In this document: in pieces, positions 1 through 64,000 of the stretch
Numbering within the stretch: position 1 is the stretch's first letter
Layout of the letters: each line of letters begins with the position of its first letter
Assembly (NCBI GenBank): GCA_041441465.1
Contig: JASDSY010000032.1
Coordinates: 66,539 to 130,538, forward strand
Reading direction: 5' to 3'
DNA: 64,000 bases
DNA from: Candidatus Wallbacteria bacterium
GTDB taxonomy: Bacteria; Muiribacteriota; UBA9980
Made by a program: the position numbers and the translations under genes
The notes under the pieces: generated by a model
What the model was told of the DNA's origin: nothing
The model's input: only the letters and a program-made list of their open reading frames with translations
Database searches by the model: none

Positions 1-22
1 TTTTGTCAGTAAAGATTCGGTT

Positions 23-1105
23 ATGAAATATCTCGGCCCTAAAGCCAATAAATTTGTGGCTTATGGCGTGGCTTCCGTTTCTGGAACAATCCTCGCCGTC
101 TGCTCCTGCACAATTTTACCTCTGTTTACAGGCATTTATAAAATGGGCGCCGGTCTTGGGCCCGCTATCGCCTTTCTTTATTCCGGCCCGGCGATAAGCG
201 TTCTGGCGATAATCATAACCGCGCGGATTCTCGGTCTTGAAATCGGTGTCGCAAGGGCTGTCGGCGCTGTTTCATTCAGTATTATAATTGGTGCTATTAT
301 GCATTTTATTTACCGGAATGAAGAATTGGAAAAAGTGAATGCGCAAATGTACATTGGCGAAACTGAGGAAAAAAGAAATCTCTGGCAGACCGCGCTTTAT
401 TTTTTCTCGATGGTCGGCATTTTAGTATTCGCTAACTGGGCAAAAGCCAGTGAAGCCGATCCAACATGGTTTTTTATATACGCAAATAAATGGGTCATTA
501 CAAGTGCTTTTGCTGTAATGTTTGCGGTGATATTAGTATTATGGTATGGCGTTAATATTTTTAAGATGCTGCTTTCGGCTGCTTCGGTATTTATCGCGTG
601 GATTTTGTTTCCGCATCAGCCTATGGCGCCTTTTATTGTCGGAGTTATTACGCTTTCAATAATAACAAGTTTTGATAAAGGCGAAACCGGTGAATGGTTT
701 AAAGCTTCGTGGGATTTTGCCAAACAGATTATGCCGTTACTGCTTGGCGGTGTTTTTATAAGCGGATTTTTACTCGGCCGGCCGGGCAATGAAGGGATTA
801 TTCCAAATGTATGGATAAGCCAGTCAGTGGGCGGTAATTCAATATTTGCAAATTTTATTTCATCTGTGATAGGCGCATTTATGTATTTTGCGACTTTAAC
901 TGAAGTTCCGATACTTCAGGGACTTATTGGAAGCGGTATGGGAAAAGGGCCGGCGCTTGCTCTTTTATTGGCCGGCCCGGCTCTTTCGCTGCCAAGTATG
1001 CTTGTTATTAAAAGCGTTATAGGAACTCAAAAAACTGCCGTATATGTAACTCTTGTTGTTATCATGGCGACAATAACCGGTTTATTTTATGGTATGTTTT
1101 TTTAA
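23..1105 (+). CDS. Multi-pass membrane permease (DUF318 / ArsP-like permease family)
   Basis: 360-aa ORF, almost entirely hydrophobic with ~8-10 predicted TM helices and repeated GPA/GxG motifs. Tightly followed by a DGC-domain gene and convergent with an ars operon. The window may cut the true N-terminus. Confidence 0.55.
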   Translation: MKYLGPKANKFVAYGVASVSGTILAVCSCTILPLFTGIYKMGAGLGPAIAFLYSGPAISVLAIIITARILGLEIGVARAVGAVSFSIIIGAIMHFIYRNEELEKVNAQMYIGETEEKRNLWQTALYFFSMVGILVFANWAKASEADPTWFFIYANKWVITSAFAVMFAVILVLWYGVNIFKMLLSAASVFIAWILFPHQPMAPFIVGVITLSIITSFDKGETGEWFKASWDFAKQIMPLLLGGVFISGFLLGRPGNEGIIPNVWISQSVGGNSIFANFISSVIGAFMYFATLTEVPILQGLIGSGMGKGPALALLLAGPALSLPSMLVIKSVIGTQKTAVYVTLVVIMATITGLFYGMFF

Positions 1106-1114
1106 ATTCAAATT

Positions 1115-1513
1115 ATGGAGGTAATCAATATGTCAAATGTGAATCAAAATTCATGCTCATGCAGTGCGGCTCCTAAACTAATATTTCCGTGTTCGGGCGG
1201 TTCGGATGTCGGTGAAATAACAGACCGTGCGGCGAGAAAAGTTACAATCGACGGTGCCGGAAAAATGTATTGCCTTGCCGGCATAGGCGGAGGAGTATCG
1301 GGAATAATCGCTACGACTGAATCGGCTGCCAAAGTTATTGCAATTGACGGATGCCCTTTGAGCTGCGCCAAAAAAACTCTTGAGAAGGCAGGTATAACAA
1401 ATATAATTCATATCAATCTTCATAATCTCGGCTTAGAAAAACTTAAATCTCCGGCGACTGAAGAAAATATAAATAAAGTTGCTGCCGAATGCGCTAAACA
1501 ATTAGGATGTTAA
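1115..1513 (+). CDS. DGC-domain protein (putative Zn/metal-binding, Cys-rich)
   Basis: 132 aa carrying CSCS, FPCSGG and a conserved 'AIDGCPLSC' DGC motif. Starts 10 bp after the permease (RBS ggagg), the usual permease-partner arrangement. Confidence 0.5.
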   Translation: MEVINMSNVNQNSCSCSAAPKLIFPCSGGSDVGEITDRAARKVTIDGAGKMYCLAGIGGGVSGIIATTESAAKVIAIDGCPLSCAKKTLEKAGITNIIHINLHNLGLEKLKSPATEENINKVAAECAKQLGC

Positions 1514-1561
1514 CTGGTAAATAATAAAAATATAAATCTAAACCAGTTTAATTTTATTATA

Positions 1562-1984
1562 TTAATTGGATATTTTGAATGTTTCTAATATCCAATTTTT
1601 TATTTCATCGCGTGTACTTCTAAAGGCTGTTTCAATTTCTTTAGGCGTGCCTGAAACATTTGACGGATCATTAAAACTATGATGGATTATTTTCCTGGCT
1701 CCTGGAATATACGGACAGGTTTCCTGGGCGCTGTCACATACGGTAACGACGAAATCGAAATCTGCCGCCTTGAATTCATCGACATTCTTAGAATAATGCG
1801 ATGAAATGTCAATGCCTATTTCTCGCAGAGTATTAATTGCGTTGATATTTACTTTTGTTGGCTCAGTTCCTGCGCTTGCTGCTTCATATTTTTCTTTAAG
1901 CAAAGCATTCATCAAACCTTCAGCTATCTGTGACCGGCAGGAATTATGAGTGCAGACGAAAAGTACTTTTAATTTCATTGTCAT
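1562..1984 (-). CDS. arsC: Arsenate reductase, LMW-PTPase family (thioredoxin-coupled ArsC)
   Basis: 140 aa with an N-terminal 'VLFVCTHNSCRSQIAEG' CX5R P-loop and downstream Cys pair (CDSAQETCP), typical of S. aureus-type ArsC. Last gene of the arsR-acr3-arsC operon. Confidence 0.8.
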   Translation of the reverse strand: MTMKLKVLFVCTHNSCRSQIAEGLMNALLKEKYEAASAGTEPTKVNINAINTLREIGIDISSHYSKNVDEFKAADFDFVVTVCDSAQETCPYIPGARKIIHHSFNDPSNVSGTPKEIETAFRSTRDEIKNWILETFKISN

Positions 1985-2025
1985 ACACCTTTAATAAAAA
2001 ATTGTGAACAAGTTTTTTCAATAAA

Positions 2026-3105
2026 TTAACAACTACATTTTTTTGTTTCAGCTTCAATATTTCTTTTGAAAAATATTTTACCAAACCAGAATGCCACATT
2101 AACAAGTGCTATCATTACAGGCACCTCTACAAGCGGGCCGATGACTGCGGCAAATGCCGCGCCGTGCTTGATTCCAAAAACGCCTACCGCAACTGCAATT
2201 GCAAGTTCAAAATTATTGCTTGCCGCGGTAAATGACAATGTCGTTGATTGCTCATAAGTGGCGTTAAAATTCATACTTAAAAAGAAACTTAATATGAACA
2301 TTACGACAAAGTAAATTAAGAGCGGTATTGCTATTTTTACGACATTCATCGGCTGCGCTATTATCTGTTGCCCCTGGATTGAAAACATTACAACAATTGT
2401 GAAAAGCAGTGAAATTAAGGTGAGCGGGCTTATCTTAGGAATGAATGATTTTTCATACCATTCTTTATTTTTGGCTTTGATTAAAGTGAAGCGTGTTATC
2501 ATCCCGGCGATGAATGGAATTCCAAGATAGATGAAAACGCTTACGGCGATATCTTTTATTGAAATATTGACATATTCGCCTTTTAATCCAAAATAAGGCG
2601 GTAAAATAGTGACGAAAATATAAGCGAATAAAGAATAAAACAATACCTGAAAAATTGAGTTAAACGCTACAAGGCCGGCGGCGTATTCGGTATCGCCTTT
2701 AGCCAGATCATTCCATACTATAACCATTGCGATACAGCGCGCAAGTCCGATTAATATAAGTCCTATCATATATTCAGGATAATCTTTTAAAAATATTATT
2801 GCCAACGCGAACATTAAAACCGGCCCGATTATCCAGTTCTGGACAAGCGAAAGCGTTAATATTCTGTAATTTCTGAAAACTTCTGATAATTCTTCATATT
2901 TAACCTTGGCAAGCGGCGGATACATCATCAAAATCAGGCCGAGCGCTATAGGAATGGAAGTCGTGCCTATTGAAAACTTCATAAGTATTTCATTAACTTG
3001 CGGAAATAAATAACCGCCGCCGATGCCGGCCGCCATCGCCAGAAATATCCATAAAGTGAGGAACCTGTCTAAAAATGATAATTTTGATGAAATGCCAGTA
3101 CTCAT
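2026..3105 (-). CDS. acr3: Arsenite efflux transporter, ACR3 family
   Basis: 359-aa 10-TM protein. N-terminus ([26 protein letters not shown]) and length are typical of ACR3/ArsB-type carriers. Sits between arsR and arsC. Confidence 0.75.
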
Positions 3106-3151
3106 TGATTAATGCTCCTTATTATTTTTAGTTTTATTGAGTTATAGATTT

Positions 3152-3517
3152 TTAAATAGTTTTTTTACTTTTAATATCATGGCAATTTTCGAGCTTGTTT
3201 AGTTCGTCAAGCTTTTTAATATCCTTTTTTATGATTGGTGAATTTTGAATAATTTTTTTTGTAATATCTAAAAACTCCGAGTAATCTTTATCTATTTTGG
3301 GATTGAGCCTGTAATACATCCATTGTCCTTTTCTTTTGGATATAACAAGATTGGTTCTTTTTAAATAAGTAAGATGACGGCTTGTTTTGGAATGTGTCGA
3401 TTTTAATACTTCAGAAAATTTGCAGACGCAAACTTCATTTCCGTCAATTAACATACCAAGAATCCGCAGCCTGACTTCTTCAGAAAAAGCTTTGAAAAAT
3501 TCAGCTATATGTTTCAT
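3152..3517 (-). CDS. arsR: ArsR/SmtB family metalloregulator
   Basis: 121 aa with HTH region 'LRILGMLIDGNEVCVCKFSEVL' containing the CVC metalloid-binding motif. First gene of the minus-strand ars operon. A 9-bp inverted repeat (ttaaagcaaa ... tttgctttaa, ~3561-3604) lies upstream as a candidate operator. Confidence 0.8.
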   Translation of the reverse strand: MKHIAEFFKAFSEEVRLRILGMLIDGNEVCVCKFSEVLKSTHSKTSRHLTYLKRTNLVISKRKGQWMYYRLNPKIDKDYSEFLDITKKIIQNSPIIKKDIKKLDELNKLENCHDIKSKKTI

Positions 3518-3711
3518 TTGAAATGTCCTCCTCGTTCTATAAAGTATTATTGCATAACCGTTAAAGCAAAAATATTATTTAATTATATACAGTTTGCTTT
3601 ATAAAGTCAATATGCGGATATTAACTTTATTTAATATTTGAAATGTGTTTTAAATATGGGAAATCACCGGATTACAGTAATAGCTTATCTGTAAAATATT
3701 AAATTAAAAAC

Positions 3712-3750
3712 AAAAAAGCGCTTCTGAAAAAAATCAGAAACGCTTTTTAT
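3712..3750 (-). terminator. Rho-independent terminator downstream of the minus-strand tRNA cluster
   Basis: Imperfect inverted repeat agcgcttctga/tcagaaacgct. On the minus strand it is followed by a T-run. Confidence 0.5.
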
Positions 3751-3762
3751 TAACTGAGTTAA

Positions 3763-3836
3763 TGTGCCTGAGAGGAGTTGAACCTCCAACCTACAGATCC
3801 GTAGTCTGCCACTCTATCCAATTGAGCTACAGGCAC
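3763..3836 (-). tRNA. tRNA-Arg (anticodon ACG)
   Basis: Reverse complement reads GTGCCTGTAGCTCAATTGGATAGAGTGGCAGACTACGGATCTGTAGGTTGGAGGTTCAACTCCTCTCAGGCACA. It folds as a cloverleaf: 7-bp acceptor stem, anticodon stem GCAGA/TCTGT, loop CTACGGA giving anticodon ACG. Confidence 0.8.
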
Positions 3837-3867
3837 ATTAAATATTTATTGTCTTTTTCAATTTCAA

Positions 3868-3958
3868 CGGAGAGAGAGGGATTTGGACCCTCGATACAAC
3901 TTTAAGGTCGTATACACGCTTAGCAGGCGTGCGCCTTCGACCACTCGGCCATCTCTCC
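3868..3958 (-). tRNA. tRNA-Ser (anticodon GCT), class II with long variable arm
   Basis: Reverse complement begins GGAGAGATGGCCGAGTGGTCGAAGGCGCACGCCTGCTAAGCGTG. Anticodon stem CACGC/GCGTG, loop CTGCTAA, long variable arm. Acceptor is GGAGAGA/TCTCTCC. Confidence 0.8.
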
Positions 3959-3991
3959 AATAAGGCGCCATAGAAACCTATAAAAATAAAA

Positions 3992-4074
3992 CGGAGGAGG
4001 AGGGATTCGAACTCTCATATCCGCAAAGGACGGCAGATTTCAAGTCTGCTGCCATACCATTAGGCGACTCCTCC
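3992..4074 (-). tRNA. tRNA-Ser (anticodon TGA), class II
   Basis: Reverse complement begins GGAGGAGTCGCCTAATGGTATGGCAGCAGACTTGAAATCTGCCG. Anticodon stem GCAGA/TCTGC, loop CTTGAAA. Long variable arm, T-loop TTCGAAT, acceptor GGAGGAG/CTCCTCC. The T-stem has one A-C mismatch. Confidence 0.7.
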
Positions 4075-4118
4075 AATCAAGTGACATCATTATACCATGA
4101 TATTTTTTTTGTGTCAAG

Positions 4119-4598
4119 TTATTTTCTTTTTTTTTTGAAAAATTTTTTTAATAAGCTTACGCATTCATTTTCTAAAATGCCGCCTATGATTTCGGCGCGA
4201 TGATTTAATTTTTCGTTCGCCGCTATCTGGAGCGAGCCGCCGCAGCCGCCGCCTTTTTTATCATAGGCGCCGAACACGACTTTTGAAATTCTTGACTGCA
4301 CGATTAGGCCGGCGCACATTACGCAAGGTTCTTTTGTGACTATAAGTGTTGAGCCTGTTAAATTCCAGACTCCGAGCCTTTCATTTGCTTCTCTGACAGC
4401 CGCCATTTCAGCATGCCAGATTGCAGAGTTAAACTTCTCGCGAGTATTGTATCCGCGCCCTATGATTTCATTGTTGAAGACTATTAGCGCGCCGACCGGG
4501 ACGTCATCGCTTTCTTCGCACTTTAAAGCTTCGCCGATCGCAAGATGCATATATTCTTCATAGCGAGCCGTGTCAATGCAATTTTCTTTTAAATCCAT
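4119..4598 (-). CDS. tadA: tRNA-specific adenosine deaminase (CDA-fold, wobble A34-to-I editing)
   Basis: 159 aa with deaminase zinc motifs 'HAEMAAV' (H/CAE) and 'PCVMCAG' (PCxxC). Size and architecture match TadA. Lies directly beside tRNA-Arg(ACG). Confidence 0.8.
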   Translation of the reverse strand: MDLKENCIDTARYEEYMHLAIGEALKCEESDDVPVGALIVFNNEIIGRGYNTREKFNSAIWHAEMAAVREANERLGVWNLTGSTLIVTKEPCVMCAGLIVQSRISKVVFGAYDKKGGGCGGSLQIAANEKLNHRAEIIGGILENECVSLLKKFFKKKRK

Positions 4599-4906
4599 TT
4601 ATAATTCACAACTTTTAATCATTTGTTTTGATTTGTAATGCCGGTTACTACCTGATACCCATCGGTAAGAATTACTTTCCGCGCGCTAAATGCAATTATT
4701 TAAATAAATAACGCCGCTATTAACTTGAAAAACTTTTATTAACATCATTTTTGATTATAAACTAATTTTTTTGTTATTTCAATATAATTAACATTAAATT
4801 AAAATTTTTATTAATCAGCCTATGGTTTAAATATAAATTTCTTTAATGTGTGTTTTAAATAAGCCTTATTAAGAAAATAAAAAAATAATTTTCAACTTCC
4901 TTGACA

Positions 4907-4951
4907 TTCGAAAAAAAATTCGATAAAATAGTTTTCGAAAGTTTTTTCGAA
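4907..4951. promoter_or_regulatory. Candidate LexA operator pair (four TTCGAA half-sites) in the lexA promoter
   Basis: TTCGA(A) occurs at 4907, 4919, 4934 and 4946, i.e. two TTCGAA-N6-TTCGAA units 27 bp apart, 40-85 bp upstream of the lexA start. TTCGAA is self-palindromic, so each unit is an 18-bp inverted repeat. Confidence 0.4.
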
Positions 4952-4991
4952 TGTTATTTTTTTATTATTTAAGAAAAGTGAGGTAATTTTT

Positions 4992-5660
4992 ATGATAAAA
5001 ACCGAACGCCAGCCGCTTTCAAAACGCCAGCAGGAAATAATGGATTTTATAATTTCCGAGCTTAAAAACAGCGGCCAATCGCCGAGCATTCAGGAAATCG
5101 CCGCGTTTATAGGGGCAAAATCCACATCGACAGTGCATTATCAGCTTTCAGAGCTTGAGAAAAAGGGTTATATCGTTAAAAATCAGGGCACTTCGCGTTC
5201 CATCAAACCCGTTGACTGGCAGTATCAGAATCCTTACAATGATTCCGGCGACGCGCTTGTCGAAGTTCCTGTGATAGGTGAAATTGCTGCGGGTAAGCCG
5301 ATATTCGCTTATGAAGATTATCAGGAAACAGTTAAAATCGCGCGCAGCCTCATTACTAACGGAGAAGCTTTCATTTTGCGCGTAAAAGGCCAGAGCATGG
5401 TCGAAGATTTGATCGATGACGGCGATATGGTCGTTGTACGCAAGCAAAATTTCGCCCAGAACGGCGATATAATAGTTGCGCTTGTCGAAAACGAGGCGGC
5501 CACGCTCAAGCGTTTTTATAAGGAACATAACCGAATACGCCTGCAGCCAGCCAACAGGAACATGGAACCTATCTACGTTCCCGATGTGACTATACTCGGC
5601 CGTGTTATTTCAGTCATAAGGCCTATGGAGCGCAAGGCGCGCATGATGGAATTCAATTGA
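4992..5660 (+). CDS. lexA: LexA SOS repressor (S24 peptidase)
   Basis: 222 aa. N-terminal winged HTH (QQEIMDFI...SPSIQEIA) and C-terminal S24 autopeptidase domain with 'VKGQSMVE' (Ser nucleophile), 'GDMVVV' and 'LKR' (Lys). RBS aagtgagg upstream. Confidence 0.85.
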   Translation: MIKTERQPLSKRQQEIMDFIISELKNSGQSPSIQEIAAFIGAKSTSTVHYQLSELEKKGYIVKNQGTSRSIKPVDWQYQNPYNDSGDALVEVPVIGEIAAGKPIFAYEDYQETVKIARSLITNGEAFILRVKGQSMVEDLIDDGDMVVVRKQNFAQNGDIIVALVENEAATLKRFYKEHNRIRLQPANRNMEPIYVPDVTILGRVISVIRPMERKARMMEFN

Positions 5661-5714
5661 TTTGATCATTGTGAGAAAATATTACAATGATACATTCTTT
5701 TCCTTTCTTACTTT

Positions 5715-5750
5715 ACGGACTGCCGGAATCATCGGCAGTCCGTTTTTTTA
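5715..5750 (+). terminator. Rho-independent terminator of lexA
   Basis: Perfect 11-bp stem acggactgccg/cggcagtccgt with a 7-nt loop, followed by TTTTTTT. Confidence 0.8.
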
Positions 5751-6013
5751 TTTAAAAAATCTTTCGGTTTTTAGATGCATACCATTGCCGTTGTATTAAT
5801 ATTAATAATATTTGAATTATTTATAAGAAATTTTAATTTGTCGATTGCTGAATTTCAATTGTTTAATTTAGGTTAAAATTTAGTAAATTAAAAATATAAA
5901 ATTAAGTTTATGTTTTTAACTTTTTGTTTTTTATGTCGATAATTTTAAAAAAGCTTATAAAAAACTATTTGCCTCACAAATAGTATTTTTTACTTTTCTG
6001 TTTTTGCGAAAGG

Positions 6014-7846
6014 ATGTTTCTTTTGGGAGCGATTTTAAGTATTAATTTTTTGCTGCGTTTAACCAAATGTTTTATGACGATGGTCATATTGAGCCAGCTG
6101 ATTCTTATTAGCGGCATTAAAGACGTTCTGGCTGCGCCGTCATCGAACTCTGCTAAAGATGAAAAATCTTTATACGATATATTTAAACTTCATAAAAAAC
6201 TTTCAGAAAATAATTATTCCTCTAAAATTCTGGCGTTGAAATCTAATGCCAAAGATGAATTGCACATGCAGGAAAGTAAAAATTTCGCGCAGATAAAGGA
6301 AAAAACTTCGATTCAGCAGCCAAATGCCGGGACATTCGAAGAGTATAAAATAGTTCTTGACCCGGGCCACGGCGGAAAATCTGAAAAGGCTTCTAAGACT
6401 GAAGGCGATCATTGGGACATTAAAGCCAGGAGATTTTTGACTAATTACAATTTCGGCGCCGTCGAGGCCGCCGAGTGTGAACATAAAATTGTTCTTGAAA
6501 TATGCCGCCGCGCTTTCGAAATTCTCAATAACGCCAATAGCGATAAGGGCTGGCGTGAATTTTCCAGAATGCTTTCTGAATACGGCCGGCTCAGGCCGGA
6601 AGAATACAAGAGGGCGAAGTTTAACGTGGCGCTTAGCAGAAACGACGCTTACGACTCGCCGGCGCATGTCAATGAAGCTAATGTTAACAGGCATTTCAGA
6701 CTTTTTGACTCGCCCGAAAGCTTTGACCACAAAAAGAAGCCGTCGGCGAATTTATATCCAGGCCGCATGAGTAAAATTAATTCATACCAGCCGGAGCTAG
6801 TTGTTTGCGTTCATGTTAATTCGTCGACCAACCGTTCCGTAAGAGGTCAGGCTTCGGTAATAATACCGGAATACCGTGTATTTGAATTTGTTAAAAATTG
6901 TAAGGAAAAGCTGGGCCCGAAATCGTCAAGAGCTTATTTCTGGGTGCTTTCGTGCATGTATCCGGACAATATGATTCTCGGCCGCCTGAGCGAATTAACG
7001 AATGACGCCGATACGTATTTTACGGGAAAGCGCGTTAATAATAAGGAAAGCATAGGCAAGCGCTGGCAGATGGTAAAATGGCGTTATAATGAAGATGATG
7101 AATACAGCAATCTGCTGAATTATAAGAATTCCAACTCGTATTGGAAACGCGAGAGGTCGGTTTATGAATCGATGCGCCGCAACGGCGGTTATGAGGGCTA
7201 CGGCGGCGATAATTTTTACGCTTCCGAGGAAATATTAAGATTTATAAGGCTGGGATTATGGAAAGAATACAGCGAGTCCATTGTTAAGGACCGCACCGCA
7301 GTAAGCGTAAAATACCCGGATGAATATTTAGGCGCGCACGGCAGGCCGTTTATTTCAGACTGGGCACTGCCGCAAATGGTGAATGCCGTTACGGCATATC
7401 TCGAACTTGGTTATATCGAAAACGCTGATGACAGAGCAATATTAGTCAACAAAAAAGAAAACATAGCAAAGTCTATCGCTGTCGCGATTTATTCGCTCAC
7501 CTGCGGCTTAGAATTAAAAAATATTCCGTTGAACCGTGATGAACTCATTAATTCTGATGCGCGTTTAAAAAATTTAACGTCAAAAACGGAAACGTTAAAA
7601 ACGTTTTCTGAAGCCGATTGTAAGAGCAGCGGTCAGGTGCTTGACAGCCGTTTTTTAAACTTATTAAGCGAATTAAAAAATAAAGTTGAGTCTAAAAAAG
7701 ACGGAAAATTGAAAAAAGAGCTGAGCGGAATTAAAGCGGCCGAGGCTGCCGATATAACATATTCTCAAATGCCTCTTAAAACGCCAGACGGCAAGAAAAT
7801 AGATTTTAAAAAATACGGCAAATATTTTATTGAAGTATTAAAATAA
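6014..7846 (+). CDS. Large secreted protein with divergent MurNAc-L-Ala amidase-like (Amidase_3-type) core, paralog 1
   Basis: 610 aa with N-terminal signal-like segment. Amidase_3-like motifs: 'LDPGHGGK' (beta-1 Zn-His), 'ELVVCVHVNSS' (compare SIHANA) and 'RGQASVIIPEY'. Long conserved C-terminal extension (GGDNFY, FISDWALP, NADDR) shared with the ORF at 8296-10425. Confidence 0.5.
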   Translation: MFLLGAILSINFLLRLTKCFMTMVILSQLILISGIKDVLAAPSSNSAKDEKSLYDIFKLHKKLSENNYSSKILALKSNAKDELHMQESKNFAQIKEKTSIQQPNAGTFEEYKIVLDPGHGGKSEKASKTEGDHWDIKARRFLTNYNFGAVEAAECEHKIVLEICRRAFEILNNANSDKGWREFSRMLSEYGRLRPEEYKRAKFNVALSRNDAYDSPAHVNEANVNRHFRLFDSPESFDHKKKPSANLYPGRMSKINSYQPELVVCVHVNSSTNRSVRGQASVIIPEYRVFEFVKNCKEKLGPKSSRAYFWVLSCMYPDNMILGRLSELTNDADTYFTGKRVNNKESIGKRWQMVKWRYNEDDEYSNLLNYKNSNSYWKRERSVYESMRRNGGYEGYGGDNFYASEEILRFIRLGLWKEYSESIVKDRTAVSVKYPDEYLGAHGRPFISDWALPQMVNAVTAYLELGYIENADDRAILVNKKENIAKSIAVAIYSLTCGLELKNIPLNRDELINSDARLKNLTSKTETLKTFSEADCKSSGQVLDSRFLNLLSELKNKVESKKDGKLKKELSGIKAAEAADITYSQMPLKTPDGKKIDFKKYGKYFIEVLK

Positions 7847-7888
7847 AAAGATATAAAGTAAAAAAATATATAGAGATGGGGCGTTCAA

Positions 7889-8197
7889 ATGAAACAAAAA
7901 ATTTTAGCGTTTATTCTTATAATGTTTTTCAGTTTTTTTAATATGGGCTGCGGAAGCAGCACCACTGACGAAGTGTTAAAATCCGTCACGAATTCGAATG
8001 CGTTTACAAACATGACCGATGTCACGGTGCTTTTATATATTGACGGCAAACTGGAAACTCAAATTTTTCCTGACACTTCATATTGGATGGACGTTCCTGA
8101 GGGACACCACACTTATGCCGCATTAGATAAAACATCAAGAGCTGAAATTAAAAACGGTAACTTCAGCCAGGGTGATAAAATAAACATAACAAGATAA
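7889..8197 (+). CDS. Small lipoprotein (hypothetical)
   Basis: 102 aa with signal peptide and lipobox 'FFNMGCGSS'. No recognisable domain. Confidence 0.4.
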   Translation: MKQKILAFILIMFFSFFNMGCGSSTTDEVLKSVTNSNAFTNMTDVTVLLYIDGKLETQIFPDTSYWMDVPEGHHTYAALDKTSRAEIKNGNFSQGDKINITR

Positions 8198-8295
8198 ATA
8201 GGCTTAAATCCGAGCTGAAATTTTTTGTTTACATATCATGAAGGTTTTAGTATAATAAGTGCATCTAAAATTTTAATTCTTAATTTATTTTTGTT

Positions 8296-10425
8296 GTGAG
8301 GTATAAAGTGAACGTTCAATTCAAAAAAAGAAGATTTTTCTTCTTTCTTTTCTTTTTTCTATTTCTCGCGTTATTTTTATGCAGCCCGTTTTTGCCTTTT
8401 TTTAAAGATAATTATGCAATAGGCGTTTCGGCTGATTCTAAAAATTATATTGATGTCCTGAAGCTCAAGCTTAAAACCAGTGAAGAAAAAAATCATAAAA
8501 TCACTTCCGGTACTCCCGCAGTAAATGAAAAGCGGCAAGCCGAAGATGACGAAGATGATTCAGTTGACAAAAATGACGTTGAACCTTCAAAGACTGATTC
8601 GGAAAAGAATAAAATAATTGTCAAACAGGTGCCGGAAAATGCTAAAAATGTTAAACCTGAACGCCAGATAGCGACAATCGAGGTTATTTTAAACTCATCG
8701 AATGAAAGAATAAATAAGCTTTGGCAAAGCGTAAAGGATGTAAAAAAAGCCCCGGTAACTGTTCCGGGTCAGGCGGCAAACGAAAAAAAACAGGACTCTT
8801 CAAAAAATAATAATGCTGTCAAGACCGAAGTACCAGTTAAAAGTGCGGAAGTTAAAGCGGCTGAAAATAACGGTTCGCAAAATAAGATTATCGATGTTAA
8901 TGTAAGTTTAAATAAAGCGGCTGCGGACATAAAAAATGCAGTAAGGCAGCCGGCGCAAAATCCTGTTCAGGCTAACGGCAGCGCTAATAATAATAATAAT
9001 AACGTTATGACTCAGCCTGTTAATTCTCCTGCTGAATTATTAAAGCCAGCAGTTAAAACTGAAAATAAGTTATCAGCCGGCGAGTCATTCAGCGTGGTTA
9101 TAGATCCGGGCCATGGCGGAAAATATGAGCCTGCGAGAAATGAAAGCGGCGATCACTGGGATCCTTTTTCAAAGACATTTCTTCTGCCTTATAATTTCGG
9201 CGCAAGCGCTAACGGCCTTTTTGAACATGAATGGACTCTTCAGACCGCGAAGAAGGTTAAAGAGCTTTTAGCGCTTACTCAGACAGAAGAAGGATTTAAA
9301 GTATTTGCCCAAATTTTGAAAAAATATGATCCGTCAAATCAGAAAGGGTTTAAGTGGGTGAAAATCAGCTGTGATTTGACCCGCGAGTACAGCCATGATA
9401 ACGATCCTGACGCCGGTACGTCTAACATCAACAAAAAATACAGGCTTTTTGACAGCCCTGAATCGTTTGCCGGCGGCAAACCTTCTGAGAAGCTTGCGCT
9501 CGGAAGAATTTCATATATAAACCAGAAATCGCCGGACCTTGTTGTTTGTATCCATAATAATTCTAGCCCGTCTAAAAACGCGCGTGGCTATTCAGCTGTA
9601 ATTGCGCCGCATTTTAAGTTTTTTTCGAATGTCAACAGCGCGATCGCGATCGATCCGGCGCAGCTTGTAAAAAACGGCGGCGCTTCGATCAATATAAAAG
9701 ATCATAATTCCTTTGGAAAAGTTCAGTCTATTGTCCTTGATACATTTAAAACTATAAATAACATAAATGTTAAGACGATGGTTTCTGATACAGCCACTTA
9801 TTTTACGGGATTCCGCGCGTTCACCAACAAATTTATCGGCCTTCGCTATCTTATGGTGACATGGCGTTATAACACTCATTCGGCGTTAAGCTCGTTTGTA
9901 CTGTTTTTCATGAGGGAAAATTCGATTTATGAACAGTACAAAAGGGCCGGCGGTCCGGAGGGGCATGGCGGCGATAATTTTTATTCATCTGAAGAGCTGA
10001 TAAGGTTCATACGATATTCGCTCTGGAATGAGTATAAACAAAATCCTTCTATGTTCTGTCAGAAAATAGGCGACAGGTATCCTGATTCCGTAAAACCAGA
10101 TGAACTGCTTGGAAAACACGGCGATCCGTTTATATCGGATTGGGCTATCCCTTTGTATGTTAACGCGATTACCGCATTTATCGAAGTCGGCTATATTTCA
10201 AACGCAAAGGACCGTAAATTATTAAAAGGGCGCCAGGAAATGGTTGCCGAAGGCATCGCTGTGGGAATTTATTCTTTATTTGCCGGATTCAAACCTTCCG
10301 TCGATCCGGCTATTGAAATGCCTAAAGGCGCGCCGATAGATTTCGAAAAATACGGCCGCGATAAAAACTCGAACGGCTATTTTAATATATCGAGCGTACC
10401 GGTCGGCTTTAATGATAAATTTTAA
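8296..10425 (+). CDS. Large secreted amidase-like protein, paralog 2, with N/K-rich low-complexity linker
   Basis: 709 aa, GTG start, hydrophobic F/L-rich signal. Carries the same motif set as paralog 1 (IDPGHGGK, GDHWD, YNFGA, RLFDSPESF, LVVCIHNNSS, GGDNFY, FISDWAIP, NAKDR). An insert of ~250 aa is rich in K/N/E (NNNNNN run). Confidence 0.5.
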   Translation: MRYKVNVQFKKRRFFFFLFFFLFLALFLCSPFLPFFKDNYAIGVSADSKNYIDVLKLKLKTSEEKNHKITSGTPAVNEKRQAEDDEDDSVDKNDVEPSKTDSEKNKIIVKQVPENAKNVKPERQIATIEVILNSSNERINKLWQSVKDVKKAPVTVPGQAANEKKQDSSKNNNAVKTEVPVKSAEVKAAENNGSQNKIIDVNVSLNKAAADIKNAVRQPAQNPVQANGSANNNNNNVMTQPVNSPAELLKPAVKTENKLSAGESFSVVIDPGHGGKYEPARNESGDHWDPFSKTFLLPYNFGASANGLFEHEWTLQTAKKVKELLALTQTEEGFKVFAQILKKYDPSNQKGFKWVKISCDLTREYSHDNDPDAGTSNINKKYRLFDSPESFAGGKPSEKLALGRISYINQKSPDLVVCIHNNSSPSKNARGYSAVIAPHFKFFSNVNSAIAIDPAQLVKNGGASINIKDHNSFGKVQSIVLDTFKTINNINVKTMVSDTATYFTGFRAFTNKFIGLRYLMVTWRYNTHSALSSFVLFFMRENSIYEQYKRAGGPEGHGGDNFYSSEELIRFIRYSLWNEYKQNPSMFCQKIGDRYPDSVKPDELLGKHGDPFISDWAIPLYVNAITAFIEVGYISNAKDRKLLKGRQEMVAEGIAVGIYSLFAGFKPSVDPAIEMPKGAPIDFEKYGRDKNSNGYFNISSVPVGFNDKF

Positions 10426-10570
10426 ATTAGTTTTTGTGATATTGGCACTTTGGGAATATATAACGATGTAATAAAAAAATGCATCGGCTGGCATCTGTTT
10501 TGAAGTAATTGCGTTTGTTAATAATTGCCAGTGAGTATTTCGGTTTTAAAATAAAATATTCAGAAAAATA

Positions 10571-10615
10571 AAAAAGCGTTCTCAAATAAAACAATATTTG
10601 TGAACGCTTTTTTGT
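10571..10615. terminator. Bidirectional rho-independent terminator between convergent genes
   Basis: 10-bp stem aaaagcgttc/gaacgctttt, flanked by an A-run upstream and a T-run downstream. Lies between the amidase-like gene (+) and the phosphatase gene (-). Confidence 0.6.
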
Positions 10616-10828
10616 TTGTTTTTACTGCCGGCTGATAATGCATTGATTGTTATAAGTTAGTTAGGTTTTTTACAAATTCTCACGGAATAAATCATATTTA
10701 AGAACACTTTTAAAAAGTGTCTGCATATCTTTATGCCGATTGAATTATGAATTATGCGCGGCATTTTTACCGGAATTTTTATATGTTAATAAGAATTATA
10801 TAATTTAAAATACTGCAAGTTTTATGTT

Positions 10829-12259
10829 CTATTTCAGGTTTAACGCGGTTTTCATTATCGTGAATAAATCCGTGTTATGAATTAATCCTTTCAGCATTTC
10901 GGAGCCAGGGCCGGTGCCGTATAAGTAAATTGGTTCTGCCGTATGAGTGGCCCCGGTCCAGCCAGCCCTGAAGTATGTTCTCAATACAAAAGCGAGCGAG
11001 TGCAGGTATTCGTAAGTATAATTGTAAGGGTCCATTTTCTTTATCGAATCGGTTGCAACGATATTGGCTTCCTCATCGGTTAATTCGATTGACATGTATT
11101 TTTTTACGATTGCTTTAACATTTTCAGGAGTCGGATTCTTTTTTATTTTTTTCAAAATCGATTCGAACGAAGCTGTTACCTTTGAAACGGCTTCGAAATC
11201 CATGCCAATATATTCCTTATTTGTTTTACCATTGCCGATCATTGCGAAACCGCCGGTTTCGTGGTCAGATGTTACGATGATTAGCGTATCAGGATTGTTT
11301 TTGGCGAAATTAAGAGCTGCGCCGATTGCTTTGTCGAATGCCAGCACTTCGTGTATCATAGCTGCCGTGTCGTTTCTATGTGAAGCGTGGTCGATTCTGC
11401 CGCCTTCGATCATCGCGAAAAAGCCGTTTTTATTTTTGGATAAAACCTGGAGTGCTTTTTCTGTCATTTCGGCAAGAGACGGTTCTAAAGTTGCAGCTCT
11501 GTCGATTTCACTTGACATATTAGCCATATTGAATAATCCTAATATTTTTGAATTTGCAGGAGCGAGGTTCAATCCTTTGGAGGTTTCGACCACTGTATAG
11601 CCGTTGTTGCGTGCTTCGAGCATTAAATTGCGTCCGTCTTTGCGTTTGCCGTCGTCTTTTTTATCGTTATCTTTTTCTTTATTCTTTTCATCGATGTCTT
11701 TTGCGGTTTTAGGCAGAAAAAACTGCTTTCTGCCGCCCATTAAAACGTCAATGCCAAGCGCGAGCTGCTGTTCGGCTATTTTTTCTTCGTCGTAACGGCT
11801 TGGGACATGCGCTGAAAAACCGCCCGGCGTAGCGTCAGTAATTCCTGACGTCGTTACCAGGCCGACAGACAATCCTTTTTCTTTTGCCATTTCGAGAATG
11901 GTTTTTACAGGCGTCTTTCCGTCCTCTGCTATGCTTAATGAACGGGCGTACATTTTTTGCCCCGTGGCTATCTGGCCGGCTGCTGCCGCTGATTCGGTAA
12001 CTGTAGAATCGGCCGTATCGTTAATAAGGTATGCGGTATGGCCGTTATTCATAGCGTTTACCATGTTGAGTTCCTGCTTTAATATTTTCTGGCTGTATAA
12101 CTGAGCCGCCCTGAAATGACTTGGGCCGAATCCATCGCCGATCAATAAAATAACATTTTTCGCCCCGGCAAAATCTTTGCCGAATCCGCTGTCCGCAGGA
12201 TAGATGATTAAGGTTGATAAAAATAACATTGCTAAAATAAAACTCGAGAATTTTTTCAT
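10829..12259 (-). CDS. phoA: Alkaline phosphatase (PhoA family), secreted
   Basis: 476 aa with signal peptide. Motifs 'VILLIGDGFGPS' (metal-site Asp, Gly-rich), 'DSTVTESAAAAGQIATG' (active-site Ser region; compare DSAASATA), and 'TSDHETGG' / 'DHASH' metal ligands. Confidence 0.8.
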   Translation of the reverse strand: MKKFSSFILAMLFLSTLIIYPADSGFGKDFAGAKNVILLIGDGFGPSHFRAAQLYSQKILKQELNMVNAMNNGHTAYLINDTADSTVTESAAAAGQIATGQKMYARSLSIAEDGKTPVKTILEMAKEKGLSVGLVTTSGITDATPGGFSAHVPSRYDEEKIAEQQLALGIDVLMGGRKQFFLPKTAKDIDEKNKEKDNDKKDDGKRKDGRNLMLEARNNGYTVVETSKGLNLAPANSKILGLFNMANMSSEIDRAATLEPSLAEMTEKALQVLSKNKNGFFAMIEGGRIDHASHRNDTAAMIHEVLAFDKAIGAALNFAKNNPDTLIIVTSDHETGGFAMIGNGKTNKEYIGMDFEAVSKVTASFESILKKIKKNPTPENVKAIVKKYMSIELTDEEANIVATDSIKKMDPYNYTYEYLHSLAFVLRTYFRAGWTGATHTAEPIYLYGTGPGSEMLKGLIHNTDLFTIMKTALNLK

Positions 12260-12777
12260 TGGTCCTCCTGTATTATATTAAACTTATTAGAGAAATAAAT
12301 TACAAATTAATTTCAGAATTTTTATATTCTGTAATTTGGAAAAATTAATTTGGAAAAAATAAAGAATAAATGTAAAAGACCGATTTGAACAGTTATAAAT
12401 TAGGTTTCGGCTATTATTTACGCATTAATTTGAAACCGGTACATAACACGAACACTTATTTAAGTTAAAATATTATATCAATAAAAAATTAAAATGTAAA
12501 ATAATTTTAAAAGCAGCTTGCGTTTTTGTTGAAATTACCATTTTAATTTAATGTTTTAAAAGCAGTTTTAATCTGCTTTTTTATTTTTCTTTTCGGAGTA
12601 ATGTGATATACTATAATTATACATGACTGGATTAGTAATATTACGGCATTAGTATTATGTTGGTTAATTTTATGGACTTAATAACTATATTTTGGCCGTT
12701 AAAATTTAAAACAGCAAATGGCAATGATTGTTTTAATAATTAAATTTGCCGTTTTTTGATCATTATAGGAGGCGCGT

Positions 12778-14055
12778 ATGTATCTGGAAAGAAAATCATC
12801 GCTGTGCTTTATTTTTATTATTATGCTTATGTCTTGTTTTTTTATCATGCCGCAATCTTGTATAGCCGCGGCAGAAATGGAAGACTGCGGTGACGATCCG
12901 GCTTTAGGTAAGATACTTGTCTCTGATCATGCGCCCTATGACGGTCTGGATTCGTATGAATGTTCAATTAATGAATTTATATTCAGTATGCCGGAATTAA
13001 AATCATGGGAAATTTCAGGTGATACGATCGAGGCGCTTGGTGCTGCCAGGCGCATTGAAAAGTCAGCCGTGAAAAATCTGCCGGCCGAAACTCAGGAAGA
13101 TTCTTTGGTTACCCTTTATTATGAAGGTATTTCAGTCGCGGTCTACACGGAGAAAAAATCGGACAGAAAATTCGCCGATACTATTGTTATTTCAAAGCCG
13201 GGTTATCCCTTAAAATTTGGCATTAAAATAGGCTCCTCTAAAAAAGATATTGAAGCGGTGTTCGGCCTGCCTTTTAAATATAATATCATAAAAAAAGGCG
13301 GAAATGAGATATGGCGTTACGAGACTGTCGAATCGCCGGCGAATGTTTATAACGAAACTCCGATTTGTGAAGGCGCGTTTGTCGAATTTCATTTCAATAA
13401 AAATATAATGGAAAAAGTCGTTTTTAATTACCATCACTACAATCTTTACCTTGTATTAACGGGCCGTGATAATTTTCGCGGCCATAAATTTCTCGAAAAA
13501 TACCGGCTGAGAAATTTTACCGATAAGATTACAAGCGGCGAATTCGGTATTTCTATTAAATTAAATAACAATAAAATTAAATCATTCCAAAATGTAAAAG
13601 ATTACGGCGAGCCTTACTGTTCGTATACTTTTTGCGGGTTTCTTGAAAAAATCAATTATTACGTCATTCTTGTTACTTATTTCGAAGGATTCGAATATAT
13701 AATGGTGAATGCGGAAAACGGCCTTGAATTTAAAATACCGGCACCGCCGAGAATTTCGCCCGACTTGAAACGTTTAGTATCGGTATCGGCCGATGTGGCA
13801 TACAATTTTAACGGAATACAGGTATGGCAAATAAACAAAAACAGCCTGAAAAAGGACTGGGAAGAAGAATCTGCCGCTTTATACACATTCCGCGGCTGGG
13901 ACGGGCCGTTAAAATTTCGGGTCTGCGCTCCGGAACAAATCGAGAATTCAGATAAAACCTTTAAAAATGTCATAAATTATTATATTGTAAAAAAATCAGG
14001 CAAACGCTGGGTTATTGAAAAGGAAAAGACTATTGAAAATAATGAGCAGATGTGA
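12778..14055 (+). CDS. Hypothetical secreted protein
   Basis: 425 aa with N-terminal hydrophobic signal (CFIFIIMLMSCFFIMPQSCIAAA). No motif I recognise. Confidence 0.35.
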   Translation: MYLERKSSLCFIFIIMLMSCFFIMPQSCIAAAEMEDCGDDPALGKILVSDHAPYDGLDSYECSINEFIFSMPELKSWEISGDTIEALGAARRIEKSAVKNLPAETQEDSLVTLYYEGISVAVYTEKKSDRKFADTIVISKPGYPLKFGIKIGSSKKDIEAVFGLPFKYNIIKKGGNEIWRYETVESPANVYNETPICEGAFVEFHFNKNIMEKVVFNYHHYNLYLVLTGRDNFRGHKFLEKYRLRNFTDKITSGEFGISIKLNNNKIKSFQNVKDYGEPYCSYTFCGFLEKINYYVILVTYFEGFEYIMVNAENGLEFKIPAPPRISPDLKRLVSVSADVAYNFNGIQVWQINKNSLKKDWEEESAALYTFRGWDGPLKFRVCAPEQIENSDKTFKNVINYYIVKKSGKRWVIEKEKTIENNEQM

Positions 14056-14356
14056 ATTAAAAATGAATTTTAAGAATCCGCTGTAAATTTTTTATTATTC
14101 CGAGAGTGAGAATTCTTGTTACTAAAGTACTTCTTGAAATTAAGTTTGATATGTGATAAATTACTAAACAAAAATATCAAATTCCGAGGCAATATTTTTG
14201 AAAAATATTGAAAAATCTTCGCCAAATGGTCTAAATTTCAATGTTTTTTCGGATAAACCAATTGTCGTATCAGTGCCGCGACAATTAAATTGAATACATG
14301 AAAATTTAATATACTTTTAAGTTCATGTATCATTATTATTTGGAAGGAGAGTTAAA

Positions 14357-14869
14357 ATGGAATTATCTAACATGGTTCAAAAATTGCAAAATTTAGGACT
14401 TGAGTATGGTGTTATGTTTGTTACTGCGGCGGTCATATTTTTATTTGGGTTGTGGCTTGCGCGCTTCATATCTAAAATGACTGAAAAAGCTATGTTGAAG
14501 GCGAATATTGACGCTACTCTTTCCATGTTTACCGGAAATATAGTTTATTTTATCGTAATGATATTTATGGTGATGGCTGTTTTAGCCCGCCTCGGAATTC
14601 AAACCGCCTCATTCGTGGCAGTCATGGGCGCGGCCGGTCTCGCTATAAGCCTCGCGCTCCAGGGAACTCTGTCAAACGTTGCGTCGGGCGTTCTGCTCAT
14701 ACTTTTCAGGCCGTTCAAAGTCGGCGATAAAATTAAGGTCGTAGGCTTCGAGGGTACAGTCAAAGAAATCCAGGTATTTTCAACTATCCTTCATTCAACT
14801 GACAATAAAAGAGTAATTATACCTAATTCAAAAATTACCGGCGATATTATCATAAACGACACTATTTAA
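14357..14869 (+). CDS. MscS-family mechanosensitive channel, C-terminally truncated
   Basis: 170 aa with three TM helices and the start of the MscS beta-domain (FRPFKVGDKIKV...GTVKEIQVFSTILHSTDNKRVIIPNSKI). Stops ~110 aa short of a normal MscS. Confidence 0.55.
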   Translation: MELSNMVQKLQNLGLEYGVMFVTAAVIFLFGLWLARFISKMTEKAMLKANIDATLSMFTGNIVYFIVMIFMVMAVLARLGIQTASFVAVMGAAGLAISLALQGTLSNVASGVLLILFRPFKVGDKIKVVGFEGTVKEIQVFSTILHSTDNKRVIIPNSKITGDIIINDTI

Positions 14870-14936
14870 TTATGAGCATAAATTCATAATTAATGAAAAT
14901 TAAAATTAATATTGGGACCGGCTAATAAACCTCGTA

Positions 14937-14970
14937 AATTGCTATATTATGAAATTATAATATAGCAATT
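14937..14970. repeat. Perfect 14-bp inverted repeat (aattgctatattat-N6-ataatatagcaatt)
   Basis: Seen directly in the sequence, 68 bp after the stop of the truncated MscS ORF. Confidence 0.6.
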
Positions 14971-15623
14971 TTAATAAAATAATAGTCCAAATTTTTAGAA
15001 AATCATTTAACTGAAAAAAATTTTGATTATTAGACAGACTTAATTGCTTTTTTTAATATAAAAATCCAAGTGCCGCTTTGTATTCATAGCCTTTTACAAG
15101 AAAATCCATGATTTCTTTTTTCGAAAATTCCGACTCGCTGATATCCGGATTATACATATCAAGCCCCATATCTTCCCTTTTACACATAAATTTTGAAGTT
15201 TCGGCATTATAATAAAAAGTTTCATATCCGGCCGAGTAATGCCCTAATTTAAGTGACTTTCCATTTCTTAGCATCTTGATAATTTTTTCCGCTTCAGTTA
15301 TTTTCATTAAAATCTCCGTAGTTAAAAAGTTTCGACCGCGTAAACTCGAGGCCCTCTTGAATAAATCAGGCGGTTGTTTGGGCCGTTTTTATAAAATTGT
15401 CATATTTTTCAATATACTAAAACAGTTAAAATTAGTCAATAAATATTTAATTATTCTTTTTTAATAAGCGGTTTAAAAAAAATATCATCTTGTTATTTAT
15501 TCAGGGTAACTTTTTCTTATTATTATTGATATAATGACTAATAAAAATGATAAATGATAAATTGACATTTTATAGGAATTATATTAAACTTATTTAGTCT
15601 TGATTAAATAAATTTTTTTATGT

Positions 15624-16544
15624 TTGAAGGAGTTTAAAATGCCATATTTAAAATTTATCCCGGCGTTTTTATTGACGGGATTTTTATCTTTGTTTTTATT
15701 ATCCGAAGTATCTCAGGCCGGGCAGAATGAAAAATTTGAAAAATCAGAAAAAATGTCGACTAATGAAAATCAGCTTATTAAATGCGTTGATCATATATTA
15801 TTGACTCCGGGACCGCAAAAATCAAAAGTGTTATATGATTTTTTTTGCGGCCAATTAGGACTGCCGCCGGCGTGGCCTTATAAAAATTACGGAGCATTTT
15901 CTTCAGGCGCGGTTTATTTCGGCAATGTTTCTCTCGAAACGATCGATTATGACCAGATGACCGGTGATGAGCCTAAAATAGCAGGTATCGCTTTTGAACC
16001 GGCCATGAAAACACCTGTTTTAATTGCCGCTCTGGAAAAACAAAAAATACCTTTTGACGCTCCGAAACCTTTTGAATTAAATTTTGGCAATGCCGTCCAT
16101 AATTTATGGACATCCACTTATCTTAAAGATTTGCTTCCAGGCAGCCAGATATTTTTTTGTGAATATCACATGTTTGTTCCGGCGGAACAGCGCGTTAAAC
16201 TCAATGAAAAATTCGCGGCGTGCGGCGGCGGCAAATTAAAAGTAAAAAATATAAAGGAAATTGTTATTTCCGTTAAAAATCCGGAATCTGAAATTACGAA
16301 ATGGAACGCCATAGCAGCTCCTCATAAAGCCGATTCCGGAAATAAAATAGAACTCGGCGAAGGGCCGGCTCTGAGGTTTATAAAAGGTCCCGAAAATAAA
16401 ATCAAGTCTTTGACCGTTAAAGTCGATTCGCTCGAAAAAATAATGCCGCTGCTTCAGGAGCTTAAGTTATCGGGCAAAGAAACAACGGCCGGCGTTGAGT
16501 TAAACAGCGAAAAAACATTCGGGGTCAGTATTACTCTTGAATAA
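15624..16544 (+). CDS. Hypothetical secreted protein
   Basis: 306 aa with signal peptide (FLLTGFLSLFLLSEVSQA). Preceded by RBS gaaggag. No recognised domain. Confidence 0.35.
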   Translation: MKEFKMPYLKFIPAFLLTGFLSLFLLSEVSQAGQNEKFEKSEKMSTNENQLIKCVDHILLTPGPQKSKVLYDFFCGQLGLPPAWPYKNYGAFSSGAVYFGNVSLETIDYDQMTGDEPKIAGIAFEPAMKTPVLIAALEKQKIPFDAPKPFELNFGNAVHNLWTSTYLKDLLPGSQIFFCEYHMFVPAEQRVKLNEKFAACGGGKLKVKNIKEIVISVKNPESEITKWNAIAAPHKADSGNKIELGEGPALRFIKGPENKIKSLTVKVDSLEKIMPLLQELKLSGKETTAGVELNSEKTFGVSITLE

Positions 16545-16748
16545 AGTTAAGGCTTGAAATTTAAACACGGTCATTTTTAAGCCTTAATTAACTAAATTTG
16601 ACGGGTGAAAAAGCTGGAATTAAATTAATTCATTGGAAAATAAAATTTAAAATACTCTATAAAGTGAAAATATGAAAGGCCGCTTCGAAAATGTTTTCGG
16701 CGGCCTTTTTTATAGTTTATATCCGTTAGGGTTTGCTTAAAATTTTTA

Positions 16749-18692
16749 CTACATTTTAGGAATTGTTACCGTAACTCCTTTTCTGGCGTCATTATAGGAT
16801 TTATTGAATGTCGGGTCTTTTCCGAAATGGTCGTCGTATGGAAATCCATAAACTAACTTATCTATGGACAGGTCGTGGAGTATTTTAGAGTATAAATTGT
16901 ATTTGCCAGCATTTTGAACCGTAGTTTTATAAAAATTATCGGAATTACTCCAGTCGGAATCGCAGAAAACTCCGCGGTTAATTGCTGCCGTGATGCAGGC
17001 GTGAAGGTTTTTCTGAGCTTCCGTTCCTGAATTTTGAAGAGGCGCACCGTCGCAGTCCCAGATTACTTTGCTGCTTGGCTTTGACGTTATGTCGTAAGAG
17101 TCATTTACATTACTTTTACTGCCTCTGGCCACCGTGACTACGAAATGGCCTTTCAAGCTTGTTTCTTCGGTAATGACTCTGCCTTCATAATTCCAGCCGC
17201 TGTAAGAAAATTTGAGCTTATTATTTGAGTAATATTCCCAGCCGTTATCTATAGCCTTAGAAAAATAATTACTGAGCGAGTCAATTTGCTTTGGCGCCAT
17301 TACTCTCATGAATTTTTGGCTGCCGTCTTTTATGACGCAATTTTTCCAATCGGCGTCCGTTATTTTTTCGAAAGCGTCCTGGATATCTTTGTTATTGACT
17401 ATATTGAAGCCTTTTTCCTTGTTGTCTGAATTGAATTTCAGCTTGAACCCTATGCTCAAATAGTCGACAAGCGTAGTATTTAATGTTACAAGCGAGCCGT
17501 TGCAGGTAAGTTCGATCTTGTCGAATATCACATTTTTATAATTACCCATGTGGTCAGGCTGGATGAGTTTTTTTGTATCGCCGTCGGCGATTCCGAATAC
17601 GCCTTTGGTTTTGAAAAACATCCATAATCTTCCGCCGTACATATTTTTAAACGGGTGTATGTATTGGAATGTATTTTCCTTAGTCGAGTCAAGGTCGCTT
17701 AATGAGAAGCAAAATTTTTCGCCGGTCGGATTAGCCGCGGCTGAAACCATATCTTTGGTCCCTTTCTGGTCAAGGTAATAATAATTTCCGCTCTGGTCCT
17801 GCCCTATTACTGCAAGGTATATTTCTTCGGTCTTATATCCCGAATTATTGACAAGTGTTACGGGAAATCCGTCGACAACGGGCGTACCTTTTAAAATGAC
17901 GTGCGTTATTTCGCCTGCGGAAGCTACTACGTTGCCGGCCGATTCAAAATTATATCCTGCCTTTTCGGCTGTGATACTGTGGGCTTGCCCTAAAGCTGCG
18001 CCTTTAAAAAATGTCATGCCGTTATCCGATGTTTTCGCGGCTGTCCAGTCTATAACGCCTGTTTCCGGATTTGAATTGCCCCTTGAATCATACGCCGCCG
18101 CGGTGCTGCCGCTTTTTTTCAGTTCCACGGCAATCGATTCGTCCTCGCCGCCGTGCGAAAGGAATGGATACGCGTCCGAGTAAACGGTGATGTAAGCTTT
18201 GGCAGGATCGTAGTCGGAGCCGGTGAGGTTTTTCCATTCGGCTTGTGTAAATTGAGCAATGCTATGCTGCGTATCGGAAGTAATCTGAAAACTTGTCGAT
18301 ATTGGAATAACTCCCGTACCTGAAGTGATGAGCCTGTATTTGCCGGCGTATATGCCGGTGAAGCTGTAATTGCCGTTTTGATCAGTCGTAGTTCGTGAGG
18401 AAAAAAATGAAGGTGATTTTAATGCCGGAGCTTTTGATGAAATTTCAGCCGTCATGTCCGGGATAAGGTCGCATATTATATTTGCAAGTGGGGCTTTGGT
18501 GCCGGGACTTATTATCGTTCCGTTTATTGTGTATGTCGGAATAATGGTCGCCGAGTTATCACCGTTTAAAAGGCTGCCGCAGCCTGAAATTACGAATAAA
18601 AATCCCGGCAGAATACTAAAAATTGCCATTATTGCAAGCGTTAGTTTTAATGATGGATAACTGGCTAAAAGGTTTTTAATTTCACTTTTCAT
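16749..18692 (-). CDS. Secreted protein: N-terminal carboxypeptidase-regulatory-like beta-sandwich domain(s) plus C-terminal putative beta-1,3-glucanase (GH64/thaumatin-like) domain
   Basis: 647 aa with signal/TM anchor. 'GNYSFTGIYAGKYRLITSG' is a typical CarboxypepD_reg motif. The C-terminal ~400 aa is rich in aromatic residues and Cys pairs (DCDGAPLQN...HACITAAINRG, YGFPYDDHFG). The family call is from memory only. Confidence 0.3.
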   Translation of the reverse strand: MKSEIKNLLASYPSLKLTLAIMAIFSILPGFLFVISGCGSLLNGDNSATIIPTYTINGTIISPGTKAPLANIICDLIPDMTAEISSKAPALKSPSFFSSRTTTDQNGNYSFTGIYAGKYRLITSGTGVIPISTSFQITSDTQHSIAQFTQAEWKNLTGSDYDPAKAYITVYSDAYPFLSHGGEDESIAVELKKSGSTAAAYDSRGNSNPETGVIDWTAAKTSDNGMTFFKGAALGQAHSITAEKAGYNFESAGNVVASAGEITHVILKGTPVVDGFPVTLVNNSGYKTEEIYLAVIGQDQSGNYYYLDQKGTKDMVSAAANPTGEKFCFSLSDLDSTKENTFQYIHPFKNMYGGRLWMFFKTKGVFGIADGDTKKLIQPDHMGNYKNVIFDKIELTCNGSLVTLNTTLVDYLSIGFKLKFNSDNKEKGFNIVNNKDIQDAFEKITDADWKNCVIKDGSQKFMRVMAPKQIDSLSNYFSKAIDNGWEYYSNNKLKFSYSGWNYEGRVITEETSLKGHFVVTVARGSKSNVNDSYDITSKPSSKVIWDCDGAPLQNSGTEAQKNLHACITAAINRGVFCDSDWSNSDNFYKTTVQNAGKYNLYSKILHDLSIDKLVYGFPYDDHFGKDPTFNKSYNDARKGVTVTIPKM

Positions 18693-18792
18693 ATTTTTTC
18701 CTCTTGTTATTTATTTATTTTGTTAATCGTATCAGGCAGTGACTACGTTTATTAATAGAATTATGCTTTTGAATAAAAATTATCACCGTTGA

Positions 18793-20691
18793 TTATTTTT
18801 CAATGAAGTAAAAATCATCCATCAGCGATTGATTTTCCCAGGGCAGCTGTTCTTTTGTCCTTGAATACACTTCTTTGCGCGTCTGCTGAAAAACCTTCAA
18901 AATATCGATACCCGGCTTTAAAATATTATTGACGAGCGCTTCCGTATAGGGGCTGTTCTGGCCGTCGCCGTCGCTTGCTGTCTGGTTAGGTGAAGTCGAG
19001 TAAGCGATTAAGGTGCCCTGCGCCGGATGATCTACGCTTGCGAGCCCGTGCGATAGACTGCGTTTAAAGCCTTTGCCGAACGGATTGTTGCGGCAGGCGT
19101 CAAGTATGATTATGGTTATTCCGGGACGGCCGGTACCGATTTCCTCGATTACCCAGTTGGCGTTTACGCATTCGTCCTCTATTTCATGCTCGTTTTTTAA
19201 GTCGAATTCGAGCGGCACGAGATAATTTTCGCCGTTATACTGCACTCCGTGGCCTGAATAGAAAAAAAGCGCGGCGCTGTCTTTATCAAGTTTCGAAACA
19301 TAGCTGCGTACGAGTTCCTTTATTTTTTTCTTGTTGAGGTTTTCGCCGCTAGTGACGTCGAATCCGCATTTTTTTAATGTTTTTTCCATAAGGCGCGCGT
19401 CATTTACCGTATTTATGAGTTTATTTTCGGCGTATTCAGAATTGCCGATGATTAGGGCATAACGCCTGGCGGAATTTTTAAGCTTATTGTCAGCTTTTGT
19501 TTGCTTTATTACACCGGCATTTTCACCGGCCGGCTCGGAAGATAAGGGGGCCCCGGCGGTATTGAACTTTTGTTCAGGTTTAATTTCTGCGGTTTTATTG
19601 TCCGGCGTTTGTGATGTTGAATCTGATTTAGGTTGATTTTTTCCGAGTTTTTCATTTAAAGTATTTAAATTATGCCTGGCCGAAGAATTTTTAGGATCTA
19701 ATTCCAGCGCTTTGCCGTAATCTTTAAGGGCTCCCGCGTTGTCATTATTGAATTCCAGCGCCACGCCTCTGGCGTTATAGGTATTTGAATAATTAGGATT
19801 TATTTCAATAGCTTTGCTGTAATCCTTGATAGCTGCGTCATTTGCTCCCTTATCCATATAAGCATTCCCGCGCCTGTAATAAGCCTCGTAATAGTCGGGC
19901 TTTAATGTAATTGCGCTGCCGAAGTCTTTTAAGGCATTTTCATAATCGGCTGCGGAATTATTTTTATTTTTTTTCATGTTATAGGCAATTCCGCGGTTAT
20001 AATATGCCTCGGCGTATTTCGGATTTAACTTGATCGCTTCCGTGAAATCGTTTATGGCGTCATCATATTTTTCTTTTTGATAATATGAATAACCGCGATT
20101 ATTATAGACTTCTGAATATGTCGAATTCATTTCCGGCGAATCGATTTTCAGTTTAATAGCCTCGCTGTAGTCATTGATTGCATTTTCATAGTCTTTTTTG
20201 GCTTGATAGGAATTGCCGCGGTCATAATAAATTTGCAAAGCGGCTGGATTTAATTCAATAGCTTTATCATAATATTGTACAGCTTTATCATAATTTACAT
20301 CGCTGTATATTTTCCCAAGCTCACAATATGCTTTGAAATATTTAGGATCAATTTCGATAGCTTTGTTAAAATTTTGTATGGCCATATCCAGATACATTGC
20401 GGCTTTTTTTTCGTCTAAATTGACTTTTGCGTCAAAACACTGCCGCCGGCGTGTGATTCCGCGGTTATAATATAACTCCGCTGATTCGGAGTTTAATTCG
20501 ATAGCTGTGTTATTGTCATTCATAGCCTTATCGTAGTCTTCTAATTCGTAATATGCCATGCCGCGCAGTTTATAATTGTCACTATCTTTAGGGTGAAGCT
20601 CAATGCATTTTTCAAGCTGCTTAACCGTCTCTAAATAGCTTGCTTTAGCTTTATCATATTCTTTTATTTCATTATAAGCCTTGCCAAGCAT
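18793..20691 (-). CDS. TPR-repeat protein fused to caspase-like (peptidase C14, orthocaspase) domain
   Basis: About 13 TPR units (AYYNRG/AIELNP repeats). The C-terminal domain has the caspase His-Cys dyad: 'YALIIGNSEY', 'FFYSGHG' and 'IIILDACRNN'. The reading frame continues open upstream to an in-frame TAA at 20815-20817. Confidence 0.75.
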   Translation of the reverse strand: MLGKAYNEIKEYDKAKASYLETVKQLEKCIELHPKDSDNYKLRGMAYYELEDYDKAMNDNNTAIELNSESAELYYNRGITRRRQCFDAKVNLDEKKAAMYLDMAIQNFNKAIEIDPKYFKAYCELGKIYSDVNYDKAVQYYDKAIELNPAALQIYYDRGNSYQAKKDYENAINDYSEAIKLKIDSPEMNSTYSEVYNNRGYSYYQKEKYDDAINDFTEAIKLNPKYAEAYYNRGIAYNMKKNKNNSAADYENALKDFGSAITLKPDYYEAYYRRGNAYMDKGANDAAIKDYSKAIEINPNYSNTYNARGVALEFNNDNAGALKDYGKALELDPKNSSARHNLNTLNEKLGKNQPKSDSTSQTPDNKTAEIKPEQKFNTAGAPLSSEPAGENAGVIKQTKADNKLKNSARRYALIIGNSEYAENKLINTVNDARLMEKTLKKCGFDVTSGENLNKKKIKELVRSYVSKLDKDSAALFFYSGHGVQYNGENYLVPLEFDLKNEHEIEDECVNANWVIEEIGTGRPGITIIILDACRNNPFGKGFKRSLSHGLASVDHPAQGTLIAYSTSPNQTASDGDGQNSPYTEALVNNILKPGIDILKVFQQTRKEVYSRTKEQLPWENQSLMDDFYFIEK

Positions 20692-20814
20692 ATAATAAGC
20701 TTCGTTAATACGGTCTTCTGAATTAATAATATCGTTATAGTATTTTATAGCTTTATCATATTCGCGTTTTGAGTAATATGCATTTCCTAATTTTAATAAT
20801 GCCGGCGAATTTTT

Positions 20815-21318
20815 TTAAAATAATTTCATCATTGTTTCATAATCTTTGATCGCATTATCACAGTCGTTTAAAATTAAATATAAATCGCCGCGATGCAGGT
20901 AAGCTAATTCGCAGTTCATTTTAATTGCTTTATTGTAGTTATCCATGGCCTGGTTATATTCATGTTTTTCGCGTAACGCGTCGCCTTTTCGCAAATATGG
21001 AACGTAATAATCGGGTTTTAAGCTTATTAACGCGTCGCAGTCTTTTATAGCTTTATCATATTCGTGTTTTTGCATATATGCGTCGGCGCGTACCTCGTAA
21101 TATTTCCAGTCAGGCTTTATTTCTATCGCTTTGGTTAAATATTTTATAGTTTCGTCATAATCGCCGGACCAATAACATGTATGGCCTTTATCAAAATAAG
21201 ATTCTGCTTGATTCGCGGCATTTGCGGTAGAATGAAAAATAAAGGAAAGTTGAAAAACTAAAATTGACATTAAAAGGCAAATATGAATGTGAAGACTTAT
21301 TTTTTTTACCATTTGCAA
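20815..21318 (-). CDS. TPR-repeat protein with signal peptide; in frame with the downstream TPR-caspase ORF
   Basis: 167 aa with signal peptide (LLMSILVFQLSFIFHSTANA) and four TPR units. A single TAA separates it from the 41 TPR-like codons that lead into ORF 18793-20691. Confidence 0.6.
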   Translation of the reverse strand: MQMVKKISLHIHICLLMSILVFQLSFIFHSTANAANQAESYFDKGHTCYWSGDYDETIKYLTKAIEIKPDWKYYEVRADAYMQKHEYDKAIKDCDALISLKPDYYVPYLRKGDALREKHEYNQAMDNYNKAIKMNCELAYLHRGDLYLILNDCDNAIKDYETMMKLF

Positions 21319-21617
21319 TTATCCCCCGCCATAATATTTTAAAAGAACTAATTGATTATTACCCAAAATATAATTATGATTGAATTTATCAGTATTAAAA
21401 AAGAATAACTTAAATGATAATTATTGTCAATGGATTTTTGATTAAATTGATTTGTTACGGCAAATATATTTTTGCAGTAATTAAAAAAATTATTAAAAAT
21501 ATATATTTACTGTTGCATTACATACAGATATAAGTTAAAATAACTCCAAATTTAAATGCTTGCTTTTTTAATCTAGAATATATATGGTTCGTATCATTAA
21601 GTCGGGAGGAAGTTCTA

Positions 21618-24290
21618 ATGAAAACATGGTTTTGTTTTGGGAAAATCCGTGAAGACGAAAATATAACGCCTGAAATGATTGTTAAAGTAATCGAAGACGG
21701 TCGGAAAATCGCTAGTGAATTTAAAAATGTGCCTCTGATAAAAATACTCAGGATATTAGAAAAAACATCAGACATATTAAATGACCCGAATCATCCTATC
21801 AGGATAGAAACCCTCGAAAGAATGCCTGAAATAATAGGCTTCACCAGGCCGATGGTTGAAACAGGCTTAAATACGCTGTGCGCCACAATGCGTGTCCCGG
21901 CGCTTCTGGCAAGACTCGACACCGATCTCGAGGATTCCAATTTTCTGGACGAATTTACATATCACAAAGTTTTTGACGGCTACATAAAAGCGGAACCCCG
22001 CGGCTTGATAGCTCACGTATCGGCCGGAAACGTTTTTATAGGGGCTGTCGATACACTTCTTCAGGGCATAATGACAAAAAACGTCAACATACTTAAAATG
22101 TCATCGATAGATACAGTATTCCCTATTTTATTCGCCAAAGCATTAAAAGAAGCCGATCCCGAAGGAATCGTCTCAAATACATTCTGCCTCGTTCCTTTTA
22201 AATCGGGCGACGAAGGCATAGAAAAAATAATTAAAGCCGAATGCAACGTTATAATCGTTTACGGCGGCAAGGAAGCCATAGAAGCTTACCGCAAAGGTCT
22301 CGGCGTGCATACCAAAGTCGTGGAATACGGCCCTAAATATTCCTGCGCCGTAATTGACGGCGGAATAATGAAACAAAAAGGCATAAATACTGTCGCAGCA
22401 AGTATGGCTCATGATTTCACGATGTGGGAACAATCGGCATGCTCTTCGCCGCATACGGTTTTTGTAAAAGGTGAAAAAGAGGCTAATGAATTTGCAAAGG
22501 CGCTTGCATGTGAACTTGAAAACTATTCAAAAATTTATCCTCATGGTAAAATTCCAGTAAATGAAAAAGTAGAAATAACCAAAAGCCGCGAACTCGCAAG
22601 AGTTCATCAAGCGCTTGGCGAGGCCGAACTTATTGTTCCGGCTGACGGATCACAGGAATGGACTGTGATATACGAAAAAAATTCAGAATTCAGGGTAAGC
22701 TGCCATCACAGAACTGCATATGTAAAACCGATTGCTGATTTTGATTCAGCAATCAAAACGCTCACGCCTTATGGTGAATATATTCAGAGTATAGCAGTTC
22801 TGGCTTCGCCGGCCGATACTTTTTATATATCGGAAAAATTATGCGCTATAGGCGCAGACAGAATCACAGAACCGGGAAATATGTCAAGGCGTAAAAATGG
22901 TACGCCGCACGACGGCACAAGAGGTACGGCGGAATTTGTGCGCTGGGTCTCGATCGGCCAGAAAAAGCCTCTTGAAGATCAATTTGATTACATGGATACC
23001 GCCGAAAGAGATAAACTTACGCTTGAACGCTTAAATTATCTGCTGGCATATTGCCGCGAAAAATCAGAATTTTACCGTGGCCGGCTTCCGGTAGAACCAC
23101 TCAAATCAATAAAAGAGCTTTCTAAAATTCCGATACTTACCCAGAAAGACTTCAGAGACCACCTTCCGCCTTCAGGCACCGGAATACTCACCGACAAACT
23201 TGGAAAAAGTTATTCATTCGGAAGCGGCGGCACTGTCGGCAAGCCGAAATTTGTATTCAGGACTATTGACGAAACGCGGCGCAACGCAAGAGCGCTGGCC
23301 AAAGGATTAGTAAATTCGGGATTATGCGAAGGCGATATTGTCGGAAATCTTTTCTTCGCCGGAAATATGTGGGCTTCTTTTGTAAGCGTAAATATGGCGC
23401 TTGAAGAAACAGGGTGCCATATACTTCCGATAGCGGGAAACGCCTGCGATATGGAAGCGATAATTTCATACCTGAAAGCATTCTCGGCAAACGTCATAAT
23501 ATCGATACCGTCAGTCATAATATCGCTTGCGCAATACGTCGAAAAAAATAAAATAACCGGAATTAAAATAGAAAAAGTTTTTTACGGCGGCGAGCATCTT
23601 TTTCCGGACGCTCAAAAATATGTAGCAAATGTACTGGGAGCAAAGATTATAGCATCGGCGGGATATACGACAAACGACACCGGAATGGCAGGATATCAAT
23701 GCCAGTGCTGCCGTGGCGGAATACATCATATAACAGAAAACATACATATAGTTGAAATAGTTGACCCTGAGACCAATATGCCGGTACCGGACGGCCGGGA
23801 AGGCAAAATTATACTTACAAACATAGACAGGTATTTAATGCCCATAATACGATACGAAATAGGCGATCTTGGAAGAATAATAACTGAGAAATGCGCCTGC
23901 GGAAGAACGCTTAAACTTATGGAACTTCTCGGAAGGGCCGACGAAGTGCTGATAATAGGCGGCGCAAATATCTCGCAGGATTCAATTGCTAAAGCCATTT
24001 CCAAAGTCGATGGGCTCTCATTCCATTTTAAAATGACGGCAAAATTGTCAGAAATGCACGACCTGCTCGTAGTCGAAGTCGAGGCGCTTGAAAAAATTTC
24101 AGAAGAAAAAGGCAGAGAGCTCGAAGGCAAGCTTTACGCAAGCCTTTTGTCTGAAAAACCTGAATTCGAATCATTTTTAAAAACTCAGAGCATCGCCAAA
24201 CCTATCGTCAAAGTTTTAAACCCGGGTGAATTACCGCGCAATCCTCGCACCGGAAAAGTAAAACATATGTCAGACGAAAGGAAAAACTAA
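21618..24290 (+). CDS. Fusion protein: LuxC-type acyl-CoA reductase domain plus adenylate-forming (PaaK/LuxE-like) domain
   Basis: 890 aa. The N-terminal ~450 aa resembles LuxC/ALDH-fold acyl-CoA reductases. The C-terminal ~430 aa carries 'SFGSGGTVGKPKFV' (P-loop-like adenylation motif; compare PaaK SSGTTGKP) and ends in 'GELPRNPRTGKVKH', also seen in the ORF at 28338-29627. Starts with RBS gggagga. Confidence 0.5.
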   Translation: MKTWFCFGKIREDENITPEMIVKVIEDGRKIASEFKNVPLIKILRILEKTSDILNDPNHPIRIETLERMPEIIGFTRPMVETGLNTLCATMRVPALLARLDTDLEDSNFLDEFTYHKVFDGYIKAEPRGLIAHVSAGNVFIGAVDTLLQGIMTKNVNILKMSSIDTVFPILFAKALKEADPEGIVSNTFCLVPFKSGDEGIEKIIKAECNVIIVYGGKEAIEAYRKGLGVHTKVVEYGPKYSCAVIDGGIMKQKGINTVAASMAHDFTMWEQSACSSPHTVFVKGEKEANEFAKALACELENYSKIYPHGKIPVNEKVEITKSRELARVHQALGEAELIVPADGSQEWTVIYEKNSEFRVSCHHRTAYVKPIADFDSAIKTLTPYGEYIQSIAVLASPADTFYISEKLCAIGADRITEPGNMSRRKNGTPHDGTRGTAEFVRWVSIGQKKPLEDQFDYMDTAERDKLTLERLNYLLAYCREKSEFYRGRLPVEPLKSIKELSKIPILTQKDFRDHLPPSGTGILTDKLGKSYSFGSGGTVGKPKFVFRTIDETRRNARALAKGLVNSGLCEGDIVGNLFFAGNMWASFVSVNMALEETGCHILPIAGNACDMEAIISYLKAFSANVIISIPSVIISLAQYVEKNKITGIKIEKVFYGGEHLFPDAQKYVANVLGAKIIASAGYTTNDTGMAGYQCQCCRGGIHHITENIHIVEIVDPETNMPVPDGREGKIILTNIDRYLMPIIRYEIGDLGRIITEKCACGRTLKLMELLGRADEVLIIGGANISQDSIAKAISKVDGLSFHFKMTAKLSEMHDLLVVEVEALEKISEEKGRELEGKLYASLLSEKPEFESFLKTQSIAKPIVKVLNPGELPRNPRTGKVKHMSDERKN

Positions 24291-24291
24291 A

Positions 24292-25773
24292 ATGGAAATA
24301 TGCAAATTTGAAAAACAAATCGCAAAAATTAACGTTAAAGCCGACATGAAATATATGCCGCCGATCCTTCAATTTGTCCATTCATTTTCGGAAAGCGAAG
24401 GGCTTTCATCCAAAAAAGCGACGCTTATGGAAGTAGCGGTCGAAGAAGCCTGCGTCAACGTCATTAAGCATGCTTACGCGCCGGACGAAGACGGCGATTT
24501 CGAAGTTGCCCTGCTGCGCCGCCCGAATCAAATCGTAATATCGATAGAAGATCACGGGCTTCCAGTCGATATGAAAGCGCTCGAAAAAAATGAAAATAAT
24601 AGCCTCGGCATAATGCTTATGAAATCGATCGCCGACGAAACTATTTTTCAAAACCTTGGCGAACGCGGAAAATGCATTAAAATAATTAAAAATATTTCTG
24701 AAAACTTCGAAGCGCTGAAAGAGCTGGCAAACAGGGAGCCGGCAGCCGTTGAAAAAGCGCCTGACAACGAACCGCTTGAAATAAGATTCATGAACCCGGA
24801 AGAGGCGGCTAAACTTTCAAGATGCATATATCACGCTTACGGCTATACCTATACGACGACATTTTATTATCCTGAAAAAATAACGGAAATGATAAATTCC
24901 GGAACGTTAAAATCAATCGTAGCATTGGATAAAAGCGGTGAAATAGTGGCGCACCTGGGATTAAAATTTCCCGCACCTGGCGCAAAAATTGCCGAATCAG
25001 CCCAGGCCGCGGTCAATCCAAAGTACAGAGGCCGCCATCTATTCGAGGACATGAAAAAATTTGCAGCCGAATACGCCAGAAAAACACAGATGTTTGGCCT
25101 GTACAGCGAATCGGTAACGCTGCATCCTTACACTCAAAAAGGAAATATTGCGTTAGGCGCCAAAGAAGTCGGCCTTATTCTCGCATATATTCCAGAAACC
25201 GCATTTTTTAAAAAAATACAGGTTGAAAATCAAAATCCTCAGCGTCAGGCAGCGCTGCTTTTTTACATGAAAACCTCTGAAAGCCCTGAACGCGAGGTTT
25301 ATTTACCGGAACGCCACACTGAGATAATAAAAAAGATATATTCCCATAACGAACTTAAAAGGACATTCGGCCGGGCGGCCAAATATGTGCCTGAAAAACC
25401 AACGGCGCTTGAAGTTGATTTCAGCCCGTATCTTAATGCCGCTATGATAATGATAAATTATATAGGAAGCGCTTTTACTTTTGAATTAATTTTAAAAAAT
25501 TACCGGCGCGAATTATGCGAAAAAAAAGCGTCCTGCATATATATTTTCATACCTCTTTCAAGCCCCGGCGCGCCATCAGCATGCGATGTAGCTGAAAAAT
25601 CAGGTTTTTCATTCGCCGGAATAATTCCTGAATATTTTTCGGGCGATTGCATAGTTTATCAATTTTTAAATAACGTAGAAGTTGACAGTGAAAGAATATG
25701 CACCGCTTCGGAATTCGCTCGCGAACTTTTAAAATATATAATTAACGAATACAATAACCGGAAAAAAAATTAA
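24292..25773 (+). CDS. Fusion: anti-sigma-factor-like HATPase (RsbW/SpoIIAB-type Ser kinase fold) plus GNAT-like acyltransferase domain
   Basis: 493 aa. The N-terminus 'EVAVEEACVNVIKHAY...FEVAL...ISIEDHGLP' matches the HATPase_c_2 signature. The central and C-terminal part has a GNAT-like pattern (VAHLGL...AAVNPKYRGRHLFEDM). The start is 2 bp after the upstream stop. Confidence 0.45.
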   Translation: MEICKFEKQIAKINVKADMKYMPPILQFVHSFSESEGLSSKKATLMEVAVEEACVNVIKHAYAPDEDGDFEVALLRRPNQIVISIEDHGLPVDMKALEKNENNSLGIMLMKSIADETIFQNLGERGKCIKIIKNISENFEALKELANREPAAVEKAPDNEPLEIRFMNPEEAAKLSRCIYHAYGYTYTTTFYYPEKITEMINSGTLKSIVALDKSGEIVAHLGLKFPAPGAKIAESAQAAVNPKYRGRHLFEDMKKFAAEYARKTQMFGLYSESVTLHPYTQKGNIALGAKEVGLILAYIPETAFFKKIQVENQNPQRQAALLFYMKTSESPEREVYLPERHTEIIKKIYSHNELKRTFGRAAKYVPEKPTALEVDFSPYLNAAMIMINYIGSAFTFELILKNYRRELCEKKASCIYIFIPLSSPGAPSACDVAEKSGFSFAGIIPEYFSGDCIVYQFLNNVEVDSERICTASEFARELLKYIINEYNNRKKN

Positions 25774-25793
25774 TAAAAGAAGGTGCGGAAAAT

Positions 25794-26912
25794 ATGCAAA
25801 ACATAGAAAACCTTTTTAAAAATAAAAATGCCTTTGATTTAAACGCGGAAAATCAGAATCTTTTTTTGGAAGCGATGAGAGAGGCTGTTGAATTTCATAG
25901 AAAAAACTCAAAAGTTTACGACGGAATATGCTCGCAGCATAATTTTTCGTTCGACCGCGACATAAAAAGCGAAAAAGACCTTTATAAAATACCTCATATA
26001 ATGGTTAACGTTTTCAAGGAAATAAAACTTCTGTCAGTTCCGCAGTCACAGATAACGCTTTCATTTACATCATCAGGCACCACCGGAATGACAAGCCAGA
26101 CCAATTTGGACGATATATCAATACAGAGACAGGGTTTCACAAGAAAATCTACAGTAGAAAGCTACGGCCTGGCTGCATACGACGAAGAAGTAAATTACGT
26201 TTGTTTTTCTTACGACCCGGAGACAAGCGGCACTAAAGGCGCGGCACACACACATACGGCATATACAAGTTTCGCTAAATCAAGAGAGACTTTTTACGCA
26301 ATATCGCGCGATGAAAAAGGCGAAGCAAAATTTAAAATAAACGAATGCATAGCCGCGCTCGACCGTTATAGCAAAAGCGGCCTGCCGCTTAGAATAACGG
26401 GGTTTCCTTCTTTCGGATACACGACTTTAAAAAAACTTGACGAAATGGGACAGCATTTTTCATTTCCGCAAAGCAGTGTTTTATTTTCTGGCGGCGGCTG
26501 GAAACTGCCGGGCGGCGATCCTATATCATTCGACGAATATTCGGAACTTGTAAAACGCGTCCTCGGAATCGCCAGAGACAGAATCAGAGACGTTTATGGA
26601 ATGATAGAGCATGGCATACCTTATATGACATGTGAATGCGGAAATTTCCATGTGCCGATATATTCGCGGGTTTATTCAGTCGATCCGGCGACGGCGGAAC
26701 TGCTGCCAGACGGCCAGACGGGGCTTTTAAAATTAATAACCCCTTACATACATAGTGTTCCGGCTATTTCGATACTCAGCACCGATTATGGCGTTATCGC
26801 CAACGACTGCAAATGCGGCAGAAAAACACCGCACATTATTTTAAAAGGCCGGGCAGGAGTAAAAAAATATGCCGGCTGCGGCATTTCCGCGGCTCAGCTT
26901 CTCGCGAGTTAA
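25794..26912 (+). CDS. LuxE-like acyl-protein synthetase / adenylate-forming enzyme
   Basis: 372 aa with 'LSFTSSGTTGMTSQ' adenylation motif. Size and N-terminus are consistent with the LuxE family. Confidence 0.45.
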   Translation: MQNIENLFKNKNAFDLNAENQNLFLEAMREAVEFHRKNSKVYDGICSQHNFSFDRDIKSEKDLYKIPHIMVNVFKEIKLLSVPQSQITLSFTSSGTTGMTSQTNLDDISIQRQGFTRKSTVESYGLAAYDEEVNYVCFSYDPETSGTKGAAHTHTAYTSFAKSRETFYAISRDEKGEAKFKINECIAALDRYSKSGLPLRITGFPSFGYTTLKKLDEMGQHFSFPQSSVLFSGGGWKLPGGDPISFDEYSELVKRVLGIARDRIRDVYGMIEHGIPYMTCECGNFHVPIYSRVYSVDPATAELLPDGQTGLLKLITPYIHSVPAISILSTDYGVIANDCKCGRKTPHIILKGRAGVKKYAGCGISAAQLLAS

Positions 26913-26971
26913 CAGCGGCTGATTTCTTTAATTGCATTCATACAGCACATTTTTTAAGGAGGCAACAATTC

Positions 26972-28345
26972 ATGGAACCCAAAAAGTTTATAAATGAAGT
27001 ATATAATAAAGTTCCGGCATATTCAGACTTTCTATCAAAACATTCCATAACTCCCGATTCGGATTGGGAATCAATTCCGCTTATAACGAAAAAAGATTAT
27101 CTGCTTTCATATCCGCTTGAAAAAATATGCTGGAACGGAACGCTTGACGGGTGTCATTTAATAGGCGCCAGTTCAGGGTTCAGCAAATCGGGAACGATTT
27201 TTTGGCCTAAAAGACCTGAGGATGAAAGGCATGCCCTGGAAGCAACTGAAAAAATGCTCATTGAACATCATAATTTAGATAAAAAAAAGACGCTGGTTTT
27301 AGTATGCCTGGCATTCGGCACATGGATAGGCGGAATGCAGATTGCCTCCGTAATGAGAACGCTGGCAACGGCGGGAAAGCATAAAATGACGGTTGCCACG
27401 CCGAGTTTAAATCTTGCAGAATCAGTTGAAATATATGATCGTTTCGGCTCTAATTTTGACCAGGTAATATGGCTTACCAATCCGTCAAACGTCAACCTTA
27501 TAACCGCTTTATTAAAAAAACGCGGCAAAAAAATAAAACCCGGCACCATATTTTTTGGAGTTATCGGCGAATACTTCACGGAAAACTTCAGGGAAAAAAT
27601 CGCCGCCGATTACGGCCATCCTCAGGACGAACCATTTTGTATATGGACAGGATACGGCTCAGCCGATACAGGCGATATAGCATCTGAAATCAAGAGCACA
27701 ATAAAACTGCGCAAGTTTTTTCATAAAAACGCAAAATTATGTAAGCAATTTTTCGGGTCAGAAAATGCGCCGATGATACTTGCCAAAAGCCCCAGCATTT
27801 TTGTCGAAATAATAAATGAAAACATAGTAGTTACCAAAGACCAGCTTGTGCCGCTTGTGCGATACGACACAAAAGACGCCGGCGGGCTTCTTTTTAAAAA
27901 AGACCTTGAAAATTCAGAAATTCCGAAGGAAATTGTAAGCGGCCTTCCGGACGAAATGGTTTTTGTATATGGCAGAGCCAGCGACGCCGTTATTTTTTAC
28001 GGCACAAACCTGCTGGTCGGAAATATTAACGATTTTCTACTATCGCTTCCTGCAAACTATTGTTACGGCGGTTTTTTTGAAGTAAGGACCAAAAAACGCG
28101 ACAATGTGACATCTTTTAATTTCACTTTATTTTTAAATACCGATCCGCAGGAAGAGCTTAAACATGAATACGAAACGCAGCTGATAGCGTTTTTAAAATC
28201 GCAAAGCCTTGAATTTAACGCTAAATATGACGCATTATGCAATTCAATAGGCGAATCGCTAATTACGGTGGAATTGAAAAAAATTAATTTTTCAACGGCG
28301 ACGTTAAAACACCGCTATGTAATCGAGGAGGATAAAAATGTTTAA
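26972..28345 (+). CDS. PaaK/F390-synthetase-like adenylate-forming enzyme
   Basis: The ATG at 26972 is preferred over the longer upstream ORF: RBS aaggagg lies 8 bp upstream, and the longer form would overlap the previous gene by ~100 bp. Motifs 'IPLITKKDY' and 'IGASSGFSKSGTIFWP' are typical of the phenylacetate-CoA-ligase-like family. Confidence 0.5.
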   Translation: MEPKKFINEVYNKVPAYSDFLSKHSITPDSDWESIPLITKKDYLLSYPLEKICWNGTLDGCHLIGASSGFSKSGTIFWPKRPEDERHALEATEKMLIEHHNLDKKKTLVLVCLAFGTWIGGMQIASVMRTLATAGKHKMTVATPSLNLAESVEIYDRFGSNFDQVIWLTNPSNVNLITALLKKRGKKIKPGTIFFGVIGEYFTENFREKIAADYGHPQDEPFCIWTGYGSADTGDIASEIKSTIKLRKFFHKNAKLCKQFFGSENAPMILAKSPSIFVEIINENIVVTKDQLVPLVRYDTKDAGGLLFKKDLENSEIPKEIVSGLPDEMVFVYGRASDAVIFYGTNLLVGNINDFLLSLPANYCYGGFFEVRTKKRDNVTSFNFTLFLNTDPQEELKHEYETQLIAFLKSQSLEFNAKYDALCNSIGESLITVELKKINFSTATLKHRYVIEEDKNV

Positions 28346-29627
28346 TTTTCTGCCTGAGAATGACAGATTGGAATCAGGCTTATCAATATATAAGGCAGCC
28401 CAAAACTCGGTGTTTTACCAAAAAAAATACAGCGGAATCAGCGAGCCAAAGGATTATGATTCCTGGCGCAAGCTTCCGCTTCTAACGCGTGATGAAATAT
28501 ACCAGAACACTTTTCCGCGCACACGCGATATGCTTACAATGCCTCTTGAAAATATGATAGTCATCTCAACCGGCGGATCTTCAGGAACCGCGCGCTATAC
28601 CGTTTACACGCACGAAGAGTGGGACCTTTTTTGCGACACACAGGCGAAGGTATTAAAAATTTTCGGAATCAAACCAGACGACAGGGTCGCCAACCTTTTT
28701 ATCGCGGGACATATGTGGCCGTCATTTCTGGGGCTTCATGAAACGATAAAAAGGGTCCATGCCGTTCATCTTCCGATATCATCAAATATACCGCCTGACG
28801 AAATATTTGATTTATGCGTGGAATTTGATGCCAGCGTCATTATTTCACTGCCGACGCTCTTTATTTTCATGGCCGACCTCGCGCAGAAAACCGGTAAAAA
28901 ACTACCTTCCTTAAGACTGTTGTGCTATGCAGGAGAACAGTTAAGCCCTGAAGGCGAAAAGCATGTAAGGCAGTCGCTTGGAGTATCCGAAATCAGGCCG
29001 GCCGCATACACAAGTTCTGACGCAGGATTAATGGGCTATCCGTGCAAACATTGTGAAAATGGAATATACCATATTCCGACTGATTTTCAATTCATCGAAA
29101 TTTTGAATCCCGACACGCTCGAACCGGTAAATAACGGGGAAAAAGGCGTTATTGTCGTAACCAACCTCGGGCGCAAATCATTTCCGATAATTCGTTATAT
29201 GATAGGCGACGACGGCATAATTTTAAACGAACCATGCGCCTGCGGCGATCCGAATCCGCGATTTAAGCTCATGGGCCGGTCCGGGGATGATTTTAAACTC
29301 GGCGGCGGCTTCATTTCAATGGCCGAGTTTGAGAAAGCGCTTTCTGAAACTGAATCGTTATTCAGCCTGAATTACAATATCGAAATTACCGACATTAAGA
29401 ACCAGGTTGAAATAGTTTTCAGTGTAGAAGCGGCTGATACCCAAAAAGCTGAAAAAGGTAAGGAAAAGCTTTATGAAGCGATCCTTGAACGTGTAAAGGA
29501 ATTCAAAGTCGGCCTTAATTTGGGGTACATAAAAAATTTCGAAATAAAGGTTTTGGAACTTGGGAAGCTGCCGCGCAATCCGCGCACCGGCAAAATAAAA
29601 AGATTATTTGACAGGCGGATTGGTTAA
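28338..29627 (+). CDS. PaaK/F390-synthetase-like adenylate-forming enzyme
   Basis: 429 aa with 'LPLLTRDEIYQN', 'ISTGGSSGTARY' and C-terminal 'GKLPRNPRTGKIKRL'. Start overlaps the upstream gene by 8 bp. Confidence 0.55.
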   Translation: MFNFLPENDRLESGLSIYKAAQNSVFYQKKYSGISEPKDYDSWRKLPLLTRDEIYQNTFPRTRDMLTMPLENMIVISTGGSSGTARYTVYTHEEWDLFCDTQAKVLKIFGIKPDDRVANLFIAGHMWPSFLGLHETIKRVHAVHLPISSNIPPDEIFDLCVEFDASVIISLPTLFIFMADLAQKTGKKLPSLRLLCYAGEQLSPEGEKHVRQSLGVSEIRPAAYTSSDAGLMGYPCKHCENGIYHIPTDFQFIEILNPDTLEPVNNGEKGVIVVTNLGRKSFPIIRYMIGDDGIILNEPCACGDPNPRFKLMGRSGDDFKLGGGFISMAEFEKALSETESLFSLNYNIEITDIKNQVEIVFSVEAADTQKAEKGKEKLYEAILERVKEFKVGLNLGYIKNFEIKVLELGKLPRNPRTGKIKRLFDRRIG

Positions 29628-30988
29628 TGGAAAACCAGAAAAATTCAGCTGCGGCGCTTGAACTTAAGACTCAAAGCGTTGGCAAGCTTCTTCTAAAATA
29701 TTCAATTCCGACCATTGTTGGAATGATGGTATTCGCGTTTTATAATATCATAGACCGTATTTTTATAGGGCGCGCCGTTGGCAGTATGGGAATTGCAGCT
29801 GTTGGCATTACTTATCCTATATTTATGATATTGATAGCGTTTGGAATGCTTGTCGGTATAGGAGCCGGTACTCTTGTTTCAATAAAGCTCGGCGCCGGAC
29901 ACCGTGACGAAGCGGAAAAAATTCTTGGCAATGCCCTGACCGTACTGATTATACTTAGCGTTATTTCAACAATCGCAGGGCTTTTTTATCTTGAAAATAT
30001 TTTATTGGCATTTGGCGCGAGTCAAAACACGCTGGGGTACGCATGCGATTTCATGCGCATAATTTTTTTAGGGATAATATTTTCATTTGTGGCTATGGGG
30101 CTCAATAATGTTATACGCGCCGAAGGAAATCCTGGATTGGCCATGGGAACGATGCTGATTGGCTCTATTATAAATATTTTATTGAATCCGCTGTTTATAT
30201 TTGTATTCAAATTAGGAGTTGCCGGTTCTGCGCTTGCGACGCTTGTTTCTAATTTAGTATCAAGCGCGTGGGTCATCTGGCACTTTACCCGCGGAAAAAG
30301 TAACATAAAATTGCGTGCGCGTAACATGGTTATTGAGTTTTCCATAATAAAACAGATATTTTTCATAGGGCTTTCGCCGTTTATAACACAGCTTGCAGGA
30401 AGCGTTGTCGGTATCGCCATGAATAAAAATATGCTGCTTTATGGCGGCGATATTGGCGTGTCGGCACTTGGAATAATTTCCGGGCTTACTATGTCGCTGA
30501 TGATGCCAATAATTGGGATCAGCCAGGGCGCCCAGCCGATAATCGGATTTAATTATGGCGCCGGTGAGTACGCGAGAGTGAAAAAAGCAATTAATCTTTC
30601 TTGTATATGGGCTACCGCGATTTCTGCGTTGGTTTTTACCGCCGCGTATGCCGCTCCTGAATTCATAATTAAAATTTTTGATTCGCGTACGCCTGAACTT
30701 ATAACAGTAGGTACGCACGGAATGAAAATTTTTATGATAGGCGTTATTTTTCTGGGATTTCAAATTGTAGGCACCAATTATTTTCAAGCTGTGGGAAAGC
30801 CCAAAACTTCGATATTTTTAACGATGCTTCGGCAGATTATTCTTCTGGTGCCTTTTGTTTATATTTTCCCGTATTTTTGGAAACTCGACGGTTTGTGGCT
30901 GGCTATGCCTGCCGCTGATATTATAACGTCGGCAGTTGTTTTTTTTGTTCTTTCGTCTGAAATGAAGCGCTTGCGTAAAGAAATTTAA
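29627..30988 (+). CDS. MATE family efflux transporter
   Basis: 453 aa, 12 TM helices. N-terminal 'LLKYSIPTIVGMMVFAFYNIIDRIFIG' is typical of MATE/NorM. Start overlaps the upstream stop (TAATG). Confidence 0.75.
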   Translation: MENQKNSAAALELKTQSVGKLLLKYSIPTIVGMMVFAFYNIIDRIFIGRAVGSMGIAAVGITYPIFMILIAFGMLVGIGAGTLVSIKLGAGHRDEAEKILGNALTVLIILSVISTIAGLFYLENILLAFGASQNTLGYACDFMRIIFLGIIFSFVAMGLNNVIRAEGNPGLAMGTMLIGSIINILLNPLFIFVFKLGVAGSALATLVSNLVSSAWVIWHFTRGKSNIKLRARNMVIEFSIIKQIFFIGLSPFITQLAGSVVGIAMNKNMLLYGGDIGVSALGIISGLTMSLMMPIIGISQGAQPIIGFNYGAGEYARVKKAINLSCIWATAISALVFTAAYAAPEFIIKIFDSRTPELITVGTHGMKIFMIGVIFLGFQIVGTNYFQAVGKPKTSIFLTMLRQIILLVPFVYIFPYFWKLDGLWLAMPAADIITSAVVFFVLSSEMKRLRKEI

Positions 30989-31131
30989 GAAGCGGGTTTG
31001 GTTATAAATTTTTTGAGTGTTTTTATTATATGTAAAATAACACGCCGAATTTTTTTATATAAATTATCTGAGTTAAGTTATTAATTAAAGTTTTGGGCCG
31101 TATTAAAAACTCTTATTTAAGTTTATTTAAA

Positions 31132-31170
31132 TAAAAAATCAGAGGCAAGTGTATTTGCCTCTGATTTTTG
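31132..31170. terminator. Bidirectional rho-independent terminator
   Basis: aaaaaa-tcagaggcaa-gtgtat-ttgcctctga-ttttt. Lies between the convergent MATE (+) and SH3b-hydrolase (-) genes. Confidence 0.75.
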
Positions 31171-31238
31171 TAATTTTTATAGAGAATATTAGTATTTCTT
31201 ATTTTTCGGTATATTTGGTTTATAAAAGTTGTTTTTTA

Positions 31239-32570
31239 TTATCTTTCGCTGGCAAACGGATCGTAAACAGCAGTCACACGGCGGTTATAACCATATTTTG
31301 CGTCGCCGTATTTTTTTGCGGAGCCGCCGTTCATATAATTATATACTTGCTCGGCCGTCTGAAAATTGCTGGCTTTAAGATTGTCTGAAAATCTCGGTAC
31401 GCCCTGTGCGTCCTTGCCCATGTAAACGAACCAGTGGTGTGCGTCATTGGTTGGGTTGTATGCGGGATCATAGTCATAATGGACTTTTACGTGTATAAGC
31501 ATACCGGGAAGCAGTTTGCCTTCTTCAACAGCTTTTGGAAGCTGATTTATATAATATCCGCGAAGCGTTTTAATTGCCGGCCATGCAGCCTGCGGCTGAG
31601 TGTAAGTTACTTTGGTATTCGGCGCTCCGGCTTCGTGCGCTACGGTGCCGGCGAACTGGAGGCATTTATCAGGCGTTGTATACCATTGAGTGCGTTTTGC
31701 TGCTTCGACGCCCTGTTTTAATTCGGCGGGAATGTAAGGCCCGTTAATTCCGTTAATTGTTGTTGGTTCGGCTGCCGCGGTATCGGAGGGCGTTGATGGA
31801 TTTGTATTTGTATTGGCCGTGGTAGTGTTTACTGTAGTATTTGCGGTTTGGCCGGAAGCGGTCGTAGTATTTTCATCCTTCGCGCTCCTTCCGAAGCGTA
31901 TAAATTCGTTGTTGACATAAGCTTTGCCATCATTGCCATTGTAATTAATGATATACCATTCGCCGTCACAGCCGGTAACTTCTACCTGAGTCCCGTATGA
32001 GAACCCGTCTATAATTTCGCCCCATGGCGCGTTACGTACATTAAGCTTATATTTGGCTATAACCATTCCGGATGCCGGAAGTGAAAGCTGTTCGGTGATG
32101 GTTTTAGGAGTGCCGGTTTCAATTGATATGAGGGAAGTGTGGACATAAGCGAAACCGTTATTGCCATAACGGATTTTATAAAATTCACCTTCACGGCCAA
32201 GGATATCGACAAGTTTTCCAGGAAGGAACCCGTCTATAATTTCGCCCCATGGTGATTTACGTACATTAAGTTTATATTTAGCGGTTACTTTGCCGACAAC
32301 AAGTTCGTCAACGAGCTGGACCGACGATGAGCTGGAAACAACTTCCCTTGTGACGTTTTCAGAAGATTGTGTTATGTTTTCTTGAAGGTCCTGATTGATG
32401 GTCTGGAGGCCGGTAGCACCTGCAGGCGAGGCTATAAATGCCGATAGAAATAGCGCCGCCGCCAGAAATAAAAATTTAGAGCCGTTTTTATTTTTAGCTG
32501 ATACGGTAGTTCGTTCATTATTGTTATTTATAATGTCCTGATTTTTTTGTTTATGTTTAGTGAAATACAT
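31239..32570 (-). CDS. Secreted cell-wall hydrolase-like protein: two SH3b domains, T/N-rich linker, C-terminal Cys/His (CHAP/NlpC-P60-like) domain
   Basis: 443 aa. Duplicated ~75-aa SH3b-like modules (KYKLNVRKSPWGEIIDGF...). Linker TTTASGQTANTTVNTTTANTNTNPSTP. The C-terminal domain has a conserved Cys (CLQFAGTVAHEAG) and His (HHWFVYMG). Confidence 0.5.
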   Translation of the reverse strand: MYFTKHKQKNQDIINNNNERTTVSAKNKNGSKFLFLAAALFLSAFIASPAGATGLQTINQDLQENITQSSENVTREVVSSSSSVQLVDELVVGKVTAKYKLNVRKSPWGEIIDGFLPGKLVDILGREGEFYKIRYGNNGFAYVHTSLISIETGTPKTITEQLSLPASGMVIAKYKLNVRNAPWGEIIDGFSYGTQVEVTGCDGEWYIINYNGNDGKAYVNNEFIRFGRSAKDENTTTASGQTANTTVNTTTANTNTNPSTPSDTAAAEPTTINGINGPYIPAELKQGVEAAKRTQWYTTPDKCLQFAGTVAHEAGAPNTKVTYTQPQAAWPAIKTLRGYYINQLPKAVEEGKLLPGMLIHVKVHYDYDPAYNPTNDAHHWFVYMGKDAQGVPRFSDNLKASNFQTAEQVYNYMNGGSAKKYGDAKYGYNRRVTAVYDPFASER

Positions 32571-32839
32571 ACCATGGCCTCCTTAATAATTTTTTACAAA
32601 AATATTTATGTGTATTTAAGTGTAATGATAACATAATAACAGGTTATTTCAAACTAAAAACAGAAAATACGGATTATCTTTAAAATAAAAAACATAAGAT
32701 TTTGTTTTTATATTCAAATGCGGATTATTATTTGCCGCGAAATATTATGGCTGTAATAGATAATACTAAGTTAAGATATAAATTGTTTCAATAAAAATAA
32801 ATTTTATTAGTTTTTATTGAAATACTCCCGGCGGATAAA

Positions 32840-33700
32840 CTACGAGTTTAATTTTGTTGGATCAGCCGTAAAGGCGTCTATAAGTTTTCGTGAAAGACTT
32901 CCCGGGCGAGGAAGGTTTGGCATATTAGAAGAATCAAACCAATCCGCATGTATTATTTCCTCGCCGTCCGGTTTTATTTCTCCGTTTTTATACGACGCGG
33001 TAAATCCTATCATCATCGAGCTTGGAAACGGCCACGGCTGGCTCTGGAAATATTTCACGTTAAAAACTTCAATGCCAGTTTCTTCGCCTACTTCGCGTTT
33101 AACGCATTCTTCCAGACTTTCACCGGGTTCCACGAATCCGGCTATCAAGCTGTAAACGCCGTCGGCAAAATTTTTGTTATGCGCCAGCAGAATTTTATCG
33201 TCTTTCATAACCGCGACTATGATGGCCGGAGTTACGGCAGGATAATAATGTCGGCCGCATTCAGGGCATATTTTAGCCCTTTCAGATTCTGAATGTTTTG
33301 TTTTGCGTCCGCATTCGCCGCAGAATTTTGTCGTTTTGTCCCAGTATAAAACCTGCGCGGCTTTGCCTGCCATGGTAAACTGACTCTGGTCGAGAAGCGG
33401 CATCAGGCCCCTGAGATCATGAAATTCCAGTTCAACCGATTCAGTTTTAAACAAATTTTCGGCGCGGAAGCAATAGTGCGCGGTTTTATTATTTATTCCA
33501 ATGAAGTGTATGCCTGATATTTTTTTGATGTTTATACTGCCGGAAATATCAGAAAACTTGATAAATTCAAAACCGGTGCCGCATTTTTTGACGAGCAATT
33601 TTTCATCGGCGAATACCATAAATAAAGATGATTCTATAATTTCCCGGGGCAGGCGTTCTAAATATATTTTTTTTGTATTTTCCATTTTTTTCACGACCAT
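32840..33700 (-). CDS. nudC: NAD+ diphosphatase (NADH pyrophosphatase), Nudix family
   Basis: 286 aa. Zinc ribbon 'CGECGRKTKHSESERAKICPECG' followed by Nudix box 'GFVEPGESLEECVKREVGEETGI'. Architecture diagnostic of NudC. Confidence 0.8.
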   Translation of the reverse strand: MVVKKMENTKKIYLERLPREIIESSLFMVFADEKLLVKKCGTGFEFIKFSDISGSINIKKISGIHFIGINNKTAHYCFRAENLFKTESVELEFHDLRGLMPLLDQSQFTMAGKAAQVLYWDKTTKFCGECGRKTKHSESERAKICPECGRHYYPAVTPAIIVAVMKDDKILLAHNKNFADGVYSLIAGFVEPGESLEECVKREVGEETGIEVFNVKYFQSQPWPFPSSMMIGFTASYKNGEIKPDGEEIIHADWFDSSNMPNLPRPGSLSRKLIDAFTADPTKLNS

Positions 33701-34266
33701 AATTGAATATTAATTCATTATTTTATAATTATAAGCTTATATTCATAGTAATTTTTTGAGATTGATAAAAATTCAAGATCACATATTATAAATTAAAACA
33801 TGTTTTGTTAAATGCTATTGCAGGGTTTTTAGTGAAACTGGCATCATAAAAAATGTCAGTTTCGTTATTTTTAATGATAAAGCTTCAAAACCTATCATAA
33901 TTAAATGATAAGCCTGCATTCTATTATTTTGTAAAATAACTTGTTTTATAAATGTAAATGCGAAGTGATCATGCTGCGGCGGACTTAGAATTGAAACGAT
34001 ATTTGGCAGCGGTTAGCTAAAGTACAGCATAAAAAATATAATAAAAACCATTGCATGTTTAATATAACATAAATTTTGATTAAAATAAATAAAAAAATAA
34101 CGGTGCGGCCATAAAAATGAATGAATATTTGTGGGAAGTATTTTAAATTTAAAGCGGTCCTAATTATATGAATTTGAATGAAAAAAATTCAGGCGACAAA
34201 TAAAAGAATATATGATATAATTTATCATATATTCCTGCTTGGTATATTTTATCGGAGGTATTTACA

Positions 34267-35493
34267 ATGTTCTTTTTTAAACACTTACGAAGTATTTTCT
34301 TATTTCTCGTCTTATTCTTATTAGCGTCTTCGATCGCCGCGATTGCAGGCGATGCCGGAAATGAACTCCGGATCGGTTTCCTTTCGGAAAATAAACGCGT
34401 CATTCCCTTCATTTATCAGGAAGGCCGTTACCTTTTTACCAATGTGAAAATTCCAGAAATTACAATAACTAACGGATCATATGATACCGTCGAGATATTG
34501 AATGTCATTCTCGAAGGAAAGTATGCCGGTGATACTTTTGTTAAAAAACTATTTCAAGCCGGTGACGTAAAAAAACATATGATCGAATTGGGAGCCAGGA
34601 TAAACGGCCTGAAAAACGGCAAATATCCTATGAGCCTTAATATTTCATACGGAAAATTCATCGACCCGGGGAAAAATTTCGCGGAAACTAATATTTTAAG
34701 CCCTTCGGCCGTCGGCGTTCTTGCCTTGTGGGAATTGTCGTGGTTCGAGCATATCGGCCGCGAGGAAATTGATGAACTTGTGTTCAAAATTTTCTGCCGC
34801 CGCGGAAATAAACTTGAAATGCTGAAATTTCCAGTTAAACTTGAAAAATATAATCAGAAAAATAAATACAGCTTTCCGCTTAAGGGAAATATATTGATTG
34901 CTAATATGAGCGCTAATTATTGTCATCACCGTATTACTAATTCGCAGGAGTTCGGATTCGATGCAATATGCCTGGACGAAAAGCTTTCGATGAATAAAAA
35001 AGACCAGCCGGCGGTACTTAATGATTATTTTTCATACGGCCAGCCTATTTATGCGGCAGCTGACGGAGTAGTCGTAAAGATTGCGGATAAATTTCCTGAA
35101 TGCGCCTCGGAGCCTGCCGTCAGAAAGAAAAATCCGAATGCGATGTTCGGACTTATCACAAAAATCGGATTTGATAATACAGTCGGCGGCAATCACGTAA
35201 TAATCGATCACGGCAATGGTGAATTCGGCTTTTACGCCCACATGTGCGAAGGCACAATTAAAGTTTCGCCTGGTGAAAAGGTAAAAAAAGGCCAGGTTAT
35301 AGGAAAATTAGGCAGCACCGGCAATTCTGACGGGCCGCATCTGCATTTCCAGGTTTTTGATTCGCCGGAACTGACTACGGGTAACGGCCTGCCTGTTTAC
35401 TTTGAAAATATCCCGGCCGATGAGCTTGGTTCATACCGTAAGAATTATAATGCGCTAGGCGGCGTTGATAATTTAAGAATCAGGCTGGAATAA
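34267..35493 (+). CDS. M23 family metallopeptidase (LytM-like), secreted
   Basis: 408 aa with signal peptide. C-terminal 'GNHVIIDHGNGEFGFYAHM...GKLGSTGNSDGPHLHFQVF' contains the HxxxD / HxH zinc motifs of peptidase M23. Confidence 0.75.
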   Translation: MFFFKHLRSIFLFLVLFLLASSIAAIAGDAGNELRIGFLSENKRVIPFIYQEGRYLFTNVKIPEITITNGSYDTVEILNVILEGKYAGDTFVKKLFQAGDVKKHMIELGARINGLKNGKYPMSLNISYGKFIDPGKNFAETNILSPSAVGVLALWELSWFEHIGREEIDELVFKIFCRRGNKLEMLKFPVKLEKYNQKNKYSFPLKGNILIANMSANYCHHRITNSQEFGFDAICLDEKLSMNKKDQPAVLNDYFSYGQPIYAAADGVVVKIADKFPECASEPAVRKKNPNAMFGLITKIGFDNTVGGNHVIIDHGNGEFGFYAHMCEGTIKVSPGEKVKKGQVIGKLGSTGNSDGPHLHFQVFDSPELTTGNGLPVYFENIPADELGSYRKNYNALGGVDNLRIRLE

Positions 35494-35538
35494 TATTTTT
35501 TTGTTCTTTATATTTTTTATATGCTGTGGTGATTTATT

Positions 35539-38019
35539 GTGGAAGAAACTATTCAGGTTAAAATGTCTTATTTGAATACTTTACTGGAGCAGACCGGCGA
35601 GGTCATAATTACCGAAGCTCAGCATGCCTCGCTTGTTAAATCGCTGGAGTATAATTATATTAATCAGAAACCGCCTGACGAGAATATGCTGAATCTCGCA
35701 AAACAGATTTTGCTTTCATCGCGGCAGACGTCGGAACTTCTTCATAAAAACGTAATGGATATAAGGCGCGTTGAATTTAAGGAAACTATGACCACGATTC
35801 AGCGCCTTGTGCGCGACCTTGCGAAATCACAGGGAAAGCCTATTCGTTTTAAGGCATCGGGAAGCGAGACTTTTGTGGATAAAACGATAATCGAGGAATT
35901 TTCAGGCGCTTTGATACATATTATAAGAAATTCAGTGGATCACGGCATAGAACTGCCTGACGATAGAATTGCCAGAAATAAAAATCCGGAGGGAACCATA
36001 TCGATAGATATAAGCGAATCTGATGAATTTATATTCATTACCGTCGCTGATGACGGCGGCGGCATCGATCTCGAAAAAGTCTGCGAAAAAGCCATTGAAC
36101 GATCGCTTACTACGCCGGAAAAATTAAAAACTATGACCGACGAAGAAAAATACCAGTTCATATTTCTTCCGGGTTTTTCGACGAAAGAAAAAGTTTCGGA
36201 AGTTTCCGGGCGCGGGGTCGGTATGGATGTGGTAAAAAACAGTGTCGACAGGCTTAATGGAAGTATAATTATCAATTCGTCCCCCGGACAGTGGACGCGT
36301 TTTACTTTTAAAATTCCGGTTATTTCCGCCGTTAATATAATCGACGCGCTTATTGTCAGAAGCGCCGGCTCGATTTATGCCATGCCGGTATCGGCAGTGG
36401 TTTCGATTATAACCGTAACCGAAGAAGATATAACTCTGGCGATAGATAAATTTGCCGTCAAGTTCAGAGGGCAGACGCTTTTTATATATGACCTGAAAAA
36501 ACTATGGAATAAGGGCGCATCTGAAATGTCTCCGCGTGATATAAAAAATATAGTCGTAATTATTGACCGCGATGAAATGGTAGGAATTTGTGTTGATGAC
36601 TTTCTGCCGTCGCAAAAAGTTGTTGTTAAGAAACTGGATGATTATTTTAGCAAGGTAAGGGCTGTTGCGGGTACTACGCTTTTAGGCGGCAACGACATAG
36701 GGCTTATACTGGATGTGGCTGAAGTTATAAACATTGCGCTGGGGCGCGAGCCGTCCGTTAAAAAATATTGTGAAAAGGCCGGAATATTAGCTGAGGCCGA
36801 GGAAACCGCGGCGGCCGCTAAGCTGAAATCGGCGCATAAAAAGAAAACCGGCGAGGCTGCGAAGAAATATAAAGTTGAAATTGACTCGGAAATATCTCAG
36901 GCAGCCAAGGTTGAAATAGCGCTTAATTATCAGGGCAAGCTTCTTGACGCTTATACCGCGGGCAAACCGGTTTACGAAATCGATTTAATGCTCGAAACCG
37001 ATATAATTAAAGCGCAAAAAACAAAATTTGATATTTATAAAATTGCCAAATCAACAGGCGAACTTTTGTGTGTAATTCCGATGACGTCGCAGCTGCCGGA
37101 AAATTTCAAGGACTTTTCGCCGGAAAATTTCGATATGAGCATAAAATTTTTCATATTGTCGCGCATGTCTATTGATGAAATAGCTTCGAAAATGAATATC
37201 GAAAAACGGCAGATAAGAAATGTCGGCATTACTGTTAAAGAAGAAGCCAGACAATCCGAAGAAAAAGTCTTTAACGAAATAGAGCTGCTTGAAGATTATG
37301 AGGCATTTGCGATCGATACGCAAAAAAACCTTTCCGCTATGTCACAGAATATACTCGCGCTTGAAGATAATATGTCCGATGCCGAAGCTGTTAAGGAAAT
37401 ATTCAGGGCTGTCCATACGTTAAAAAGCGCCACCGCGATGCTTGGAATAAAAAATATGTCTGATATCGCGCATATCCTCGAATCAATGCTCGATAAAATA
37501 AGAAGCGGCCTTGAGCCGATGACTGAAGAAAAAATAGAGCTTCTGTTTGATGTTCTGAAATTTTTTGAGGAATGTATGGAGTCCATAAAAAATGGCGTCA
37601 AGCCGGTAGTATCGAATGCCGCTGTAAAGGAAAAAATAGTGAAGTTTACAGTTGAGTCCCCTGAAAAGAAGCTTATAAGAGTAATCGATGTCAAGACGGA
37701 AAAATTTCAAATATCCGCTTTCGAAGACCTTGTGATACAAGAAAAAGTCGCGGGCGGTATGGCGCTTTATTCGATTCTGGTCGAATTTATCCCGGACCTG
37801 CCGATGAAAATGGTCAACGCATTTATGCTTTTCAGAAGCCTCAAGGAATACGGCGAATTAGTAAAAACCATACCGACAATGGAGGAAATCGATAAAGGCA
37901 ACTTCGAAATGCATTTTAAAATATTATTTCTGGCGTCATGTCCGAGCGATAAATTTAAATCAGTGTTAATGGAGGAAGAAATTAAAACGTTTGAAATTTC
38001 AAATTATGTCGAGAATTAA
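35539..38019 (+). CDS. CheA-like histidine kinase with permuted domain order (P3-P4-CheW-...-HPt)
   Basis: 826 aa, GTG start. The N-terminal 'IQRLVRDLAKSQGKPIRFKASGSETFVDKTIIEEF...HIIRNSVDHGIE' matches the CheA P3/P4 junction. HATPase motifs 'DDGGGID' and 'GRGVGMDVV'. CheW-like domain around aa 260-400. An HPt-like segment 'FRAVHTLKSATAMLG' lies at aa ~600, not at the N-terminus. Confidence 0.6.
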   Translation: MEETIQVKMSYLNTLLEQTGEVIITEAQHASLVKSLEYNYINQKPPDENMLNLAKQILLSSRQTSELLHKNVMDIRRVEFKETMTTIQRLVRDLAKSQGKPIRFKASGSETFVDKTIIEEFSGALIHIIRNSVDHGIELPDDRIARNKNPEGTISIDISESDEFIFITVADDGGGIDLEKVCEKAIERSLTTPEKLKTMTDEEKYQFIFLPGFSTKEKVSEVSGRGVGMDVVKNSVDRLNGSIIINSSPGQWTRFTFKIPVISAVNIIDALIVRSAGSIYAMPVSAVVSIITVTEEDITLAIDKFAVKFRGQTLFIYDLKKLWNKGASEMSPRDIKNIVVIIDRDEMVGICVDDFLPSQKVVVKKLDDYFSKVRAVAGTTLLGGNDIGLILDVAEVINIALGREPSVKKYCEKAGILAEAEETAAAAKLKSAHKKKTGEAAKKYKVEIDSEISQAAKVEIALNYQGKLLDAYTAGKPVYEIDLMLETDIIKAQKTKFDIYKIAKSTGELLCVIPMTSQLPENFKDFSPENFDMSIKFFILSRMSIDEIASKMNIEKRQIRNVGITVKEEARQSEEKVFNEIELLEDYEAFAIDTQKNLSAMSQNILALEDNMSDAEAVKEIFRAVHTLKSATAMLGIKNMSDIAHILESMLDKIRSGLEPMTEEKIELLFDVLKFFEECMESIKNGVKPVVSNAAVKEKIVKFTVESPEKKLIRVIDVKTEKFQISAFEDLVIQEKVAGGMALYSILVEFIPDLPMKMVNAFMLFRSLKEYGELVKTIPTMEEIDKGNFEMHFKILFLASCPSDKFKSVLMEEEIKTFEISNYVEN

Positions 38020-38231
38020 TTTAAATTATAATTTACCGGTCCGGGCGATAATTGATTTTTTCTCCTTGTTCTGCTATTAAGAGTCTTTAAAGTTAGGCAA
38101 TGGTATTTTAATAATTCTATTTATTTAAGTTACTATAGTTTGAGTCTAATTTTTATTGTGCGGTTTTTAACATATTTTATAATAAAAAAAGTTATTTAAT
38201 ATGATTTTAATTTTATAAAAAATGTTAATGC

Positions 38232-41200
38232 TTATTTTATGGTTTTCCTTTCTTTATCCGATATTTTAATCGAAAAATATGTAGATTTCACGGTGTTATC
38301 CGTTGAAATTAAGGTGCCCATCAATTTTATCGTGGCCGGGTTATTCGGCGCCATAAATATATTATCGGTAATAATGCCGCCGCCTGATATTATAAGCCAG
38401 TTTAATTTGACTGCTTCCGTTGTTTTATCTGAATATTTTGCGGTTGCGGTTAAGTTGTTAAGATTATACGATCCGCCTATCGTTACTTCATCTGTGGTTT
38501 TATTCAGTGAAATTCCGGTAAGCTGGATTTTAGAGCCCGGAAGCGTCACTTTTAATTTGAATTGAACGTTCTGCGTTATGCCGGCCGCCGTATATATTGC
38601 AGTAAGCACTGCGGTTTCAGCTTTTAACGAAGGAATGTAAACTTTTCCGTTTAAATTTCCGCTGCCTGATGAAAGCAGCCATGTCATATTCGGATTATTC
38701 GTTATTTCTTCTGTATCGCCGTTTGAAAATTTTGCGTAAATTTTTAAATTGGCCGATAAGTCGTATGGCGTGTTGATTTGCGTTTCGCCTGTCGGCGCGC
38801 TTAAATAAATTGATGTTAGCGCTTTTACTTTAAGTCGGAAATAGGCTGAATTGGCGGTTTCTGACTTTATGTGGCGGACTAAAAATACAGCGGTTTCAGC
38901 AATGGCAGGCGCGGTGTATATATTTTCGTTAAAAATTCCGGCGCCGGATACGAGCGACCATTTTATTTCCTGGTTTTTGGTGACATTTTTTTTGGCGCCG
39001 TCTGAAAGTTTATTAGTAACAATAATATTTTTTGAGAGATTATACATCGAGCAGCTTGGTGTCGTATCGGCGGTTTTGCTGACAGAGAGAGTCGAAGGTT
39101 CAGTTATTTTTAAAGTGAATTTTGCGGTTTTAGTAATGCCGGATTCGGAATATGCCGCCATAATTACAGCTTTTTCAGGGTTGCCCGGCGTGATATAAAC
39201 CGGCCCGTCGAGTTTTCCTTTTCCTGAAACCAGTTCCCATTTTAATGCCGGCGAATTGGTTACTTCTTGAGTAGCTCTAATTGAGTATGCGGCTTTGATG
39301 ATTAATTCCGAGCAGAGATTATATGCCGCTGGAAGTTGAATCTCATCAGTTTTCTTACTTAAAAATATCGATTTTAAGGCGTTTACTTTGAGCTTGAATA
39401 ACGCGGTTTTAGTCATCCCGCCAATTTGGTGTCTCGCTAAAAATACTGCCGTTTCAGTCGTATCGGAAGCCGTATATATCGTTCCGTAAAATTTACCTTT
39501 TCCTGAAATTAATTTCCAGGAGGTGTTAGGATCGTTTGTCAAAATGCCGGAGGTGCTGTCTGAAAATCTTCCCGTAACAGTTAAATTAGAGGCAAGATCA
39601 TAACTTGAGCAACTTTGAATTTCGTCCGTCGATTTATTGAGTATGATAGAATTAAGTCCTATTGTTTTCAATTTGAATTTTGCGGTTTTAGTGACGCCGG
39701 CCTCTGAATATGATGCCATAAATACTGCAGTTTCGGTTTTGGCCGGCGGGGCGTATGCGGAGCCGTTAAGGATTCCGCATCCTGAAATTAATTTCCATGA
39801 TAATTCCGGAGAATGAGTTACGTCGAGATTTTTTTTATTCGAATATTTTGCATTCACTTTTACTTCAGAGTTAAGGTCATAAACTGAAGATACGCATACA
39901 TCGTCATAAGCTTTGCTTAAGCTGATAGATGTCAGTGAATTTACTTTCAGCCTGAAATAAGCCCGGCCTGATATTCCGCTTCCGCCATGTGATACTAAAA
40001 ATACGGCAGTTTCTGTTGACGCCGGAGCGAAATAAATAGTTCCCGATAAATTTCCTTTTCCTGAAATTAATGTCCATGCCGTTTCAGGAGTGTTATTTAT
40101 ATTTTGTTCTGTGCCGTCCGGAAATTTGCTTATAATCGAGAGCTTTGAAAGATCGTACCGGGCGCCGCCCTGAATTTCGTCCGTTGTAATATTTAAAAAT
40201 ATTGATGGCTGTTCGGTAATTTTTAAGATAAATTCCGCTGTTTTTGAAACTCCGGATTCTGAATATGACGCTGAAAATATTGCAGTTTCGGTATTTCCAG
40301 GCGGCGAATAAATATTTCCGTTAAGCGTTCCGCTGCCTGAAATTAAGGTCCATGCAAGCATCGGCGAGTGTGTTATCTCTTTCGTGGATTGGTCTGAATA
40401 ATGGGCTTCAGCGATTAATTCGGAACCGAGGTCATAACCAGCGGGAAGTTGTATTTCATCGGTAGCCCGGTTTAATGAAATCGAACGCAACCCGTTAATT
40501 GTAAGAGCGAATGCCGCTTTTTTCGTAATGCCGGACTCTGTATAAATCGCTGTAAAAACAGCTGTTTCGGTATTGGATGCCGGGGTATAAACTGTTCCGT
40601 TGAGCGTTCCGCCGCCGGAAACTTCCCAGATAATGCCGTCTCGGGAACTGATTTCGCGTGTGCTGCCGTCTGCGTAATTTGCGGTCGACGTTAGTTCAGA
40701 ATCGAGATTAAATTGCGCAGGCATTTGAATTTCAGCTGTCGTCCGGCTTAGCGATATGAATTCCAGGCCGTTTACTTTGAGCCGGAATAATGCCAGCCGG
40801 GATATTCCGTTTTCTGAATGTGCGGCCGTGAGCACAACTGTTTCCGATTTTTTTACTGACGTATATACTGTTCCGCTGATGCTGCCGCCGCCGGAATATA
40901 TTTGCCAGACAGGAGTTATTATTTTAGGTTCATTGCCGGCTGATAATGCAGTGGCTGTTATCTTTTCCGAGAGATTATAAGACGACAATGTGCTTATTTC
41001 ATCAGTGATCGAGCTTAAAACAATTTTAGATAATCCCGGCGGTTGAGTAGCGGCTGTATTTGAGTCCTGGGCGCTTAACTTATCGTTGAGGCTTTTTTCA
41101 AGCTCGGCATAATATTTTTCTTCGTCCGCTTCACTTAAAAACGAAAGCTTTGACGTGACGCTTTTTTCACTGCTTGGAAATGCCGGTATTACAGAAGTAT

Positions 41201-41324
41201 TTTTACTGCCGCCGCATCCGGCGCATAAAATAATTACCATTCCCAAATATATAAGAAAAATGACCTTGTCCGCTAATTTCATAAAAGGATTTTCCCCTCG
41301 ATTTTTGAGTTGATAGTATATCAC
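38232..41324 (-). CDS. Large surface lipoprotein with ~9-10 tandem Ig-like (Big-type) repeats
   Basis: 1030 aa. Lipobox 'ILCAGCGGS'. An ~95-aa repeat recurs with the consensus '...W.LISG.G.LNG.VY..P....ETAVF.A.Y.ESG..K.A.F.LK...'. Confidence 0.6.
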   Translation of the reverse strand: MIYYQLKNRGENPFMKLADKVIFLIYLGMVIILCAGCGGSKNTSVIPAFPSSEKSVTSKLSFLSEADEEKYYAELEKSLNDKLSAQDSNTAATQPPGLSKIVLSSITDEISTLSSYNLSEKITATALSAGNEPKIITPVWQIYSGGGSISGTVYTSVKKSETVVLTAAHSENGISRLALFRLKVNGLEFISLSRTTAEIQMPAQFNLDSELTSTANYADGSTREISSRDGIIWEVSGGGTLNGTVYTPASNTETAVFTAIYTESGITKKAAFALTINGLRSISLNRATDEIQLPAGYDLGSELIAEAHYSDQSTKEITHSPMLAWTLISGSGTLNGNIYSPPGNTETAIFSASYSESGVSKTAEFILKITEQPSIFLNITTDEIQGGARYDLSKLSIISKFPDGTEQNINNTPETAWTLISGKGNLSGTIYFAPASTETAVFLVSHGGSGISGRAYFRLKVNSLTSISLSKAYDDVCVSSVYDLNSEVKVNAKYSNKKNLDVTHSPELSWKLISGCGILNGSAYAPPAKTETAVFMASYSEAGVTKTAKFKLKTIGLNSIILNKSTDEIQSCSSYDLASNLTVTGRFSDSTSGILTNDPNTSWKLISGKGKFYGTIYTASDTTETAVFLARHQIGGMTKTALFKLKVNALKSIFLSKKTDEIQLPAAYNLCSELIIKAAYSIRATQEVTNSPALKWELVSGKGKLDGPVYITPGNPEKAVIMAAYSESGITKTAKFTLKITEPSTLSVSKTADTTPSCSMYNLSKNIIVTNKLSDGAKKNVTKNQEIKWSLVSGAGIFNENIYTAPAIAETAVFLVRHIKSETANSAYFRLKVKALTSIYLSAPTGETQINTPYDLSANLKIYAKFSNGDTEEITNNPNMTWLLSSGSGNLNGKVYIPSLKAETAVLTAIYTAAGITQNVQFKLKVTLPGSKIQLTGISLNKTTDEVTIGGSYNLNNLTATAKYSDKTTEAVKLNWLIISGGGIITDNIFMAPNNPATIKLMGTLISTDNTVKSTYFSIKISDKERKTIK

Positions 41325-41654
41325 AAAAATTTTGGCATTAAAATTATTATTTTCTGGTTATTATAATTTTTTATATGCGTCAATTTAAAATCATTTTTAA
41401 GGTTTTATCACTATTTTATTTTGCATATTCAATCATTTTGATTTTTTAGGCATATTAAATTTATATGCGGATTAATTTAGCAATTATACTGCAAGACAAA
41501 TTTAAGGACAAGTGCCGTTGTTTTTTTCATAACAATGTGTTAGACTTTCATTTTGAATAAATGTGAATAAAATTTTAGTGAAGCTTTGGCGTATTTTTTG
41601 AATATTTTATTGTAGTATTAATAAAACAGTAAAAATAAAAAAGAGGGAAAGTCA

Positions 41655-41906
41655 GTGAGCAAATTAATAGAGATGCCGAATATCGGAAAAGTAGCGGAAA
41701 ATCTTCTAATAAAAACCGGTATCGATACGCCGGAAAAACTTATTGCAATCGGCAGCAAGGAAGCCTTTTTAAAAATAAGGAATATCGATCCTTCAGCTTG
41801 TCTTCATATGCTTTATGGTCTTGAAGGAGCTGTCTTGGGAATCAGGGATACGAAGCTTTCGCCTGAAAAAAAGCTTGAATTAAAGGAATTTTTTTATTCA
41901 CTTTAA
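41655..41906 (+). CDS. TfoX/Sxy C-terminal-domain protein (HhH DNA-binding fold)
   Basis: 83 aa. 'LPNIGKVAENLLIKTGIDTPEKLIAIGSKEAFLKI' resembles the TfoX_C helix-hairpin-helix domain. Confidence 0.45.
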   Translation: MSKLIEMPNIGKVAENLLIKTGIDTPEKLIAIGSKEAFLKIRNIDPSACLHMLYGLEGAVLGIRDTKLSPEKKLELKEFFYSL

Positions 41907-42148
41907 TTATAAGATATGAAAGAATGCCGTGATTTATTAAACTTAACTGCTAGCCGGCAAGGTGTTTGACAAGCGGCAGGTTTAGGGTTGGTAAATATGG
42001 CGTTGTATTAAATAAGCCTGGAAGATTCTTTTAGTTTTATAATCTGCAAATGCCGCAAATATGTTTTTTTACGGCATTTACAGAGTTTTTACTTGACCAT
42101 TTCAAATTTATTAAACGGTATTCAAAAATTTAAACTTAATTTGAAGTA

Positions 42149-43309
42149 TTAAAGTGCCATTTCGAGAATTTTACGGCTTATTTCCAGAGTCAGGTCATGA
42201 GTTTCTGATAAAGCTTTCATTCCGTGTTTATCTAAAGCATTAACAATATCATCTATTTTATCGGGCGTGACTTTATAATCTGATAAACGTGTTTTAATTC
42301 CAAGGCTTTCAAAAAATTCACGTGTCTTTTTTATGGCAAGTTCTATTCTTTCATCTTCGGTTCCTTCTTTTATATCAAGAACTCGTTCTGCATATTGCAG
42401 TAATTTTGCGCGTTTTTGTGTTTTGCGCACCGACCAGATCGCCGGCTGCAGTATCGCAAGTGTTTTACCGTGATCAATGCCGAACATAGCTGTTAATTCA
42501 TGGCCAATCATGTGTGTTGTCCAATCTTGCGGAACGCCGGCGCCTATAAGCCCGTTTAATGCCATAGTCGAGCACCACAAGAGATTAGCCCTGGCATCGT
42601 AATTTGTCGGATCGGCTATATTTTGCTGGCCGATTTCAATTAAAGTTTTTAATATTCCTTCCGCGGTTCTATCCTGAAATCTTCCTTCGGCAGGAAATGT
42701 GACATATTGTTCGACCGTATGTATAAATGTGTCAACCACGCCGTTGGCAACTTGAGTGGCCGGCAGCGAATATGTAAGGGTCGGATCGAGAAACGAAAAA
42801 CGCGGAAATGAGGTTTTGCTAAAAACAGGAAATTTGCCGTGATTATGGCTTATTACAGCTCCGTTGTTCATTTCTGAACCGGTAGCCGGGAGAGTTACAA
42901 CCGTTCCGAGCGGCAGCGCGCCCGGTACATCTACAGGAATAAAGCCTGAACTTAATAATTCTTCAGCATTTCCCCCTTTATACGCCGAAGCAAGAGAAAT
43001 GAATTTTGTTCCGTCCATTACCGAACCGCCGCCTACCGCAAGTAAAAAATCTATGTTTTCTTTTTTTACGATCTCGACGGCTTTCATTAATGTTGAAAAT
43101 TGCGGATTCGGTTCAATTCCGCCAAATTCAAAAACTTTACGGCCGCCAAGGCCTTTTAAAACTTTTTGCAGCGTGCCGAATTTTTTAACGCTGCCGCCGC
43201 CGTATAATACAAGAACTTTTGCATCTTTCGGTACGAAGTTGTCAAGTTCGTTCAGGCGGTCTTTGCCAAAAATAATATGGGTCGGGTTATAAAAATTAAA
43301 ATTATACAT
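42149..43309 (-). CDS. Iron-containing (group III) alcohol dehydrogenase
   Basis: 386 aa. 'GGGSVMDGTK' (GGGSxxD) NAD-binding motif and a downstream His-rich metal site (HMIGHELT, GIDHGKTLA). Confidence 0.8.
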   Translation of the reverse strand: MYNFNFYNPTHIIFGKDRLNELDNFVPKDAKVLVLYGGGSVKKFGTLQKVLKGLGGRKVFEFGGIEPNPQFSTLMKAVEIVKKENIDFLLAVGGGSVMDGTKFISLASAYKGGNAEELLSSGFIPVDVPGALPLGTVVTLPATGSEMNNGAVISHNHGKFPVFSKTSFPRFSFLDPTLTYSLPATQVANGVVDTFIHTVEQYVTFPAEGRFQDRTAEGILKTLIEIGQQNIADPTNYDARANLLWCSTMALNGLIGAGVPQDWTTHMIGHELTAMFGIDHGKTLAILQPAIWSVRKTQKRAKLLQYAERVLDIKEGTEDERIELAIKKTREFFESLGIKTRLSDYKVTPDKIDDIVNALDKHGMKALSETHDLTLEISRKILEMAL

Positions 43310-43363
43310 AAATTATTTCTCCTTAAAAATTTATTGAACACAGTTTATATAGGTTGTGAATGA

Positions 43364-43906
43364 TTATTTTATGTTTTTTCCTGCTTCATACGCCTCTTTC
43401 ATAGCAGGTTTTCCTTTAATATCGCCTGCCTGCCACGCGCCTGTCCCGTAAATTACCCCTTTTTCCTTCGCACCTTCGAGGCATGACGTGAATCCCCTGA
43501 ACCCTTCCAGCGTCCTTTCCATAGCGTGTTTGTTGTTATCAGCTGCCGCCACTATAAAATAGAATTCTTTGTTCTCGATTTCGGTATAACGTGAACATGT
43601 CCGGTCTATAACTGTTTTCATTTGCGCGTCCATAGTGTAAAAATATACCGGGGTTGCCATTACAATTACGTCGGCAGCAATCATTTTTTCCAATAATTCA
43701 GCCATATCGTCTTTTTGAGGGCACCTTTTTTTGCTGTTATAGCACGCGCCGCAGCCTGTACAGTAATTTATCTTTTTTCCGCCTAAAAATATTTTTTCGG
43801 CTTCGTTTCCGGCTTCACTGGCGCCCTTCAGAAACTGGTCGCATAAAACATCAGAATTACCGCCTTTTCTTGGGCTCAATGATAAAATTAAAACTTTTTT
43901 ACTCAT
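43364..43906 (-). CDS. Flavodoxin-like NAD(P)H-dependent FMN reductase / iron-sulfur flavoprotein-type protein
   Basis: 180 aa. 'KVLILSLSPRKGGNS' flavodoxin-like FMN loop and a compact Cys cluster 'CTGCGAC...C'. Confidence 0.55.
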   Translation of the reverse strand: MSKKVLILSLSPRKGGNSDVLCDQFLKGASEAGNEAEKIFLGGKKINYCTGCGACYNSKKRCPQKDDMAELLEKMIAADVIVMATPVYFYTMDAQMKTVIDRTCSRYTEIENKEFYFIVAAADNNKHAMERTLEGFRGFTSCLEGAKEKGVIYGTGAWQAGDIKGKPAMKEAYEAGKNIK

Positions 43907-44330
43907 TTGAGTTCTCCTTCAGCATATTGATTTTATGTTTTTGTTAATAGCGTGTGTTTGGTTTTCTTATTTTTATTATACGAAGTTAGAGTAACACGAA
44001 GTCAATAGAAAACTTAAAATATTTTAAAAAAATAGAAATGCTAAAATTTATGTTTAGTGATTTTTTTAATTTTATTGAATAAAACTTGAAGCTGCTTTAA
44101 GTTGGATTGAAAGTGCTGAAATATATATATATTGTTATTAATACTGATTAAATTCGGAGAAAAACTATTTTATTTTTAATTAACTTATTATTTATTATAA
44201 AAGATTAGAGTAACATGAAGTTAATAAAAAATAATATTTTTTATTACAGAATCATGGGTTGCATAGTTCGGTATTTTATTGTATAATATGAATTGTTAAA
44301 GTGACTTTAAGTGATGAGTGAGGATGGAAA

Positions 44331-44801
44331 ATGTTTCAAAAAGAATCGAAAATTAATAAGAAAACTGAAAATGTGGACGCAATAGTGCACAGCCGGGTTC
44401 CGAAATATACAGTTAAAGATATTTCAGAGATGCTTGGCATGTCGAAACATACTATCCGTTATTATGACAATGAAAATCTGCTTCCCTATGTTTCAAGAAG
44501 CGAAAGCAACATAAGATTATTTTCGGAATATGACATACAATGGCTGAAAACCGTTAACTGCCTGAGATATTCAGGGTTGACTATCGCGCAGATAAAAAAT
44601 TACATTCAAATGTGTCTTCAGGGCGATGAGACTATATCGGAACGCGCTCAGCTTATTTTTCAGCAGGAAAAAATACTCGAGGAAAAAGCGAAGGAAATTA
44701 ACGAACAACTCGAAGTAATAAGGTTTAAAAAAGCTTATTACGAAAAATTAATTATTGAAAAAGGCGTGGACATCTGGAATCCGTTAAACGAAAAAAATTG
44801 A
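44331..44801 (+). CDS. MerR family transcriptional regulator
   Basis: 156 aa. HTH 'YTVKDISEMLGMSKHTIRYYDNENLLP' (MerR signature) and a C-terminal coiled coil. Confidence 0.75.
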   Translation: MFQKESKINKKTENVDAIVHSRVPKYTVKDISEMLGMSKHTIRYYDNENLLPYVSRSESNIRLFSEYDIQWLKTVNCLRYSGLTIAQIKNYIQMCLQGDETISERAQLIFQQEKILEEKAKEINEQLEVIRFKKAYYEKLIIEKGVDIWNPLNEKN

Positions 44802-44933
44802 ATATATGCTAATGAACATAAGTTCATTAACCTATTTTCGGTTGGCAATAACATTCTAAAAGCGTTATTTTATATGTTAAATAATTACTAATTACTTATG
44901 AATTTGTCATTATATCCATAAAAAAATTTATTC

Positions 44934-46019
44934 CTATTTCAGAAAATTCTCAGTTTCATTGAGTATTTCAAATATCCTGCCATCATCAGAATCTGCAGTT
45001 CTACCCGTCAAATCCTTAAGCCATCTTTGGGGAATTCCCGACTTGCCATGCAGGGCGCCTAATACTGAACCGACTATCGCAGCTATAGTATCGTTATCAT
45101 AAGTATCGTTCACGGCCCGAATGATGGCTTTTTCAAAGTTATCGCCATGTTTCATCAAAATATAGAGTACGCATGGAACCGTTTCAAAAATATAAGCGCC
45201 TGAGTACCATTTATTGCAAGCATCAAGCACGCTCAAATTATTATTATACGCTTCACGGACTACTTTATCGATATATTGCCACAAGGTTCCTTTGTAATCA
45301 GCATAAGCACGGCTTCTTGGCTTATAATTGGAGTCACATTCAAATTCTTCCAGTGTCTCAACGAATTTTTCTAACCAGAACATAGGTTCAGGCGCCTTTT
45401 TCATATCAATAACCTGCCACAGCAGATTGACCAGCGCAAGACATGATGCAATTGCAGCGGAATCATTATGCGTGGTCATAGCGCATAAGACAGTATCTAC
45501 CCATAAATTTCCCTCTGCATGTTTTAAATGCGGTATTATTATTGGTGAAATTCTCATTAGTGAACCATTATCAGCCGATTTGGTCCCGGCTTCATACCAT
45601 TTTTTGCCTGCATAAATATTTCTAAGAAATTCACTTACCGTGTTGCCAATGCCAAATATTTTTTTCCCGGTGAAAGCTGAGGCGACCTTTTCCGGAACAT
45701 AATCATTATCTTTCAATATCCGATCCAATGTCCACGCGGTCATTTGAGTATCATCGGATGGAAAACCCTTTTTGGCACGCCCATATTTATTTAGCAGATA
45801 ATCAGTTACGATACTATGCTTTTTTAATCTATCCTGCGGCATCATACTTTCAGTTGTATTGCCAAGACTGTCGCCAACAGCCAGACCGAGCATCATTCCC
45901 TCAATTTTATCGAAGTTTACTTCTTCTTTACATTTGACCGGCGTATCAAATAAAACCGAATCTCTAATATCTATTTTTTTATCCAGCAGTAATTCCTCAA
46001 ATATAGTTTCGTTACTCAT
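44934..46019 (-). CDS. ADP-ribosylglycohydrolase (ARH/DraG family)
   Basis: 361 aa. 'GMMLGLAVGDSLGNTTE' is the metal-site motif of the ARH family. C-terminal 'AAIVGSVLGALHG' is also typical. Confidence 0.7.
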   Translation of the reverse strand: MSNETIFEELLLDKKIDIRDSVLFDTPVKCKEEVNFDKIEGMMLGLAVGDSLGNTTESMMPQDRLKKHSIVTDYLLNKYGRAKKGFPSDDTQMTAWTLDRILKDNDYVPEKVASAFTGKKIFGIGNTVSEFLRNIYAGKKWYEAGTKSADNGSLMRISPIIIPHLKHAEGNLWVDTVLCAMTTHNDSAAIASCLALVNLLWQVIDMKKAPEPMFWLEKFVETLEEFECDSNYKPRSRAYADYKGTLWQYIDKVVREAYNNNLSVLDACNKWYSGAYIFETVPCVLYILMKHGDNFEKAIIRAVNDTYDNDTIAAIVGSVLGALHGKSGIPQRWLKDLTGRTADSDDGRIFEILNETENFLK

Positions 46020-46255
46020 TATATTCCTGCCTTGTTTTTTATAATGTTATTTAAATATTTTTGTTTATAATACAGTGAGTATTCTAAATTATTTTTTTGA
46101 TTTTTGCAAGAATTGATTTTTGAATTATTCTGACAGTGTTCGTATTTAGCGCAATAATCCGGTTCTAAAAAATTCTTTTATTTTATATTTTTATGTTGTA
46201 TAATAAAAATTTAATATTAGAAAAACGATCTTTGGCATAATTTCAGGGGGGAATC

Positions 46256-47911
46256 ATGAAAAGAATTATAATTGTCAGTATTTCATTTATTTACATATTT
46301 TTTTCTGTGTTTTTAAGACCAACAGCAGCAGCCGATTTTGATATTCTTATTACCGGCGGGGCTGTTTACGACGGTTCTAAAAACGCTCCACGCATGACAG
46401 ATATCGGGATTATCGCGGATAAAATCGCCGCCGTCGGTGATCTTTCCAGAAGCAAAGCCAAAAAAGTCATTGATGCCAGTAAAATGATAGTCACTCCGGG
46501 TTTTATAGATGTACACAATCATTCTGATTTGATGTTTAGCATTGCCGGCGAAAAGCGGTATATGGCCATGCTCGTCCCCGCCTGGAAAGGTAATTATAAT
46601 TATATTACACAGGGCGTAACAACAATAGTCACCGGCCTTTGCGGTCTTGGATACTCCGATACAAACCAGTGGCTGGGCTTTACCGGCCTCATAAAATATG
46701 GTACAAACGTTTATCACCTGTTGCCTTACGGCGCTCTCCGGACAAAACTTTTCGGCCAGAACCAGCCTCGCGAACTTACAACGGACCAGCTTGAAAACCT
46801 CAAACAGAATGTTGAGAAGGAACTGCAAAACGGAGCATTAGGCGTTTCGGTAGGCCTTGAATACGCTCCTGATTGCTTTACCACAACGGACGAACTCGTA
46901 GAAATTGCAAAAGTTATCCAAAAACATGGCGGCGTCTATGTCGCTCACATTCGCGACAATACCGGAACAATCGGCAAAAATGGCGTACCCGGTGTGCTTA
47001 CGGCAATAAAAGAAACTATAGAAATAGGAAAGCGCGCGAAAGTTCCTGTGCATATCTCGCACATACAGCTTAATCTGCCGTGGAATAGCGTAGAAGCCAG
47101 ACAGATGTATGGCCTTATCGAAGAAGCGCGCCGCGAGGGCATTGATATAACCTGTGATCAGCATCCTTATGAGGCGGGATACGCGCCTCTTTCATACCGT
47201 CTTTCAGATGAATATAAATCAGCAAACGGCGTTAATGATAAATACAAAACCCCCGAAGGCCGTATTGCCTTAAAAAAAGACGCCGAAAGAATTTTTTCAT
47301 TTATGAGTCCTGACAGAATACTAATTACATTCTGCCCGGCGGATACTAAATATCAGAACAAAACTATCGCTGATATCGCAAAAATGGAAAATTGCACTCC
47401 AGCCGAATCTTATGTCAGACTTTGCTGTATGGCCAGCGTACCTTACGCGCTTTTTTTCGAGATAAGCGACAAAATAAACAGGGAAAATATGCCTCACGAT
47501 TATGTTTTCACCGTTTCCGACGGCTACACTGTTTTCAAACCAGGAATGTCGCCGCATCCCAGATTTTACGGATGTTTTCCAAGAAAAATAAAAAAGTTCG
47601 CAATTGAGGAAAAACTCATGAGCTTGAACGACGCTATACGGTCAATGACCTCGCTTCCGGCGGAGAAATTCGGTATTAAAGGCCGCGGAAGAATCGTTTC
47701 AGGCTGCTATGCTGATATAGCCGTTATCGATATAGATAAATTTACGGACCACGCTACATATACTGAGCGCGACCTATATTCAGAAGGAGTGAAATATCTT
47801 TTAGTGAATGGCGTATTTGCGATCGAAGACGGTAAAATTACCGATAAATGCGGCGGAAGGCCTTTGAAATTCAAAAATGTTAAAAATTTATTGAACCCAA
47901 AAAAGTTTTAA
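46256..47911 (+). CDS. N-acyl-D-amino-acid deacylase (D-aminoacylase), amidohydrolase superfamily, secreted
   Basis: 551 aa with signal peptide. 'DILITGGAVYDG...IVTPGFIDVHNHSD' (HxH metal site) and downstream 'VAHIRDN' / 'HISHIQ' His ligands are typical of D-aminoacylase-type amidohydrolases. Confidence 0.7.
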   Translation: MKRIIIVSISFIYIFFSVFLRPTAAADFDILITGGAVYDGSKNAPRMTDIGIIADKIAAVGDLSRSKAKKVIDASKMIVTPGFIDVHNHSDLMFSIAGEKRYMAMLVPAWKGNYNYITQGVTTIVTGLCGLGYSDTNQWLGFTGLIKYGTNVYHLLPYGALRTKLFGQNQPRELTTDQLENLKQNVEKELQNGALGVSVGLEYAPDCFTTTDELVEIAKVIQKHGGVYVAHIRDNTGTIGKNGVPGVLTAIKETIEIGKRAKVPVHISHIQLNLPWNSVEARQMYGLIEEARREGIDITCDQHPYEAGYAPLSYRLSDEYKSANGVNDKYKTPEGRIALKKDAERIFSFMSPDRILITFCPADTKYQNKTIADIAKMENCTPAESYVRLCCMASVPYALFFEISDKINRENMPHDYVFTVSDGYTVFKPGMSPHPRFYGCFPRKIKKFAIEEKLMSLNDAIRSMTSLPAEKFGIKGRGRIVSGCYADIAVIDIDKFTDHATYTERDLYSEGVKYLLVNGVFAIEDGKITDKCGGRPLKFKNVKNLLNPKKF

Positions 47912-47989
47912 GTTATAATATATCAAATTTAACTTTAACAGTATTCTTGAATATACTTGAACTGTACTAAAAAATACCTGGGTGATAAA

Positions 47990-48557
47990 TGGAAAATAAA
48001 AAAAGTTTATTTTTAAATGTTGTGACATCAGATATTAAAGAATCTTCAGTTTTTCTTGTGTTCGCAGGGGAAAAACTGCTGGTGAAAAAAATAAAACCGG
48101 CTATGGCTTTGTTAAATTTTCAGATATTTCAGCATATATAAAAGATATAAAACCCGTAACCACACATTTTATGGGAATTGACAATGAAATTAAGCATTAT
48201 TTTTTTCAGGCGCAAGATTCATTTAAAATTGAAAAAAACGGATTTGAATTTTACGATTTAAGAAGTTTGATGGTTCTTCTGGATCAATCTCAATTCATTT
48301 TTGTTTGCAAATCATCGCAGATATTACACTGGGACAAAACTACAAAATTTTGCGGCGAATGCGGATCAGAAACCAAACATTCACCGTCTGAACGCGCTCA
48401 GCTTATTTTCCAGCAGGAAAAAATACTCGAGGAAAAAGCTAAGGAAATTAATGAACAACTCGAGGTAATAAGGGTTAAAAAAGTTTATTATGAAAATTTA
48501 ATCATTGAAAAAGGCGTGGATATGTGGAATCCTTTTATTGAAAAAGACAGTGATTAA
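47990..48557 (+). pseudogene. Chimeric pseudogene: degenerate partial copy of nudC fused to a copy of the 3' end of the MerR-family gene
   Basis: 47990-48400 translates, with frame breaks and stops, to NudC-like peptide. Examples: 'ESSVFLVFAGEKLLVKK' against NudC 'ESSLFMVFADEKLLVKK', and 'LDQSQFIFVCKSSQILHWDKTTKFCGECGSETKHSPSERA' against NudC 'LDQSQFTMAGKAAQVLYWDKTTKFCGECGRKTKHSESERA'. 48400-48557 is ~90% identical at the DNA level to 44640-44801 (MerR C-terminus, 'SERAQLIFQQEKILEEKAKEINEQLEVIR'). The junction falls at the shared 'SERA' codons. Confidence 0.65.
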
Positions 48558-48673
48558 AAAATTATACCGATATAAAATTATTTAGTTGAATTTGTCTGAT
48601 AATTATTATAATAAGAATAACACGAAGATTATTTTTTTAGTTATTCATAAATTCATTTAATAAAAGACCCTAT

Positions 48674-48726
48674 GAAAAAACATTAAGCTCAAGACTGTTG
48701 TGAAATTTAAAGCCGTCTTGAGCTTA
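48674..48726 (-). terminator. Rho-independent terminator downstream of the precursor-peptide gene
   Basis: 12-bp stem taagctcaagac/gtcttgagctta with a 19-nt loop, followed on the minus strand by a T-run (plus-strand aaaaaa at 48675-48680). Confidence 0.7.
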
Positions 48727-48779
48727 ATTTATATATAGTTGTTTTATTTACTATAAAAATGTTTATAAAAAAATAAAGC

Positions 48780-49178
48780 TTATTTTGGGCCATGATAACT
48801 CTGAGAAGTTATGTTAATTTCTGTACAGTCGGTCGAAGTGAGGGCGCCGGCTATGCTTGTTATAGCGCAGTATATTCCGGCCGATACGACGCTGGCTGCA
48901 ATAAAAGACCCTTTATTTGTGCCTCCTGAAACATTAGACAGGTCTTTCTCGTCAAGCTCGCTGTTTGAGTTAATTTTATCAATGAGTTCCTGTCTTGCTT
49001 CGGTAAGGTCATCTTTTGAAAAATTAAAACCGTTCGTGCTGCCGAATTTAATTAAATTTTCCATTACCAGATTTTGATTTTCTTTTTGAAGTTTCTGGAC
49101 CATATTCATATAGTTTTGATGCATTTCTGAGTTTTTTGAGATTGCAGCGAACATTTTTTTTACGGTTTCCTTACTCAT
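48780..49178 (-). CDS. RiPP precursor peptide: Nif11-like leader with double-glycine cleavage motif, lanthipeptide-type core (LanA)
   Basis: 132 aa. The ~86-aa leader (MSKETVKKMFAAISKNSEMH...ELDEKDLSNVSGG) is Nif11/N11P-like and ends in GG. The 45-aa core TNKGSFIAASVVSAGIYCAITSIAGALTSTDCTEINITSQSYHGPK has 7 Ser, 7 Thr and 2 Cys. RBS ggaggg. Immediately downstream of lanM in the same operon. Confidence 0.7.
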   Translation of the reverse strand: MSKETVKKMFAAISKNSEMHQNYMNMVQKLQKENQNLVMENLIKFGSTNGFNFSKDDLTEARQELIDKINSNSELDEKDLSNVSGGTNKGSFIAASVVSAGIYCAITSIAGALTSTDCTEINITSQSYHGPK

Positions 49179-49330
49179 TGAAATCCCTCCATAAATATTG
49201 TCAGTTAAAAGCTATATAATATATTTCTTGAATTAATGTTTTAAAAATGTAAAAATATTTTAACATAAATTGACTATTATTGTCAAAATTAATTTTTAAT
49301 GTAAAAATGGATTTCAGAAAACGATTAAAA

Positions 49331-52300
49331 TTATTGAGGTGACAGTATTGTCGATATTTTATCTCCGGCGGCGATTCGTAAGGCCGTATAACCGATTCCG
49401 GCCAACCCGGTAAATAATCCCGGGATAAATATTGCCTTGGAATCATCGACCGTCAGGGTATATCTGCCGTTTTTTTCTGCCCGGTTGATTATGAAAGAAA
49501 ATTGCTTTCTGGCATCTTTTAGTAACTCATGGCGTTTTAATGTAATTGAAGCTTCTATTAAAAATTCGATCTGGCTTGAATAACCGCAACATAAATGATC
49601 GCGAAAATTTGGTATTGCTTTAAAATTTTTTGAAAATTCAATTGAATTTTCAATATCTATTAAAAATTGCGGAGAGTTTATAATGCGAGATAATTCCAGC
49701 CGTGAAAAACCTATTCCCGGAGCTCCTGAACACCATCCGTGCATAAATGGAACGGTTTCAGAGTTACTTTTATCTTTATTTCTGAAATCAGGCCAGTTTT
49801 GGTAATCGGGCGAGTAGCATGCAGTTTCATAATTACATGCTTCGAGAGCCGCTTCTTTAAAAAGATCATTGTCTGTTATATCATAAACTTTAGCAAGCGC
49901 TAAAGCGTAGCCTGATGCGCCGTGAGCGAACCCGGTAAGCGGCTTATAGGCGTGGGCCGATGGCCAGAGCAACCATTTTTCATATTTGACGTGTTTGGCG
50001 AGTAAATATTTGGCGCACTCTTCCGCAAATTTTAAAAGTTTTTTGTCGCCTGATAATTTATAGAAAGCCACGGCTGTAATTGCGCCTCCTGCAGCTCCTC
50101 CCATTATGTCAAGTTCACTATCGTGAGATAAAATACAGGTTTTAAATAATGCCAGCCCTTTTTTGGCTGATTTTAAAAGTCGGCTTTCGTCAAGATATTT
50201 TCCTGAATTATAAAGAGCCCACAAAATTCCGGATATTCCTGTTGTATAACCGAGCGAATACTTCGCCGCCGAGTTTATCTTGCTTGAATTTTTGATGAAT
50301 TCTAGAAATTCATCGAAACATTTTACTGCAAGTTCGTGATAAGCGCTGTCGCCTGTAATTTTTTCGTATGCCGCTAAAAATAACCCTATTCCAGTGCTTC
50401 CGTCATATAATGTAATATCGGACGGGCCGATATAATTATAATGTCTGACAGGATCGTTTTTTAATGTAAGCCATTGCGGTCTGCCGTTTTTTAATATAAC
50501 ACGGTCAGAGATTGTTTGGGCGATATCACGGGCGGTGCTGATAATTTTTTTATTATTCAATTCCGGCATTTTGGAGGCATTTTCTGTGTTTATAAATTTT
50601 AATTCATTGTTTTGAAAATCGAAGTCAGGAAAACGCGCAGCAAGTGATGCTTCTATTAAGCTCAATTGATATTCCATGTCGCCGCTGCTTAATTTTTCGA
50701 TTTGTATTTTCATTCTTTCAATTGCGCTTTTGATATAATAATCTTCGATTACAATACCGCTCTCGTCATTGACTGAATGGCTGCCGCATGAAAAAATAAA
50801 AAGCGGAATATTCATAAAAAGCACCGAACGTCTTTCGGCGTCATAAATTTTCCAGAGTTTTTCAATGTCTGCCCCGGTTTCTGCATTTAAAAAAGGTTTG
50901 GCCAATCCTTCTGCTTCAATTGAATAAGCGGCGCCGTTTCTCATTAAGCCTGGCGATCTAAGGCGTTCAATCATATCTCCATATATTTGCGATTGTCTTG
51001 GAAGTGAACGCATGTATGCGTCTGAATTTTCTGAAAGTGAACTGATTTCTTTAATAAAACCTTCACGGTCGGATAATATGGTTTTATAATAATCGCTGAA
51101 TCCATTTAATATATCATTTTTGTATTCCATAACGTTCATGAAACTGCCGTTAAAATGAGGCACGTTCGGTGATAGACCTGTGTTTCGGTTTATATATGCT
51201 CGGCGCATTTTATCCGTATTTATGTCAATCCATTCCCTGGTTGAGTAAGGAACGTTATCGTCAGGCGTAAGCGCGCCGTAATCTCTTGAAACGTCTTTTG
51301 AAATTTGAGTCCATAACGGAAGTATGCAAGTTCGGAGGACAGAATCGCCGTCAAGATTAAGATAATTATTTTTGTCAGTGTCGCTAATGTTTTTGTGGTT
51401 GAATGGTTTTACAAGCGGATTTAAAAGGGTTTCAAGATCTATAAATACAGGATCGCAGCCGTCAGCAATAAGGTTTTCCTGATGGAAATCAATTCCGCCG
51501 AGTGTGTAGATAATGGCAAGCAACGCCCCGGCTTTATAATAAAATAAACTGGCGTCTTCGATTTTTTGTAGCGATGAGTTAGTTATCTCTTCGACCCAGG
51601 TATAGCCGTCACCTTCTAAGTGTGTTGGAAGTTTGAATTTAATATCAGGCATTTTTTTTTCGAAGAGTTTGATAATATTCGCCCATAAAGTGTCGGCGTT
51701 TCCGTATCGCGGTTTGTAAAAAAGATTCAGGCCGTTTTGAAATTCAAATTTAATAACGCTTTTTCCATTATTATGGTGATCGGACAGGTCGGCTTTGACT
51801 CTCGAAATGTAACCCGGCTTTTTCGGGACGTTAAATTTTAAGCTTATTTTAGACACATCTTTATTGAGATTTTTGATGACATCGGCAAAATAAAGCGCCT
51901 GTTGAGTGCAAACCGTTGAAATAAGCCGTGCTGCTACCGGATAATTTTTTAAAAAATCGATCCATTCGCCAGAAAGCATTCTTTGACAAAATTCCTGATA
52001 TCGTAGTGATGAATTTTCTCTTAAAGAAGTAAAATTATGGTTATTAAGGAAAATAAAATTATTAAATCTCAGATGATCAAAAGAGGATGTGAGGCAGAGC
52101 GCAAAGTTTTTATTTAAAATATTTAGAATGTATCTTAGCCAGTCTTTTAGCGCGCATTCGCTTAAAAATTGATTGTAATTCGGACAGGTTTTTATGAAAA
52201 TATCATGACATGCCAGAAGCCACGGCGACCATATTTCTTGATAAGGCTCTGGTTTTTCAACTGAAAATGTTTTTATTGGCAGTTTTTTCATGATTTCTTC

Positions 52301-52618
52301 TGTGGAGGCCGGCAGTTTTTCCAGAACGGTGTCGATCAAAACAAGCCATTCCGGAAGTGGGACTGCATTGTTCCAGCTGACTTTACCTAAAAATGGAATG
52401 CATTCAGCCGGGTTTTTACCTAAAAGTTGCATTCTGCGGTTAAATCCTTCGTAATTTCCTCCATGAGAAGTGAGAACGCGCCATCTGGTTAATAGTTCAT
52501 TTTCCTGATTGCGCATATTACAGTCAGCTTCCGCTAAGACTGCCGCACCGGCAATACGTTCGTCGATAAATGCCGCGCCGGAGGCGATATGCTTTTTTTC
52601 TTCATTTGTTAATTTCAT
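49331..52618 (-). CDS. lanM: Class II lanthipeptide synthetase (LanM), ProcM-like
   Basis: 1095 aa. The N-terminal dehydratase region is DUF4135-like. The C-terminal LanC-like cyclase carries 'GFAHGASGYALALA', 'HGWCSGAPGIGFS' and 'DHLCCGYSSQ'. The CCG triad in place of the usual CHG is as I recall for ProcM. Size is typical of LanM. Confidence 0.8.
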   Translation of the reverse strand: MKLTNEEKKHIASGAAFIDERIAGAAVLAEADCNMRNQENELLTRWRVLTSHGGNYEGFNRRMQLLGKNPAECIPFLGKVSWNNAVPLPEWLVLIDTVLEKLPASTEEIMKKLPIKTFSVEKPEPYQEIWSPWLLACHDIFIKTCPNYNQFLSECALKDWLRYILNILNKNFALCLTSSFDHLRFNNFIFLNNHNFTSLRENSSLRYQEFCQRMLSGEWIDFLKNYPVAARLISTVCTQQALYFADVIKNLNKDVSKISLKFNVPKKPGYISRVKADLSDHHNNGKSVIKFEFQNGLNLFYKPRYGNADTLWANIIKLFEKKMPDIKFKLPTHLEGDGYTWVEEITNSSLQKIEDASLFYYKAGALLAIIYTLGGIDFHQENLIADGCDPVFIDLETLLNPLVKPFNHKNISDTDKNNYLNLDGDSVLRTCILPLWTQISKDVSRDYGALTPDDNVPYSTREWIDINTDKMRRAYINRNTGLSPNVPHFNGSFMNVMEYKNDILNGFSDYYKTILSDREGFIKEISSLSENSDAYMRSLPRQSQIYGDMIERLRSPGLMRNGAAYSIEAEGLAKPFLNAETGADIEKLWKIYDAERRSVLFMNIPLFIFSCGSHSVNDESGIVIEDYYIKSAIERMKIQIEKLSSGDMEYQLSLIEASLAARFPDFDFQNNELKFINTENASKMPELNNKKIISTARDIAQTISDRVILKNGRPQWLTLKNDPVRHYNYIGPSDITLYDGSTGIGLFLAAYEKITGDSAYHELAVKCFDEFLEFIKNSSKINSAAKYSLGYTTGISGILWALYNSGKYLDESRLLKSAKKGLALFKTCILSHDSELDIMGGAAGGAITAVAFYKLSGDKKLLKFAEECAKYLLAKHVKYEKWLLWPSAHAYKPLTGFAHGASGYALALAKVYDITDNDLFKEAALEACNYETACYSPDYQNWPDFRNKDKSNSETVPFMHGWCSGAPGIGFSRLELSRIINSPQFLIDIENSIEFSKNFKAIPNFRDHLCCGYSSQIEFLIEASITLKRHELLKDARKQFSFIINRAEKNGRYTLTVDDSKAIFIPGLFTGLAGIGYTALRIAAGDKISTILSPQ

Positions 52619-52661
52619 TGGATCTCTTTGATTAAAAATTTTTTGTCTAATAAAACAAGCT

Positions 52662-53567
52662 TTAGAATAAAATTTTTTTTCTTATTACCTGATTGTATTG
52701 TTCAATTGAGTACTTTGAAAATTTTTTTTTGACCATTTTAAGTCTGGCATGGTTATCATATCTTACCATGAAAATTGCGTAAGGGTATTTTTGGCTGAGC
52801 TCGGTAAGTAAATGACCTCTTATAGAACGCATCTGAAGTGCTATGCCGAGCGCGGCACCCTGATATTGAGGCATTATAAAAATTGAATTGTAACAGATTG
52901 TATTTTCGTCGTAATAGCTGCATATTGCCCAGCCGATAATGTTTTTTCCTGCTTTCAAGCCGAGGCTTATTTCAGGGACTATTACCTTTTCATTGATAAA
53001 AGGTGAAATCCTTTGATCAAAAAAGCCTTGGCCTTCTAATTCGCCCATGAGTTGTTTCTTTTCGGCTGACGGTATATCGGTCCAGCTGAATGTTTCGAAT
53101 CCGTCAGGAAGTTTAGTATATTCCGTTATTGGCATGTCGGCTATGCTTTTATCGCATTTGCAGTAATATAATTCGGGCTCGGCGGGAAGGAATCCGCATT
53201 TATCCAGAAGGTTATTTATTATCGTAACGAAAGGCCGGTTATCAAAATAAAAAGTGCTAATGGTCTTTATTTTGCTTTCACGGCATTGCTGCTCGAAAAA
53301 ATCAATCATTTTTAAAGCAAGGCCGCGGCGGCGGAATTCTTTTTCGATAAATATGGACATTATATCGGCCTTGCCCGGCGTGTTTAATTGGTTAAGGCCG
53401 AGAAGCAAGCCGGCCGGCCGGCCGGCGCGATATAATCCTATAGGGAAAAGCCTGTCATTTATGACATCCATCCAGGCCAGAAACGGCTTATATTGGCCGT
53501 AAGTCATATTATTAAAATGTTGTGTTTCGGATGATCTTAAAAGCTTTATTTCATAATTGCTATGCAT
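52662..53567 (-). CDS. Tandem GNAT-fold acyltransferase-like protein (FemAB/GNAT superfamily), first gene of the lanM operon
   Basis: 301 aa with two GNAT-like halves: 'IFIEKEFRRRGLALKMIDFF' and 'IFIMPQYQGAALGIALQM'. It is 44 bp upstream of lanM on the same strand. Confidence 0.45.
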   Translation of the reverse strand: MHSNYEIKLLRSSETQHFNNMTYGQYKPFLAWMDVINDRLFPIGLYRAGRPAGLLLGLNQLNTPGKADIMSIFIEKEFRRRGLALKMIDFFEQQCRESKIKTISTFYFDNRPFVTIINNLLDKCGFLPAEPELYYCKCDKSIADMPITEYTKLPDGFETFSWTDIPSAEKKQLMGELEGQGFFDQRISPFINEKVIVPEISLGLKAGKNIIGWAICSYYDENTICYNSIFIMPQYQGAALGIALQMRSIRGHLLTELSQKYPYAIFMVRYDNHARLKMVKKKFSKYSIEQYNQVIRKKILF

Positions 53568-53945
53568 GAAGCGGCACCTTTAATGATTTATTGGCGTAAT
53601 TTGATTAATACAGTAAAAAGTTTTGCGCGGATAGTATCAATGATTATAGATATTATGCTTATTAAAAAAATAAACCGGCATTATAAAAAAAAAATGTGAA
53701 TTTATTTTTCAGGGCAATTTAATTTTTTTGAAACCATAATATAATCAAGTAAAGTGGGGTTCAAACAAAAATAGTATATCATAAAAATCAGTTTCTGAAA
53801 ATCAATATTTTTTAGTTAAAAATAGATTGTAAAAAATTGATTTTTATGATAGTTTACATCAAGATTTTGTTTTGATGCTGCAATAATTAAAATTGATTTT
53901 TATTAAAAAAATTATTTTATAAAATAAATCGCATGTGGTGATAAT

Positions 53946-56675
53946 TTGAAAAAAAAATCGAATACCCGGGGGCATATATGGCTGTTGTATATTAATCGGC
54001 TTGGCACAGGCAATCTTTATCAAAGCACCGAACCGCTCGGGCTTAAGGCACTGGCCGCTTTTGTAGAGGAAAAAGGTTATTCGGCTTATGTTTATTCAGG
54101 TTCCGTTCATGAAGCTGTAAATATGCTTGGAATTACATCTTATAAATGTGATGATGAAACAGCCGGGAAAACTTCAGGCGTGTCGGAAAATATTCCGGAT
54201 GCGGTCGGGCTTTATTGTGATTTTGAAACGCTTTCGGCAGTTGAGAGTTTTTCGCGTTTCATAAAAGAAAACACAGGTATAAAGGTTTTTGTCGGCGGCC
54301 CTCAGGCGGTCGCGCTTGACGAGGGTTTTCTGAAAGCGTCGAAATGTGACGCGGTGGTGCGCGGCGAAGGCGAATATCCGCTTTACGAGCTTCTCGAGTT
54401 TTTTATCAAAGGCATCGGGAAAATCGAAGATATCGCCGGTGTGAGTTATGTTGATTTTTCAGGCAAATATGTCCAAATACCTCAGCGGCCGCCGATCGCT
54501 CAACTCGATCTTCTGCCGGTTAGAAAAAGCGGAATTGACGGTACTGCGCGGAAAATGGCCGGCAATTATTCAATTCTTACAGGGCGCGGCTGCCCTTTCT
54601 CATGCGCCTTCTGCTACGAGGGAAGCGTTTCGCGCGGCGTAAGACTGCGCGGCGTCGAGAACGCTCTTAGCGAAATAAAACAGGCGCTCGAATTTAACCC
54701 TAACATAAAATATATATGGTTTGCGGACGATACTTTTACGCTTAATCCAGCACGCATGGAAGCATTCAGCAAAGGGCTTACGGAATTAAGAAAAAAATAT
54801 GATTTCGTATGGTTTTGCGAATGCCATCCGAGTACGATGATAAAATGGCCTGAAACTTTGCCCATGATGATCGACGCGGGTCTTGTCAGGATGCAAATAG
54901 GCATGGAATCGGGCGACCCTGGAATAATTAAATTATATAAAAAACGCGCTTCTCTTGACGATATCGCCGCTGTCGTTGAGCTGGCTTATAAAAGCGGCCT
55001 GCCGCAGCTTACCGGAAACATGATAATCGGCGGAGCGGCTGAAAACAAAAACACTTTCAAACATACTCTGGCGTTCGCCAAAAAACTTATCGATATAGGC
55101 CCCGGCATGACCGATATTACTTCGACTTTTTTCATTCCATTACCTAAAACCGCTATAACGGAATCGCCTTCGGAATTCGGTATAAAAATTCTCGATCCTG
55201 ATTCATATACTTCAATAGGCGATATGGCTGTCATCGAAACTAAAAGCCTGTCGCGTGAGCGAATTATTACAATGCGGCGCGAATTCACAAGGCAGATTAT
55301 TCTTAAAATGAACTATGTTTATAAAAAGGGACGCGTGCCGTTTCAAAGGATAGTCAATGAGTTTGCCATAAACGGCAATTACTGCCTTGAAAGCAATTGG
55401 TATAAAACCGTTTATTCGCAGGATAAATTCGCTGGCGGTTATTATAAGAAAATGGCCGCAGGTGTTTTTTTTGATAAGAGCCGGATTTCGGACGCGGAAC
55501 TTATGAATCGCTGTCCTGCGGTTTCCGTTCGCCATCTCGAAATGATGACGTTAGACGACGGAATTCCGAAAATCGACGGATATGTCCTTTCGCCGCTCGA
55601 ATACAGCCTTATTTCAAAATGCAGCGGGAATTTTTCGCTTTCGTCGATATTTGAAGAAATCTTTGTTTTTTTTGAACGTAATTATCGCTCGCGAAATGAA
55701 TTTTATCGCACTGCCCTGAAGATAGTGAAAAATTTTGAAAAAAAACTGTGGATCGGCTATTTAAAAAATCAGCCGGATTGTTTGAACTATTGTTCAGAGC
55801 CCGTGGCGTTAGAATTAAATTTATACGGAATTAATAACGGCGAATTAACTCCTTCTGATGTTACTCCTGATTGCGGCCCAAAAATTATCCCGGCGATACA
55901 AAGTATCATAAAAATGAATAATTATTCAGAATTTGACGAATTGCGCCGCACCGTAGAAAAAAAATTAAAAAGCGGCTCTAAAATAGTGACTGGAATAATA
56001 TCTGCGGATTGTTCTAAAACTTCCATTGACGAAATTCAAAAAATAACCGAAATGGCGGTATCGCTTGTCGCTAAATATCCCGGAATTTTTGAGGCATTTT
56101 ATGATGATAAGCAGTTTTACGGTACCGCTTTTGAAATGACCGCAAAATATGAAAGTTACGCTGCCGCCTGGCAGGCTGCTAAGTCAAAAGTTTTAGCCGG
56201 AATGGAGCGCGCCGCCGATAATAAAAAAATAGATTTCAAAACCATACTGGCTCATTTTGAATTACGTGAGTTTAGCGGAGTTAGTTCGGTTTATTATGAC
56301 AAAATATTTTTCGCGCGGCCTTTGCTATATAATTATTTTACGATAATGTCACGCGGAGCTGCTATAAAAACGGCGTTTTTAAATAAAGATGCCGGGCATA
56401 CGGAATCTTCGCTTCGCCCGCAGCGAACTATGGCGATATGGCTGGCGGCTGATTTTTCAGGCGGGTACCCCGTCATCGGCCGTGATGTGCTTTCGCCCCT
56501 GGAGTATGAATTATTGCTTTATTGCACGGGTAAATTGACTCTTGAAAAAATATATGGAATAATGAATGAAAAATTTTCTAAATTTTTTGACGGGTTTAAT
56601 GAGTTAAAACAAACTATAAATAGAGTTCTTTTAGATTTCGAGGAAAAATATTGGATATTTTATTCTCGCATATAG
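53946..56675 (+). CDS. B12-binding radical SAM enzyme (class B rSAM, likely RiPP-tailoring) with PqqD-like RRE motif and a duplicated C-terminal RRE module
   Basis: 909 aa, TTG start. N-terminal Rossmann-like B12-binding region (GLYCDFE...VFVGGPQAV...VVRGEGE). rSAM cluster 'GRGCPFSCAFCYEG' (CxxxCxxC). PqqD-like motif 'IDGYVLSPLEYSLISKCSGNFSL' at aa ~545. Residues ~600-909 repeat the post-core region of the paralogs and end in a second 'YPVIGRDVLSPLEYELLLYCTGKLTL' motif. Confidence 0.7.
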   Translation: MKKKSNTRGHIWLLYINRLGTGNLYQSTEPLGLKALAAFVEEKGYSAYVYSGSVHEAVNMLGITSYKCDDETAGKTSGVSENIPDAVGLYCDFETLSAVESFSRFIKENTGIKVFVGGPQAVALDEGFLKASKCDAVVRGEGEYPLYELLEFFIKGIGKIEDIAGVSYVDFSGKYVQIPQRPPIAQLDLLPVRKSGIDGTARKMAGNYSILTGRGCPFSCAFCYEGSVSRGVRLRGVENALSEIKQALEFNPNIKYIWFADDTFTLNPARMEAFSKGLTELRKKYDFVWFCECHPSTMIKWPETLPMMIDAGLVRMQIGMESGDPGIIKLYKKRASLDDIAAVVELAYKSGLPQLTGNMIIGGAAENKNTFKHTLAFAKKLIDIGPGMTDITSTFFIPLPKTAITESPSEFGIKILDPDSYTSIGDMAVIETKSLSRERIITMRREFTRQIILKMNYVYKKGRVPFQRIVNEFAINGNYCLESNWYKTVYSQDKFAGGYYKKMAAGVFFDKSRISDAELMNRCPAVSVRHLEMMTLDDGIPKIDGYVLSPLEYSLISKCSGNFSLSSIFEEIFVFFERNYRSRNEFYRTALKIVKNFEKKLWIGYLKNQPDCLNYCSEPVALELNLYGINNGELTPSDVTPDCGPKIIPAIQSIIKMNNYSEFDELRRTVEKKLKSGSKIVTGIISADCSKTSIDEIQKITEMAVSLVAKYPGIFEAFYDDKQFYGTAFEMTAKYESYAAAWQAAKSKVLAGMERAADNKKIDFKTILAHFELREFSGVSSVYYDKIFFARPLLYNYFTIMSRGAAIKTAFLNKDAGHTESSLRPQRTMAIWLAADFSGGYPVIGRDVLSPLEYELLLYCTGKLTLEKIYGIMNEKFSKFFDGFNELKQTINRVLLDFEEKYWIFYSRI

Positions 56676-56686
56676 GGTTAGCGTGA

Positions 56687-58486
56687 TTGATTATGAATGA
56701 TAAAGTGAACGATTATTCAGAAAAAAATATGGCCGATATATTGCTTGTCAATATTCATCGTGACGGCTGGGGCTTTTTGAACGGCGGCATGAATATAGGC
56801 CTTAATTTTCTGTCGGTTTTTTTGAAGGAGCATGGATATGACGCTGTAATACGTACCGGCACGGCAAACGAGGCCGACGATTTTATTTACGGCGACCCGG
56901 ATAATTGCAGTTTTAAGAGTGTCGGTTTTTATTGTGATTATGAAAATGTGACTCTTGTGCGTGAGCTGTCGGCGCTAGTTCGTGAGAAATATGAAGTTCC
57001 CGTGTTCATAGGCGGGCCGCAGGCGCATTCACTCGGCGCGGAGTTTATCGAAGCTTCACGCTGCGCAGCTGTAGTTCGCGGCGACGGCGAGTACACTCTG
57101 CTTGAACTTCTTGATTCTATGTTCCGCGGCGGTAAAAAACTAAGTGAAATCGCCGGAATTTCTTATATCGATAAATGCGAAGGTTTTGTAAAAACGCCCG
57201 ACCGCGAACTTATCAGCGATCTCGATAAACTGCCTCATCCTGATTTTCGTCTTGAAAAAAAACATGAATATTGGAACAGCTTTCCGGTAATGACCGGAAG
57301 AGGATGCCCTTATCAATGCGCTTTTTGCCATGAAGGCGCGGGGCTTAAAAAAGTCCGATTCAGGAGCGTAGAAAGTGTGCTTTCTGAAATAAGGACCCAT
57401 TTTAAACGCCATCCGCAATGTAAGTATTTATTTTTTATCGACGACACATTTACTCTTAATCAGAAACGCGTCGAAAATTTATGCGACGGGCTCGATGAAC
57501 TCAGGCGTGATATCGATTTCGTGTGGTTTTGCGAAGGCCATGTGCAGACCCTTGCGCGCGCGCCTGAAATGCTTAACAGGATGGCGGCTTCGGGTCTTGC
57601 AAAGCTTTTTATAGGAATAGAATCCGGCTCTGATAAGGTTCTTTCGTTATATCGGAAACAGACGTGCCGCGAAATGATAATAAAAGTCGTCGAGGAATCT
57701 GTTAAGGCTAATATTCCGCAAATTTCCGGAAATATAATTCTAGGCGGACCAATCGAAAGTCCTGAAACGATTGCCGAAAGCCTTTCGCTTATAAATATTC
57801 TTCTTGACGCAGCACCCGGCCGGTTCGATACTGCCGGTTTTTTCTTTATACCTTATCCGGGTACGGCTATAACGCGTGAACCAGAAAAATTCGGAATGAA
57901 AACGCTCTGTTATCTTGAAAAACATGCTCTCGAAGATATTCCGCTCGCCGAAACTGAAAATATGAATTGGGAAGAACTTATAAAGGCGAGGTTCGAGTTC
58001 AATAAAGCGGTACAGAATCGGATGCGCCGGATATACACTGACGGCCTTGTTCCGCATGAAACTATGCTTCAAAGTTATAAACTGCTTATTAAATACGGTG
58101 TTTATTCCCGCTGGATAGCGCATATTTATCCTGAAAATTCCATGAAAAATAATTATTATTCGCTCCTCGCCAACTCGGCGCTTAAAAGGTCAGATGAAAT
58201 AATCGCCTGTGAATTAAGCTTATGGCACCCTCAGAGAATGCTTGAAATCTGGAGCGGAGTTTCATTCTCCGAAGGGTATCCGGTTATCGGCAAAGACGTA
58301 TTATCGCCGCTTCAGTATGAATTATTGCTTTTATGCTCGGGAAAAAACAGGCTGTCCGATGTTATGGATAGCGCGTTTCAGAAGTTCGGCGCTAGGTTTG
58401 CGAACCGCGATGAATTTGAAAATGAGGCCGGTGCCGTAATGAAAGACTTTGAAAATAAAGGCTGGATGGCGTATTCGCGTTTTTAA
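56687..58486 (+). CDS. B12-binding radical SAM enzyme with C-terminal PqqD-like RRE
   Basis: 599 aa. B12-domain pattern (GFYCDYENV...VFIGGPQAH...VVRGDGE), rSAM 'GRGCPYQCAFCHEG', and C-terminal 'YPVIGKDVLSPLQYELLLLCSGKNRLSDV'. Starts 12 bp after the upstream stop. Confidence 0.75.
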   Translation: MIMNDKVNDYSEKNMADILLVNIHRDGWGFLNGGMNIGLNFLSVFLKEHGYDAVIRTGTANEADDFIYGDPDNCSFKSVGFYCDYENVTLVRELSALVREKYEVPVFIGGPQAHSLGAEFIEASRCAAVVRGDGEYTLLELLDSMFRGGKKLSEIAGISYIDKCEGFVKTPDRELISDLDKLPHPDFRLEKKHEYWNSFPVMTGRGCPYQCAFCHEGAGLKKVRFRSVESVLSEIRTHFKRHPQCKYLFFIDDTFTLNQKRVENLCDGLDELRRDIDFVWFCEGHVQTLARAPEMLNRMAASGLAKLFIGIESGSDKVLSLYRKQTCREMIIKVVEESVKANIPQISGNIILGGPIESPETIAESLSLINILLDAAPGRFDTAGFFFIPYPGTAITREPEKFGMKTLCYLEKHALEDIPLAETENMNWEELIKARFEFNKAVQNRMRRIYTDGLVPHETMLQSYKLLIKYGVYSRWIAHIYPENSMKNNYYSLLANSALKRSDEIIACELSLWHPQRMLEIWSGVSFSEGYPVIGKDVLSPLQYELLLLCSGKNRLSDVMDSAFQKFGARFANRDEFENEAGAVMKDFENKGWMAYSRF

Positions 58487-58570
58487 GGCTTGAATTATAA
58501 TTATGAATAATGAATTATCGAATGATAGTTCACTTTTAAGATTTAAAGGATATTTGGGGGATAATATATT

Positions 58571-60331
58571 ATGGAAGAACTTTCGCGTGAACGGCCGTAT
58601 ATATTGCTTATGTATGTCCAGAGGGCCGTTTATGGAAGAAAATTCGAATTTCTTGGCAACCTTGGAATTTCGTCACTTGCCGCTTACCTTGAAAATAAAG
58701 GTTACAAAGCCAGGGCATTTACCGGCATCACTACCGACGCGGCGGATATTTTCGCCGGTGAGTTTCAAAAATCACCTATAACCGCGGCTGGCTTTTATTG
58801 TGACTACGATAATCAAACGGCTGTTGAGGAAATGAGCCGGCACTTGAAAATGAAATATGGCGTAAAAGTAATTATAGGCGGTCCGCATGCTATAAACCTG
58901 GGTGAGGAATTTATAAGGCGTTCCGGGTGTGATTTCATAGTACGAGGTGACGGAGAGGCCGCGCTTTTTGAGTTAATGGAATATATCGCTGACGGCCGCG
59001 GCGGGCTTGAGAAAATAAGCGGTATTTTATATATTGACGAAAATGGCAGCTTTATAACTAATCCTCCGCGCGATCTTTCGGAATCTGTCGATGAATATCC
59101 TTTCCCGAGTAATTCATTTGAGCTCGGCGGGAGAAAAAGATATAATCTATCGGTAATGGCGGCGCGCGGCTGCCCGTTCCGCTGCGCGTTTTGTTTCGAA
59201 GGCGGCAATACTAAAAAGTTAAGGCCCAGAAGCGTTAAAAAAGTTATCGAGGAAATAAGGACCAGACTTATTGAAAATCCTGAGGCGAATTACTTATGGT
59301 TTGTAGATGATACATTTACGCTTAATTATGATCGCACAGCCGAATTTTGCGAAAGGCTTTCAGAGCTTAGAAAAGAACGCGATTTTGTCTGGTTTTGCGA
59401 AGGTCATGCCTCGCTTCTTGCAAAAAATCCTGGATTGATCAAATTGATGGTAAATTCCGGCATGGTGCGTATGCAGATTGGTATGGAATCAGGATGTCCT
59501 GAATCTCTTAAAAGTTATCATAAACAGGCTACTATTCAGGATATAGAAGAAGTCGCCAGAATATGCGCGGAAGCGGGATTGCCTCAACTTGCCGGCAACT
59601 TCATAATAGGCGGCTCGCATGAAACTCAGGATACTCTTGAACGGACAGCCTCTTTTGTAGAGAGACTCCATGAGATAGCTCCAGGATTAATAGATATATC
59701 GACTACTTTTATAATGCCGCTTCCTAATACCGCTATTTCAAAATCCCCGAGGGATTTTGGCGTAAAAATACTTGATCATGGCTCATATACCACGACCGAG
59801 GATTTTCCTGTCAATGAAACTGATTCGCTTTCAAGGTTCGAAATAAGCGGCGCAGCCAAAAAATTCCTTGTGCGCTGCGTCGACCGGATGGAAAAGATTT
59901 TTAAAGACGGTTTGGTGCCGCGTGAAAAGATAAAAAGACATTTTGAGCTTTCGTTAAAGTACAGTCTTTCAAGCAGCTGGTACAGGTTTATCTATTCGAA
60001 AGACCAGCTTTTAAAACAATATTATGAAATCATGATTTTACGAAATGGTTCTCATTTCGACGAGATCTCGTTTGATAAGATTAACTATTACTATCCGCGC
60101 AGAACTTTTAATGATACCATGTATGACGGATATTTTAATTCTGGCAATTATTTTAATAGAGTCAGCCTTACGGCGATTGAATTTGATATAAGTTTATTAT
60201 GCGACGGCCGTAACCGTGTCGACTCGATTCTTTCCGCCGTATGCCGTAAATACCGCTGCGAAACACCCGAAACTGTTTTGCGCTTGTTGATAAGTATGGA
60301 AAATAAGCGTCTTATTGTTTTTATACCTTAA
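58571..60331 (+). CDS. B12-binding radical SAM enzyme (paralog) with divergent C-terminal RRE-like region
   Basis: 586 aa. 'GFYCDYDNQ...VIIGGPHAI...IVRGDGE', rSAM 'ARGCPFRCAFCFEG', C-terminal 'LTAIEFDISLLCDGRNRVDSI'. Confidence 0.7.
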   Translation: MEELSRERPYILLMYVQRAVYGRKFEFLGNLGISSLAAYLENKGYKARAFTGITTDAADIFAGEFQKSPITAAGFYCDYDNQTAVEEMSRHLKMKYGVKVIIGGPHAINLGEEFIRRSGCDFIVRGDGEAALFELMEYIADGRGGLEKISGILYIDENGSFITNPPRDLSESVDEYPFPSNSFELGGRKRYNLSVMAARGCPFRCAFCFEGGNTKKLRPRSVKKVIEEIRTRLIENPEANYLWFVDDTFTLNYDRTAEFCERLSELRKERDFVWFCEGHASLLAKNPGLIKLMVNSGMVRMQIGMESGCPESLKSYHKQATIQDIEEVARICAEAGLPQLAGNFIIGGSHETQDTLERTASFVERLHEIAPGLIDISTTFIMPLPNTAISKSPRDFGVKILDHGSYTTTEDFPVNETDSLSRFEISGAAKKFLVRCVDRMEKIFKDGLVPREKIKRHFELSLKYSLSSSWYRFIYSKDQLLKQYYEIMILRNGSHFDEISFDKINYYYPRRTFNDTMYDGYFNSGNYFNRVSLTAIEFDISLLCDGRNRVDSILSAVCRKYRCETPETVLRLLISMENKRLIVFIP

Positions 60332-60380
60332 AAAACACACACTTCCATTCAATTACTTGAGGTAATCAGTGGAAGTGTGG
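60331..60380 (-). terminator. Rho-independent terminator after precursor B, between convergent genes
   Basis: 10-bp stem cacacttcca/tggaagtgtg with an inner attac/gtaat stem. A plus-strand A-run at 60331-60335 supplies the T-run for the minus-strand transcript. Confidence 0.6.
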
Positions 60381-60410
60381 TTTACTGGTCATTTTAGGGT
60401 ACCTTTCTGA

Positions 60411-60689
60411 TTAGTGTTTGGCTGTTTGTATCGATACAAATGCGTAGTCGATACCTACGAACGTAAGTCCGCCGGCTACTTTTTCGAGCTCTTTCTCTGA
60501 AAGTTCGCCTTTCTTGGTTTCTGAAAGCTCTTCAAGGGCTTTTCTGAATTCAGCGATTGTAACTTCATAGCCGTGTTTTTTAGCTTTTTCTAAAAAATCA
60601 GCTTCGCTTTTTGATTGTTTAAGCTCATCAGAGAGTTTTGGATCGCTCTGAATTTTAGCCAGAAGGGCTTTTGCGTTATTTAATGTCAT
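60411..60689 (-). CDS. RiPP precursor peptide: canonical Nif11-type leader, GG motif, 18-aa Cys-free core
   Basis: 92 aa. Leader 'MTLNNAKALLAKIQSDPKLSDELKQSKSEADFLEKAKKHGYEVTIAEFRKALEEL...SEKELEKVAGG' is typical Nif11/N11P. Core 'LTFVGIDYAFVSIQTAKH'. RBS ggagg 7 bp upstream. Confidence 0.7.
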   Translation of the reverse strand: MTLNNAKALLAKIQSDPKLSDELKQSKSEADFLEKAKKHGYEVTIAEFRKALEELSETKKGELSEKELEKVAGGLTFVGIDYAFVSIQTAKH

Positions 60690-60785
60690 GTTGTCACCTC
60701 CTCATAATTTTGTAAGGCTGTCCAAAAACATAATTTTTGAATCAGTCTTTTTTATTGTGTTTTATGTTAGTTCTAAAATATTTTA

Positions 60786-62555
60786 TTATAACTTGCAAAA
60801 TACAACCCAATATCTTGCGTCAAAATTTTTAAGTAATTGCTTTATTTCCTCTAAAAATTCATTTTCGCTTTCGAATCTGCTGCCGAACTTTTCATGAAGA
60901 CTTGTAATTACTTCGTTTAATGTCATTTTTCCGCTGCAATGCAGTAAAAGTTCGAATTCAAGCGGTGAAAGAACATAATCGTCTATTTGCGGATATCCTT
61001 TTCTTATATCGACGATTCTCCAGATTTCGACCGTACGCTGCGGGCGCCAACTCGTTAATTCGCCGGCCGGCACATCCGTTAACCGTCTTGCCGAACCCTG
61101 GCATATAAGTCTGAAATATTCATTTAAAAGCTGGTTTCTTTTAAATACGTTAAGGTACCACATGCTTGTGACGCCGTATTCCGCGGCAATTTTATATTGC
61201 GAAAGTATGGTTTCATAGGGCACTTTATTGTCTTTTAGAATTTTAAGCATTGTTTTCGATATATGCCAGCTGACTTTAACGCGGTTATTGATGACGTCTT
61301 CCGCGCATAATCCATTGACGGAAACTGGAGGGTAATCGTCAAATGATTTTAATTCGTCGTGTTCCGATATTTTTAAACCGAATGCCGCAGGATTGTTTGA
61401 AATGGCGGTTCCGGGGTAAGGCCTTAAAAAACCTGTGGCTATGTCTATAATACCCGGCGCTATATTCAAAAGTTTTTCTGCGAAAGAAATAGTTTCATCT
61501 ATAACTTCTCCGCATTCAAACGGTCCGCCGACTATAAAATTAGTCGCGATTTGCGGCACTTTACATCTAACCGCTTCGCGTACTACGAATTCTATTTCAT
61601 CGAGTGTCGTATTTTTTCCGTAAGCTTCAAGTACTTTCGCACAGCCTGTTTCAACGCCTATCTGCAGCCTTAAAAGTCCGGATTCGGCCATTGATTTAAG
61701 CATTTCAGGCTGCCTCGCCAGCGTACGGACATGACCTTCGCAATACCAGCCTATGTTTCTGTCTTTTCTTAAAATGTTTATTGCCGAGCAAAACTCGCTT
61801 ACCCTTTGAGAATTTAGCGTGAAAGTGTCGTCCATTACGGTTATATATTTTAATCCGTCATTGTTTTCAAGATTGTTTTTTATCTCTTGCGTGACATTAG
61901 CGATGCTTCTGAGTCTTACTTTTTTCTTATGGTTGCTCTGATAGCAGAATGCGCAGGCGAACGGACAGCCGCGCCCGGTAAATATGGTGCCGCCGTAACG
62001 CCTGTCTTTTCGAAGAGAACGATGATACGCCGGAAACGGCAGCGCATCTAATTCTGAAACAGGATCACGCGCATCGTTTATTATGAATTCATTGCTTTTA
62101 TTAAGCCAGCACAAACCCTTAATTTGCTCTGGCACTCCTTTTGAATGGACGATGAAATCAAGCAATTCAGGCAGCGTTTCCTCCGCTTCGCCCCGTACTA
62201 TATAATCACATCGTGACTCGCTCAAAAATTTCCCGTCGAGCGCCGCGGCTTGCGGCCCGCCGATAATGACTGTTACTTCATATTTTTCCTTCACGTAAAG
62301 GCATAGTTCCGTAACTGCTGATTTATTTTTATAATCGCATGAAAAACCGACTGCCGCGATTTTATATTCTTTTACATATTTTTCTAAAATATCAGGCACA
62401 TCGCTGGTCAAACCGTGAAAAACCCATGGTTCATAGCCTTTATTTTCGAGGGCGGCCGCCAGGTAAAAAAGCCCGAGACAATCAACCGCGCCATCGTTCT
62501 GGAGCGCATCCGGCCTCTTTACGTTCATAAGCAGTACGCCGTTTTTTTTGTTCAC
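60786..62555 (-). CDS. B12-binding radical SAM enzyme with C-terminal PqqD-like RRE
   Basis: 589 aa. 'GFSCDYKNK...VIIGGPQAA...IVRGEAE', rSAM 'GRGCPFACAFCYQS', C-terminal 'YPQIDDYVLSPLEFELLLHCSGKMTLNEV'. Confidence 0.75.
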   Translation of the reverse strand: MNKKNGVLLMNVKRPDALQNDGAVDCLGLFYLAAALENKGYEPWVFHGLTSDVPDILEKYVKEYKIAAVGFSCDYKNKSAVTELCLYVKEKYEVTVIIGGPQAAALDGKFLSESRCDYIVRGEAEETLPELLDFIVHSKGVPEQIKGLCWLNKSNEFIINDARDPVSELDALPFPAYHRSLRKDRRYGGTIFTGRGCPFACAFCYQSNHKKKVRLRSIANVTQEIKNNLENNDGLKYITVMDDTFTLNSQRVSEFCSAINILRKDRNIGWYCEGHVRTLARQPEMLKSMAESGLLRLQIGVETGCAKVLEAYGKNTTLDEIEFVVREAVRCKVPQIATNFIVGGPFECGEVIDETISFAEKLLNIAPGIIDIATGFLRPYPGTAISNNPAAFGLKISEHDELKSFDDYPPVSVNGLCAEDVINNRVKVSWHISKTMLKILKDNKVPYETILSQYKIAAEYGVTSMWYLNVFKRNQLLNEYFRLICQGSARRLTDVPAGELTSWRPQRTVEIWRIVDIRKGYPQIDDYVLSPLEFELLLHCSGKMTLNEVITSLHEKFGSRFESENEFLEEIKQLLKNFDARYWVVFCKL

Positions 62556-62747
62556 GATAGGTTTCTCCTTAAATTCCTCGAAAAACGCAATTGGTAAGTA
62601 AATTTATTCAAACCAATTAGAAAATAATATCTTTTACAACGCAGCGGCTGAATAAATAAAATAGTGTAAATTTTTTATATTAGAATAATAAATTATAGTT
62701 AATGCGTGAATAATATATCGATTTAAGTATATTCGCGACGGCTAATG

Positions 62748-64000
62748 TTAAAACGGCGCGTATGCAAGCCAGTATTTCTGTTCGAATTTTTTTAATATAT
62801 TCATAGCCTCTTCATTGAATTCCGATTCACTGTCAAAAAGCCGCCCGAATTTTTCACGGACTTTGTCGAGCACCTGTTTTAGTTTTAATTTTCCTGTCGA
62901 ATATAGAAGCAGCTCAAACTCTAAAGGCGAAAGCACGTCCTTGCCGATTTTCGGATAGCCTTCGCTGAAATCGACATCGTGCCACATTTCCATTATCCTC
63001 TGCGGACGCCAGCCGAGAATTTCGTTCTCGTGAATATCGAGCGATCTTTTGACAGCATTTCTCGCTATTAAAGTGTAATAGCCGCGGACAAACGGAATTG
63101 TGTTATATACCGCCATGTGCCATACTGATTGCGCGCCGTAGCCGTAATCGCGGAAGCAGTCGACGATTCTTTCATGCGGTACCTTGCCGTCTTTGAATAA
63201 TTTAATCATTGTGTCAAGTATATGCTGCATCAGTTCGTTTTGCGCTGCCGCGATTTCCTCGCGGTTCATGAAATCAGTTTGAGTGACTGGAAAGTCCGAA
63301 AATACGGTAGAACCTTGCGGATCGACGATTTTTAATCCGAATTTTTCAGGGCAGTGTGTTATTTCAGTCGATGGATACGGCATAAGCGGACTGATGCCGA
63401 GTATTATCACTCCCGGCGCGAGATTCAGAAGTTTTTCGGCGAATTTTTTGTTTTCTTCGAGAATTTCACGGTTTTCAAACGGCCCGCCCGTTATGAAAAA
63501 ACCGATCATCTGATGAACGCCTTCGCGGGCAGACATTTTAACCGCTTCTTCAATTTCGGCGAGCGTAGTTCTTTTACCGTAAGCGTCAAGCACCTTTTGC
63601 GAACCTGATTCGATGCCGACCTGCATTTTTATCATGCCGGCTTTTGTCATTTCCGCGAGCAGGCCCGGATATTTTATCAGCTGCTTTACGTGGCCTTCAC
63701 AAAACCAGACGAAATTTCTTTTTTTTCTTATTTCGGTCAGCCCTGCGCATAGTTCCATTACTCTTTCCCTGGACATTATCAGCGTGTCATCGGCAAAAAC
63801 TATATAATTTAAAGATGGTTCGTTATCGAGAACCATCTTTATATGCTCTAAAACTTTATCAACGCTTCTCAGCCGGACTTTGCGTTTCAGCGACCCTTCA
63901 TGACAGAATGCGCATGAAAACGGGCAACCGCGTCCGGATTGTATGTAAACGCTTTTTAATTCGGGTTTATTTACCCATTTATGAAATGCAGGAAGCGGCA
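62748..64000 (-). CDS. B12-binding radical SAM enzyme with C-terminal RRE, N-terminus beyond the window end
   Basis: The listed ORF (62748-63836) starts at an internal Met. The same frame stays open to the window edge and encodes '...GRGCPFSCAFCHEGSLKRKVRLRSVDKVLEHIK-MVLDNEPS...'. C-terminal 'YPKIGKDVLSPLEFELLLYSTGKLKLKQV'. Confidence 0.7.
   Translation of the reverse strand, partial: PLPAFHKWVNKPELKSVYIQSGRGCPFSCAFCHEGSLKRKVRLRSVDKVLEHIKMVLDNEPSLNYIVFADDTLIMSRERVMELCAGLTEIRKKRNFVWFCEGHVKQLIKYPGLLAEMTKAGMIKMQVGIESGSQKVLDAYGKRTTLAEIEEAVKMSAREGVHQMIGFFITGGPFENREILEENKKFAEKLLNLAPGVIILGISPLMPYPSTEITHCPEKFGLKIVDPQGSTVFSDFPVTQTDFMNREEIAAAQNELMQHILDTMIKLFKDGKVPHERIVDCFRDYGYGAQSVWHMAVYNTIPFVRGYYTLIARNAVKRSLDIHENEILGWRPQRIMEMWHDVDFSEGYPKIGKDVLSPLEFELLLYSTGKLKLKQVLDKVREKFGRLFDSESEFNEEAMNILKKFEQKYWLAYAPF

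Follow-up and report, generated by a model that had tools for sequence, protein, structure and literature searches.

Two adjacent open reading frames on the minus strand of a Candidatus Wallbacteria contig raise the question of whether they are separate genes or the halves of one interrupted gene. Our initial annotation of the window, by which we mean the whole 64,000-nt stretch analyzed, proposed the latter: one secreted tetratricopeptide repeat (TPR)–caspase gene of ~840 aa, broken by a single nonsense codon. Reading of the window showed that a single TAA at 20815 to 20817 (codon 166; context ...AAA TTA TTT TAA AAA AAT TCG...) is the only interruption of the minus-strand frame between 21318 and 18796. 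This stop is separated from an ATG at 20689 to 20691 by 41 sense codons (20814 to 20692), all in one frame, confirming the frame arithmetic on which the proposal was built. The downstream frame, ORF2 (18793 to 20691), comprises 632 codons plus its own stop, a TAA at 18793 to 18795. For the upstream frame, ORF1, the originally assigned coordinates (20815 to 21318) hold at the stop end only. The TTG at 21318 is an unlikely start, and the ATG at 21312, which is preceded by GGGGGA at 21322 to 21327 and yields the 165-aa protein annotated by both NCBI and Logan, is likelier; ORF1 thus has 165 codons (20818 to 21312).

The TPR array runs through the stop codon in unbroken register

The 41-codon gap (20692 to 20814) encodes the tail of TPR unit 4, all of unit 5 and the first five residues of unit 6. 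Its peptide by itself passed the Pfam TPR_1 threshold (30.3 bits against a cutoff of 27.8, E = 3.4e-7), so that the earlier description of these codons as bona fide TPR sequence was correct. Contiguous 34-residue units occupy residues 135 to 168, 169 to 202 and 203 to 236, and their register is unbroken across the stop. The TAA takes HMM position 32 of unit 4, a position with a consensus Pro, cutting the unit at its position 31, while the ORF2 Met corresponds to position 6 of unit 6, within a helix. Because 41 codons would stay open by chance with a probability of ~0.06 (from base composition only), the strong evidence for continuity is the TPR match combined with the exact register.

ORF1 matched TPR_1 with an E value of 1.1e-22, and the merged protein did so with an E value of 1.4e-80 over 11 stretches, with 14 units in register (19687 to 21207, through the stop codon). 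Four of these units are in ORF1, as first annotated, one is in the gap and nine, rather than the 13 originally counted, are in ORF2, for a total of about 14. NCBIfam profiles gave generic TPR matches only, all below threshold. The TPR sequence is restored by in-frame read-through only and not by the other frames. A rescue by frameshifting, slippage or hopping at the T4A7 homopolymer pair adjoining the stop was rejected, as translation by hand met a stop after 7 codons in the +1 frame and after ~19 in the −1 frame.

The merged protein has the architecture of TPR–C14 peptidases with signal-like N termini

ORF2 continues from its nine TPR units through a low-complexity linker into a caspase-like domain (18808 to 19467), which matched Peptidase_C14 (PF00656) with 144.7 bits against a cutoff of 21.4 (E = 4.8e-42). 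The Pfam model is covered from end to end (profile positions 1 to 233 of 233), and the domain ends four residues short of the C terminus. The His–Cys dyad, annotated as intact from the outset, is indeed present, with His688 in YSGHG (19249 to 19251) and Cys740 in LDACR (19093 to 19095). The C-terminal domain is thus predicted to be a clan-CD C14, caspase-like protease of the orthocaspase type. Orthocaspases differ from metacaspases by having no p10 domain, and TPRs accompany bacterial caspase homologs (PMC6426788).

The merged protein resembles bacterial TPR-containing C14 peptidases, which share its order of parts from a signal-like N terminus through the TPR array and a linker to a C14 domain, with a His/Cys dyad, at the C terminus (homologs P0016, P0030, P0039, P0045, P0048, P0078, P0081 and P0100). 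Identity to these proteins is only 30 to 45% and is largely TPR driven. A signal-like hydrophobic N terminus was found in 30 of 33 TPR+C14 homologs, and the signal–TPR–C14 architecture in 15 to 16 of the 16 homologs with TPR-then-C14 order. Relative to this full-length architecture the stop is premature: unlike its relatives, the copy described here terminates after the fourth TPR.

The closest solved structure by sequence is the caspase-like domain of the paracaspase MALT1 (PDB 3v4o, 6f7i and others; E = 5.6e-10), in an alignment that is limited to 126 residues but spans the GHG histidine and D-x-C-R cysteine motifs (LDMCR in MALT1). In contrast to the merged protein, MALT1 is a eukaryotic intracellular signaling protease with death and Ig domains, without TPRs and without an export signal. 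Apart from the protein itself, a full-length search gave no match of more than 45% identity and no ortholog outside its own species cluster; a search with ORF1 only likewise gave no match outside the cluster. A scan of genome contigs with the C14 part yielded no relative, and the window has no second C14 domain as a possible gene-conversion donor.

Predicted export and initiation signals are associated with ORF1 and not with ORF2

ORF1 begins with a predicted export signal (21217 to 21312) consisting of MVKK, a 22-residue hydrophobic stretch and HSTANA↓A. This call was based on the N-terminal n/h/c pattern and a hydrophobicity score, with the cleavage motif (ANA↓A) read by eye. The best 12-residue Kyte-Doolittle mean of 2.69 falls within the range of the homologs' signal-like N termini, and the long h-region may act as a signal anchor in place of a cleavable signal peptide. 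The N terminus of ORF2, with a hydrophobicity of −0.1, has no signal-like stretch. The Shine-Dalgarno (SD)-like GGGGGA of ORF1 forms an anti-SD duplex of −8.6 kcal/mol, compared to a median of −7.6 kcal/mol for gene starts in the window. The corresponding value at the ORF2 ATG is −0.2 kcal/mol, against medians of −1.7 kcal/mol for in-frame internal ATGs and −7.6 kcal/mol for gene starts. The best candidate sigma-70-like promoter found upstream of ORF1 is TTGACA-17-TATTCT at 21402 to 21430 (10 of 12 matches), and no terminator-like site was detected from ORF1 through the end of ORF2. The single-gene interpretation of the initial annotation is supported by the missing SD and signal of ORF2 and the lack of a terminator, together with the register, the TPR sequence of the gap and the homolog architecture, with export as a prediction.

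These data bear on a functional split, whereby ORF1 would encode a small exported TPR protein and ORF2 a cytoplasmic TPR–caspase produced by internal initiation at the ATG at 20691 or by re-initiation. Both NCBI and Logan annotate two genes, the arrangement is common to all strains found and the dyad of ORF2 is intact. Moreover, ~40% of the window's listed ORF starts likewise have no strong SD. However, the ORF2 ATG, besides lacking an SD, falls within a TPR helix, at position 6, and the two annotations place the ORF2 start differently (588 aa in NCBI and 632 aa in Logan), a disagreement indicating that there is no clear start signal. Moreover, the preceding 41 codons, none of which is an ATG, GTG or TTG, encode in-register TPR sequence that would be superfluous if untranslated. 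The stop-to-ATG distance is 123 nt, which we judge to be far for termination–reinitiation. Nearly all homologs carry a predicted export signal, and homolog searches revealed no standalone ORF1-like or ORF2-like ortholog outside the species cluster. We therefore consider a functional split unlikely.

The stop codon is real and shared by all strains found

An identical junction containing the TAA was present in L001 and in L006 to L012. These eight assembled contigs derive from at least five datasets and represent three haplotypes. L001 is 100% identical to the window over 6,065 nt. Contigs L006 to L011 come from NCBI, JGI, ENA and Logan and from different pipelines, and one contig was seen in 10 samples; a literature search found no publications on the sample accessions. 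The haplotypes have diverged by about 1 to 2% or more (about 1 to 2% in flanking DNA). They differ by point changes and by two indels: 306 extra bases at 20224 to 20225 in related haplotypes, corresponding to exactly three more TPR units, and the absence in haplotype L008/L009 of a 147-nt linker segment (49 codons; 19469 to 19615) that lies inside a recombinant tract. In all three haplotypes the downstream 670 to 770 codons contain no further stop or frameshift.

Sequencing error had been listed among the initial explanations, to which a misassembly or a rare variant captured by one assembly can be added. Such an error could be invoked because the stop adjoins the T4A7 homopolymer pair and because the stop was checked in assembled consensus sequences rather than reads. 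However, inspection of the alternative frames by hand showed that no homopolymer indel could introduce or abolish an in-frame stop without throwing the two sides out of frame, and the TAA recurs across eight contigs, pipelines, datasets and haplotypes. Error is thus very improbable, and we exclude it as the explanation. The nonsense allele is real, is present in every assembly found of this uncultured species and is possibly fixed. No sense-codon allele was found, and a metagenome scan in which the stop was replaced by NNN yielded a TAA contig and nothing else; the intact ancestral state is one that we infer rather than see. The stop predates the divergence of the sampled strains (about 1 to 2% in flanking DNA).

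Read-through and recoding of the TAA

A leaky or programmed TAA would yield mostly the four-TPR stub and a small fraction of full-length, exported TPR–protease, with selection on the minor product keeping the frame. Consistent with this, the stop and frame are retained in the three haplotypes (eight contigs, all within the species) with no second lesion, the gap is still a perfect TPR in register, and ORF2 overall shows more synonymous than nonsynonymous changes. Moreover, nonsense pseudogenes are translated at a low level in Salmonella (PMC9122581). Like the Salmonella enterica "pseudo-pseudogenes," the locus here has one in-frame stop and an otherwise intact downstream frame, so that trace read-through is possible. 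In that system, however, read-through occurs mostly at UAG, with C the commonest adjacent base (PMC9122581), whereas here an A follows a UAA stop, the codon with which most long ORFs of the window terminate. Nor was a stimulatory RNA structure evident: folding of the surrounding 161 nt was no more stable than that of shuffled sequences (z = +0.76), and the stop region had no Rfam match. No suppressor or UUA-anticodon tRNA was found within the window. As the synonymous excess is also confined to recombinant tracts (see below), we regard read-through as rather unlikely.

A genome-wide code change, in which TAA is read as an amino acid, is suggested by the single in-frame TAA and nothing further. 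Of the 40 ORFs in the window that are 150 aa or longer, 29 end in TAA, in agreement with the initial view that it is the ordinary stop and that recoding is unlikely, and the window contains no UUA-anticodon tRNA. Five same-frame pairs of long open segments occur in the window, this locus being one. Of the other four, one represents adjacent ArsP and DGC genes, and three are spanned by long ORFs on the opposite strand and were for that reason read as antisense shadows. A code change is accordingly extremely improbable.

Selection on ORF2 and recombination at the locus

Comparison of the whole of ORF2 between the window and L006 revealed 24 synonymous and 11 nonsynonymous differences (pN/pS of 0.13), with a pN/pS of 0.06 in the C14 tract. 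These differences form tight clusters (Fisher P = 3e-10 and 8e-23), and because of this clustering we attribute them to recombination from divergent, unobserved donor alleles. The overall pN/pS was rejected as proof of ongoing selection, since the synonymous changes fall within two recombinant tracts. Outside these tracts the nonsynonymous-to-synonymous ratios are 2:0 in ORF1 and 7:4 in ORF2, a low-power comparison that does not depart from neutrality (P = 0.19 to 0.37). Among these changes, Pro32-to-Leu and Gly8-to-Ala affect conserved TPR positions. Relaxed constraint on ORF2 is therefore plausible. Had the clustered changes arisen after the stop, ORF2 would be under purifying selection and still functional. 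The gap shows zero substitutions among haplotypes and so carries no information about selection. Under neutrality, the probability of no new stop is 0.5 to 0.7 for 11 substitutions and 0.12 to 0.29 for 35, making a lesion-free downstream frame only mildly unlikely.

The TAA might also be maintained rather than a sign of decay. A conserved but inefficient stop, or re-initiation after termination, would then produce an abundant exported TPR stub together with a little, possibly condition-dependent, full-length exported protease or cytoplasmic, signal-less protease. We view this as doubtful; if it were true, export of a caspase-like enzyme would be gated at translation termination.

Discussion

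The unbroken register, the TPR sequence of the gap, the SD-less ORF2 Met within a helix and the signal-like N termini of 30 of 33 homologs argue for a single ancestral gene. Its product would have carried a Sec-type signal at the N terminus, then about 14 TPR units and, after a flexible linker, a C14 protease at the C terminus. One base substitution would have created the TAA at position 32 of the fourth repeat, so that translation from the ORF1 start would end after 165 residues and give an exported stub with four TPRs. The downstream 673 protease-bearing codons would be left without a ribosome-binding site or export signal of their own, and because of this their product is expected only in trace amounts, if at all; ORF2 is presumably untranslated. 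The locus is thus probably a young nonsense pseudogene, in which a real nonsense allele parts the export signal from the protease and a second lesion would not yet have been acquired. This agrees with the pseudogenization initially suggested, with the qualification that a "recent" event must still have preceded the divergence among the sampled strains. Overall, the most likely reading is an ordinary young pseudogene or a split gene rather than an error or recoding.

The locus is flanked by a GH64 glucanase and a LuxC/LuxE-type cluster. A link to a defense system was rejected, given these neighbors and a PADLOC result limited to a weak, generic caspase match. The divergent LuxC-like neighbor has relatives with 75 to 81% identity in three metagenome-assembled genomes (L003 to L005), and the regions upstream of those relatives are unrelated to the locus.

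The finding is chiefly of value for annotation, as NCBI and Logan both list two unrelated-looking "tetratricopeptide repeat protein" genes and neither flags the disruption. Should the downstream protease still be expressed, which no finding here requires, the locus would offer a natural example in which a stop codon disconnects a caspase-like protease from an export signal. It also provides a small population-genetic example, drawn from the assemblies of several studies, of a nonsense allele common to all sampled strains of an uncultured lineage, in a gene where recombination continues to exchange TPR units and segments around the stop.

A single TAA interrupts one TPR-caspase gene

Translation of the minus-strand frame from 21318 to 18796 revealed a single interruption, the TAA at 20815-20817, in agreement with the initial annotation, which had described two same-frame ORFs split by one stop codon. 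The likeliest start of ORF1 is the ATG at 21312, with the Shine-Dalgarno sequence GGGGGA (−8.6 kcal/mol; window median −7.6), and both the NCBI and the Logan gene calls make its product 165 aa long. The TAA is followed by a gap of 41 sense codons, in which ATG, GTG and TTG are all absent, and then by ORF2, which extends for 632 codons from the ATG at 20691 to a closing TAA at 18793. When ORF1, gap and ORF2 were translated as one merged protein, Pfam searches identified TPR_1 in 11 stretches (E 1.4e-80) and a complete Peptidase_C14 domain (profile 1-233/233, E 4.8e-42). His688 and Cys740 of the C14 domain are present, and in an alignment with the nearest solved structure, MALT1 (E 5.6e-10), they fall on its catalytic motifs. 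A TPR profile made from 724 repeat units of homologues gave about 14 units, 4 in ORF1, 1 in the gap and 9 in ORF2, rather than the 4 and 13 counted initially. Neither database annotation flags the locus (18793-21312) as disrupted; the downstream CDS has 588 aa from Met45 of ORF2 at NCBI and 632 aa from the ATG at 20691 in Logan.

Four independent lines of evidence indicate that ORF1, gap and ORF2 are one gene, cut by one nonsense codon as originally proposed: repeat register, the gap TPR, an ORF2 start lacking a Shine-Dalgarno sequence, and homologue architecture. The 724-unit profile placed TPR units across the junction at residues 135-168, 169-202 and 203-236. The TAA falls exactly on the consensus-proline slot of unit 4 (position 32), and the Met of ORF2 on position 6 of unit 6, within helix A. 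Thus, with the register kept, the lesion is a substitution within the codon and not an indel. The gap peptide by itself scored 30.3 bits against TPR_1 (cut-off 27.8, E 3.4e-7). The ORF2 ATG (−0.2 kcal/mol, without Shine-Dalgarno) resembles 360 in-frame internal ATGs (median −1.7), unlike gene starts, and a search between ORF1 and ORF2 found no terminator-like site. Finally, a signal-like hydrophobic N-terminus is found in 30 of 33 homologues with both TPRs and C14, including 15 of the 16 with TPR-then-C14 order, the 16th being apparently N-terminally truncated; by the same hydrophobicity measure ORF1 scores 2.69 and ORF2 −0.1.

The stop codon is shared by related assemblies

The source MAG is labelled Candidatus Wallbacteria bacterium at NCBI (proteins MEZ7893032/33), and over 6065 nt the window matches a Logan assembly of SRR24078314 with 100% identity. 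The ORF1 protein cluster contains a second 165-aa member differing by two substitutions, encoded on contigs from NCBI (GCA_964574735.1), JGI (3300010348 and 3300025691), ENA (ERZ778038) and Logan (ERR3438382, found again in 10 samples, and ERR3438383). The junction ATGATGAAATTATTTTAAAAAAATTCG is identical in all of these contigs, which carry no further stop besides the TAA. Sequencing error, one of the explanations first offered, is thus ruled out by the same TAA across assemblies and across the three haplotypes into which the locus contigs fall: the TAA is real. No sense-codon allele was found, and a metagenome scan with NNN at the stop returned only a TAA contig. The nonsense allele is possibly fixed or nearly fixed in this uncultured species.

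Among strains the TPR-caspase gene is structurally variable, through 306-nt (three-TPR) and 147-nt linker indels. Relative to the window, the other haplotypes have 306 additional bases after 20224 (1305-1610 of the related contig L006), exactly three extra TPR units, at a short repeated YxDRG sequence; two further contigs, L008 and L009, additionally lack 147 nt of linker (19469-19615). Of 206 sites in the intergenic DNA on the flanks, 4 differ, and none does in the segment around the TAA (21002-20628), small numbers that hint at locally lowered diversity there.

Recombination and selection downstream of the stop

Downstream of the TAA, the window and L006 differ by 24 synonymous and 11 nonsynonymous changes, with a pN/pS of 0.06 in the C14 part. 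Taken at face value, these whole-ORF2 counts would indicate strong purifying selection after the stop, but compared site by site the differences form a mosaic. Codons 611-727 hold 21 of the 33 codons at which the window and L006 differ (Fisher P 3e-10), and codons 526-613, adjoining the linker indel, hold 21 of the 22 that vary specifically in L008 (P 8e-23). These dense tracts look like imports by recombination from more divergent alleles, the donors being unobserved, and the synonymous excess may therefore predate the TAA. In the low-divergence part (codons 1-525), which leaves out the recombinant-looking tracts, nonsynonymous and synonymous changes number 2:0 in ORF1 and 7:4 in ORF2, with none in the gap, indistinguishable from neutral expectation (P 0.19-0.37). 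Among these changes, L006 has Leu for Pro at TPR position 32 and Ala for Gly at TPR position 8. Since a random substitution makes a stop with a chance of 3.5-5.8%, it is unremarkable that 11-35 substitutions brought no second stop (P 0.12-0.68).

Recoding, frame rescue and read-through

Genome-wide recoding had been judged unlikely at the outset and indeed, of the 40 ORFs in the window that reach 150 aa, 29 end in TAA. Recoding is ruled out by this usage, by the window's three tRNAs (Arg-ACG, Ser-GCU and Ser-UGA, clustered at 3762-4075 on the minus strand), by the 161 nt around the TAA, whose folding is no more stable than that of shuffled sequences (z +0.76), and by the failure to find an Rfam element there. 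Slippage at the T4A7 run would not rescue the frame, as the +1 frame ends after 7 codons and the −1 frame after ~19. The window contains five same-frame pairs of long open segments, this locus included. One is the adjacent ArsP_1 and DGC-domain genes, with a TAA and 9 nt between them, which were rejected as a split gene and are two distinct, normal neighbours; the other three are covered by long ORFs on the opposite strand and were thus read as antisense shadows.

Low-level read-through of the TAA is possible. Nonsense pseudogenes are translated in Salmonella, but there the stop was primarily UAG, and the base next to it most often C (PMC9122581). It is likewise possible that ORF2 is translated on its own, yielding a cytoplasmic protein. 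Neither has positive support here.

Family relationships and neighbouring loci

The merged protein is one of the TPR-associated caspase homologues of bacteria, of orthocaspase type (PMC6426788), sharing their architecture but only 30-45% identity. Homologue searches with the merged protein and ORF1 found no orthologue beyond its own species cluster. PADLOC gave a weak, generic caspase match only, and a defence island was rejected, as the neighbouring glucanase and LuxC/LuxE-type genes give no such suggestion. The gene directly downstream (16749-18692, minus strand) encodes a GH64 beta-1,3-glucanase (E 2e-46) that also has a CarboxypepD_reg-like domain. Its N-terminus is of lipoprotein type (…ISGCGS), and it is a second predicted exported enzyme adjoining the TPR-protease. 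On the other side (21618-28345) lie a LuxC-AMP-binding fusion (890 aa), an HATPase_c_2 protein, a LuxE-like acyl-protein synthetase and further ORFs. Relatives of the fusion, 75-81% identical, occur in three MAGs labelled 'uncultured bacterium', Eubacteriales and Pelotomaculum, where the upstream genes are unrelated; the cluster may be mobile, or these labels may be unreliable. Within it, two long plus-strand ORFs in different frames (25794-26912 and 26813-28345) overlap by 100 nt. A frameshift, or a start placed too far upstream, could account for this overlap, and the second ORF (510 aa) matches nothing in Pfam. Elsewhere, an MscS-like gene (14357-14869, plus strand) of only 170 aa stops just past the beta-domain, without the C-terminal domain, and no long same-strand ORF occupies the ~750 nt after it; it may be truncated. 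The genes at 23-3105, encoding the ArsP_1 permease, the DGC-domain protein, an LMW-PTP-type (ArsC-like) protein and an SBF/ACR3-type transporter, look like an arsenic-resistance-type cluster.

A probable young pseudogene

The best-supported interpretation is a single ancestral gene for a predicted exported TPR-C14 protease, in which a nonsense substitution would have arisen before the sampled strains diverged. The product left would be a predicted exported stub of four TPRs, with the protease part presumably stranded without initiation or export signals. The locus is thus best regarded as a young pseudogene; at most, it would be a gene with trace expression. Disruption of a gene by a nonsense codon is an ordinary kind of event, here unusually well documented at the population level.

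Follow-up and report, generated by a model that had tools for sequence, protein, structure and literature searches.

The window, which is the whole stretch of 64,000 nucleotides that was analysed, stems from a Candidatus Wallbacteria MAG and contains six plus strand genes between positions 21618 and 30988 with 1-nt, overlapping or short junctions according to the ORF calls and direct reading of the sequence (Table 1). In this order, they code for a LuxC-PaaK-like fusion (gene 1, 890 aa), a protein composed of an RsbW-like HATPase and a tandem GNAT (gene 2, 493 aa, HATPase-GNAT), a LuxE, a divergent PaaK-fold enzyme (gene 4), a PaaK paralog (gene 5) and a MATE pump. The TAA of ORF1 ends at 24290 and is followed after a 1-nt spacer by the ATG of ORF2 at 24292, the gap between ORF2 and ORF3 is 20 nt, ORF4 and ORF5 share 8 nt (ATG at 28338, TAA ending at 28345, with GAGGAGG upstream of the ORF5 start), and ORF5 and ORF6 overlap by 1 nt in a TAATG at 29627. 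The ORF1/ORF2, ORF4/ORF5 and ORF5/ORF6 junctions are those given for a coupled six-gene operon in a preliminary description of this DNA, which direct reading confirmed. The mechanical ORF 26813-28345 for gene 4 is over-extended and is ruled out by the ATG at 26972 behind an AAGGAGG, the true start, which yields 457 aa, the length found in all homologues; therefore LuxE and gene 4 are 59 nt apart and do not overlap. Within the leader sigma-70-like matches are weak, and no Rfam family matches. The terminator is a strong one, and the gene 3' of it lies convergently on the minus strand. The flanks of the operon hold TPR-caspase, GH64, SH3, NUDIX and M23 genes. The six genes form a genuine operon, and their arrangement is far from chance.

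Table 1. Features of the operon and its boundaries, in positions of the window.
Feature	Position	Strand	Evidence or remark
AT-rich leader, putative promoter region	21319..21617	+	~300 nt; RBS GGGAGGAAG directly before first ATG
LuxC-type acyl-thioester reductase domain, residues 1-450 (gene 1)	21618..22967	+	PF05893, E 6e-87, 292 bits
PaaK-like adenylate-forming domain fused to LuxC (gene 1)	22968..24290	+	4r1l_A (BT_0428) match, E 1e-42
RsbW/SpoIIAB-like HATPase_c_2 domain, residues 1-135 (gene 2)	24292..24696	+	PF13581, E 4e-22
Tandem GNAT (gene 2)	24778..25770	+	GNAT-1 residues 163-300; GNAT-like second domain residues 319-493
LuxE-type acyl-protein synthetase	25794..26912	+	PF04443, E 4e-39, 134.9 bits
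Divergent PaaK-fold adenylating enzyme (gene 4), 457 aa	26972..28345	+	AF2 model and Foldseek; no Pfam family
PaaK-like ligase (gene 5), AMP-binding/PaaK-like	28338..29627	+	PDB matches to PaaK-type ligases
MATE family efflux transporter	29627..30988	+	PF01554 (MatE), E 3.5e-48; TIGR00797, 184 bits > 147 cut-off
Intrinsic terminator closing the operon	31134..31169	.	16-bp stem, T-runs on either side

The LuxC domain matches the LuxC 7xc6_A (E 1.6e-32), and its Cys275, which lies in the motif QSAC and is invariant in alignment A2, aligns with the LuxC active-site cysteine (PMC9157457). The LuxE, aligned to the LuxE 7xc6_E, has an equivalent of Cys364, the P-loop FTSSGTTG, the lysine of GGGWK and a C-terminal GC acylation (acyl-carrier) motif (LuxE motif TRxxKGCxLS; PMC9157457). 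These features, as well as adjacent LuxC and LuxE family genes on one strand, are shared with the LuxC-LuxE pair of lux (7xc6). Unlike lux, the operon has no luxA, luxB or luxD, its LuxC is fused to a PaaK-like ligase, it adds two further PaaK-fold ligases, an exporter and the kinase-GNAT protein, and its LuxC and LuxE score 143.7 and 86.3 versus NCBIfam equivalog cut-offs of 750 and 550, respectively. The fused PaaK-like domain has the P-loop SGGTVGKPK, four invariant cysteines and the A10 lysine Lys880. Gene 5 is a paralog of this domain with 35% identity to residues 451-890 of the fusion, and both share the four cysteines and a C-terminal LPRNPRTGK[VI]K. Gene 4 matches no Pfam family; its AlphaFold model (pLDDT 85.9) matches PaaK/BT_0428 over the full length (Foldseek E 1e-19, TM 0.64-0.67), its conserved motif equivalents are SSGFSKSG, RYxTxD, GR and KH, and its family comprises 242 matches, the best 120 of which are all at least 47% identical. 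Nucleotide-binding and catalytic-lysine motifs are kept in all four ANL-type adenylating modules, i.e., LuxE, the fused PaaK-like domain, the PaaK paralog and gene 4. Fold and motifs are those of PaaK and of PaaK-like ligases of secondary metabolism (BT_0428, NatL2, AjiA1, BagE/FevW), with BT_0428 and PaaK1/2 as the best solved relatives. In contrast to PaaK, a paa catabolic operon is lacking, one of the copies forms a fusion with a reductase and another is too divergent for any Pfam model. The PaaK equivalog models give 102-168 bits, with cut-offs at 646-700, and the fused domain scores far under these. The adenylating ORFs belong to the PaaK/LuxE families and not to unrelated ones, and the gene content originally read from the DNA (LuxC, HATPase-GNAT, LuxE, PaaK-like, MATE) held up in the domain calls and, for gene 4, in the AF2/Foldseek comparison.

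The same set is syntenic in 44 genome loci of approximately eight phyla, so that conservation of the gene neighbourhood, which had been proposed as a check, was indeed found. The window, L001 and the 44 genome loci seeded on LuxC-PaaK make up 46 clustered loci. Of these, the fusion and LuxE are each present in 39, HATPase-GNAT in 38, the PaaK paralog in 29, gene 4 in 27, MFS_3 in 25 and MATE in 9. MFS_3 replaces MATE as exporter in most lineages; a dedicated exporter is conserved in function and swapped in family (MATE or MFS_3). Flanks of 7 kb or more in both directions are available for 15 loci; 13 of these contain an exporter, and partner-switching genes are likewise found in 13. No further conserved gene family and no conserved deacetylase were found in the 46 loci. 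Gut, digester and sediment samples, from habitats that are mostly anaerobic, are the main sources of the hosts. A literature search on this operon found no reports. The ANL modules, the retained cysteines of LuxC and LuxE and the conserved exporter support the previously suggested, unnamed pathway of acyl activation, reduction and export: judged from sequence, it is most likely that the genes activate carboxylic acids, reduce them to aldehydes and export the product. It is highly improbable that the locus modifies surface glycans, capsules or flagellin glycans in the manner of CapK, RfbN of Vibrio cholerae or the LuxC/LuxE of Aeromonas flagellin glycosylation. O-antigen and flagellin glycosylation islands do carry LuxC/LuxE homologues with GNATs (PMC7874193, PMC4772473), but glycosyltransferase, sugar-nucleotide and ACP genes are absent from the window flanks and not conserved in any of the 46 loci; what these loci conserve is an exporter and partner-switching genes. 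This already disfavours the glycan reading, and the flanks also hold no CapK locus, the alternative considered initially.

The HATPase domain of gene 2 matches RsbW 6m36 in profile comparison (E 4.5e-17), is found by an HMM of small partner-switching kinases (E 3.6e-11) and has a conserved N-box EEAxxNVIxHA, D87xG89 motif and GLG. The Pfam match to GNAT is weak, and there are profile matches to the GNATs 3fb3/3t90; the CoA loop of GNAT-1 is conserved (P243, R246, G247). The AF2 model (pLDDT 83.6, pTM 0.81) has as its top Foldseek match the tandem GNAT 2wpw of the clavulanic acid pathway, and for single GNATs, e.g., RimI and SpeG, TMt is 0.7-0.84. Since the family comprises 1368 representatives of 50%-identity clusters at E<=1e-30, HATPase-GNAT, which the preliminary description called unusual, is not rare but a large, conserved and uncharacterised family. 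One conceivable, though rather unlikely, role of the tandem GNAT is that of a biosynthetic N-acyltransferase, which would move the acyl group from the acyl-CoA of a PaaK-like ligase to an amine, e.g., an amino acid whose carboxylate LuxE/LuxC would reduce, with the HATPase domain merely adding control and an N-acyl amino aldehyde or N-acyl amino acid being exported as signal or inhibitor. Besides the CoA loop, GNAT-1 keeps the plausible catalytic residues E273 and H278, CoA thioesters as the usual product of PaaK-like ligases can be used by a GNAT, and with clavulanic acid biosynthesis providing the best structural match, a biosynthetic role fits equally well as a gating one. Moreover, HATPase-GNAT occurs in 38/39 clusters, and in 36 of the 37 loci having both genes it lies on the same strand as the LuxC fusion at a distance of <=12 nt or overlapping, which could indicate a catalytic subunit and argues against gating. 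Against the biosynthetic role speak homologues with all invariant residues in many loci without LuxC, LuxE or PaaK and the lack of a conserved amine-supplying gene (aminotransferase, amino-acid ligase) in the cluster.

Homologues with 34-44% identity that occur without any LuxC/LuxE genes point to a regulatory protein and make the N-acylation step that had been proposed for the GNAT doubtful. They lie next to an acetyl-CoA synthetase or another acyl-CoA ligase, or within STAS/PP2C/RsbW modules. Four contexts recur in a survey of 80 loci seeded solely on the HATPase-GNAT protein: (i) LuxC clusters, (ii) a position directly 5' of the gene for a fatty-acyl-CoA ligase of 551 aa, (iii) divergent orientation to a bona fide AcsA (TIGR02188, 920 bits versus a cut-off of 725), and (iv) STAS/HATPase-GNAT/PP2C/kinase modules without LuxC. 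In an NJ tree without support values, a weakness for the gating argument, LuxC-context HATPase-GNATs fall into at least five groups interleaved with other contexts, which also speaks against the biosynthetic role. Among loci that extend 3 kb or more beyond the gene in both directions, 8/23 independent lineages have an ANL enzyme at a distance of up to 3 kb, for which we estimate, without a computation, a chance expectation of a few percent; partner-switching genes are found at this distance in 6/23, and 12/23 have neither neighbour, which argues against gating. The A10 lysine is kept in all ANL enzymes neighbouring HATPase-GNAT. As a GNAT protein encoded beside ANL enzymes that keep this lysine, it resembles AcuA-AcsA and Pat-Acs, and in some lineages it is encoded divergently from acsA as acuA is in Bacillus; regulatory domains fused to a GNAT are also known from Pat, MtPatA and other lysine acetyltransferases (PMC6640162). 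Differently from AcuA/Pat, the operon has a tandem GNAT with an RsbW-like HATPase as regulatory domain, and acetylation is putative. Profile and Foldseek comparison did not link the GNAT specifically to AcuA or Pat in sequence, which together with the lack of a conserved deacetylase counts against gating. No description of an RsbW-like HATPase as regulatory domain of any acetyltransferase was found in the literature.

In most lineages outside the clade of the window, the operon adjoins a partner-switching module of three components. These are a phosphatase of dCache-HAMP-PP2C type (dCache/PDC-HAMP-SpoIIE), in some cases fused to HATPase_c_2, a STAS protein retaining the phospho-serine motif YISS[AS]GLR, and a small RsbW-like kinase in which the N, G1 and G2 boxes are preserved. 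Sensor PP2C (SpoIIE-type), single-domain STAS with phosphorylatable Ser motif and RsbW-like HATPase_c_2 proteins are also the components of RsbU-RsbV-RsbW and SpoIIE-SpoIIAA-SpoIIAB, whereas here there is no sigma factor, an enzyme, the tandem GNAT, carries the RsbW-like domain in cis, and a transmembrane dCache-HAMP receptor serves as phosphatase. Partner switching with an enzyme as output has its closest precedent in Anabaena, in the control of a glycosyltransferase by HenR/STAS (PMC13555669). In the clade of the window the module is not adjacent, and therefore the partner-switching link escaped the preliminary description; STAS and PP2C genes are absent from the window, which is a further point against gating. 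It seems quite improbable that the fusion is an input instead, with the GNATs sensing acetyl-/acyl-CoA and tuning the RsbW-like kinase, and a STAS protein or another partner as effector. In most systems a small RsbW-like kinase is encoded in addition and therefore the two HATPase domains could differ in role, there are documented cases of STAS proteins that act as outputs on unknown targets (PMC8256260), and the ATP-binding motifs are kept in most HATPase-GNATs. However, several clades (Geobacter type, P0088, P0093) lack the N-box Asn, a sign that kinase activity can be dispensed with, the catalytic-looking residues and the CoA loop conserved in the GNAT fit turnover better than sensing, and the clade of the window has the fusion without a nearby STAS protein to phosphorylate. 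There is also only a slight chance that the cassette is a response system for uptake or detoxification of extracellular organic acids (arylacetates, fatty acids), in which dCache would sense the acid, four ligases would cover four substrate ranges, LuxC would reduce and the transporter would move substrate or product. The adjoining dCache sensor phosphatases, BT_0428, a Bacteroides acyl-CoA ligase, as closest solved relative of the fused ligase, the lack of conserved tailoring enzymes in the cluster and host habitats rich in such acids fit this assumption, but reduction spends ATP and NAD(P)H and gives reactive aldehydes, no alcohol dehydrogenase is conserved, and MATE and MFS_3 (EntS-type "secretion effector" family) are typically exporters.

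Since HATPase-GNAT occurs outside of LuxC loci, we read it as a partner-switching-controlled acetyltransferase gating adenylating enzymes. Each adenylating module would activate a carboxylic acid with ATP, the best guess, judged by the nearest relatives, being arylacetate-like or fatty acids. The acyl group would be handed as thioester to Cys275 of LuxC and be reduced there to the aldehyde by NAD(P)H, and the MATE pump, or MFS_3 in most other lineages, would export the aldehyde or a spontaneous derivative. GNAT acetyltransferases are known to inactivate Acs and other AMP-forming ligases via acetylation of the A10 lysine (PMC6640162). Correspondingly, the GNAT half may acetylate the catalytic lysine of the adenylating enzymes with acetyl-CoA and so switch them off, like AcuA/Pat do with acetyl-CoA synthetase; a shut-off via this lysine would not extend to LuxE, which lacks an A10 subdomain, and this counts against gating. 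The RsbW-like half would bind, and perhaps phosphorylate, a STAS protein, whose phosphorylation state would be set by the membrane dCache-HAMP-PP2C phosphatase sensing an extracellular ligand. In the Wallbacteria clade, a non-adjacent STAS protein and phosphatase would act from elsewhere in the genome, if at all. Acetylation target, acyl donor, substrates and product are inferred from homology and gene context. With this, HATPase-GNAT looks, from its contexts, like a built-in on/off switch of the cassette rather than a biosynthetic step, and we tentatively favor the view that the operon may be a self-contained, post-translationally gated cassette for carboxylic acid reduction and export.

All six genes of the operon (21618-30988), encoding in this order a LuxC-PaaK fusion, a HATPase-GNAT protein, LuxE, gene 4, gene 5 (a PaaK paralog) and a MATE exporter, are located on the + strand of the window as proposed in the preliminary description, and direct reading of the sequence agreed with the tight junctions reported there at 24290/24292, 28338-28345 and 29627. 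The ORF mechanically called at 26813-28345 is over-extended. Since the homologs are 451-461 aa long and an ATG at 26972 is preceded by AAGGAGG, gene 4 was corrected to 26972-28345, encoding 457 aa and beginning 59 nt 3' of the LuxE gene. A sigma-70 promoter scan gave many matches, all of them weak, and no riboswitch or other RNA motif was matched by Rfam in or 5' of the operon. The window originates from a 133 kb contig of a Candidatus Wallbacteria MAG, where NCBI names the operon products no more specifically than "acyl-CoA reductase", "ATP-binding protein" or "phenylacetate--CoA ligase"; the fusion is filed as MEZ7893034, HATPase-GNAT as MEZ7893035 and gene 4 as MEZ7893037. None of the six proteins matched a PADLOC model for anti-phage defence.

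Junctions and bounds of the operon and further features of the window
Feature	Position	Strand	Remark
Three tRNA genes (Arg-ACG, Ser-GCT, Ser-TGA)	3762-4075	-	Sole Rfam matches in the scan
MafB19-like/cytidine deaminase family gene	4119-4598		Adjoins the tRNA cluster
LexA gene	4992-5660		Adjoins the tRNA cluster
GH64 beta-1,3-glucanase with CarboxypepD_reg domains	16749-18692
632-aa TPR-repeat protein with terminal caspase (Peptidase_C14) domain, and 167-aa TPR protein	18793-21318		Divergent from the operon
Leader			300 nt, 5' of the operon, AT-rich
Gene 1/gene 2 junction	24288-24294	+	TAA-A-ATG
Gene 2/LuxE junction		+	20-nt gap
Gene 4/gene 5 junction	28338-28345	+	8-nt overlap, GAGGAGG upstream
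Gene 5/gene 6 junction	29627	+	TAATG overlap
Terminator	31134-31169		16-bp stem; the next gene converges beyond it
CheA-like kinase	35539-38019		Permuted: dimerization domain, HATPase, CheW, then C-terminal Hpt and P2 (usual order Hpt-P2-dimerization-HATPase-CheW)
1030-aa ORF	38232-41324	-	No Pfam match at E≤1e-5
Small ORFs	48171-49178		Could be RiPP precursors
Likely RiPP cluster	49331-63836
Class II lanthipeptide synthetase (DUF4135 and LANC_like, 1095 aa)	49331-52618	-
301-aa GNAT in the likely RiPP cluster	52662-53567
Four B12-binding radical SAM genes	53946-56675, 56687-58486, 58571-60331, 60786-62555
Fifth radical SAM gene	62748-63836

The LuxC domain of gene 1 (890 aa) matches PF05893 with 292.5 bits (cut-off 21) over model positions 4-401 of 401. 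Its Cys275 (QSAC), which is invariant in alignment A2, corresponds in sequence alignment to the catalytic Cys (QQAC) of Photobacterium LuxC (7xc6_A), the residue that receives the acyl group in LuxC (PMC9157457). Gene 3 matches LuxE (PF04443) with 134.9 bits against a cut-off of 24.9 and keeps the P-loop. K238 and Cys364 of LuxE have aligned counterparts in its GGGWK and its C-terminal ...KKYAGCGIS; in the lux system, the acyl group is bound as a thioester at the C-terminal Gly-Cys (motif TRxxKGCxLS; PMC9157457). The ligase half of gene 1 retains the P-loop, four invariant Cys and the terminal catalytic Lys, Lys880, and gene 5 is its 35%-identical paralog. Assessed by the two-domain PaaK fold, P-loop, ribose-binding Asp and the C-terminal catalytic lysine (A10 Lys), the fused ligase and gene 5 belong to the PaaK-like adenylate-forming (ANL) enzymes, with PDB sequence matches at E 1e-42 and 2.5e-29, respectively. 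Gene 4 matched no Pfam family and qualifies as a PaaK-like ANL enzyme only by its predicted fold: the AlphaFold model (pLDDT 85.9) superposes over its full length on BT_0428 and PaaK1/2 (Foldseek E 1e-19, TM 0.64-0.67), and the equivalents of the adenylation motifs (SSGFSKSG, RYxTxD, GR, KH) are invariant within its family. The MATE protein, gene 6, matches PF01554 in two stretches (163.8 bits) and TIGR00797 with 184.2 bits (cut-off 147.4). The four Cys of the fused ligase (C695, C698, C759 and C761, CxxC...CxC, gene 1 residues 695-761, window 23700-23900) are invariant across distant homologs and shared with the same region of gene 5, which suggests a structural metal site.

None of the operon proteins reached the NCBIfam equivalog cut-offs for LuxC, LuxE, PaaK or RsbW. 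The LuxC domain scores 143.7 bits against 750 for the bioluminescence LuxC (NF052251), gene 3 scores 86 against 550 for LuxE (NF052244), gene 2 scores 30-40 against 145-155 for the RsbW models, and for PaaK (TIGR02155/NF041878, cut-offs 646-700) the fusion scores 147-168, gene 5 102-127 and gene 4 20-24 bits. Judged by sequence, the operon proteins are members of superfamilies and not orthologs of characterized enzymes. Furthermore, the scanned ORFs of the window included no luciferase or LuxD family member, and no paa genes are present near the operon; a role in lux bioluminescence was rejected on gene context.

Scanning one genome per species with the alignment of the LuxC-PaaK fusion gave 44 loci. 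These are found in Bacteroidales (Muribaculaceae, Rikenellaceae, Prevotella, Paludibacteraceae), Flavobacteriales including the cultured strain Aequorivita viscosa, Chitinophagales, Ignavibacteria, Chloroherpeton, Geobacterales, Desulfobulbus, Bdellovibrionales, Ottowia, Pelotomaculum, Eubacteriales and relatives of the organism studied here. The parts were listed by mapping the window proteins onto the loci and by all-versus-all clustering of the ORFs of 46 loci. Among these 46, the fusion and LuxE are each present in 39, HATPase-GNAT in 38, the PaaK paralog in 29 and gene 4 in 27, and the exporter is an MFS_3 transporter in 25 and MATE in nine. A SpoIIE-type phosphatase of ~650 aa (24 loci), a STAS protein of ~100 aa (18 loci) and a HATPase_c_2 protein of ~135 aa (11 loci) also recur. 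The clustering revealed no conserved extra partner such as an ACP, aminotransferase, thioesterase, dehydrogenase or deacetylase. Fifteen loci extend 7 kb or more to each side; 13 of them have an exporter and 13 have partner-switching genes (the RsbW-like kinase/STAS/PP2C scheme). The genes of the fusion and HATPase-GNAT are always on the same strand, and in 36 of 37 loci they overlap or lie at most 12 nt apart. A short form without genes 4 and 5 also exists, which in Flavobacteriia and Chitinophagales has the order STAS, kinase, phosphatase, HATPase-GNAT, LuxC-ligase, LuxE, MFS_3. No paper on the LuxC-PaaK cassette was found in the literature searched. A capsule/CapK or other glycan locus, for which adjacent glycosyltransferases had been named in advance as the telling sign, is disfavored by the context: the flanks carry TPR-caspase, GH64, SH3, NUDIX, M23 and CheA genes and no glycosyltransferase or sugar-nucleotide gene, and clustering of the 46 loci revealed no conserved family of this kind.

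The HATPase-GNAT protein (gene 2, 493 aa) has an N-terminal HATPase_c_2 domain (PF13581, 78.9 bits against 27.4, E 4e-22; match to RsbW 6m36 with E 4.5e-17) in which the N, G1 and G2 boxes are present, the N-box Asn being lost in some clades. Apart from RsbW-like models, no NCBIfam family was matched. The HATPase domain is followed by two GNAT-fold domains (AF2 pLDDT 83.6, pTM 0.81), and the best Foldseek match of the model is the tandem GNAT 2wpw. Pfam Acetyltransf_1 stays below its threshold (18.1 against 20.7 bits), the profile matches GNAT structures with E 7e-5, and the model matches many GNATs with a probability of 1.0 and a TMt of 0.7-0.84. In the first GNAT, the CoA-binding loop (Q/R-x-x-G-x-G/A type) is intact, with a nearly invariant R246-G247; gene 2 thus has the GNAT fold including the CoA pyrophosphate-binding loop. 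It is also possible that the GNAT acts as a sensor that binds acyl-CoA and tunes the kinase. The GNAT acetyltransferases AcuA, Pat and KatA, which frequently have a fused regulatory domain, are known to switch off AMP-forming ligases, acetyl-CoA synthetase among them, by acetylation of the A10 Lys (PMC6640162). No AcuA or Pat chain is among the 41 PDB profile matches (E up to 1) or the 50 best Foldseek matches of gene 2, and no paper on an RsbW-GNAT fusion was found in the literature searched.

In the homologous loci the phosphatases are transmembrane dCache/PDC-HAMP-PP2C proteins, at times fused to an RsbW-like kinase. Single ORFs of the type dCache-HAMP-SpoIIE-HATPase_c_2 are present at L016 6977-8455, L021 6225-8564 and L041 14124-16409, so that phosphatase and kinase of the switch are on one polypeptide in several lineages. 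In the small kinases all three boxes (N, G1 and G2) are conserved, and the STAS proteins keep YISS[AS]GLR, the type of motif that holds the phosphorylated Ser of SpoIIAA and RsbV. STAS and PP2C genes are adjacent in these loci, but no sigma factor gene is. Searching the 64-kb window with tblastn and with HMMs from the homologous loci revealed no STAS, PP2C or small RsbW gene other than the N-terminal domain of the HATPase-GNAT fusion itself, and no sigma factor gene is present in the window. Within the window, gene 2 is thus not encoded together with a cognate STAS antagonist and a sigma factor to sequester, as an RsbW/SpoIIAB kinase would be. Partner-switching genes are also missing near the operon in the nearest relatives (loci L002 and L010-L012), and the link to partner switching consequently comes from the other lineages.

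The HATPase-GNAT fusion, initially regarded as unusual, turned out to be widespread: screening 1.84 billion cluster representatives with a profile gave 1368 at E≤1e-30, and no fewer than 150 matches were full-length with scores above 410 bits. Exact look-up of homologs together with 80 metagenome loci seeded on HATPase-GNAT alone showed that the gene is found inside LuxC cassettes, directly upstream of a gene of the fatty-acyl-CoA-ligase family (551 aa), divergent from a bona fide acetate-CoA ligase gene (TIGR02188, 920 bits against 725), without LuxC in the order STAS, HATPase-GNAT, PP2C, kinase, or with no recognizable partner. When the count was restricted to loci that extend 3 kb or more to each side and these were collapsed at 70% identity, 23 lineages remained, of which eight have an ANL enzyme within 3 kb, a bona fide AcsA being among these enzymes, six have partner-switching genes, 11 have either of the two and 12 have neither. 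By our own estimate, which is not a computed value, an ANL gene would be expected by chance in a few percent of such spans. The A10 Lys is kept in all ligases neighboring HATPase-GNAT. In a neighbor-joining tree, which carries no support values, the members from LuxC contexts are split into five or more groups that are interspersed among members from other contexts, and for this reason HATPase-GNAT was treated as one family and the idea of the "solo" genes as a separate paralogous subfamily was dropped. Tandem duplicates of the gene occur in metagenome loci (L087 913-3859, L088 6518-9464, L107 6944-9794). Another recurring context is seen in Cloacimonetes-type loci, where the gene adjoins the hrcA-grpE-dnaK-dnaJ heat-shock operon and a Cu-oxidase_4 (polyphenol-oxidase/YfiH-like) gene overlaps or adjoins its 3' end (L006 10455-11114, L054 9486-10145). 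This variety of contexts also bears on the original suggestion that the GNAT performs an N-acylation step of the pathway. Such a step is possible and would agree with the match of the tandem-GNAT fold to a biosynthetic enzyme and with the tight coupling of the gene to the LuxC fusion, but it leaves the many LuxC-free contexts and the lack of an amine-supplying gene unexplained.

As ANL ligases and partner-switching genes are what the neighborhoods share, the simplest account would be that HATPase-GNAT is an acetyltransferase that is controlled by partner switching and gates adenylating enzymes; what the analysis itself shows are the domain identities, catalytic motifs, synteny and context statistics. 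The RsbW-like domain of HATPase-GNAT would be a kinase module or a module docking to a presumed STAS partner, and the output of the switch would be the GNAT in place of a sigma factor. In the window, the protein would gate a carboxylate-reductase hub, presumably by acetylation, in which up to four loading enzymes, the PaaK-type ones possibly by direct transfer, would pass acyl groups to the one LuxC Cys. NAD(P)H would then release the putative aldehydes from LuxC, which could be exported by the MATE pump. Alternatively, the cassette may be catabolic or detoxifying. Its parts belong to known superfamilies, and it can be likened to LuxCE combined with an AcuA-like switch and an Rsb-like module, but the features that define the lux, paa, acu and rsb systems exclude it from each of them. 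For partner switching that acts on an enzyme, the closest precedent is HenR/STAS-glycosyltransferase of Anabaena (PMC13555669).

A more far-reaching version, which we put forward only tentatively and consider rather unlikely as a whole, is that HATPase-tandem-GNAT is a new and widespread output of partner switching, a STAS-controlled protein acetyltransferase that switches ANL enzymes (acetyl-CoA synthetase, fatty-acyl-CoA ligases and here the LuxE/PaaK/LuxC reductase) on and off post-translationally. The LuxC cassette would then couple extracellular ligand sensing via dCache to the export of an aldehyde-derived molecule that is released at once and independently of transcription. Such a circuit of sensing and secretion might be autoregulatory or quorum-like and would be common to gut Bacteroidales, Geobacterales, Ignavibacteria, Wallbacteria and others.

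The exported product of the cassette is probably an aldehyde or an aldehyde derivative. Since the cassette lacks the NRPS, PKS, ACP and tailoring genes that usually flag biosynthetic clusters, it is easily overlooked, and two cultured carriers, Aequorivita viscosa CGMCC 1.11023 and Trichlorobacter ammonificans, put it within experimental reach. Their loci (L049 and L001, respectively) encode every component of the proposed partner-switching system. If the reading of HATPase-GNAT as a gate controlled by partner switching is right, a compact biosynthetic cassette would be flagged across ~8 phyla, including animal-gut Bacteroidales, and a function would be given to a family of >1000 clusters at 50% identity that are annotated no further than "ATP-binding protein". 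Furthermore, the AcuA/Pat principle would be extended to a new regulatory input that ties extracellular sensing to acyl-CoA/acyl-adenylate metabolism, and partner switching, a scheme known mainly for the control of sigma factors, would gain a non-transcriptional, enzyme-fused output.

Follow-up and report, generated by a model that had tools for sequence, protein, structure and literature searches.

Within a 64,000-nucleotide stretch of a Candidatus Wallbacteria MAG (here, the window), we find two RiPP gene sets that probably represent independent cassettes placed side by side and back to back. Cassette A (48780–53567, minus strand) comprises preA, a LanM, and a GNAT; it looks like an ordinary lanthipeptide set, probably of the selidamide/nostolysamide type with a lipid-tagged product. 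Cassette B (53946 to beyond 64000) comprises five radical SAM enzymes with B12-binding domains (rSAM1 to rSAM5), a second precursor (preB), and one further gene beyond the window, with methylation its likeliest chemistry. A preliminary description of this DNA had proposed a single pathway combining the LanM and the B12-rSAMs. Its gene coordinates hold on the ORF map; the combined pathway finds no support in comparative genomics, as the sets do not co-occur in 41 plus 6 related loci and lie on separate contigs in two related MAGs. The sequence comparisons show the gene identities, the domain folds, the conservation of the cassettes, and their independence; the chemistry of each step and the use of one site per enzyme are inferred.

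On the ORF map, the cassettes meet at a divergent, 378-bp intergenic junction (53568–53945), with GNAT-LanM-preA on the minus strand and rSAM1-2-3 on the plus strand. Promoter-like matches in this junction are weak, and no riboswitch was found in it. A 159-nt repeat (90% identical) and a chimeric ORF mark the left border of the locus; judged from the sequence, this repeat scar and chimeric ORF suggest a recent rearrangement.

Cassette B encodes rSAM1 (909 aa; 53946–56675), rSAM2 (599 aa; 56687–58486), and rSAM3 (586 aa; 58571–60331) on the plus strand and rSAM4 (589 aa; 60786–62555) and rSAM5 (62748–64000) on the minus strand. The four full-length ORFs all passed the models PF02310 (B12 binding) and PF04055 (radical SAM), with 42.4 and 74.2 bits, respectively, for rSAM1, and each contains one CxxxCxxC motif (CPFSCAFC at residue 216 in rSAM1). 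The window covers the C-terminal 416 aa of rSAM5, which is intact; its frame stays open, CPFSCAFC included, up to the window end and continues past base 64000. In another strain, a locus (L047) 99.4% identical to window positions 54524–64000 contains the full 586-aa rSAM5 gene followed by a sixth rSAM (603 aa). The five B12-binding paralogues first noticed, and the view that the cluster runs past the window edge, are thereby upheld. So is the suggestion that these enzymes end in domains resembling RiPP recognition elements (RREs), as the predicted fold of the end domain of each rSAM matches RREs. This domain is encoded at 60792–61073 in rSAM4 and is divergent in rSAM3. rSAM1 is complete as a B12-binding radical SAM enzyme; beyond its RRE-like domain (approximately aa 514–607), it repeats the C-terminal helical and RRE-like module (aa ∼740–909) in a tail 35% identical to aa 428–589 of rSAM4/5. 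The rSAM1 orthogroup includes the first module of 1,196-aa double enzymes of Acetobacterium.

The associated precursor, preB (92 aa; 60411–60689, minus strand), passes both Nif11 models (PF07862, 48.9 bits; TIGR03798, 55.1 bits). It has no Cys, its leader ends in VAGG, and its core is the 18-aa sequence LTFVGIDYAFVSIQTAKH (60414–60467). Together, preB and the rSAM genes make up a self-contained cassette. This cassette is present in at least 41 loci (41 species-level genomes), each with a preB-like precursor and 4 to 7 rSAM modules; hosts include Acetobacterium, Synergistaceae, Sporomusa, Wallbacteria, Vulcanimicrobiota, and Desulfobacterales. Five rSAM orthogroups recur across phyla beside a core that is nearly invariant (L-S/T-x-V-G-V/I-D-Y-A-F…): the related loci hold 50 precursor ORFs, 45 of them with the DYAF motif, and 23 distinct cores. 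Loci of the Acetobacterium type also encode HlyD, a C39-ABC exporter, and another ABC protein, consistent with Gly-Gly processing.

Cassette B most likely performs site-specific C-methylation at unactivated carbons of side chains. The model of rSAM4 has its best structural match in the peptide/protein methylase MgmA (E 7e-22; 17% identity) and also resembles the methylases TsrM, CysS, and TokK. The B12-rSAMs known so far from characterized RiPP or protein maturation all catalyze methylation; examples are PoyB/C, the bottromycin methylases, TbtI, ApyD, Mmp10, and MgmA. Among methyltransferase family models, none reached its cutoff on these enzymes: TIGR03975 (PoyB/C-type) gave 42 to 71 bits against 281.85, and the ApyD model (NF050148) gave 39 to 132 bits against 750. 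Because all of these models fall below their cutoffs, methylation is only the prior expectation. Under an alternative that we regard as tentative, cassette B is still independent, but some or all of its enzymes would not transfer methyl groups and would instead alter the conserved core by different radical reactions, for example, by forming C-C or C-heteroatom cross-links (as at Tyr8 or Phe10) or rings or by rearrangement. The best NCBIfam matches of the rSAMs are HpnJ and ApyD (95 to 132 bits), and the non-methylases HpnJ, BchE, and AprD4 are among the top-scoring models; AprD4 and OxsB also rank among the nearest folds. The chemistry of cobalamin-dependent rSAMs is diverse (PMC13331322). The invariant D-Y-A-F center of the core is atypical of known poly-C-methylated peptides. 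Against this alternative stand the structural match to MgmA, a core with abundant Val, Ile, Leu, and Thr (typical methylation targets), and the uniform methylation by the B12-rSAMs known from RiPP and protein maturation.

Polytheonamide-type proteusins (PoyB/PoyC) and clavusporins (PMC10849626) are RiPPs poly-C-methylated by cobalamin-dependent rSAMs. Like them, cassette B has B12-rSAMs beside a precursor with a long leader, a core that is hydrophobic and rich in aliphatic residues, and unactivated carbons as the expected methylation sites. It differs in having 5 to 7 separate paralogues per 18-aa core where those systems use one or two iterative enzymes, a C-terminal RRE-like domain on every enzyme, and a Nif11 rather than an NHLP leader; it has no epimerase or N-methyltransferase, and its enzymes fail TIGR03975. 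MgmA and Mmp10 (C-methylases of methyl-coenzyme M reductase) and ApyD are also cobalamin-dependent rSAMs acting on peptides or proteins, although the substrate and context of cassette B are different. In bottromycin biosynthesis, three site-specific class B radical SAM methyltransferases are employed. Here, too, several paralogous B12-rSAMs would act at one position each on a short core, but there is no follower peptide or YcaO context, the number of enzymes is doubled, and the rSAMs have fused RRE-like domains and a putative Nif11-leader substrate. For cassette B, we infer a scheme in which six paralogous cobalamin-dependent radical SAM enzymes, one encoded beyond the window, would each dock on the Nif11 leader of preB via their own C-terminal RRE-like domains and install one site-specific modification per enzyme on the hydrophobic 18-aa core, with Gly-Gly cleavage and export coming last.

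For cassette A, the proposed assignment of a class II lanthipeptide synthetase is confirmed: the 1,095-aa LanM (49331–52618, minus strand) contains DUF4135 and LANC_like domains (TIGR03897, 699 bits; PF13575, 291 bits; PF05147, 201 bits). Both catalytic motifs, DLSDHH and HQEN, are retained, and Cys963 together with Cys1010-Cys1011-Gly (the CCG motif originally reported) makes up a three-Cys zinc site of the ProcM type; the enzyme is 49% and 41% identical to the LanMs of related loci L050 and L052, respectively. The neighboring 301-aa acyltransferase (52662–53567, minus strand) had been described as a tandem GNAT. Its N-terminal half passes PF00583 (43.5 bits), and since the two halves match each other (hhalign E 6.6e-6) and P-loop-like motifs occur at residues 79 (RRRGLA) and 234 (QYQGAA), the duplication is real. 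At E ≤1e-10, the GNAT family comprises 1,140 representative clusters, and in all six other contexts examined the GNAT lies directly upstream of a LanM.

The third gene encodes the lanthipeptide precursor preA (132 aa; 48780–49178, minus strand), with the best promoter-like site directly upstream (49286–49257). Its long, Nif11-like leader (residues 1–86) ends in SGG, the double glycine being residues 85–86, and its 46-aa core (TNKGSFIAASVVSAGIYCAITSIAGALTSTDCTEINITSQSYHGPK; 48783–48920) contains two Cys and numerous Ser/Thr. Two Nif11-type, double-glycine leaders had been claimed for the region, and this stands outright for preB; preA alone scores below both cutoffs (PF07862, 18.3 versus 23.8 bits; TIGR03798, 26 versus 32.3 bits) and is Nif11-like by homology to four PF07862-positive precursors in L052 (31 to 41% identity over >110 aa) that adjoin a GNAT and a LanM. 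Cores of the preA family have a Lys or Lys-Gly close to the N terminus (TNKG, MTKG, SSKG, and LHKG; KSEK in L056).

By analogy, cassette A matches the published selidamide/nostolysamide architecture of a GNAT, a ProcM-type LanM, and a Nif11 precursor with Lys near the core start. The npu cluster of Nostoc punctiforme consists of the Nif11-leader precursor NpuA, the ProcM-clade LanM NpuM, and the ∼300-aa tandem GNAT NpuN, and nothing more (PMC8784127); NpuA leaders end in Gly-Gly, the cores begin with KGK, and NpuN acylates Lys1 (PMC13060382). Compared with nostolysamides, the core in the window is longer (46 versus 25 aa), has two Cys only, and carries its Lys as the third residue; the leader, a divergent Nif11, scores under the model cutoffs, and the host is an uncultured Wallbacteria rather than a cyanobacterium. 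Any relationship of the GNAT to NpuN would be distant: it is 24% identical to P0212, a candidate relative of NpuN that has in common with it only the first six residues (as deduced from a primer) and departs from the published Asp182/His265 numbering. The CCG three-cysteine zinc site and Nif11-type leader also recall prochlorosins (ProcM and ProcA), although one precursor takes the place of the many diverse ProcA genes, a GNAT is dedicated to the set, and the host is noncyanobacterial. The ProcM-type LanM would dehydrate Ser/Thr of the preA core and use the two Cys of that core for at most two thioether rings. The tandem GNAT, a putative Lys side-chain acylase, would acylate Lys3 (in TNKG), probably from a fatty acyl-CoA, and a C39 exporter encoded elsewhere would cleave the leader after Gly-Gly.

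One hybrid pathway, in which the LanM, the GNAT, and the B12-rSAMs act jointly on one or both Nif11 precursors to yield a radical-modified lanthipeptide, is improbable. The gene sets directly adjoin and diverge from a common 378-bp region, both precursors have Nif11-related leaders ending in Gly-Gly, and promiscuity is known for LanMs of the ProcM type (PMC10783134). Neither set has an exporter, such that one might be shared: tblastn of the whole window found no C39/ABC exporter, in agreement with the preliminary description, nor did one appear in the 12 kb beyond. In addition, P0157, a distant GNAT relative, lies beside a non-B12 rSAM, and therefore GNAT-plus-rSAM RiPP clusters exist. However, no LanM, GNAT, or preA homologue occurs within up to 10 kb of cassette B in any of the 41 loci, and no B12-rSAM is near the GNAT-LanM pair in six other loci. 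In MAG GCA_964551445.1, cassette B is on contig 24 (L002), and the GNAT-LanM pair is on contig 21 (L050) with its own OEP-PBP-HlyD-PCAT-ABC genes; GCA_964421195.1 is split likewise (L011 versus L053). Moreover, the preB core contains no Cys and keeps its sequence in genomes that have no LanM, the two leaders are only 32% identical over 38 residues, and the scar at the left border suggests recent rearrangement. Given their adjacency, the shared 378-bp region, and the lack of a nearby exporter, the two independent cassettes may still have shared regulation, shared export, or some cross-talk.

It is very unlikely that cassette A is a decaying remnant minus its exporter, leaving cassette B alone functional: relatives do carry OEP-PBP-HlyD-PCAT-ABC genes beside GNAT-LanM where the chimeric ORF and 90%-identical repeat lie here, but its three ORFs are each complete and uninterrupted, the LanM keeps its catalytic motifs (DLSDHH, HQEN) and its zinc site of three Cys, a strong promoter-like site precedes preA, L053 and L056 likewise have no adjacent PCAT, and a PCAT may sit elsewhere on the 132,981-bp contig.

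With regard to the novelty originally claimed for this locus, the GNAT-LanM-Nif11 trio is already published (npu; PMC8784127 and PMC13060382). For the multi-B12-rSAM part, our literature search found no paper characterizing such a cassette. This widespread but apparently undescribed cassette is the interesting part of the region.

The ORF map of the 48.7- to 64-kb region reproduces the gene list of the preliminary description, which had read these genes as a single hybrid RiPP cluster. The apparent hybrid is most likely a juxtaposition of two cassettes. Cassette A (48780 to 53567) consists of genes for a lanthipeptide precursor (PreA), a LanM, and a GNAT protein. Cassette B (53946 to beyond 64000) consists of genes for a series of B12-binding (class B) radical SAM enzymes (rSAMs) and a Nif11-leader precursor (PreB), and it stands as an independent unit.

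The first three enzymes of cassette B, rSAM1 (909 aa; 53946 to 56675), rSAM2 (599 aa; 56687 to 58486), and rSAM3 (586 aa; 58571 to 60331), are encoded on the plus strand, and rSAM4 (589 aa; 60786 to 62555) and rSAM5 are encoded on the minus strand. The rSAM5 frame extends from 62748, contains a CPFSCAFC cluster motif, and is open to base 64000. That the cluster runs past the window edge, as had been proposed, was confirmed with a Logan contig from a near-identical strain (L047), which is 99.4% identical to positions 54524 to 64000 and reaches 12 kb further. This contig completes rSAM5 as a 586-aa protein and then encodes a sixth rSAM of 603 aa (MEZ7893062.1). The window paralogues are mutually 34 to 43% identical. 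Their proposed placement among B12-rSAMs holds for the four full-length proteins, all of which carry CxxxCxxC motifs and pass both PF02310 (33.5 to 52.2 bits; cutoff, 32.1) and PF04055 (72 to 79 bits). The scored rSAMs are B12-binding paralogues; the sixth rSAM shows a weak B12-binding match only. Within rSAM1, residues ∼740 to 909 form an extra C-terminal helical and RRE-like module, a second copy. At an Acetobacterium-type locus (L003, 6396 to 9986), the rSAM1 homologue is a complete 1196-aa double enzyme with two CxxxCxxC motifs; the second module of rSAM1 seems to be either a vestige or a variant form of that fusion.

No curated NCBIfam model reached its cutoff with these enzymes, the best being HpnJ and ApyD (∼95 to 132 bits versus 578 and 750). 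Scores on the PoyB/PoyC-type C-methyltransferase model TIGR03975 were 42.6 to 70.7 bits (cutoff, 281.85), and those on the ApyD family NF050148 were 38.9 to 132.4 bits (cutoff, 750). Sequence searches of the PDB returned remote class B enzymes only. Foldseek was run as a structural comparison using an AF2 model of rSAM4 (pLDDT, 92.4), and its matches were, in rank order, MgmA, AprD4, TsrM, OxsB, CysS, and TokK (E values of 7e-22 to 1e-16; 14 to 18% identity). All of these are cobalamin dependent except AprD4, listed here as a diol dehydratase of the radical SAM class. The features of a proteusin cluster were not found: the leaders are Nif11-type rather than NHLP, and no epimerase-type rSAM was seen in the window or in related loci.

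Each rSAM ends in a 94-aa domain bearing the motif VLSPLE(Y/F)ELLL.CSGK, from which a PqqD-like RRE had been proposed. Among six copies of this domain, Pfam PqqD (PF05402) matched only one (E value of 0.11), and a profile of the domain retrieved nothing relevant from PDB sequences, only spurious haemagglutinin and P-Rex matches. The predicted fold, a winged helix with a beta-sheet, is like that of solved RREs. Because neither the Pfam model nor the PDB sequence profile recognizes the domain, its assignment as an RRE is based on fold rather than on HMM detection.

The cassette B precursor, PreB (92 aa; 60411 to 60689, minus strand), passes both PF07862 and TIGR03798 and lacks Cys. The closest homologues of rSAM4, from Acetobacterium woodii, Heliomicrobium undosum, and one MAG, likewise adjoin Nif11 precursors and further B12-rSAMs. 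When species-representative genomes were searched using the precursor alignment, 41 loci were recovered, distributed over Wallbacteria, UBP16, Vulcanimicrobiota, Synergistaceae and other Synergistia, many Acetobacterium species, other Eubacteriaceae, Thermoclostridium, Lachnospiraceae, Formimonas, Sporomusa, Anoxynatronum, and Desulfobacterales. The core peptide is nearly invariant (L-[ST]-[FLIM]-V-G-[VI]-D-Y-A-F-[TV]-x-x-[QEK]-T-…), with 23 distinct cores among 45 precursors. A neighbor-joining tree of catalytic regions resolved five rSAM orthogroups, each present in every cluster type. The window has one rSAM per orthogroup, and the sixth gene is a paralogue within the rSAM1 group. Synteny with the window is kept in its nearest relatives (L007, L012, L002, and L006), each of which encodes seven enzymes. 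Acetobacterium-type clusters have five modules, two of them fused in the 1196-aa double enzyme, and continue after the rSAMs with genes for a periplasmic binding protein, HlyD, a C39-ABC exporter, and a second ABC protein. Some of these clusters contain two or three tandem precursor genes (L021, 9586 to 10776; L024, 10001 to 10778; L028, 5991 to 6678), among which variant cores occur, e.g., ITLVGIDYPFVMTPIVP. Occupancy of core positions 6 and 13 by Val or Ile showed no clean correlation with the presence of an extra rSAM2′ paralogue.

In the proposed pathway for cassette B, every rSAM would use the RRE-like domain that it carries to dock on the leader of PreB, and each would modify one position of the hydrophobic core. 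The most likely chemistry is C-methylation of unactivated carbons, since MgmA, which ranks first among the structural matches, C-methylates a protein, and since Val, Ile, Leu, and Thr abound in the core. The same reading is favored by precedent: to our knowledge, C-methylation is the reaction of every characterized B12-rSAM that acts on a peptide or protein. A serious rival is that these enzymes perform some other chemistry, given that the rSAMs match no methylase model at its cutoff and that class B enzymes are described as diverse (PMC13331322).

Comparison across genomes argues for two cassettes. Homologues of LanM, GNAT, or PreA occur in none of 46 rSAM loci. Conversely, six other loci encode relatives of the window GNAT, in every case with LanM downstream and with no B12-rSAM within 8 to 10 kb. 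One of these loci (L050) has the order sigma70, GG-leader peptide, GNAT, LanM, OEP, PBP, HlyD, C39-type exporter (PCAT), and ABC; another (L052) has PCAT, ABC, PBP, GNAT, four Nif11 precursors of 131 to 201 aa, and LanM; and the remaining four (L053 to L056) are organized similarly. In two MAGs, moreover, both cassettes are present but lie on different contigs, and their flanking genes are unrelated (GCA_964551445.1, L002 versus L050; GCA_964421195.1, L011 versus L053). Taken with the two sets of loci, these split contigs leave the single combined pathway of the preliminary description unsupported. A weaker form of association, in which the two cassettes are co-regulated or served by a common exporter, is possible: they share a 378-bp divergent intergenic region, in which no riboswitch was recognizable. 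Juxtaposition of two separate cassettes is the more probable reading. In some GNAT-LanM clusters, an ECF sigma factor gene is immediately followed by one for a short non-Nif11 Gly-Gly-leader peptide of 76 to 87 aa (L056, 1971 to 2201; L050, 9613 to 9876); the core of the L056 peptide is KSEKCQGGANCSSCINNKNGKCIFS, and the L050 core, which has no Cys and is WW-domain-like, is LPPGWTVKYTQDGFPVYENIATGERYDF.

Cassette A is encoded on one strand (minus). Its LanM (1095 aa; 49331 to 52618) scored 699.4 bits on TIGR03897 (cutoff, 304) and also matched PF13575 (DUF4135 dehydratase) and PF05147 (LanC-like cyclase). The CCG motif that had been noted is present as part of a three-Cys zinc site, GWC963SGA plus LC1010C1011G, which is ProcM-type instead of C…CH. 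PreA (132 aa; 48780 to 49178) has a core with 2 Cys and 13 Ser/Thr downstream of SGG. Nif11 leaders had been claimed for both precursors; the claim holds for PreB, and PreA falls below both cutoffs (PF07862, 18.3 versus 23.8 bits; TIGR03798, 26 versus 32.3 bits), though it is homologous to the PF07862-positive precursors of L052 (31 to 41% identity). The PreA core carries Lys3 and a C-terminal Lys46, both candidate acyl acceptors. A Lys(-Gly) near the core N terminus is common to PreA and the L052 precursors, and Lys is the first residue of the L056 precursor core.

The GNAT (301 aa; 52662 to 53567), which is 100% identical to MEZ7893055.1 of a Candidatus Wallbacteria MAG (132,981-bp contig), is a tandem protein, as had been predicted: its N-terminal half passes PF00583, hhalign profile-profile alignment of the two halves gave an E value of 6.6e-6, and P-loop-like motifs occur at residues 79 and 234. 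A full HMMER scan placed it in a large family of ∼300-aa tandem GNATs (1,140 representative clusters at E values of ≤1e-10). The distant relative P0157 is encoded between a non-B12 radical SAM gene (PF04055 and Fer4_12) and HlyD/PCAT/ABC genes (L057, 1442 to 7586), in another, different GNAT-containing RiPP-like cluster with a PCAT. The closest characterized parallel to cassette A is the npu cluster of Nostoc punctiforme, in which a Nif11 precursor and a ProcM-clade LanM (NpuM) are accompanied by NpuN, a GNAT that fatty-acylates Lys1, the products being selidamides (PMC8784127, PMC13060382); NpuN is itself called a tandem GNAT (PMC13060382). The minimal selidamide architecture of GNAT, LanM, and precursor is that of the window set. 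According to the precursor sequences in the nostolysamide supplement, NpuA cores start with KGK, and the K-G motif recurs in the L052 homologues of PreA. Another GNAT relative, P0212, aligns with the window GNAT over its full length (E value of 5e-30; 24% identity); it starts with MYTLNI, which is the NpuN start as deduced from a primer only, and its numbering does not fit the published D182/H265. The GNAT-LanM-PreA set, the lanthipeptide half, is a separate unit whose architecture matches the literature, and it adds a new member to an already known kind. By analogy, LanM would phosphorylate and eliminate Ser/Thr residues of PreA and cyclize them onto the two Cys, the GNAT would acylate Lys3 or the C-terminal Lys (a putative fatty acylation), and a PCAT encoded elsewhere would cut the leader after Gly-Gly.

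As had been observed, no export protease of the LanT/C39 type is encoded in the window; tblastn found no C39/ABC or HlyD gene there or in the 12 kb beyond. Past the sixth rSAM, the near-identical-strain contig encodes two PF00144 serine-hydrolase-family proteins, a sensor kinase, and a secreted C39_2-like protein, with no exporter. PF00144 (beta-lactamase/serine hydrolase) genes that are 59% identical lie on opposite sides of the multi-rSAM cassette in L047 (6407 to 9736) and L012 (18626 to 19807); they could represent an accessory peptidase, an immunity gene, or coincidence. Among GNAT-LanM relatives, export genes adjoin the set, either downstream of LanM (L050) or upstream of GNAT (L052, L054, and L055). 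The left neighbor of preA is a chimeric ORF (48171 to 48557), with an NADH-pyrophosphatase-like zinc-ribbon N terminus and a C terminus copied from a MerR-like gene 3.75 kb upstream (44331 to 44801). Its 3′ part is the second copy of a 159-nt direct repeat (44637 to 44795 and 48387 to 48545; 90% identity), probably a rearrangement scar. Together with the absence from the window of the export genes seen in relatives, the repeat and chimeric ORF point to a local rearrangement as the possible origin of the cassette adjacency. A gene for a GH64 beta-1,3-glucanase with CarboxypepD_reg, which is directly upstream of GNAT in L055 (7963 to 9954), lies 34 kb away in the window (16749 to 18692), a distance that suggests intervening insertions or rearrangements. 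Elsewhere in the window are three tandem tRNA genes (3763 to 4074, minus strand), besides which no cobalamin riboswitch or other Rfam family was detected; a 1030-aa ORF of many ∼90-aa repeats (…TETAVF…SG(I/V)TKTA.F.LK…; 38232 to 41324), whose product is probably secreted or surface located; and, unrelated to the RiPP cassettes, a TPR and caspase-domain (Peptidase_C14) protein (18793 to 20691) and a LuxC-like acyl-CoA reductase fused to an AMP-binding domain (21618 to 24290).

With cassette A, the range of lipidated selidamide-type lanthipeptides widens to include an uncultured phylum, an incremental advance in which the acylation is putative. The rSAM half is an uncharacterized variant of B12-rSAM-tailored RiPPs and is unusual in its number of dedicated paralogues, its fused RRE-like domains, and the invariance of its core across phyla. 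Within the openly searchable literature, we found no paper on this cassette or on its core motif (VGIDYAF/VGVDYAF); an Acetobacterium genome paper merely listed the cluster as an antiSMASH “bacteriocin” (PMC6925170). Cassette B is the more valuable part: one short peptide is paired with five to seven dedicated cobalamin-dependent rSAMs, an arrangement kept in 41 recovered species-level genomes from several bacterial phyla, including that of A. woodii, a cultured and genetically tractable acetogen. B12-rSAM enzymes are difficult to study, and their known substrates are few. Here, the substrate, the predicted docking domain, and the orthologous enzyme set are all defined by sequence, so that one series of co-expressions could suffice to assign a chemistry to each of the five orthogroups. 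We entertain, as a rather speculative proposal, that cassette B defines a new RiPP family in which a near-invariant, cross-phylum core of 18 aa would receive at least five different radical modifications, at least some of them not simple C-methylations, and that its product may serve anaerobes in a conserved physiological capacity and not as a strain-specific bacteriocin. That the core is so strongly conserved hints that its target is conserved or that it has a physiological function.

Follow-up and report, generated by a model that had tools for sequence, protein, structure and literature searches.

Gene content of the locus

We analysed a 64,000-nt stretch of a Candidatus Wallbacteria genome (contig JASDSY010000032.1, positions 66,539 to 130,538), hereafter referred to as the window, and focused on a short peptide gene, precursor B, which is surrounded by genes encoding B12-binding radical SAM enzymes (B12-rSAM). 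The features are given below in order of position, the enzymes being named after the orthogroup to which they belong, with the numbering of the original prediction in brackets.

48780..49178: Cys-containing precursor A
49331..52618: LanM
52662..53567: double GNAT
53946..56675, plus strand: B12-rSAM of orthogroup F (rSAM1), 909 aa; PF02310 and PF04055
56687..58486, plus strand: B12-rSAM of orthogroup E (rSAM2); PF02310 and PF04055
58571..60331, plus strand: B12-rSAM of orthogroup D (rSAM3), convergent with the precursor; PF02310 and PF04055
about 60330..60383, minus strand: terminator-like hairpin with U-run; folding compared with shuffles
60411..60689, minus strand: precursor peptide gene (precursor B), 92 aa plus stop, Nif11 leader and 18-aa core; ORF translation, PF07862 and TIGR03798, conserved in 40+ genomes
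60414..60467, minus strand: core LTFVGIDYAFVSIQTAKH; comparison of homologue cores, codon usage
60468..60689, minus strand: leader, residues 1-74, with VAGG end; Pfam Nif11 covers 1-48, TIGR03798 covers 1-74, homologue alignment
60697..60702, minus strand: Shine-Dalgarno sequence AGGAGG, 7 nt upstream of the ATG; direct sequence reading
60786..62555, minus strand: B12-rSAM of orthogroup C (rSAM4), directly upstream of the precursor; PF02310 and PF04055, C-terminal RRE-like domain at about 60789-61073
62748..64000, minus strand: B12-rSAM of orthogroup B (rSAM5), cut by the edge, frame open to the window end; Radical_SAM part and CPFSCAFC

The presence of B12-rSAM genes on both sides of the precursor, put forward in the original prediction, was confirmed: the four complete neighbours (F, E, D and C) match both the B12-binding family PF02310 and the Radical_SAM family PF04055 above cut-off, and the fifth, truncated by the window edge, displays the Radical_SAM part only. 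The full orthogroup B gene encodes 586 aa on the longer contig L001, where a sixth rSAM gene (orthogroup A, 603 aa) lies just past the window end. The precursor is the last gene of a minus-strand unit organised as A-B-C-precursor, on which D, E and F converge. It is located 96 nt downstream of orthogroup C and is transcribed in the same direction as rSAM4 and rSAM5, directly downstream of both, and the earlier description of a lone minus-strand gene had to be abandoned. No second copy of the precursor or of its core was detected elsewhere in the 64-kb window.

The precursor gene and its control signals

The precursor ORF starts with ATG and comprises 92 codons (full translation MTLNNAKALLAKIQSDPKLSDELKQSKSEADFLEKAKKHGYEVTIAEFRKALEELSETKKGELSEKELEKVAGGLTFVGIDYAFVSIQTAKH), which divide into a leader, MTLNNAKALLAKIQSDPKLSDELKQSKSEADFLEKAKKHGYEVTIAEFRKALEELSETKKGELSEKELEKVAGG, and a core, LTFVGIDYAFVSIQTAKH. 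The leader scored 48.9 bits against the Pfam Nif11 family (PF07862, cut-off 23.8) and 55.1 bits against NCBIfam TIGR03798 (leader_Nif11, cut-off 32.3), i.e. above both curated thresholds. It ends in a Gly-Gly-type cleavage motif (VAGG, residues 71-74), the last Gly of which (G74) is invariant in an alignment of 13 homologues, the residue before it being G, A or V. The core that follows VAGG consists of 18 aa with zero Cys, so that Cys-based bridges are impossible for precursor B; likewise, Cys is absent from all the family cores compared.

Translation would start behind the AGGAGG sequence located 7 nt before the ATG. Downstream, 30-80 nt past the precursor stop, a terminator-like hairpin (-24.4 kcal/mol, z = -3.2 compared with shuffles) precedes a U-run; a simple terminator scanner missed it at about 60330-60383, and it was revealed by separate folding against shuffles. 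The precursor and rSAM D genes converge on this hairpin, which may therefore serve both directions. The promoter scan found no sigma-70-like match in the 96 nt that separate the precursor from rSAM4, and a promoter of its own is thus unsupported for this gene, whereas its own RBS and terminator are supported. On these points (Nif11 leader, Cys-free core unable to form Cys bridges, RBS and terminator of its own) the original prediction was borne out.

Conservation and distribution of the precursor core

The identical precursor peptide was found on 10 metagenomic contigs, and 9 further homologues (58-74 % identity) each keep the 18-aa Cys-free core. When 185,579 species were scanned, each represented by a single genome, 41 loci were found, 40 of which carry the precursor B core. 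The hosts are Wallbacteria/UBP16, Synergistia, Vulcanimicrobiota, Desulfobacterales, Thermoclostridium, Lachnospiraceae, many Acetobacterium species, Ca. Formimonas, Sporomusa malonica, Anoxynatronum and Eubacteriaceae, groups that we take to be anaerobes. Cultured strains are among them, i.e. Acetobacterium woodii and other Acetobacterium, Sporomusa malonica, Heliomicrobium undosum and Candidatus Formimonas warabiya. Locus L057 (Vicinamibacterales) was rejected as a member of the family, for only its leader fitted the search pattern, its core is a different one that contains Cys, and it is devoid of rSAMs.

Across the family, the core consensus reads L[ST][LIF]VG[VI]DYAF[VT][GAS][VTAI][QEK]T followed by 2-4 variable residues, for a core length of 17-19 aa, and 11 of the first 15 positions are near-invariant across at least 6 phyla. 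The species-genome scan relied on two patterns, a leader pattern and the stretch [ST][LIF]VG[VI]DYAF; since this stretch served as a search pattern, its invariance in the 41-genome set is partly circular. In another retrieval, the search started from homologues of the rSAM located just upstream and not from the peptide. The same core was recovered in three out of three cases (Heliomicrobium undosum, Acetobacterium woodii and a Clostridia MAG), where a Nif11 gene directly follows the orthologous rSAM and encodes the cores LTFVGIDYAFVGVKTSSG, LSIVGVDYAFTATQTARA and LTIVGVDYAFVAVQTSST; the A. woodii homologue lies around 469.8 kb of CP002987.1. These rSAM-led retrievals are independent of the pattern and agree with it. 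Furthermore, the invariant core residues are spelled by 2-4 synonymous codons (Val4 and Ala9 by four; Leu1, Gly5 and Thr15 by three), and codon differences counted over 91 pairs comprise 657 synonymous versus 294 non-synonymous changes, which together indicate that purifying selection acts on the peptide.

Lack of conservation of the ORF had been set beforehand as the refuting test of the original prediction; the homologues and the 41 loci reported above show the ORF to be conserved. The proposed partnership between the precursor and the surrounding B12-rSAMs was likewise upheld, the core co-occurring strictly with orthologous enzyme sets in other phyla that lack LanM. The precursor ORF is thus very probably a dedicated substrate of the flanking B12-rSAMs.

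Repertoire, orthology and gene order of the B12-rSAM enzymes

The six Wallbacteria rSAM paralogues share 34-42 % mutual identity, and each of them is matched one-to-one, at 49-79 % identity, by an orthologue in the related MAG L010, in Heliomicrobium and in the Clostridia MAG. All full-length rSAMs of these clusters are paralogues of one B12-rSAM family, with no other type between or beside them. Orthogroups A to E accompany the precursor wherever the genomic context is complete, and F and an extra E paralogue are added in some lineages. In Acetobacterium-type clusters A and B are fused (1196 aa) and F is absent; in relatives of the Wallbacteria genome the extra E paralogue brings the set to seven enzymes, the number per cluster ranging from five to seven. 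In nearly all cases the succession A-B-C-precursor is conserved, with D, E and F coming next, either convergent or co-directional.

Variation in the enzyme set was not reflected in the core. Loci L029 (5 enzymes) and L019 (7 enzymes) share the identical core LSLVGVDYAFVGVQTSKK, and a simple rule of one enzyme per variable residue therefore fails; across the loci compared, particular core residues did not correlate with the presence of enzyme F or of the additional E paralogue.

More distant rSAM relatives (about 35 % identity) also adjoin Nif11 precursors, with unrelated cores, so that a wider association between Nif11 precursors and B12-rSAMs exists.

All full-length rSAMs examined (31 sequences or fused halves) contain the CxxxCxxC motif, in the form CP[FY]xC[ASTV][FY]C; it is lacking only from a stand-alone module of 371 aa. 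No SPASM-like extra Cys cluster was detected in the rSAMs examined for motifs. Judging by this intact motif, and with no SPASM-like cluster, the rSAM enzymes look active.

C-terminal RRE-like domains

Every paralogue ends in a conserved module of ~90 aa bearing the motif LSPLEYELLLxCSGK. Modelled alone (pLDDT 89), this module is predicted to adopt the RRE fold, i.e. a three-stranded sheet and three helices. Sequence comparisons were less telling: against Pfam PqqD, enzyme D gave a marginal match (E = 0.14, 13 bits for a cut-off of 23.4) and the other five gave none, and a profile of the module searched against PDB sequences returned noise only. RRE sequences are highly divergent (PMC10635010). 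On the basis of the predicted structure, the C-terminal module of each rSAM is a probable RiPP recognition element (RRE). This assignment fits ApyD, an RRE-containing B12-rSAM whose HMM gave enzyme C its best partial match.

Enzyme F corresponds to a normal enzyme of ~600 aa to which a second copy of the C-terminal helical/RRE-like module has been added (residues ~590-909). Over 258 aa, this extra part shares 33 % identity with the stand-alone 371-aa gene found at locus L017; in the Clostridia MAG, the stand-alone 371-aa gene adjoins F.

TigE matches only via its RRE. The formation of cyclopropylglycine in the manner of TvgB/TigE, an idea that arose from the V-G motif, was discarded, as those enzymes are rSAM-SPASM proteins and not B12 enzymes, and the SPASM Cys cluster is absent here.

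Enzyme class and probable reaction

In the NCBIfam scan, none of the six rSAMs reached any family cut-off. Their best partial matches were HpnJ, ApyD, PhpK and BchE, a mixture of methylases and non-methylating enzymes (HpnJ and BchE). Enzyme C, whose best partial match is ApyD, scored 132.4 bits against the ApyD equivalog NF050148, over the core rSAM region only and far under the equivalog cut-off of 750. The AF2 model of enzyme C (pLDDT 92) was compared with solved structures using Foldseek, with E values of 1e-19 to 1e-16 against 9ccb, OxsB, CysS, TsrM and TokK. The top fold match is the MCR glutamine C-methyltransferase 9ccb, with AprD4 also among the best, and identity to solved class B structures is only 15-17 %. 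The best PDB sequence matches of enzyme C are again 9ccb (QCMT/MgmA) and CysS (9n1b). The model confirms that the flanking enzymes have the predicted fold of class B rSAMs, a fold that fixes the class and not the reaction. According to a 2026 review, neither sequence nor structure can separate non-methylating from alkylating B12-rSAMs, a very large superfamily most sequence groups of which have no assigned function (PMC12931638).

Three characterised enzymes can be set beside enzyme C. QCMT and CysS are class B rSAM C-methyltransferases, the former acting on a protein residue; they differ from it by their low identity (15-17 %) and by their unrelated substrates, and the alignment, which stops at the B12/rSAM core of enzyme C, suggests that they are devoid of an RRE-like module. 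ApyD, from the aminopyruvatide pathway of Burkholderia thailandensis, is an RRE-containing B12-rSAM that methylates the C-beta of Tyr in a RiPP (PMC10635010), and in this respect, i.e. an RRE-bearing B12-rSAM working on a ribosomal peptide, it is comparable. Its expression in E. coli required btu cobalamin-uptake genes and a cobalamin supplement (PMC10635010). The apy clusters differ in containing a single B12-rSAM together with an MNIO, which defines the class, a P450 and a methyltransferase, and their precursor, which lacks a Nif11 leader, is not related to precursor B.

The same pairing of precursor and enzymes could be accompanied by another chemistry, some or all of the B12-rSAMs carrying out reactions other than methylation (C-C or C-O cross-links at Tyr8/Phe10, rings or a rearrangement) to yield a constrained macrocycle. 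Such a scheme is in line with the invariant D-Y-A-F block, with its two aromatic residues two positions apart, with the HpnJ and BchE models among the top partial matches and with OxsB and AprD4 among the best fold matches. However, C-methyltransferases occur in every functionally characterised B12-rSAM group (PMC12931638), and the best PDB sequence matches (QCMT and CysS) as well as the RRE-bearing relative ApyD are all methylases. In addition, the known peptide rSAMs that cross-link aromatic residues are of the SPASM type, whereas the enzymes described here lack the auxiliary Cys cluster. We therefore regard non-methylation chemistry, the main rival reading, as possible and rather doubtful. 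By analogy with the nearest characterised relatives, and because methylases are present in every characterised group, C-methylation is the most likely reaction, and we slightly favour it as the dominant chemistry on the core.

Proposed maturation pathway and role of the product

Taken together, these data make it probable that the ORF encodes the precursor of an uncharacterised RiPP pathway, in which five to seven B12-rSAM paralogues would be the sole maturases and C-methylation the most probable modification. Each rSAM would dock on the Nif11 leader through its own predicted RRE-like domain and would functionalise one C-H site or one residue type in the core, candidate sites being L1, V4, V/I6, D7, Y8, A9, F10, T/V11, Q14 and T15. 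The methyl group of methylcobalamin would be transferred to unactivated sp3 carbons, e.g. by beta-methylation of Val, Ile, Tyr, Phe, Gln and Thr, and the product expected would be a poly-C-methylated, protease-resistant hydrophobic peptide. The leader would then be removed after the invariant Gly and the product exported, as the C39/HlyD genes seen in Acetobacterium suggest.

Among the window ORFs scanned and 10 kb beyond, no leader peptidase or C39 ABC exporter was identified, and the C39 exporter serving the Wallbacteria cluster may be encoded elsewhere in the genome. The cluster of A. woodii neighbours a C39 PCAT (C39 peptidase-ABC transporter), an HlyD-like protein and an ABC transporter, and a C39_2 peptidase gene is present in the Clostridia MAG.

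Wallbacteria-type loci display beta-lactamase-fold genes beside the cluster and, in one case, a C11 peptidase.

Rather than an antibiotic-type bacteriocin, the product could be a molecule with a conserved physiological function in anaerobes, for instance a signal, a ligand of metals or cofactors, or the precursor of a redox cofactor comparable to PQQ or mycofactocin, which would be compatible with the pathway proposed above. The near-invariance of 11 of the first 15 positions in at least 6 phyla characterises peptides that have a fixed partner and contrasts with the hypervariable cores of bacteriocins; all hosts are cobamide-using anaerobes, and a gene for a periplasmic binding protein adjoins the A. 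woodii cluster. Nevertheless, secretion is suggested by the Gly-Gly leader and, in Acetobacterium, by the C39 ABC exporter accompanied by HlyD, the patchy distribution across phyla (about 40 of 185,579 species) suggests a horizontally moving accessory trait, and the two tandem precursor variants of A. wieringae represent an arrangement common for bacteriocins. A physiological role of this kind appears unlikely.

Comparison with characterised RiPP systems

In the bottromycin pathway, BotRMT1-3 each handle a particular residue of the core. This system resembles ours by its several separate B12-rSAM C-methyltransferases and its short core containing Val, Phe and Asp; compared by description only, it differs by its follower instead of a leader, its YcaO-defined class, its three rSAMs and its actinomycete host. 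BotRMT1-3 are listed as Csp3-methyltransferases, and PoyB and PoyC among the B12-rSAM methyltransferases (PMC12931638).

The peptide could also be regarded as a polytheonamide-type proteusin, in which a few iterative C-methyltransferases of the PoyB/PoyC kind would act along with epimerisation, and the original prediction had leaned on this resemblance. The core is indeed rich in Val, Ile, Thr and Gln, as is that of PoyA, and these are residue types C-methylated in polytheonamides, where aliphatic and polar side chains are modified by class B rSAMs. Proteusins, however, combine an NHLP leader, an rSAM epimerase, two iterative methylases and a core of ~49 aa. In the Wallbacteria system, by contrast, the leader is of the Nif11 type: no NHLP match was obtained at E <= 0.01, and NCBIfam gave leader_Nif11 and a weak CTB-bacteriocin match only. 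No gene for a B12-less rSAM epimerase of the PoyD type was found in the Wallbacteria cluster or in the related loci examined, and the rSAMs scored 42.6, 64.3, 60.1 and 70.7 bits against TIGR03975 (PoyB/C-type), well short of its cut-off of 281.85. Moreover, the core is near-invariant and 17-19 aa long, whereas proteusin cores are long and variable, and a set of five to seven RRE-bearing paralogues is involved, for which six to seven non-redundant members with one-to-one orthologues argue for site-specific and against iterative enzymes. A proteusin is accordingly very unlikely, and the polytheonamide-type label was not retained.

The LanM system next door is of the same type as prochlorosin-type lanthipeptides, which share with precursor B a Nif11-type leader with a Gly-Gly site. 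They differ from it in their LanM partner and hypervariable cores, whereas precursor B is Cys-free, has B12-rSAM partners and a near-fixed core. As a family, precursor B lacks the hallmarks of class II lanthipeptides, i.e. Cys in the core together with a co-occurring LanM. The view that the B12-rSAMs serve this adjacent system, with precursor B as a bystander or a second LanM substrate, is hardly tenable, for although LanM, the double GNAT and the Cys-containing precursor A directly adjoin rSAM F in the Wallbacteria genome and the leaders of precursors A and B are weakly similar (E = 8e-4 over 38 aa), precursor A has no Nif11 match, precursor B has no Cys and always comes directly after orthogroup C, and LanM is missing from all the other loci examined that combine the rSAM set with precursor B (L010, L014-L017 and L024 among them). 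The LanM system and the rSAM module are thus adjacent but separable, the partner conserved with the rSAMs being precursor B.

Novelty and significance

RiPPs tailored by B12-rSAMs are already known (polytheonamides, bottromycins and aminopyruvatides), and to our knowledge no family has been described in which only five to seven RRE-bearing B12-rSAM paralogues act on a near-invariant core of 17-19 aa. In the literature covered, outside which most subscription-journal papers fall, no description of the core or of the product of the cluster was found; the only mention was in a genome paper, where the Acetobacterium cluster is noted as an antiSMASH 'bacteriocin' (PMC6925170). The best reading of our data is an uncharacterised RiPP family, distinct from proteusins and matured only by site-specific B12-rSAMs, and the main facts added by this analysis are its conservation across phyla, its orthogroup structure, the RRE-like domains and the occurrence of the cluster in cultured acetogens.

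The function of B12-rSAMs is conveniently studied on peptide substrates, and six to seven diverged paralogues working on one short fixed substrate provide a natural experiment in the site selectivity of class B rSAMs. As the cluster is present in cultured strains, the prediction is directly testable. If the product is poly-C-methylated, it would be a compact counterpart of polytheonamide-like chemistry that is accessible in bacteria; any chemistry other than methylation would mean new enzymology.

Going further, we tentatively suggest that these clusters may represent a new RiPP class, in which five to seven B12-rSAMs equipped with their own leader-recognition domains would have fixed tasks on a near-invariant 15-residue core, giving a densely C-H-functionalised product, with possible non-methylation chemistry at Asp-Tyr-Ala-Phe and a conserved target or physiological role. 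The near-invariant core raises the question of a conserved target or function in anaerobes, and, if the new-class reading is true, conservation across at least 6 anaerobic phyla would point to a single target or physiological role and not to bacteriocin warfare.

Genes adjoining the rSAM cluster in the window

A class II lanthipeptide unit, separate from the cluster of paralogous B12-rSAM genes, was identified on the minus strand (window 48780-53567), with the following members:

Lanthipeptide unit (all within window 48780-53567, minus strand)
Lanthipeptide precursor, 132 aa: VSGG, then a 46-aa core containing Ser, Thr and Cys
LanM: TIGR03897, 699 bits
Double-GNAT protein, 301 aa

The precursor of this unit had no Pfam match. 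The unit adjoins rSAM F both in the window and in L001 (a longer contig with the same cluster), and it was missing at the remaining rSAM loci among those examined. Just outside the lanthipeptide genes, a 128-aa ORF (48171-48557, plus strand) is chimeric: its N-terminal part is NUDIX zinc ribbon-like and its C-terminal part is a 159-nt copy, 90% identical to 44637-44795, i.e. the 3' end of a MerR-family gene (44331-44801). This ORF looks like a recombination remnant.

Three other regions of the window were also noted. An operon on the plus strand (21618-30988) may represent another small-molecule pathway. One of its products is a fusion of a LuxC-like acyl-CoA reductase with an AMP-binding domain; a LuxE-like acyl-protein synthetase, a MatE exporter, a HATPase_c_2 protein and more AMP-binding proteins are encoded alongside. 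On the minus strand, 38232-41324 encodes a secreted-looking protein of 1030 aa with about ten repeats of ~93 aa (period of 279 nt at the DNA level) and no Pfam match, and 18793-20691 encodes a 632-aa protein combining TPR repeats with a caspase-like Peptidase_C14 domain, adjoined by the gene of a small TPR protein.

Diversity of precursors

Two tandem precursor genes, with differing cores (LSIVGVDYAFTATQTARA vs LSIVGVDYAFVATETAMS) and one enzyme set for both, were found in Acetobacterium wieringae (L033 and L036, about 10000-10780). In L055 (9900-10600) and L058 (Acetobacterium sp. SMAG_U7836), the precursor region is rearranged: a leader is followed by LSIVGMDED... and by repeated LSIVG fragments, an intact core lying downstream without a leader. 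Insertion, decay or an assembly artefact could account for this arrangement. We further observed a large RiPP island on an 83.6-kb contig (ENA ERZ21831104, L059), which carries at least six Nif11-type precursors with different cores, a YcaO, several rSAMs, a glycosyltransferase, an M16 peptidase and a B12-rSAM with 35% identity to enzyme C.

Candidate accessory functions

PF00144 beta-lactamase-fold genes flank the rSAM cluster, on differing sides, in two Wallbacteria-type loci (L001 and L024), and a C11 clostripain-like peptidase gene adjoins it in L024:

Flanking genes (PF00144 beta-lactamase-fold; C11 peptidase in L024)
L001: 761-4090
L024: 18626-19807 and 2099-3973

Processing or immunity functions are possible for these genes. 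Position 17 is Lys or Arg in many cores.

In enzyme F itself the C-terminal helical/RRE-like module occurs twice, and the second copy (window 55700-56675, plus strand) is devoid of a radical SAM motif. The same module is encoded beside F by a stand-alone 371-aa gene in a Clostridia MAG (L017, 15823-16938, minus strand). This extra module may act as an additional leader-binding or scaffold subunit.
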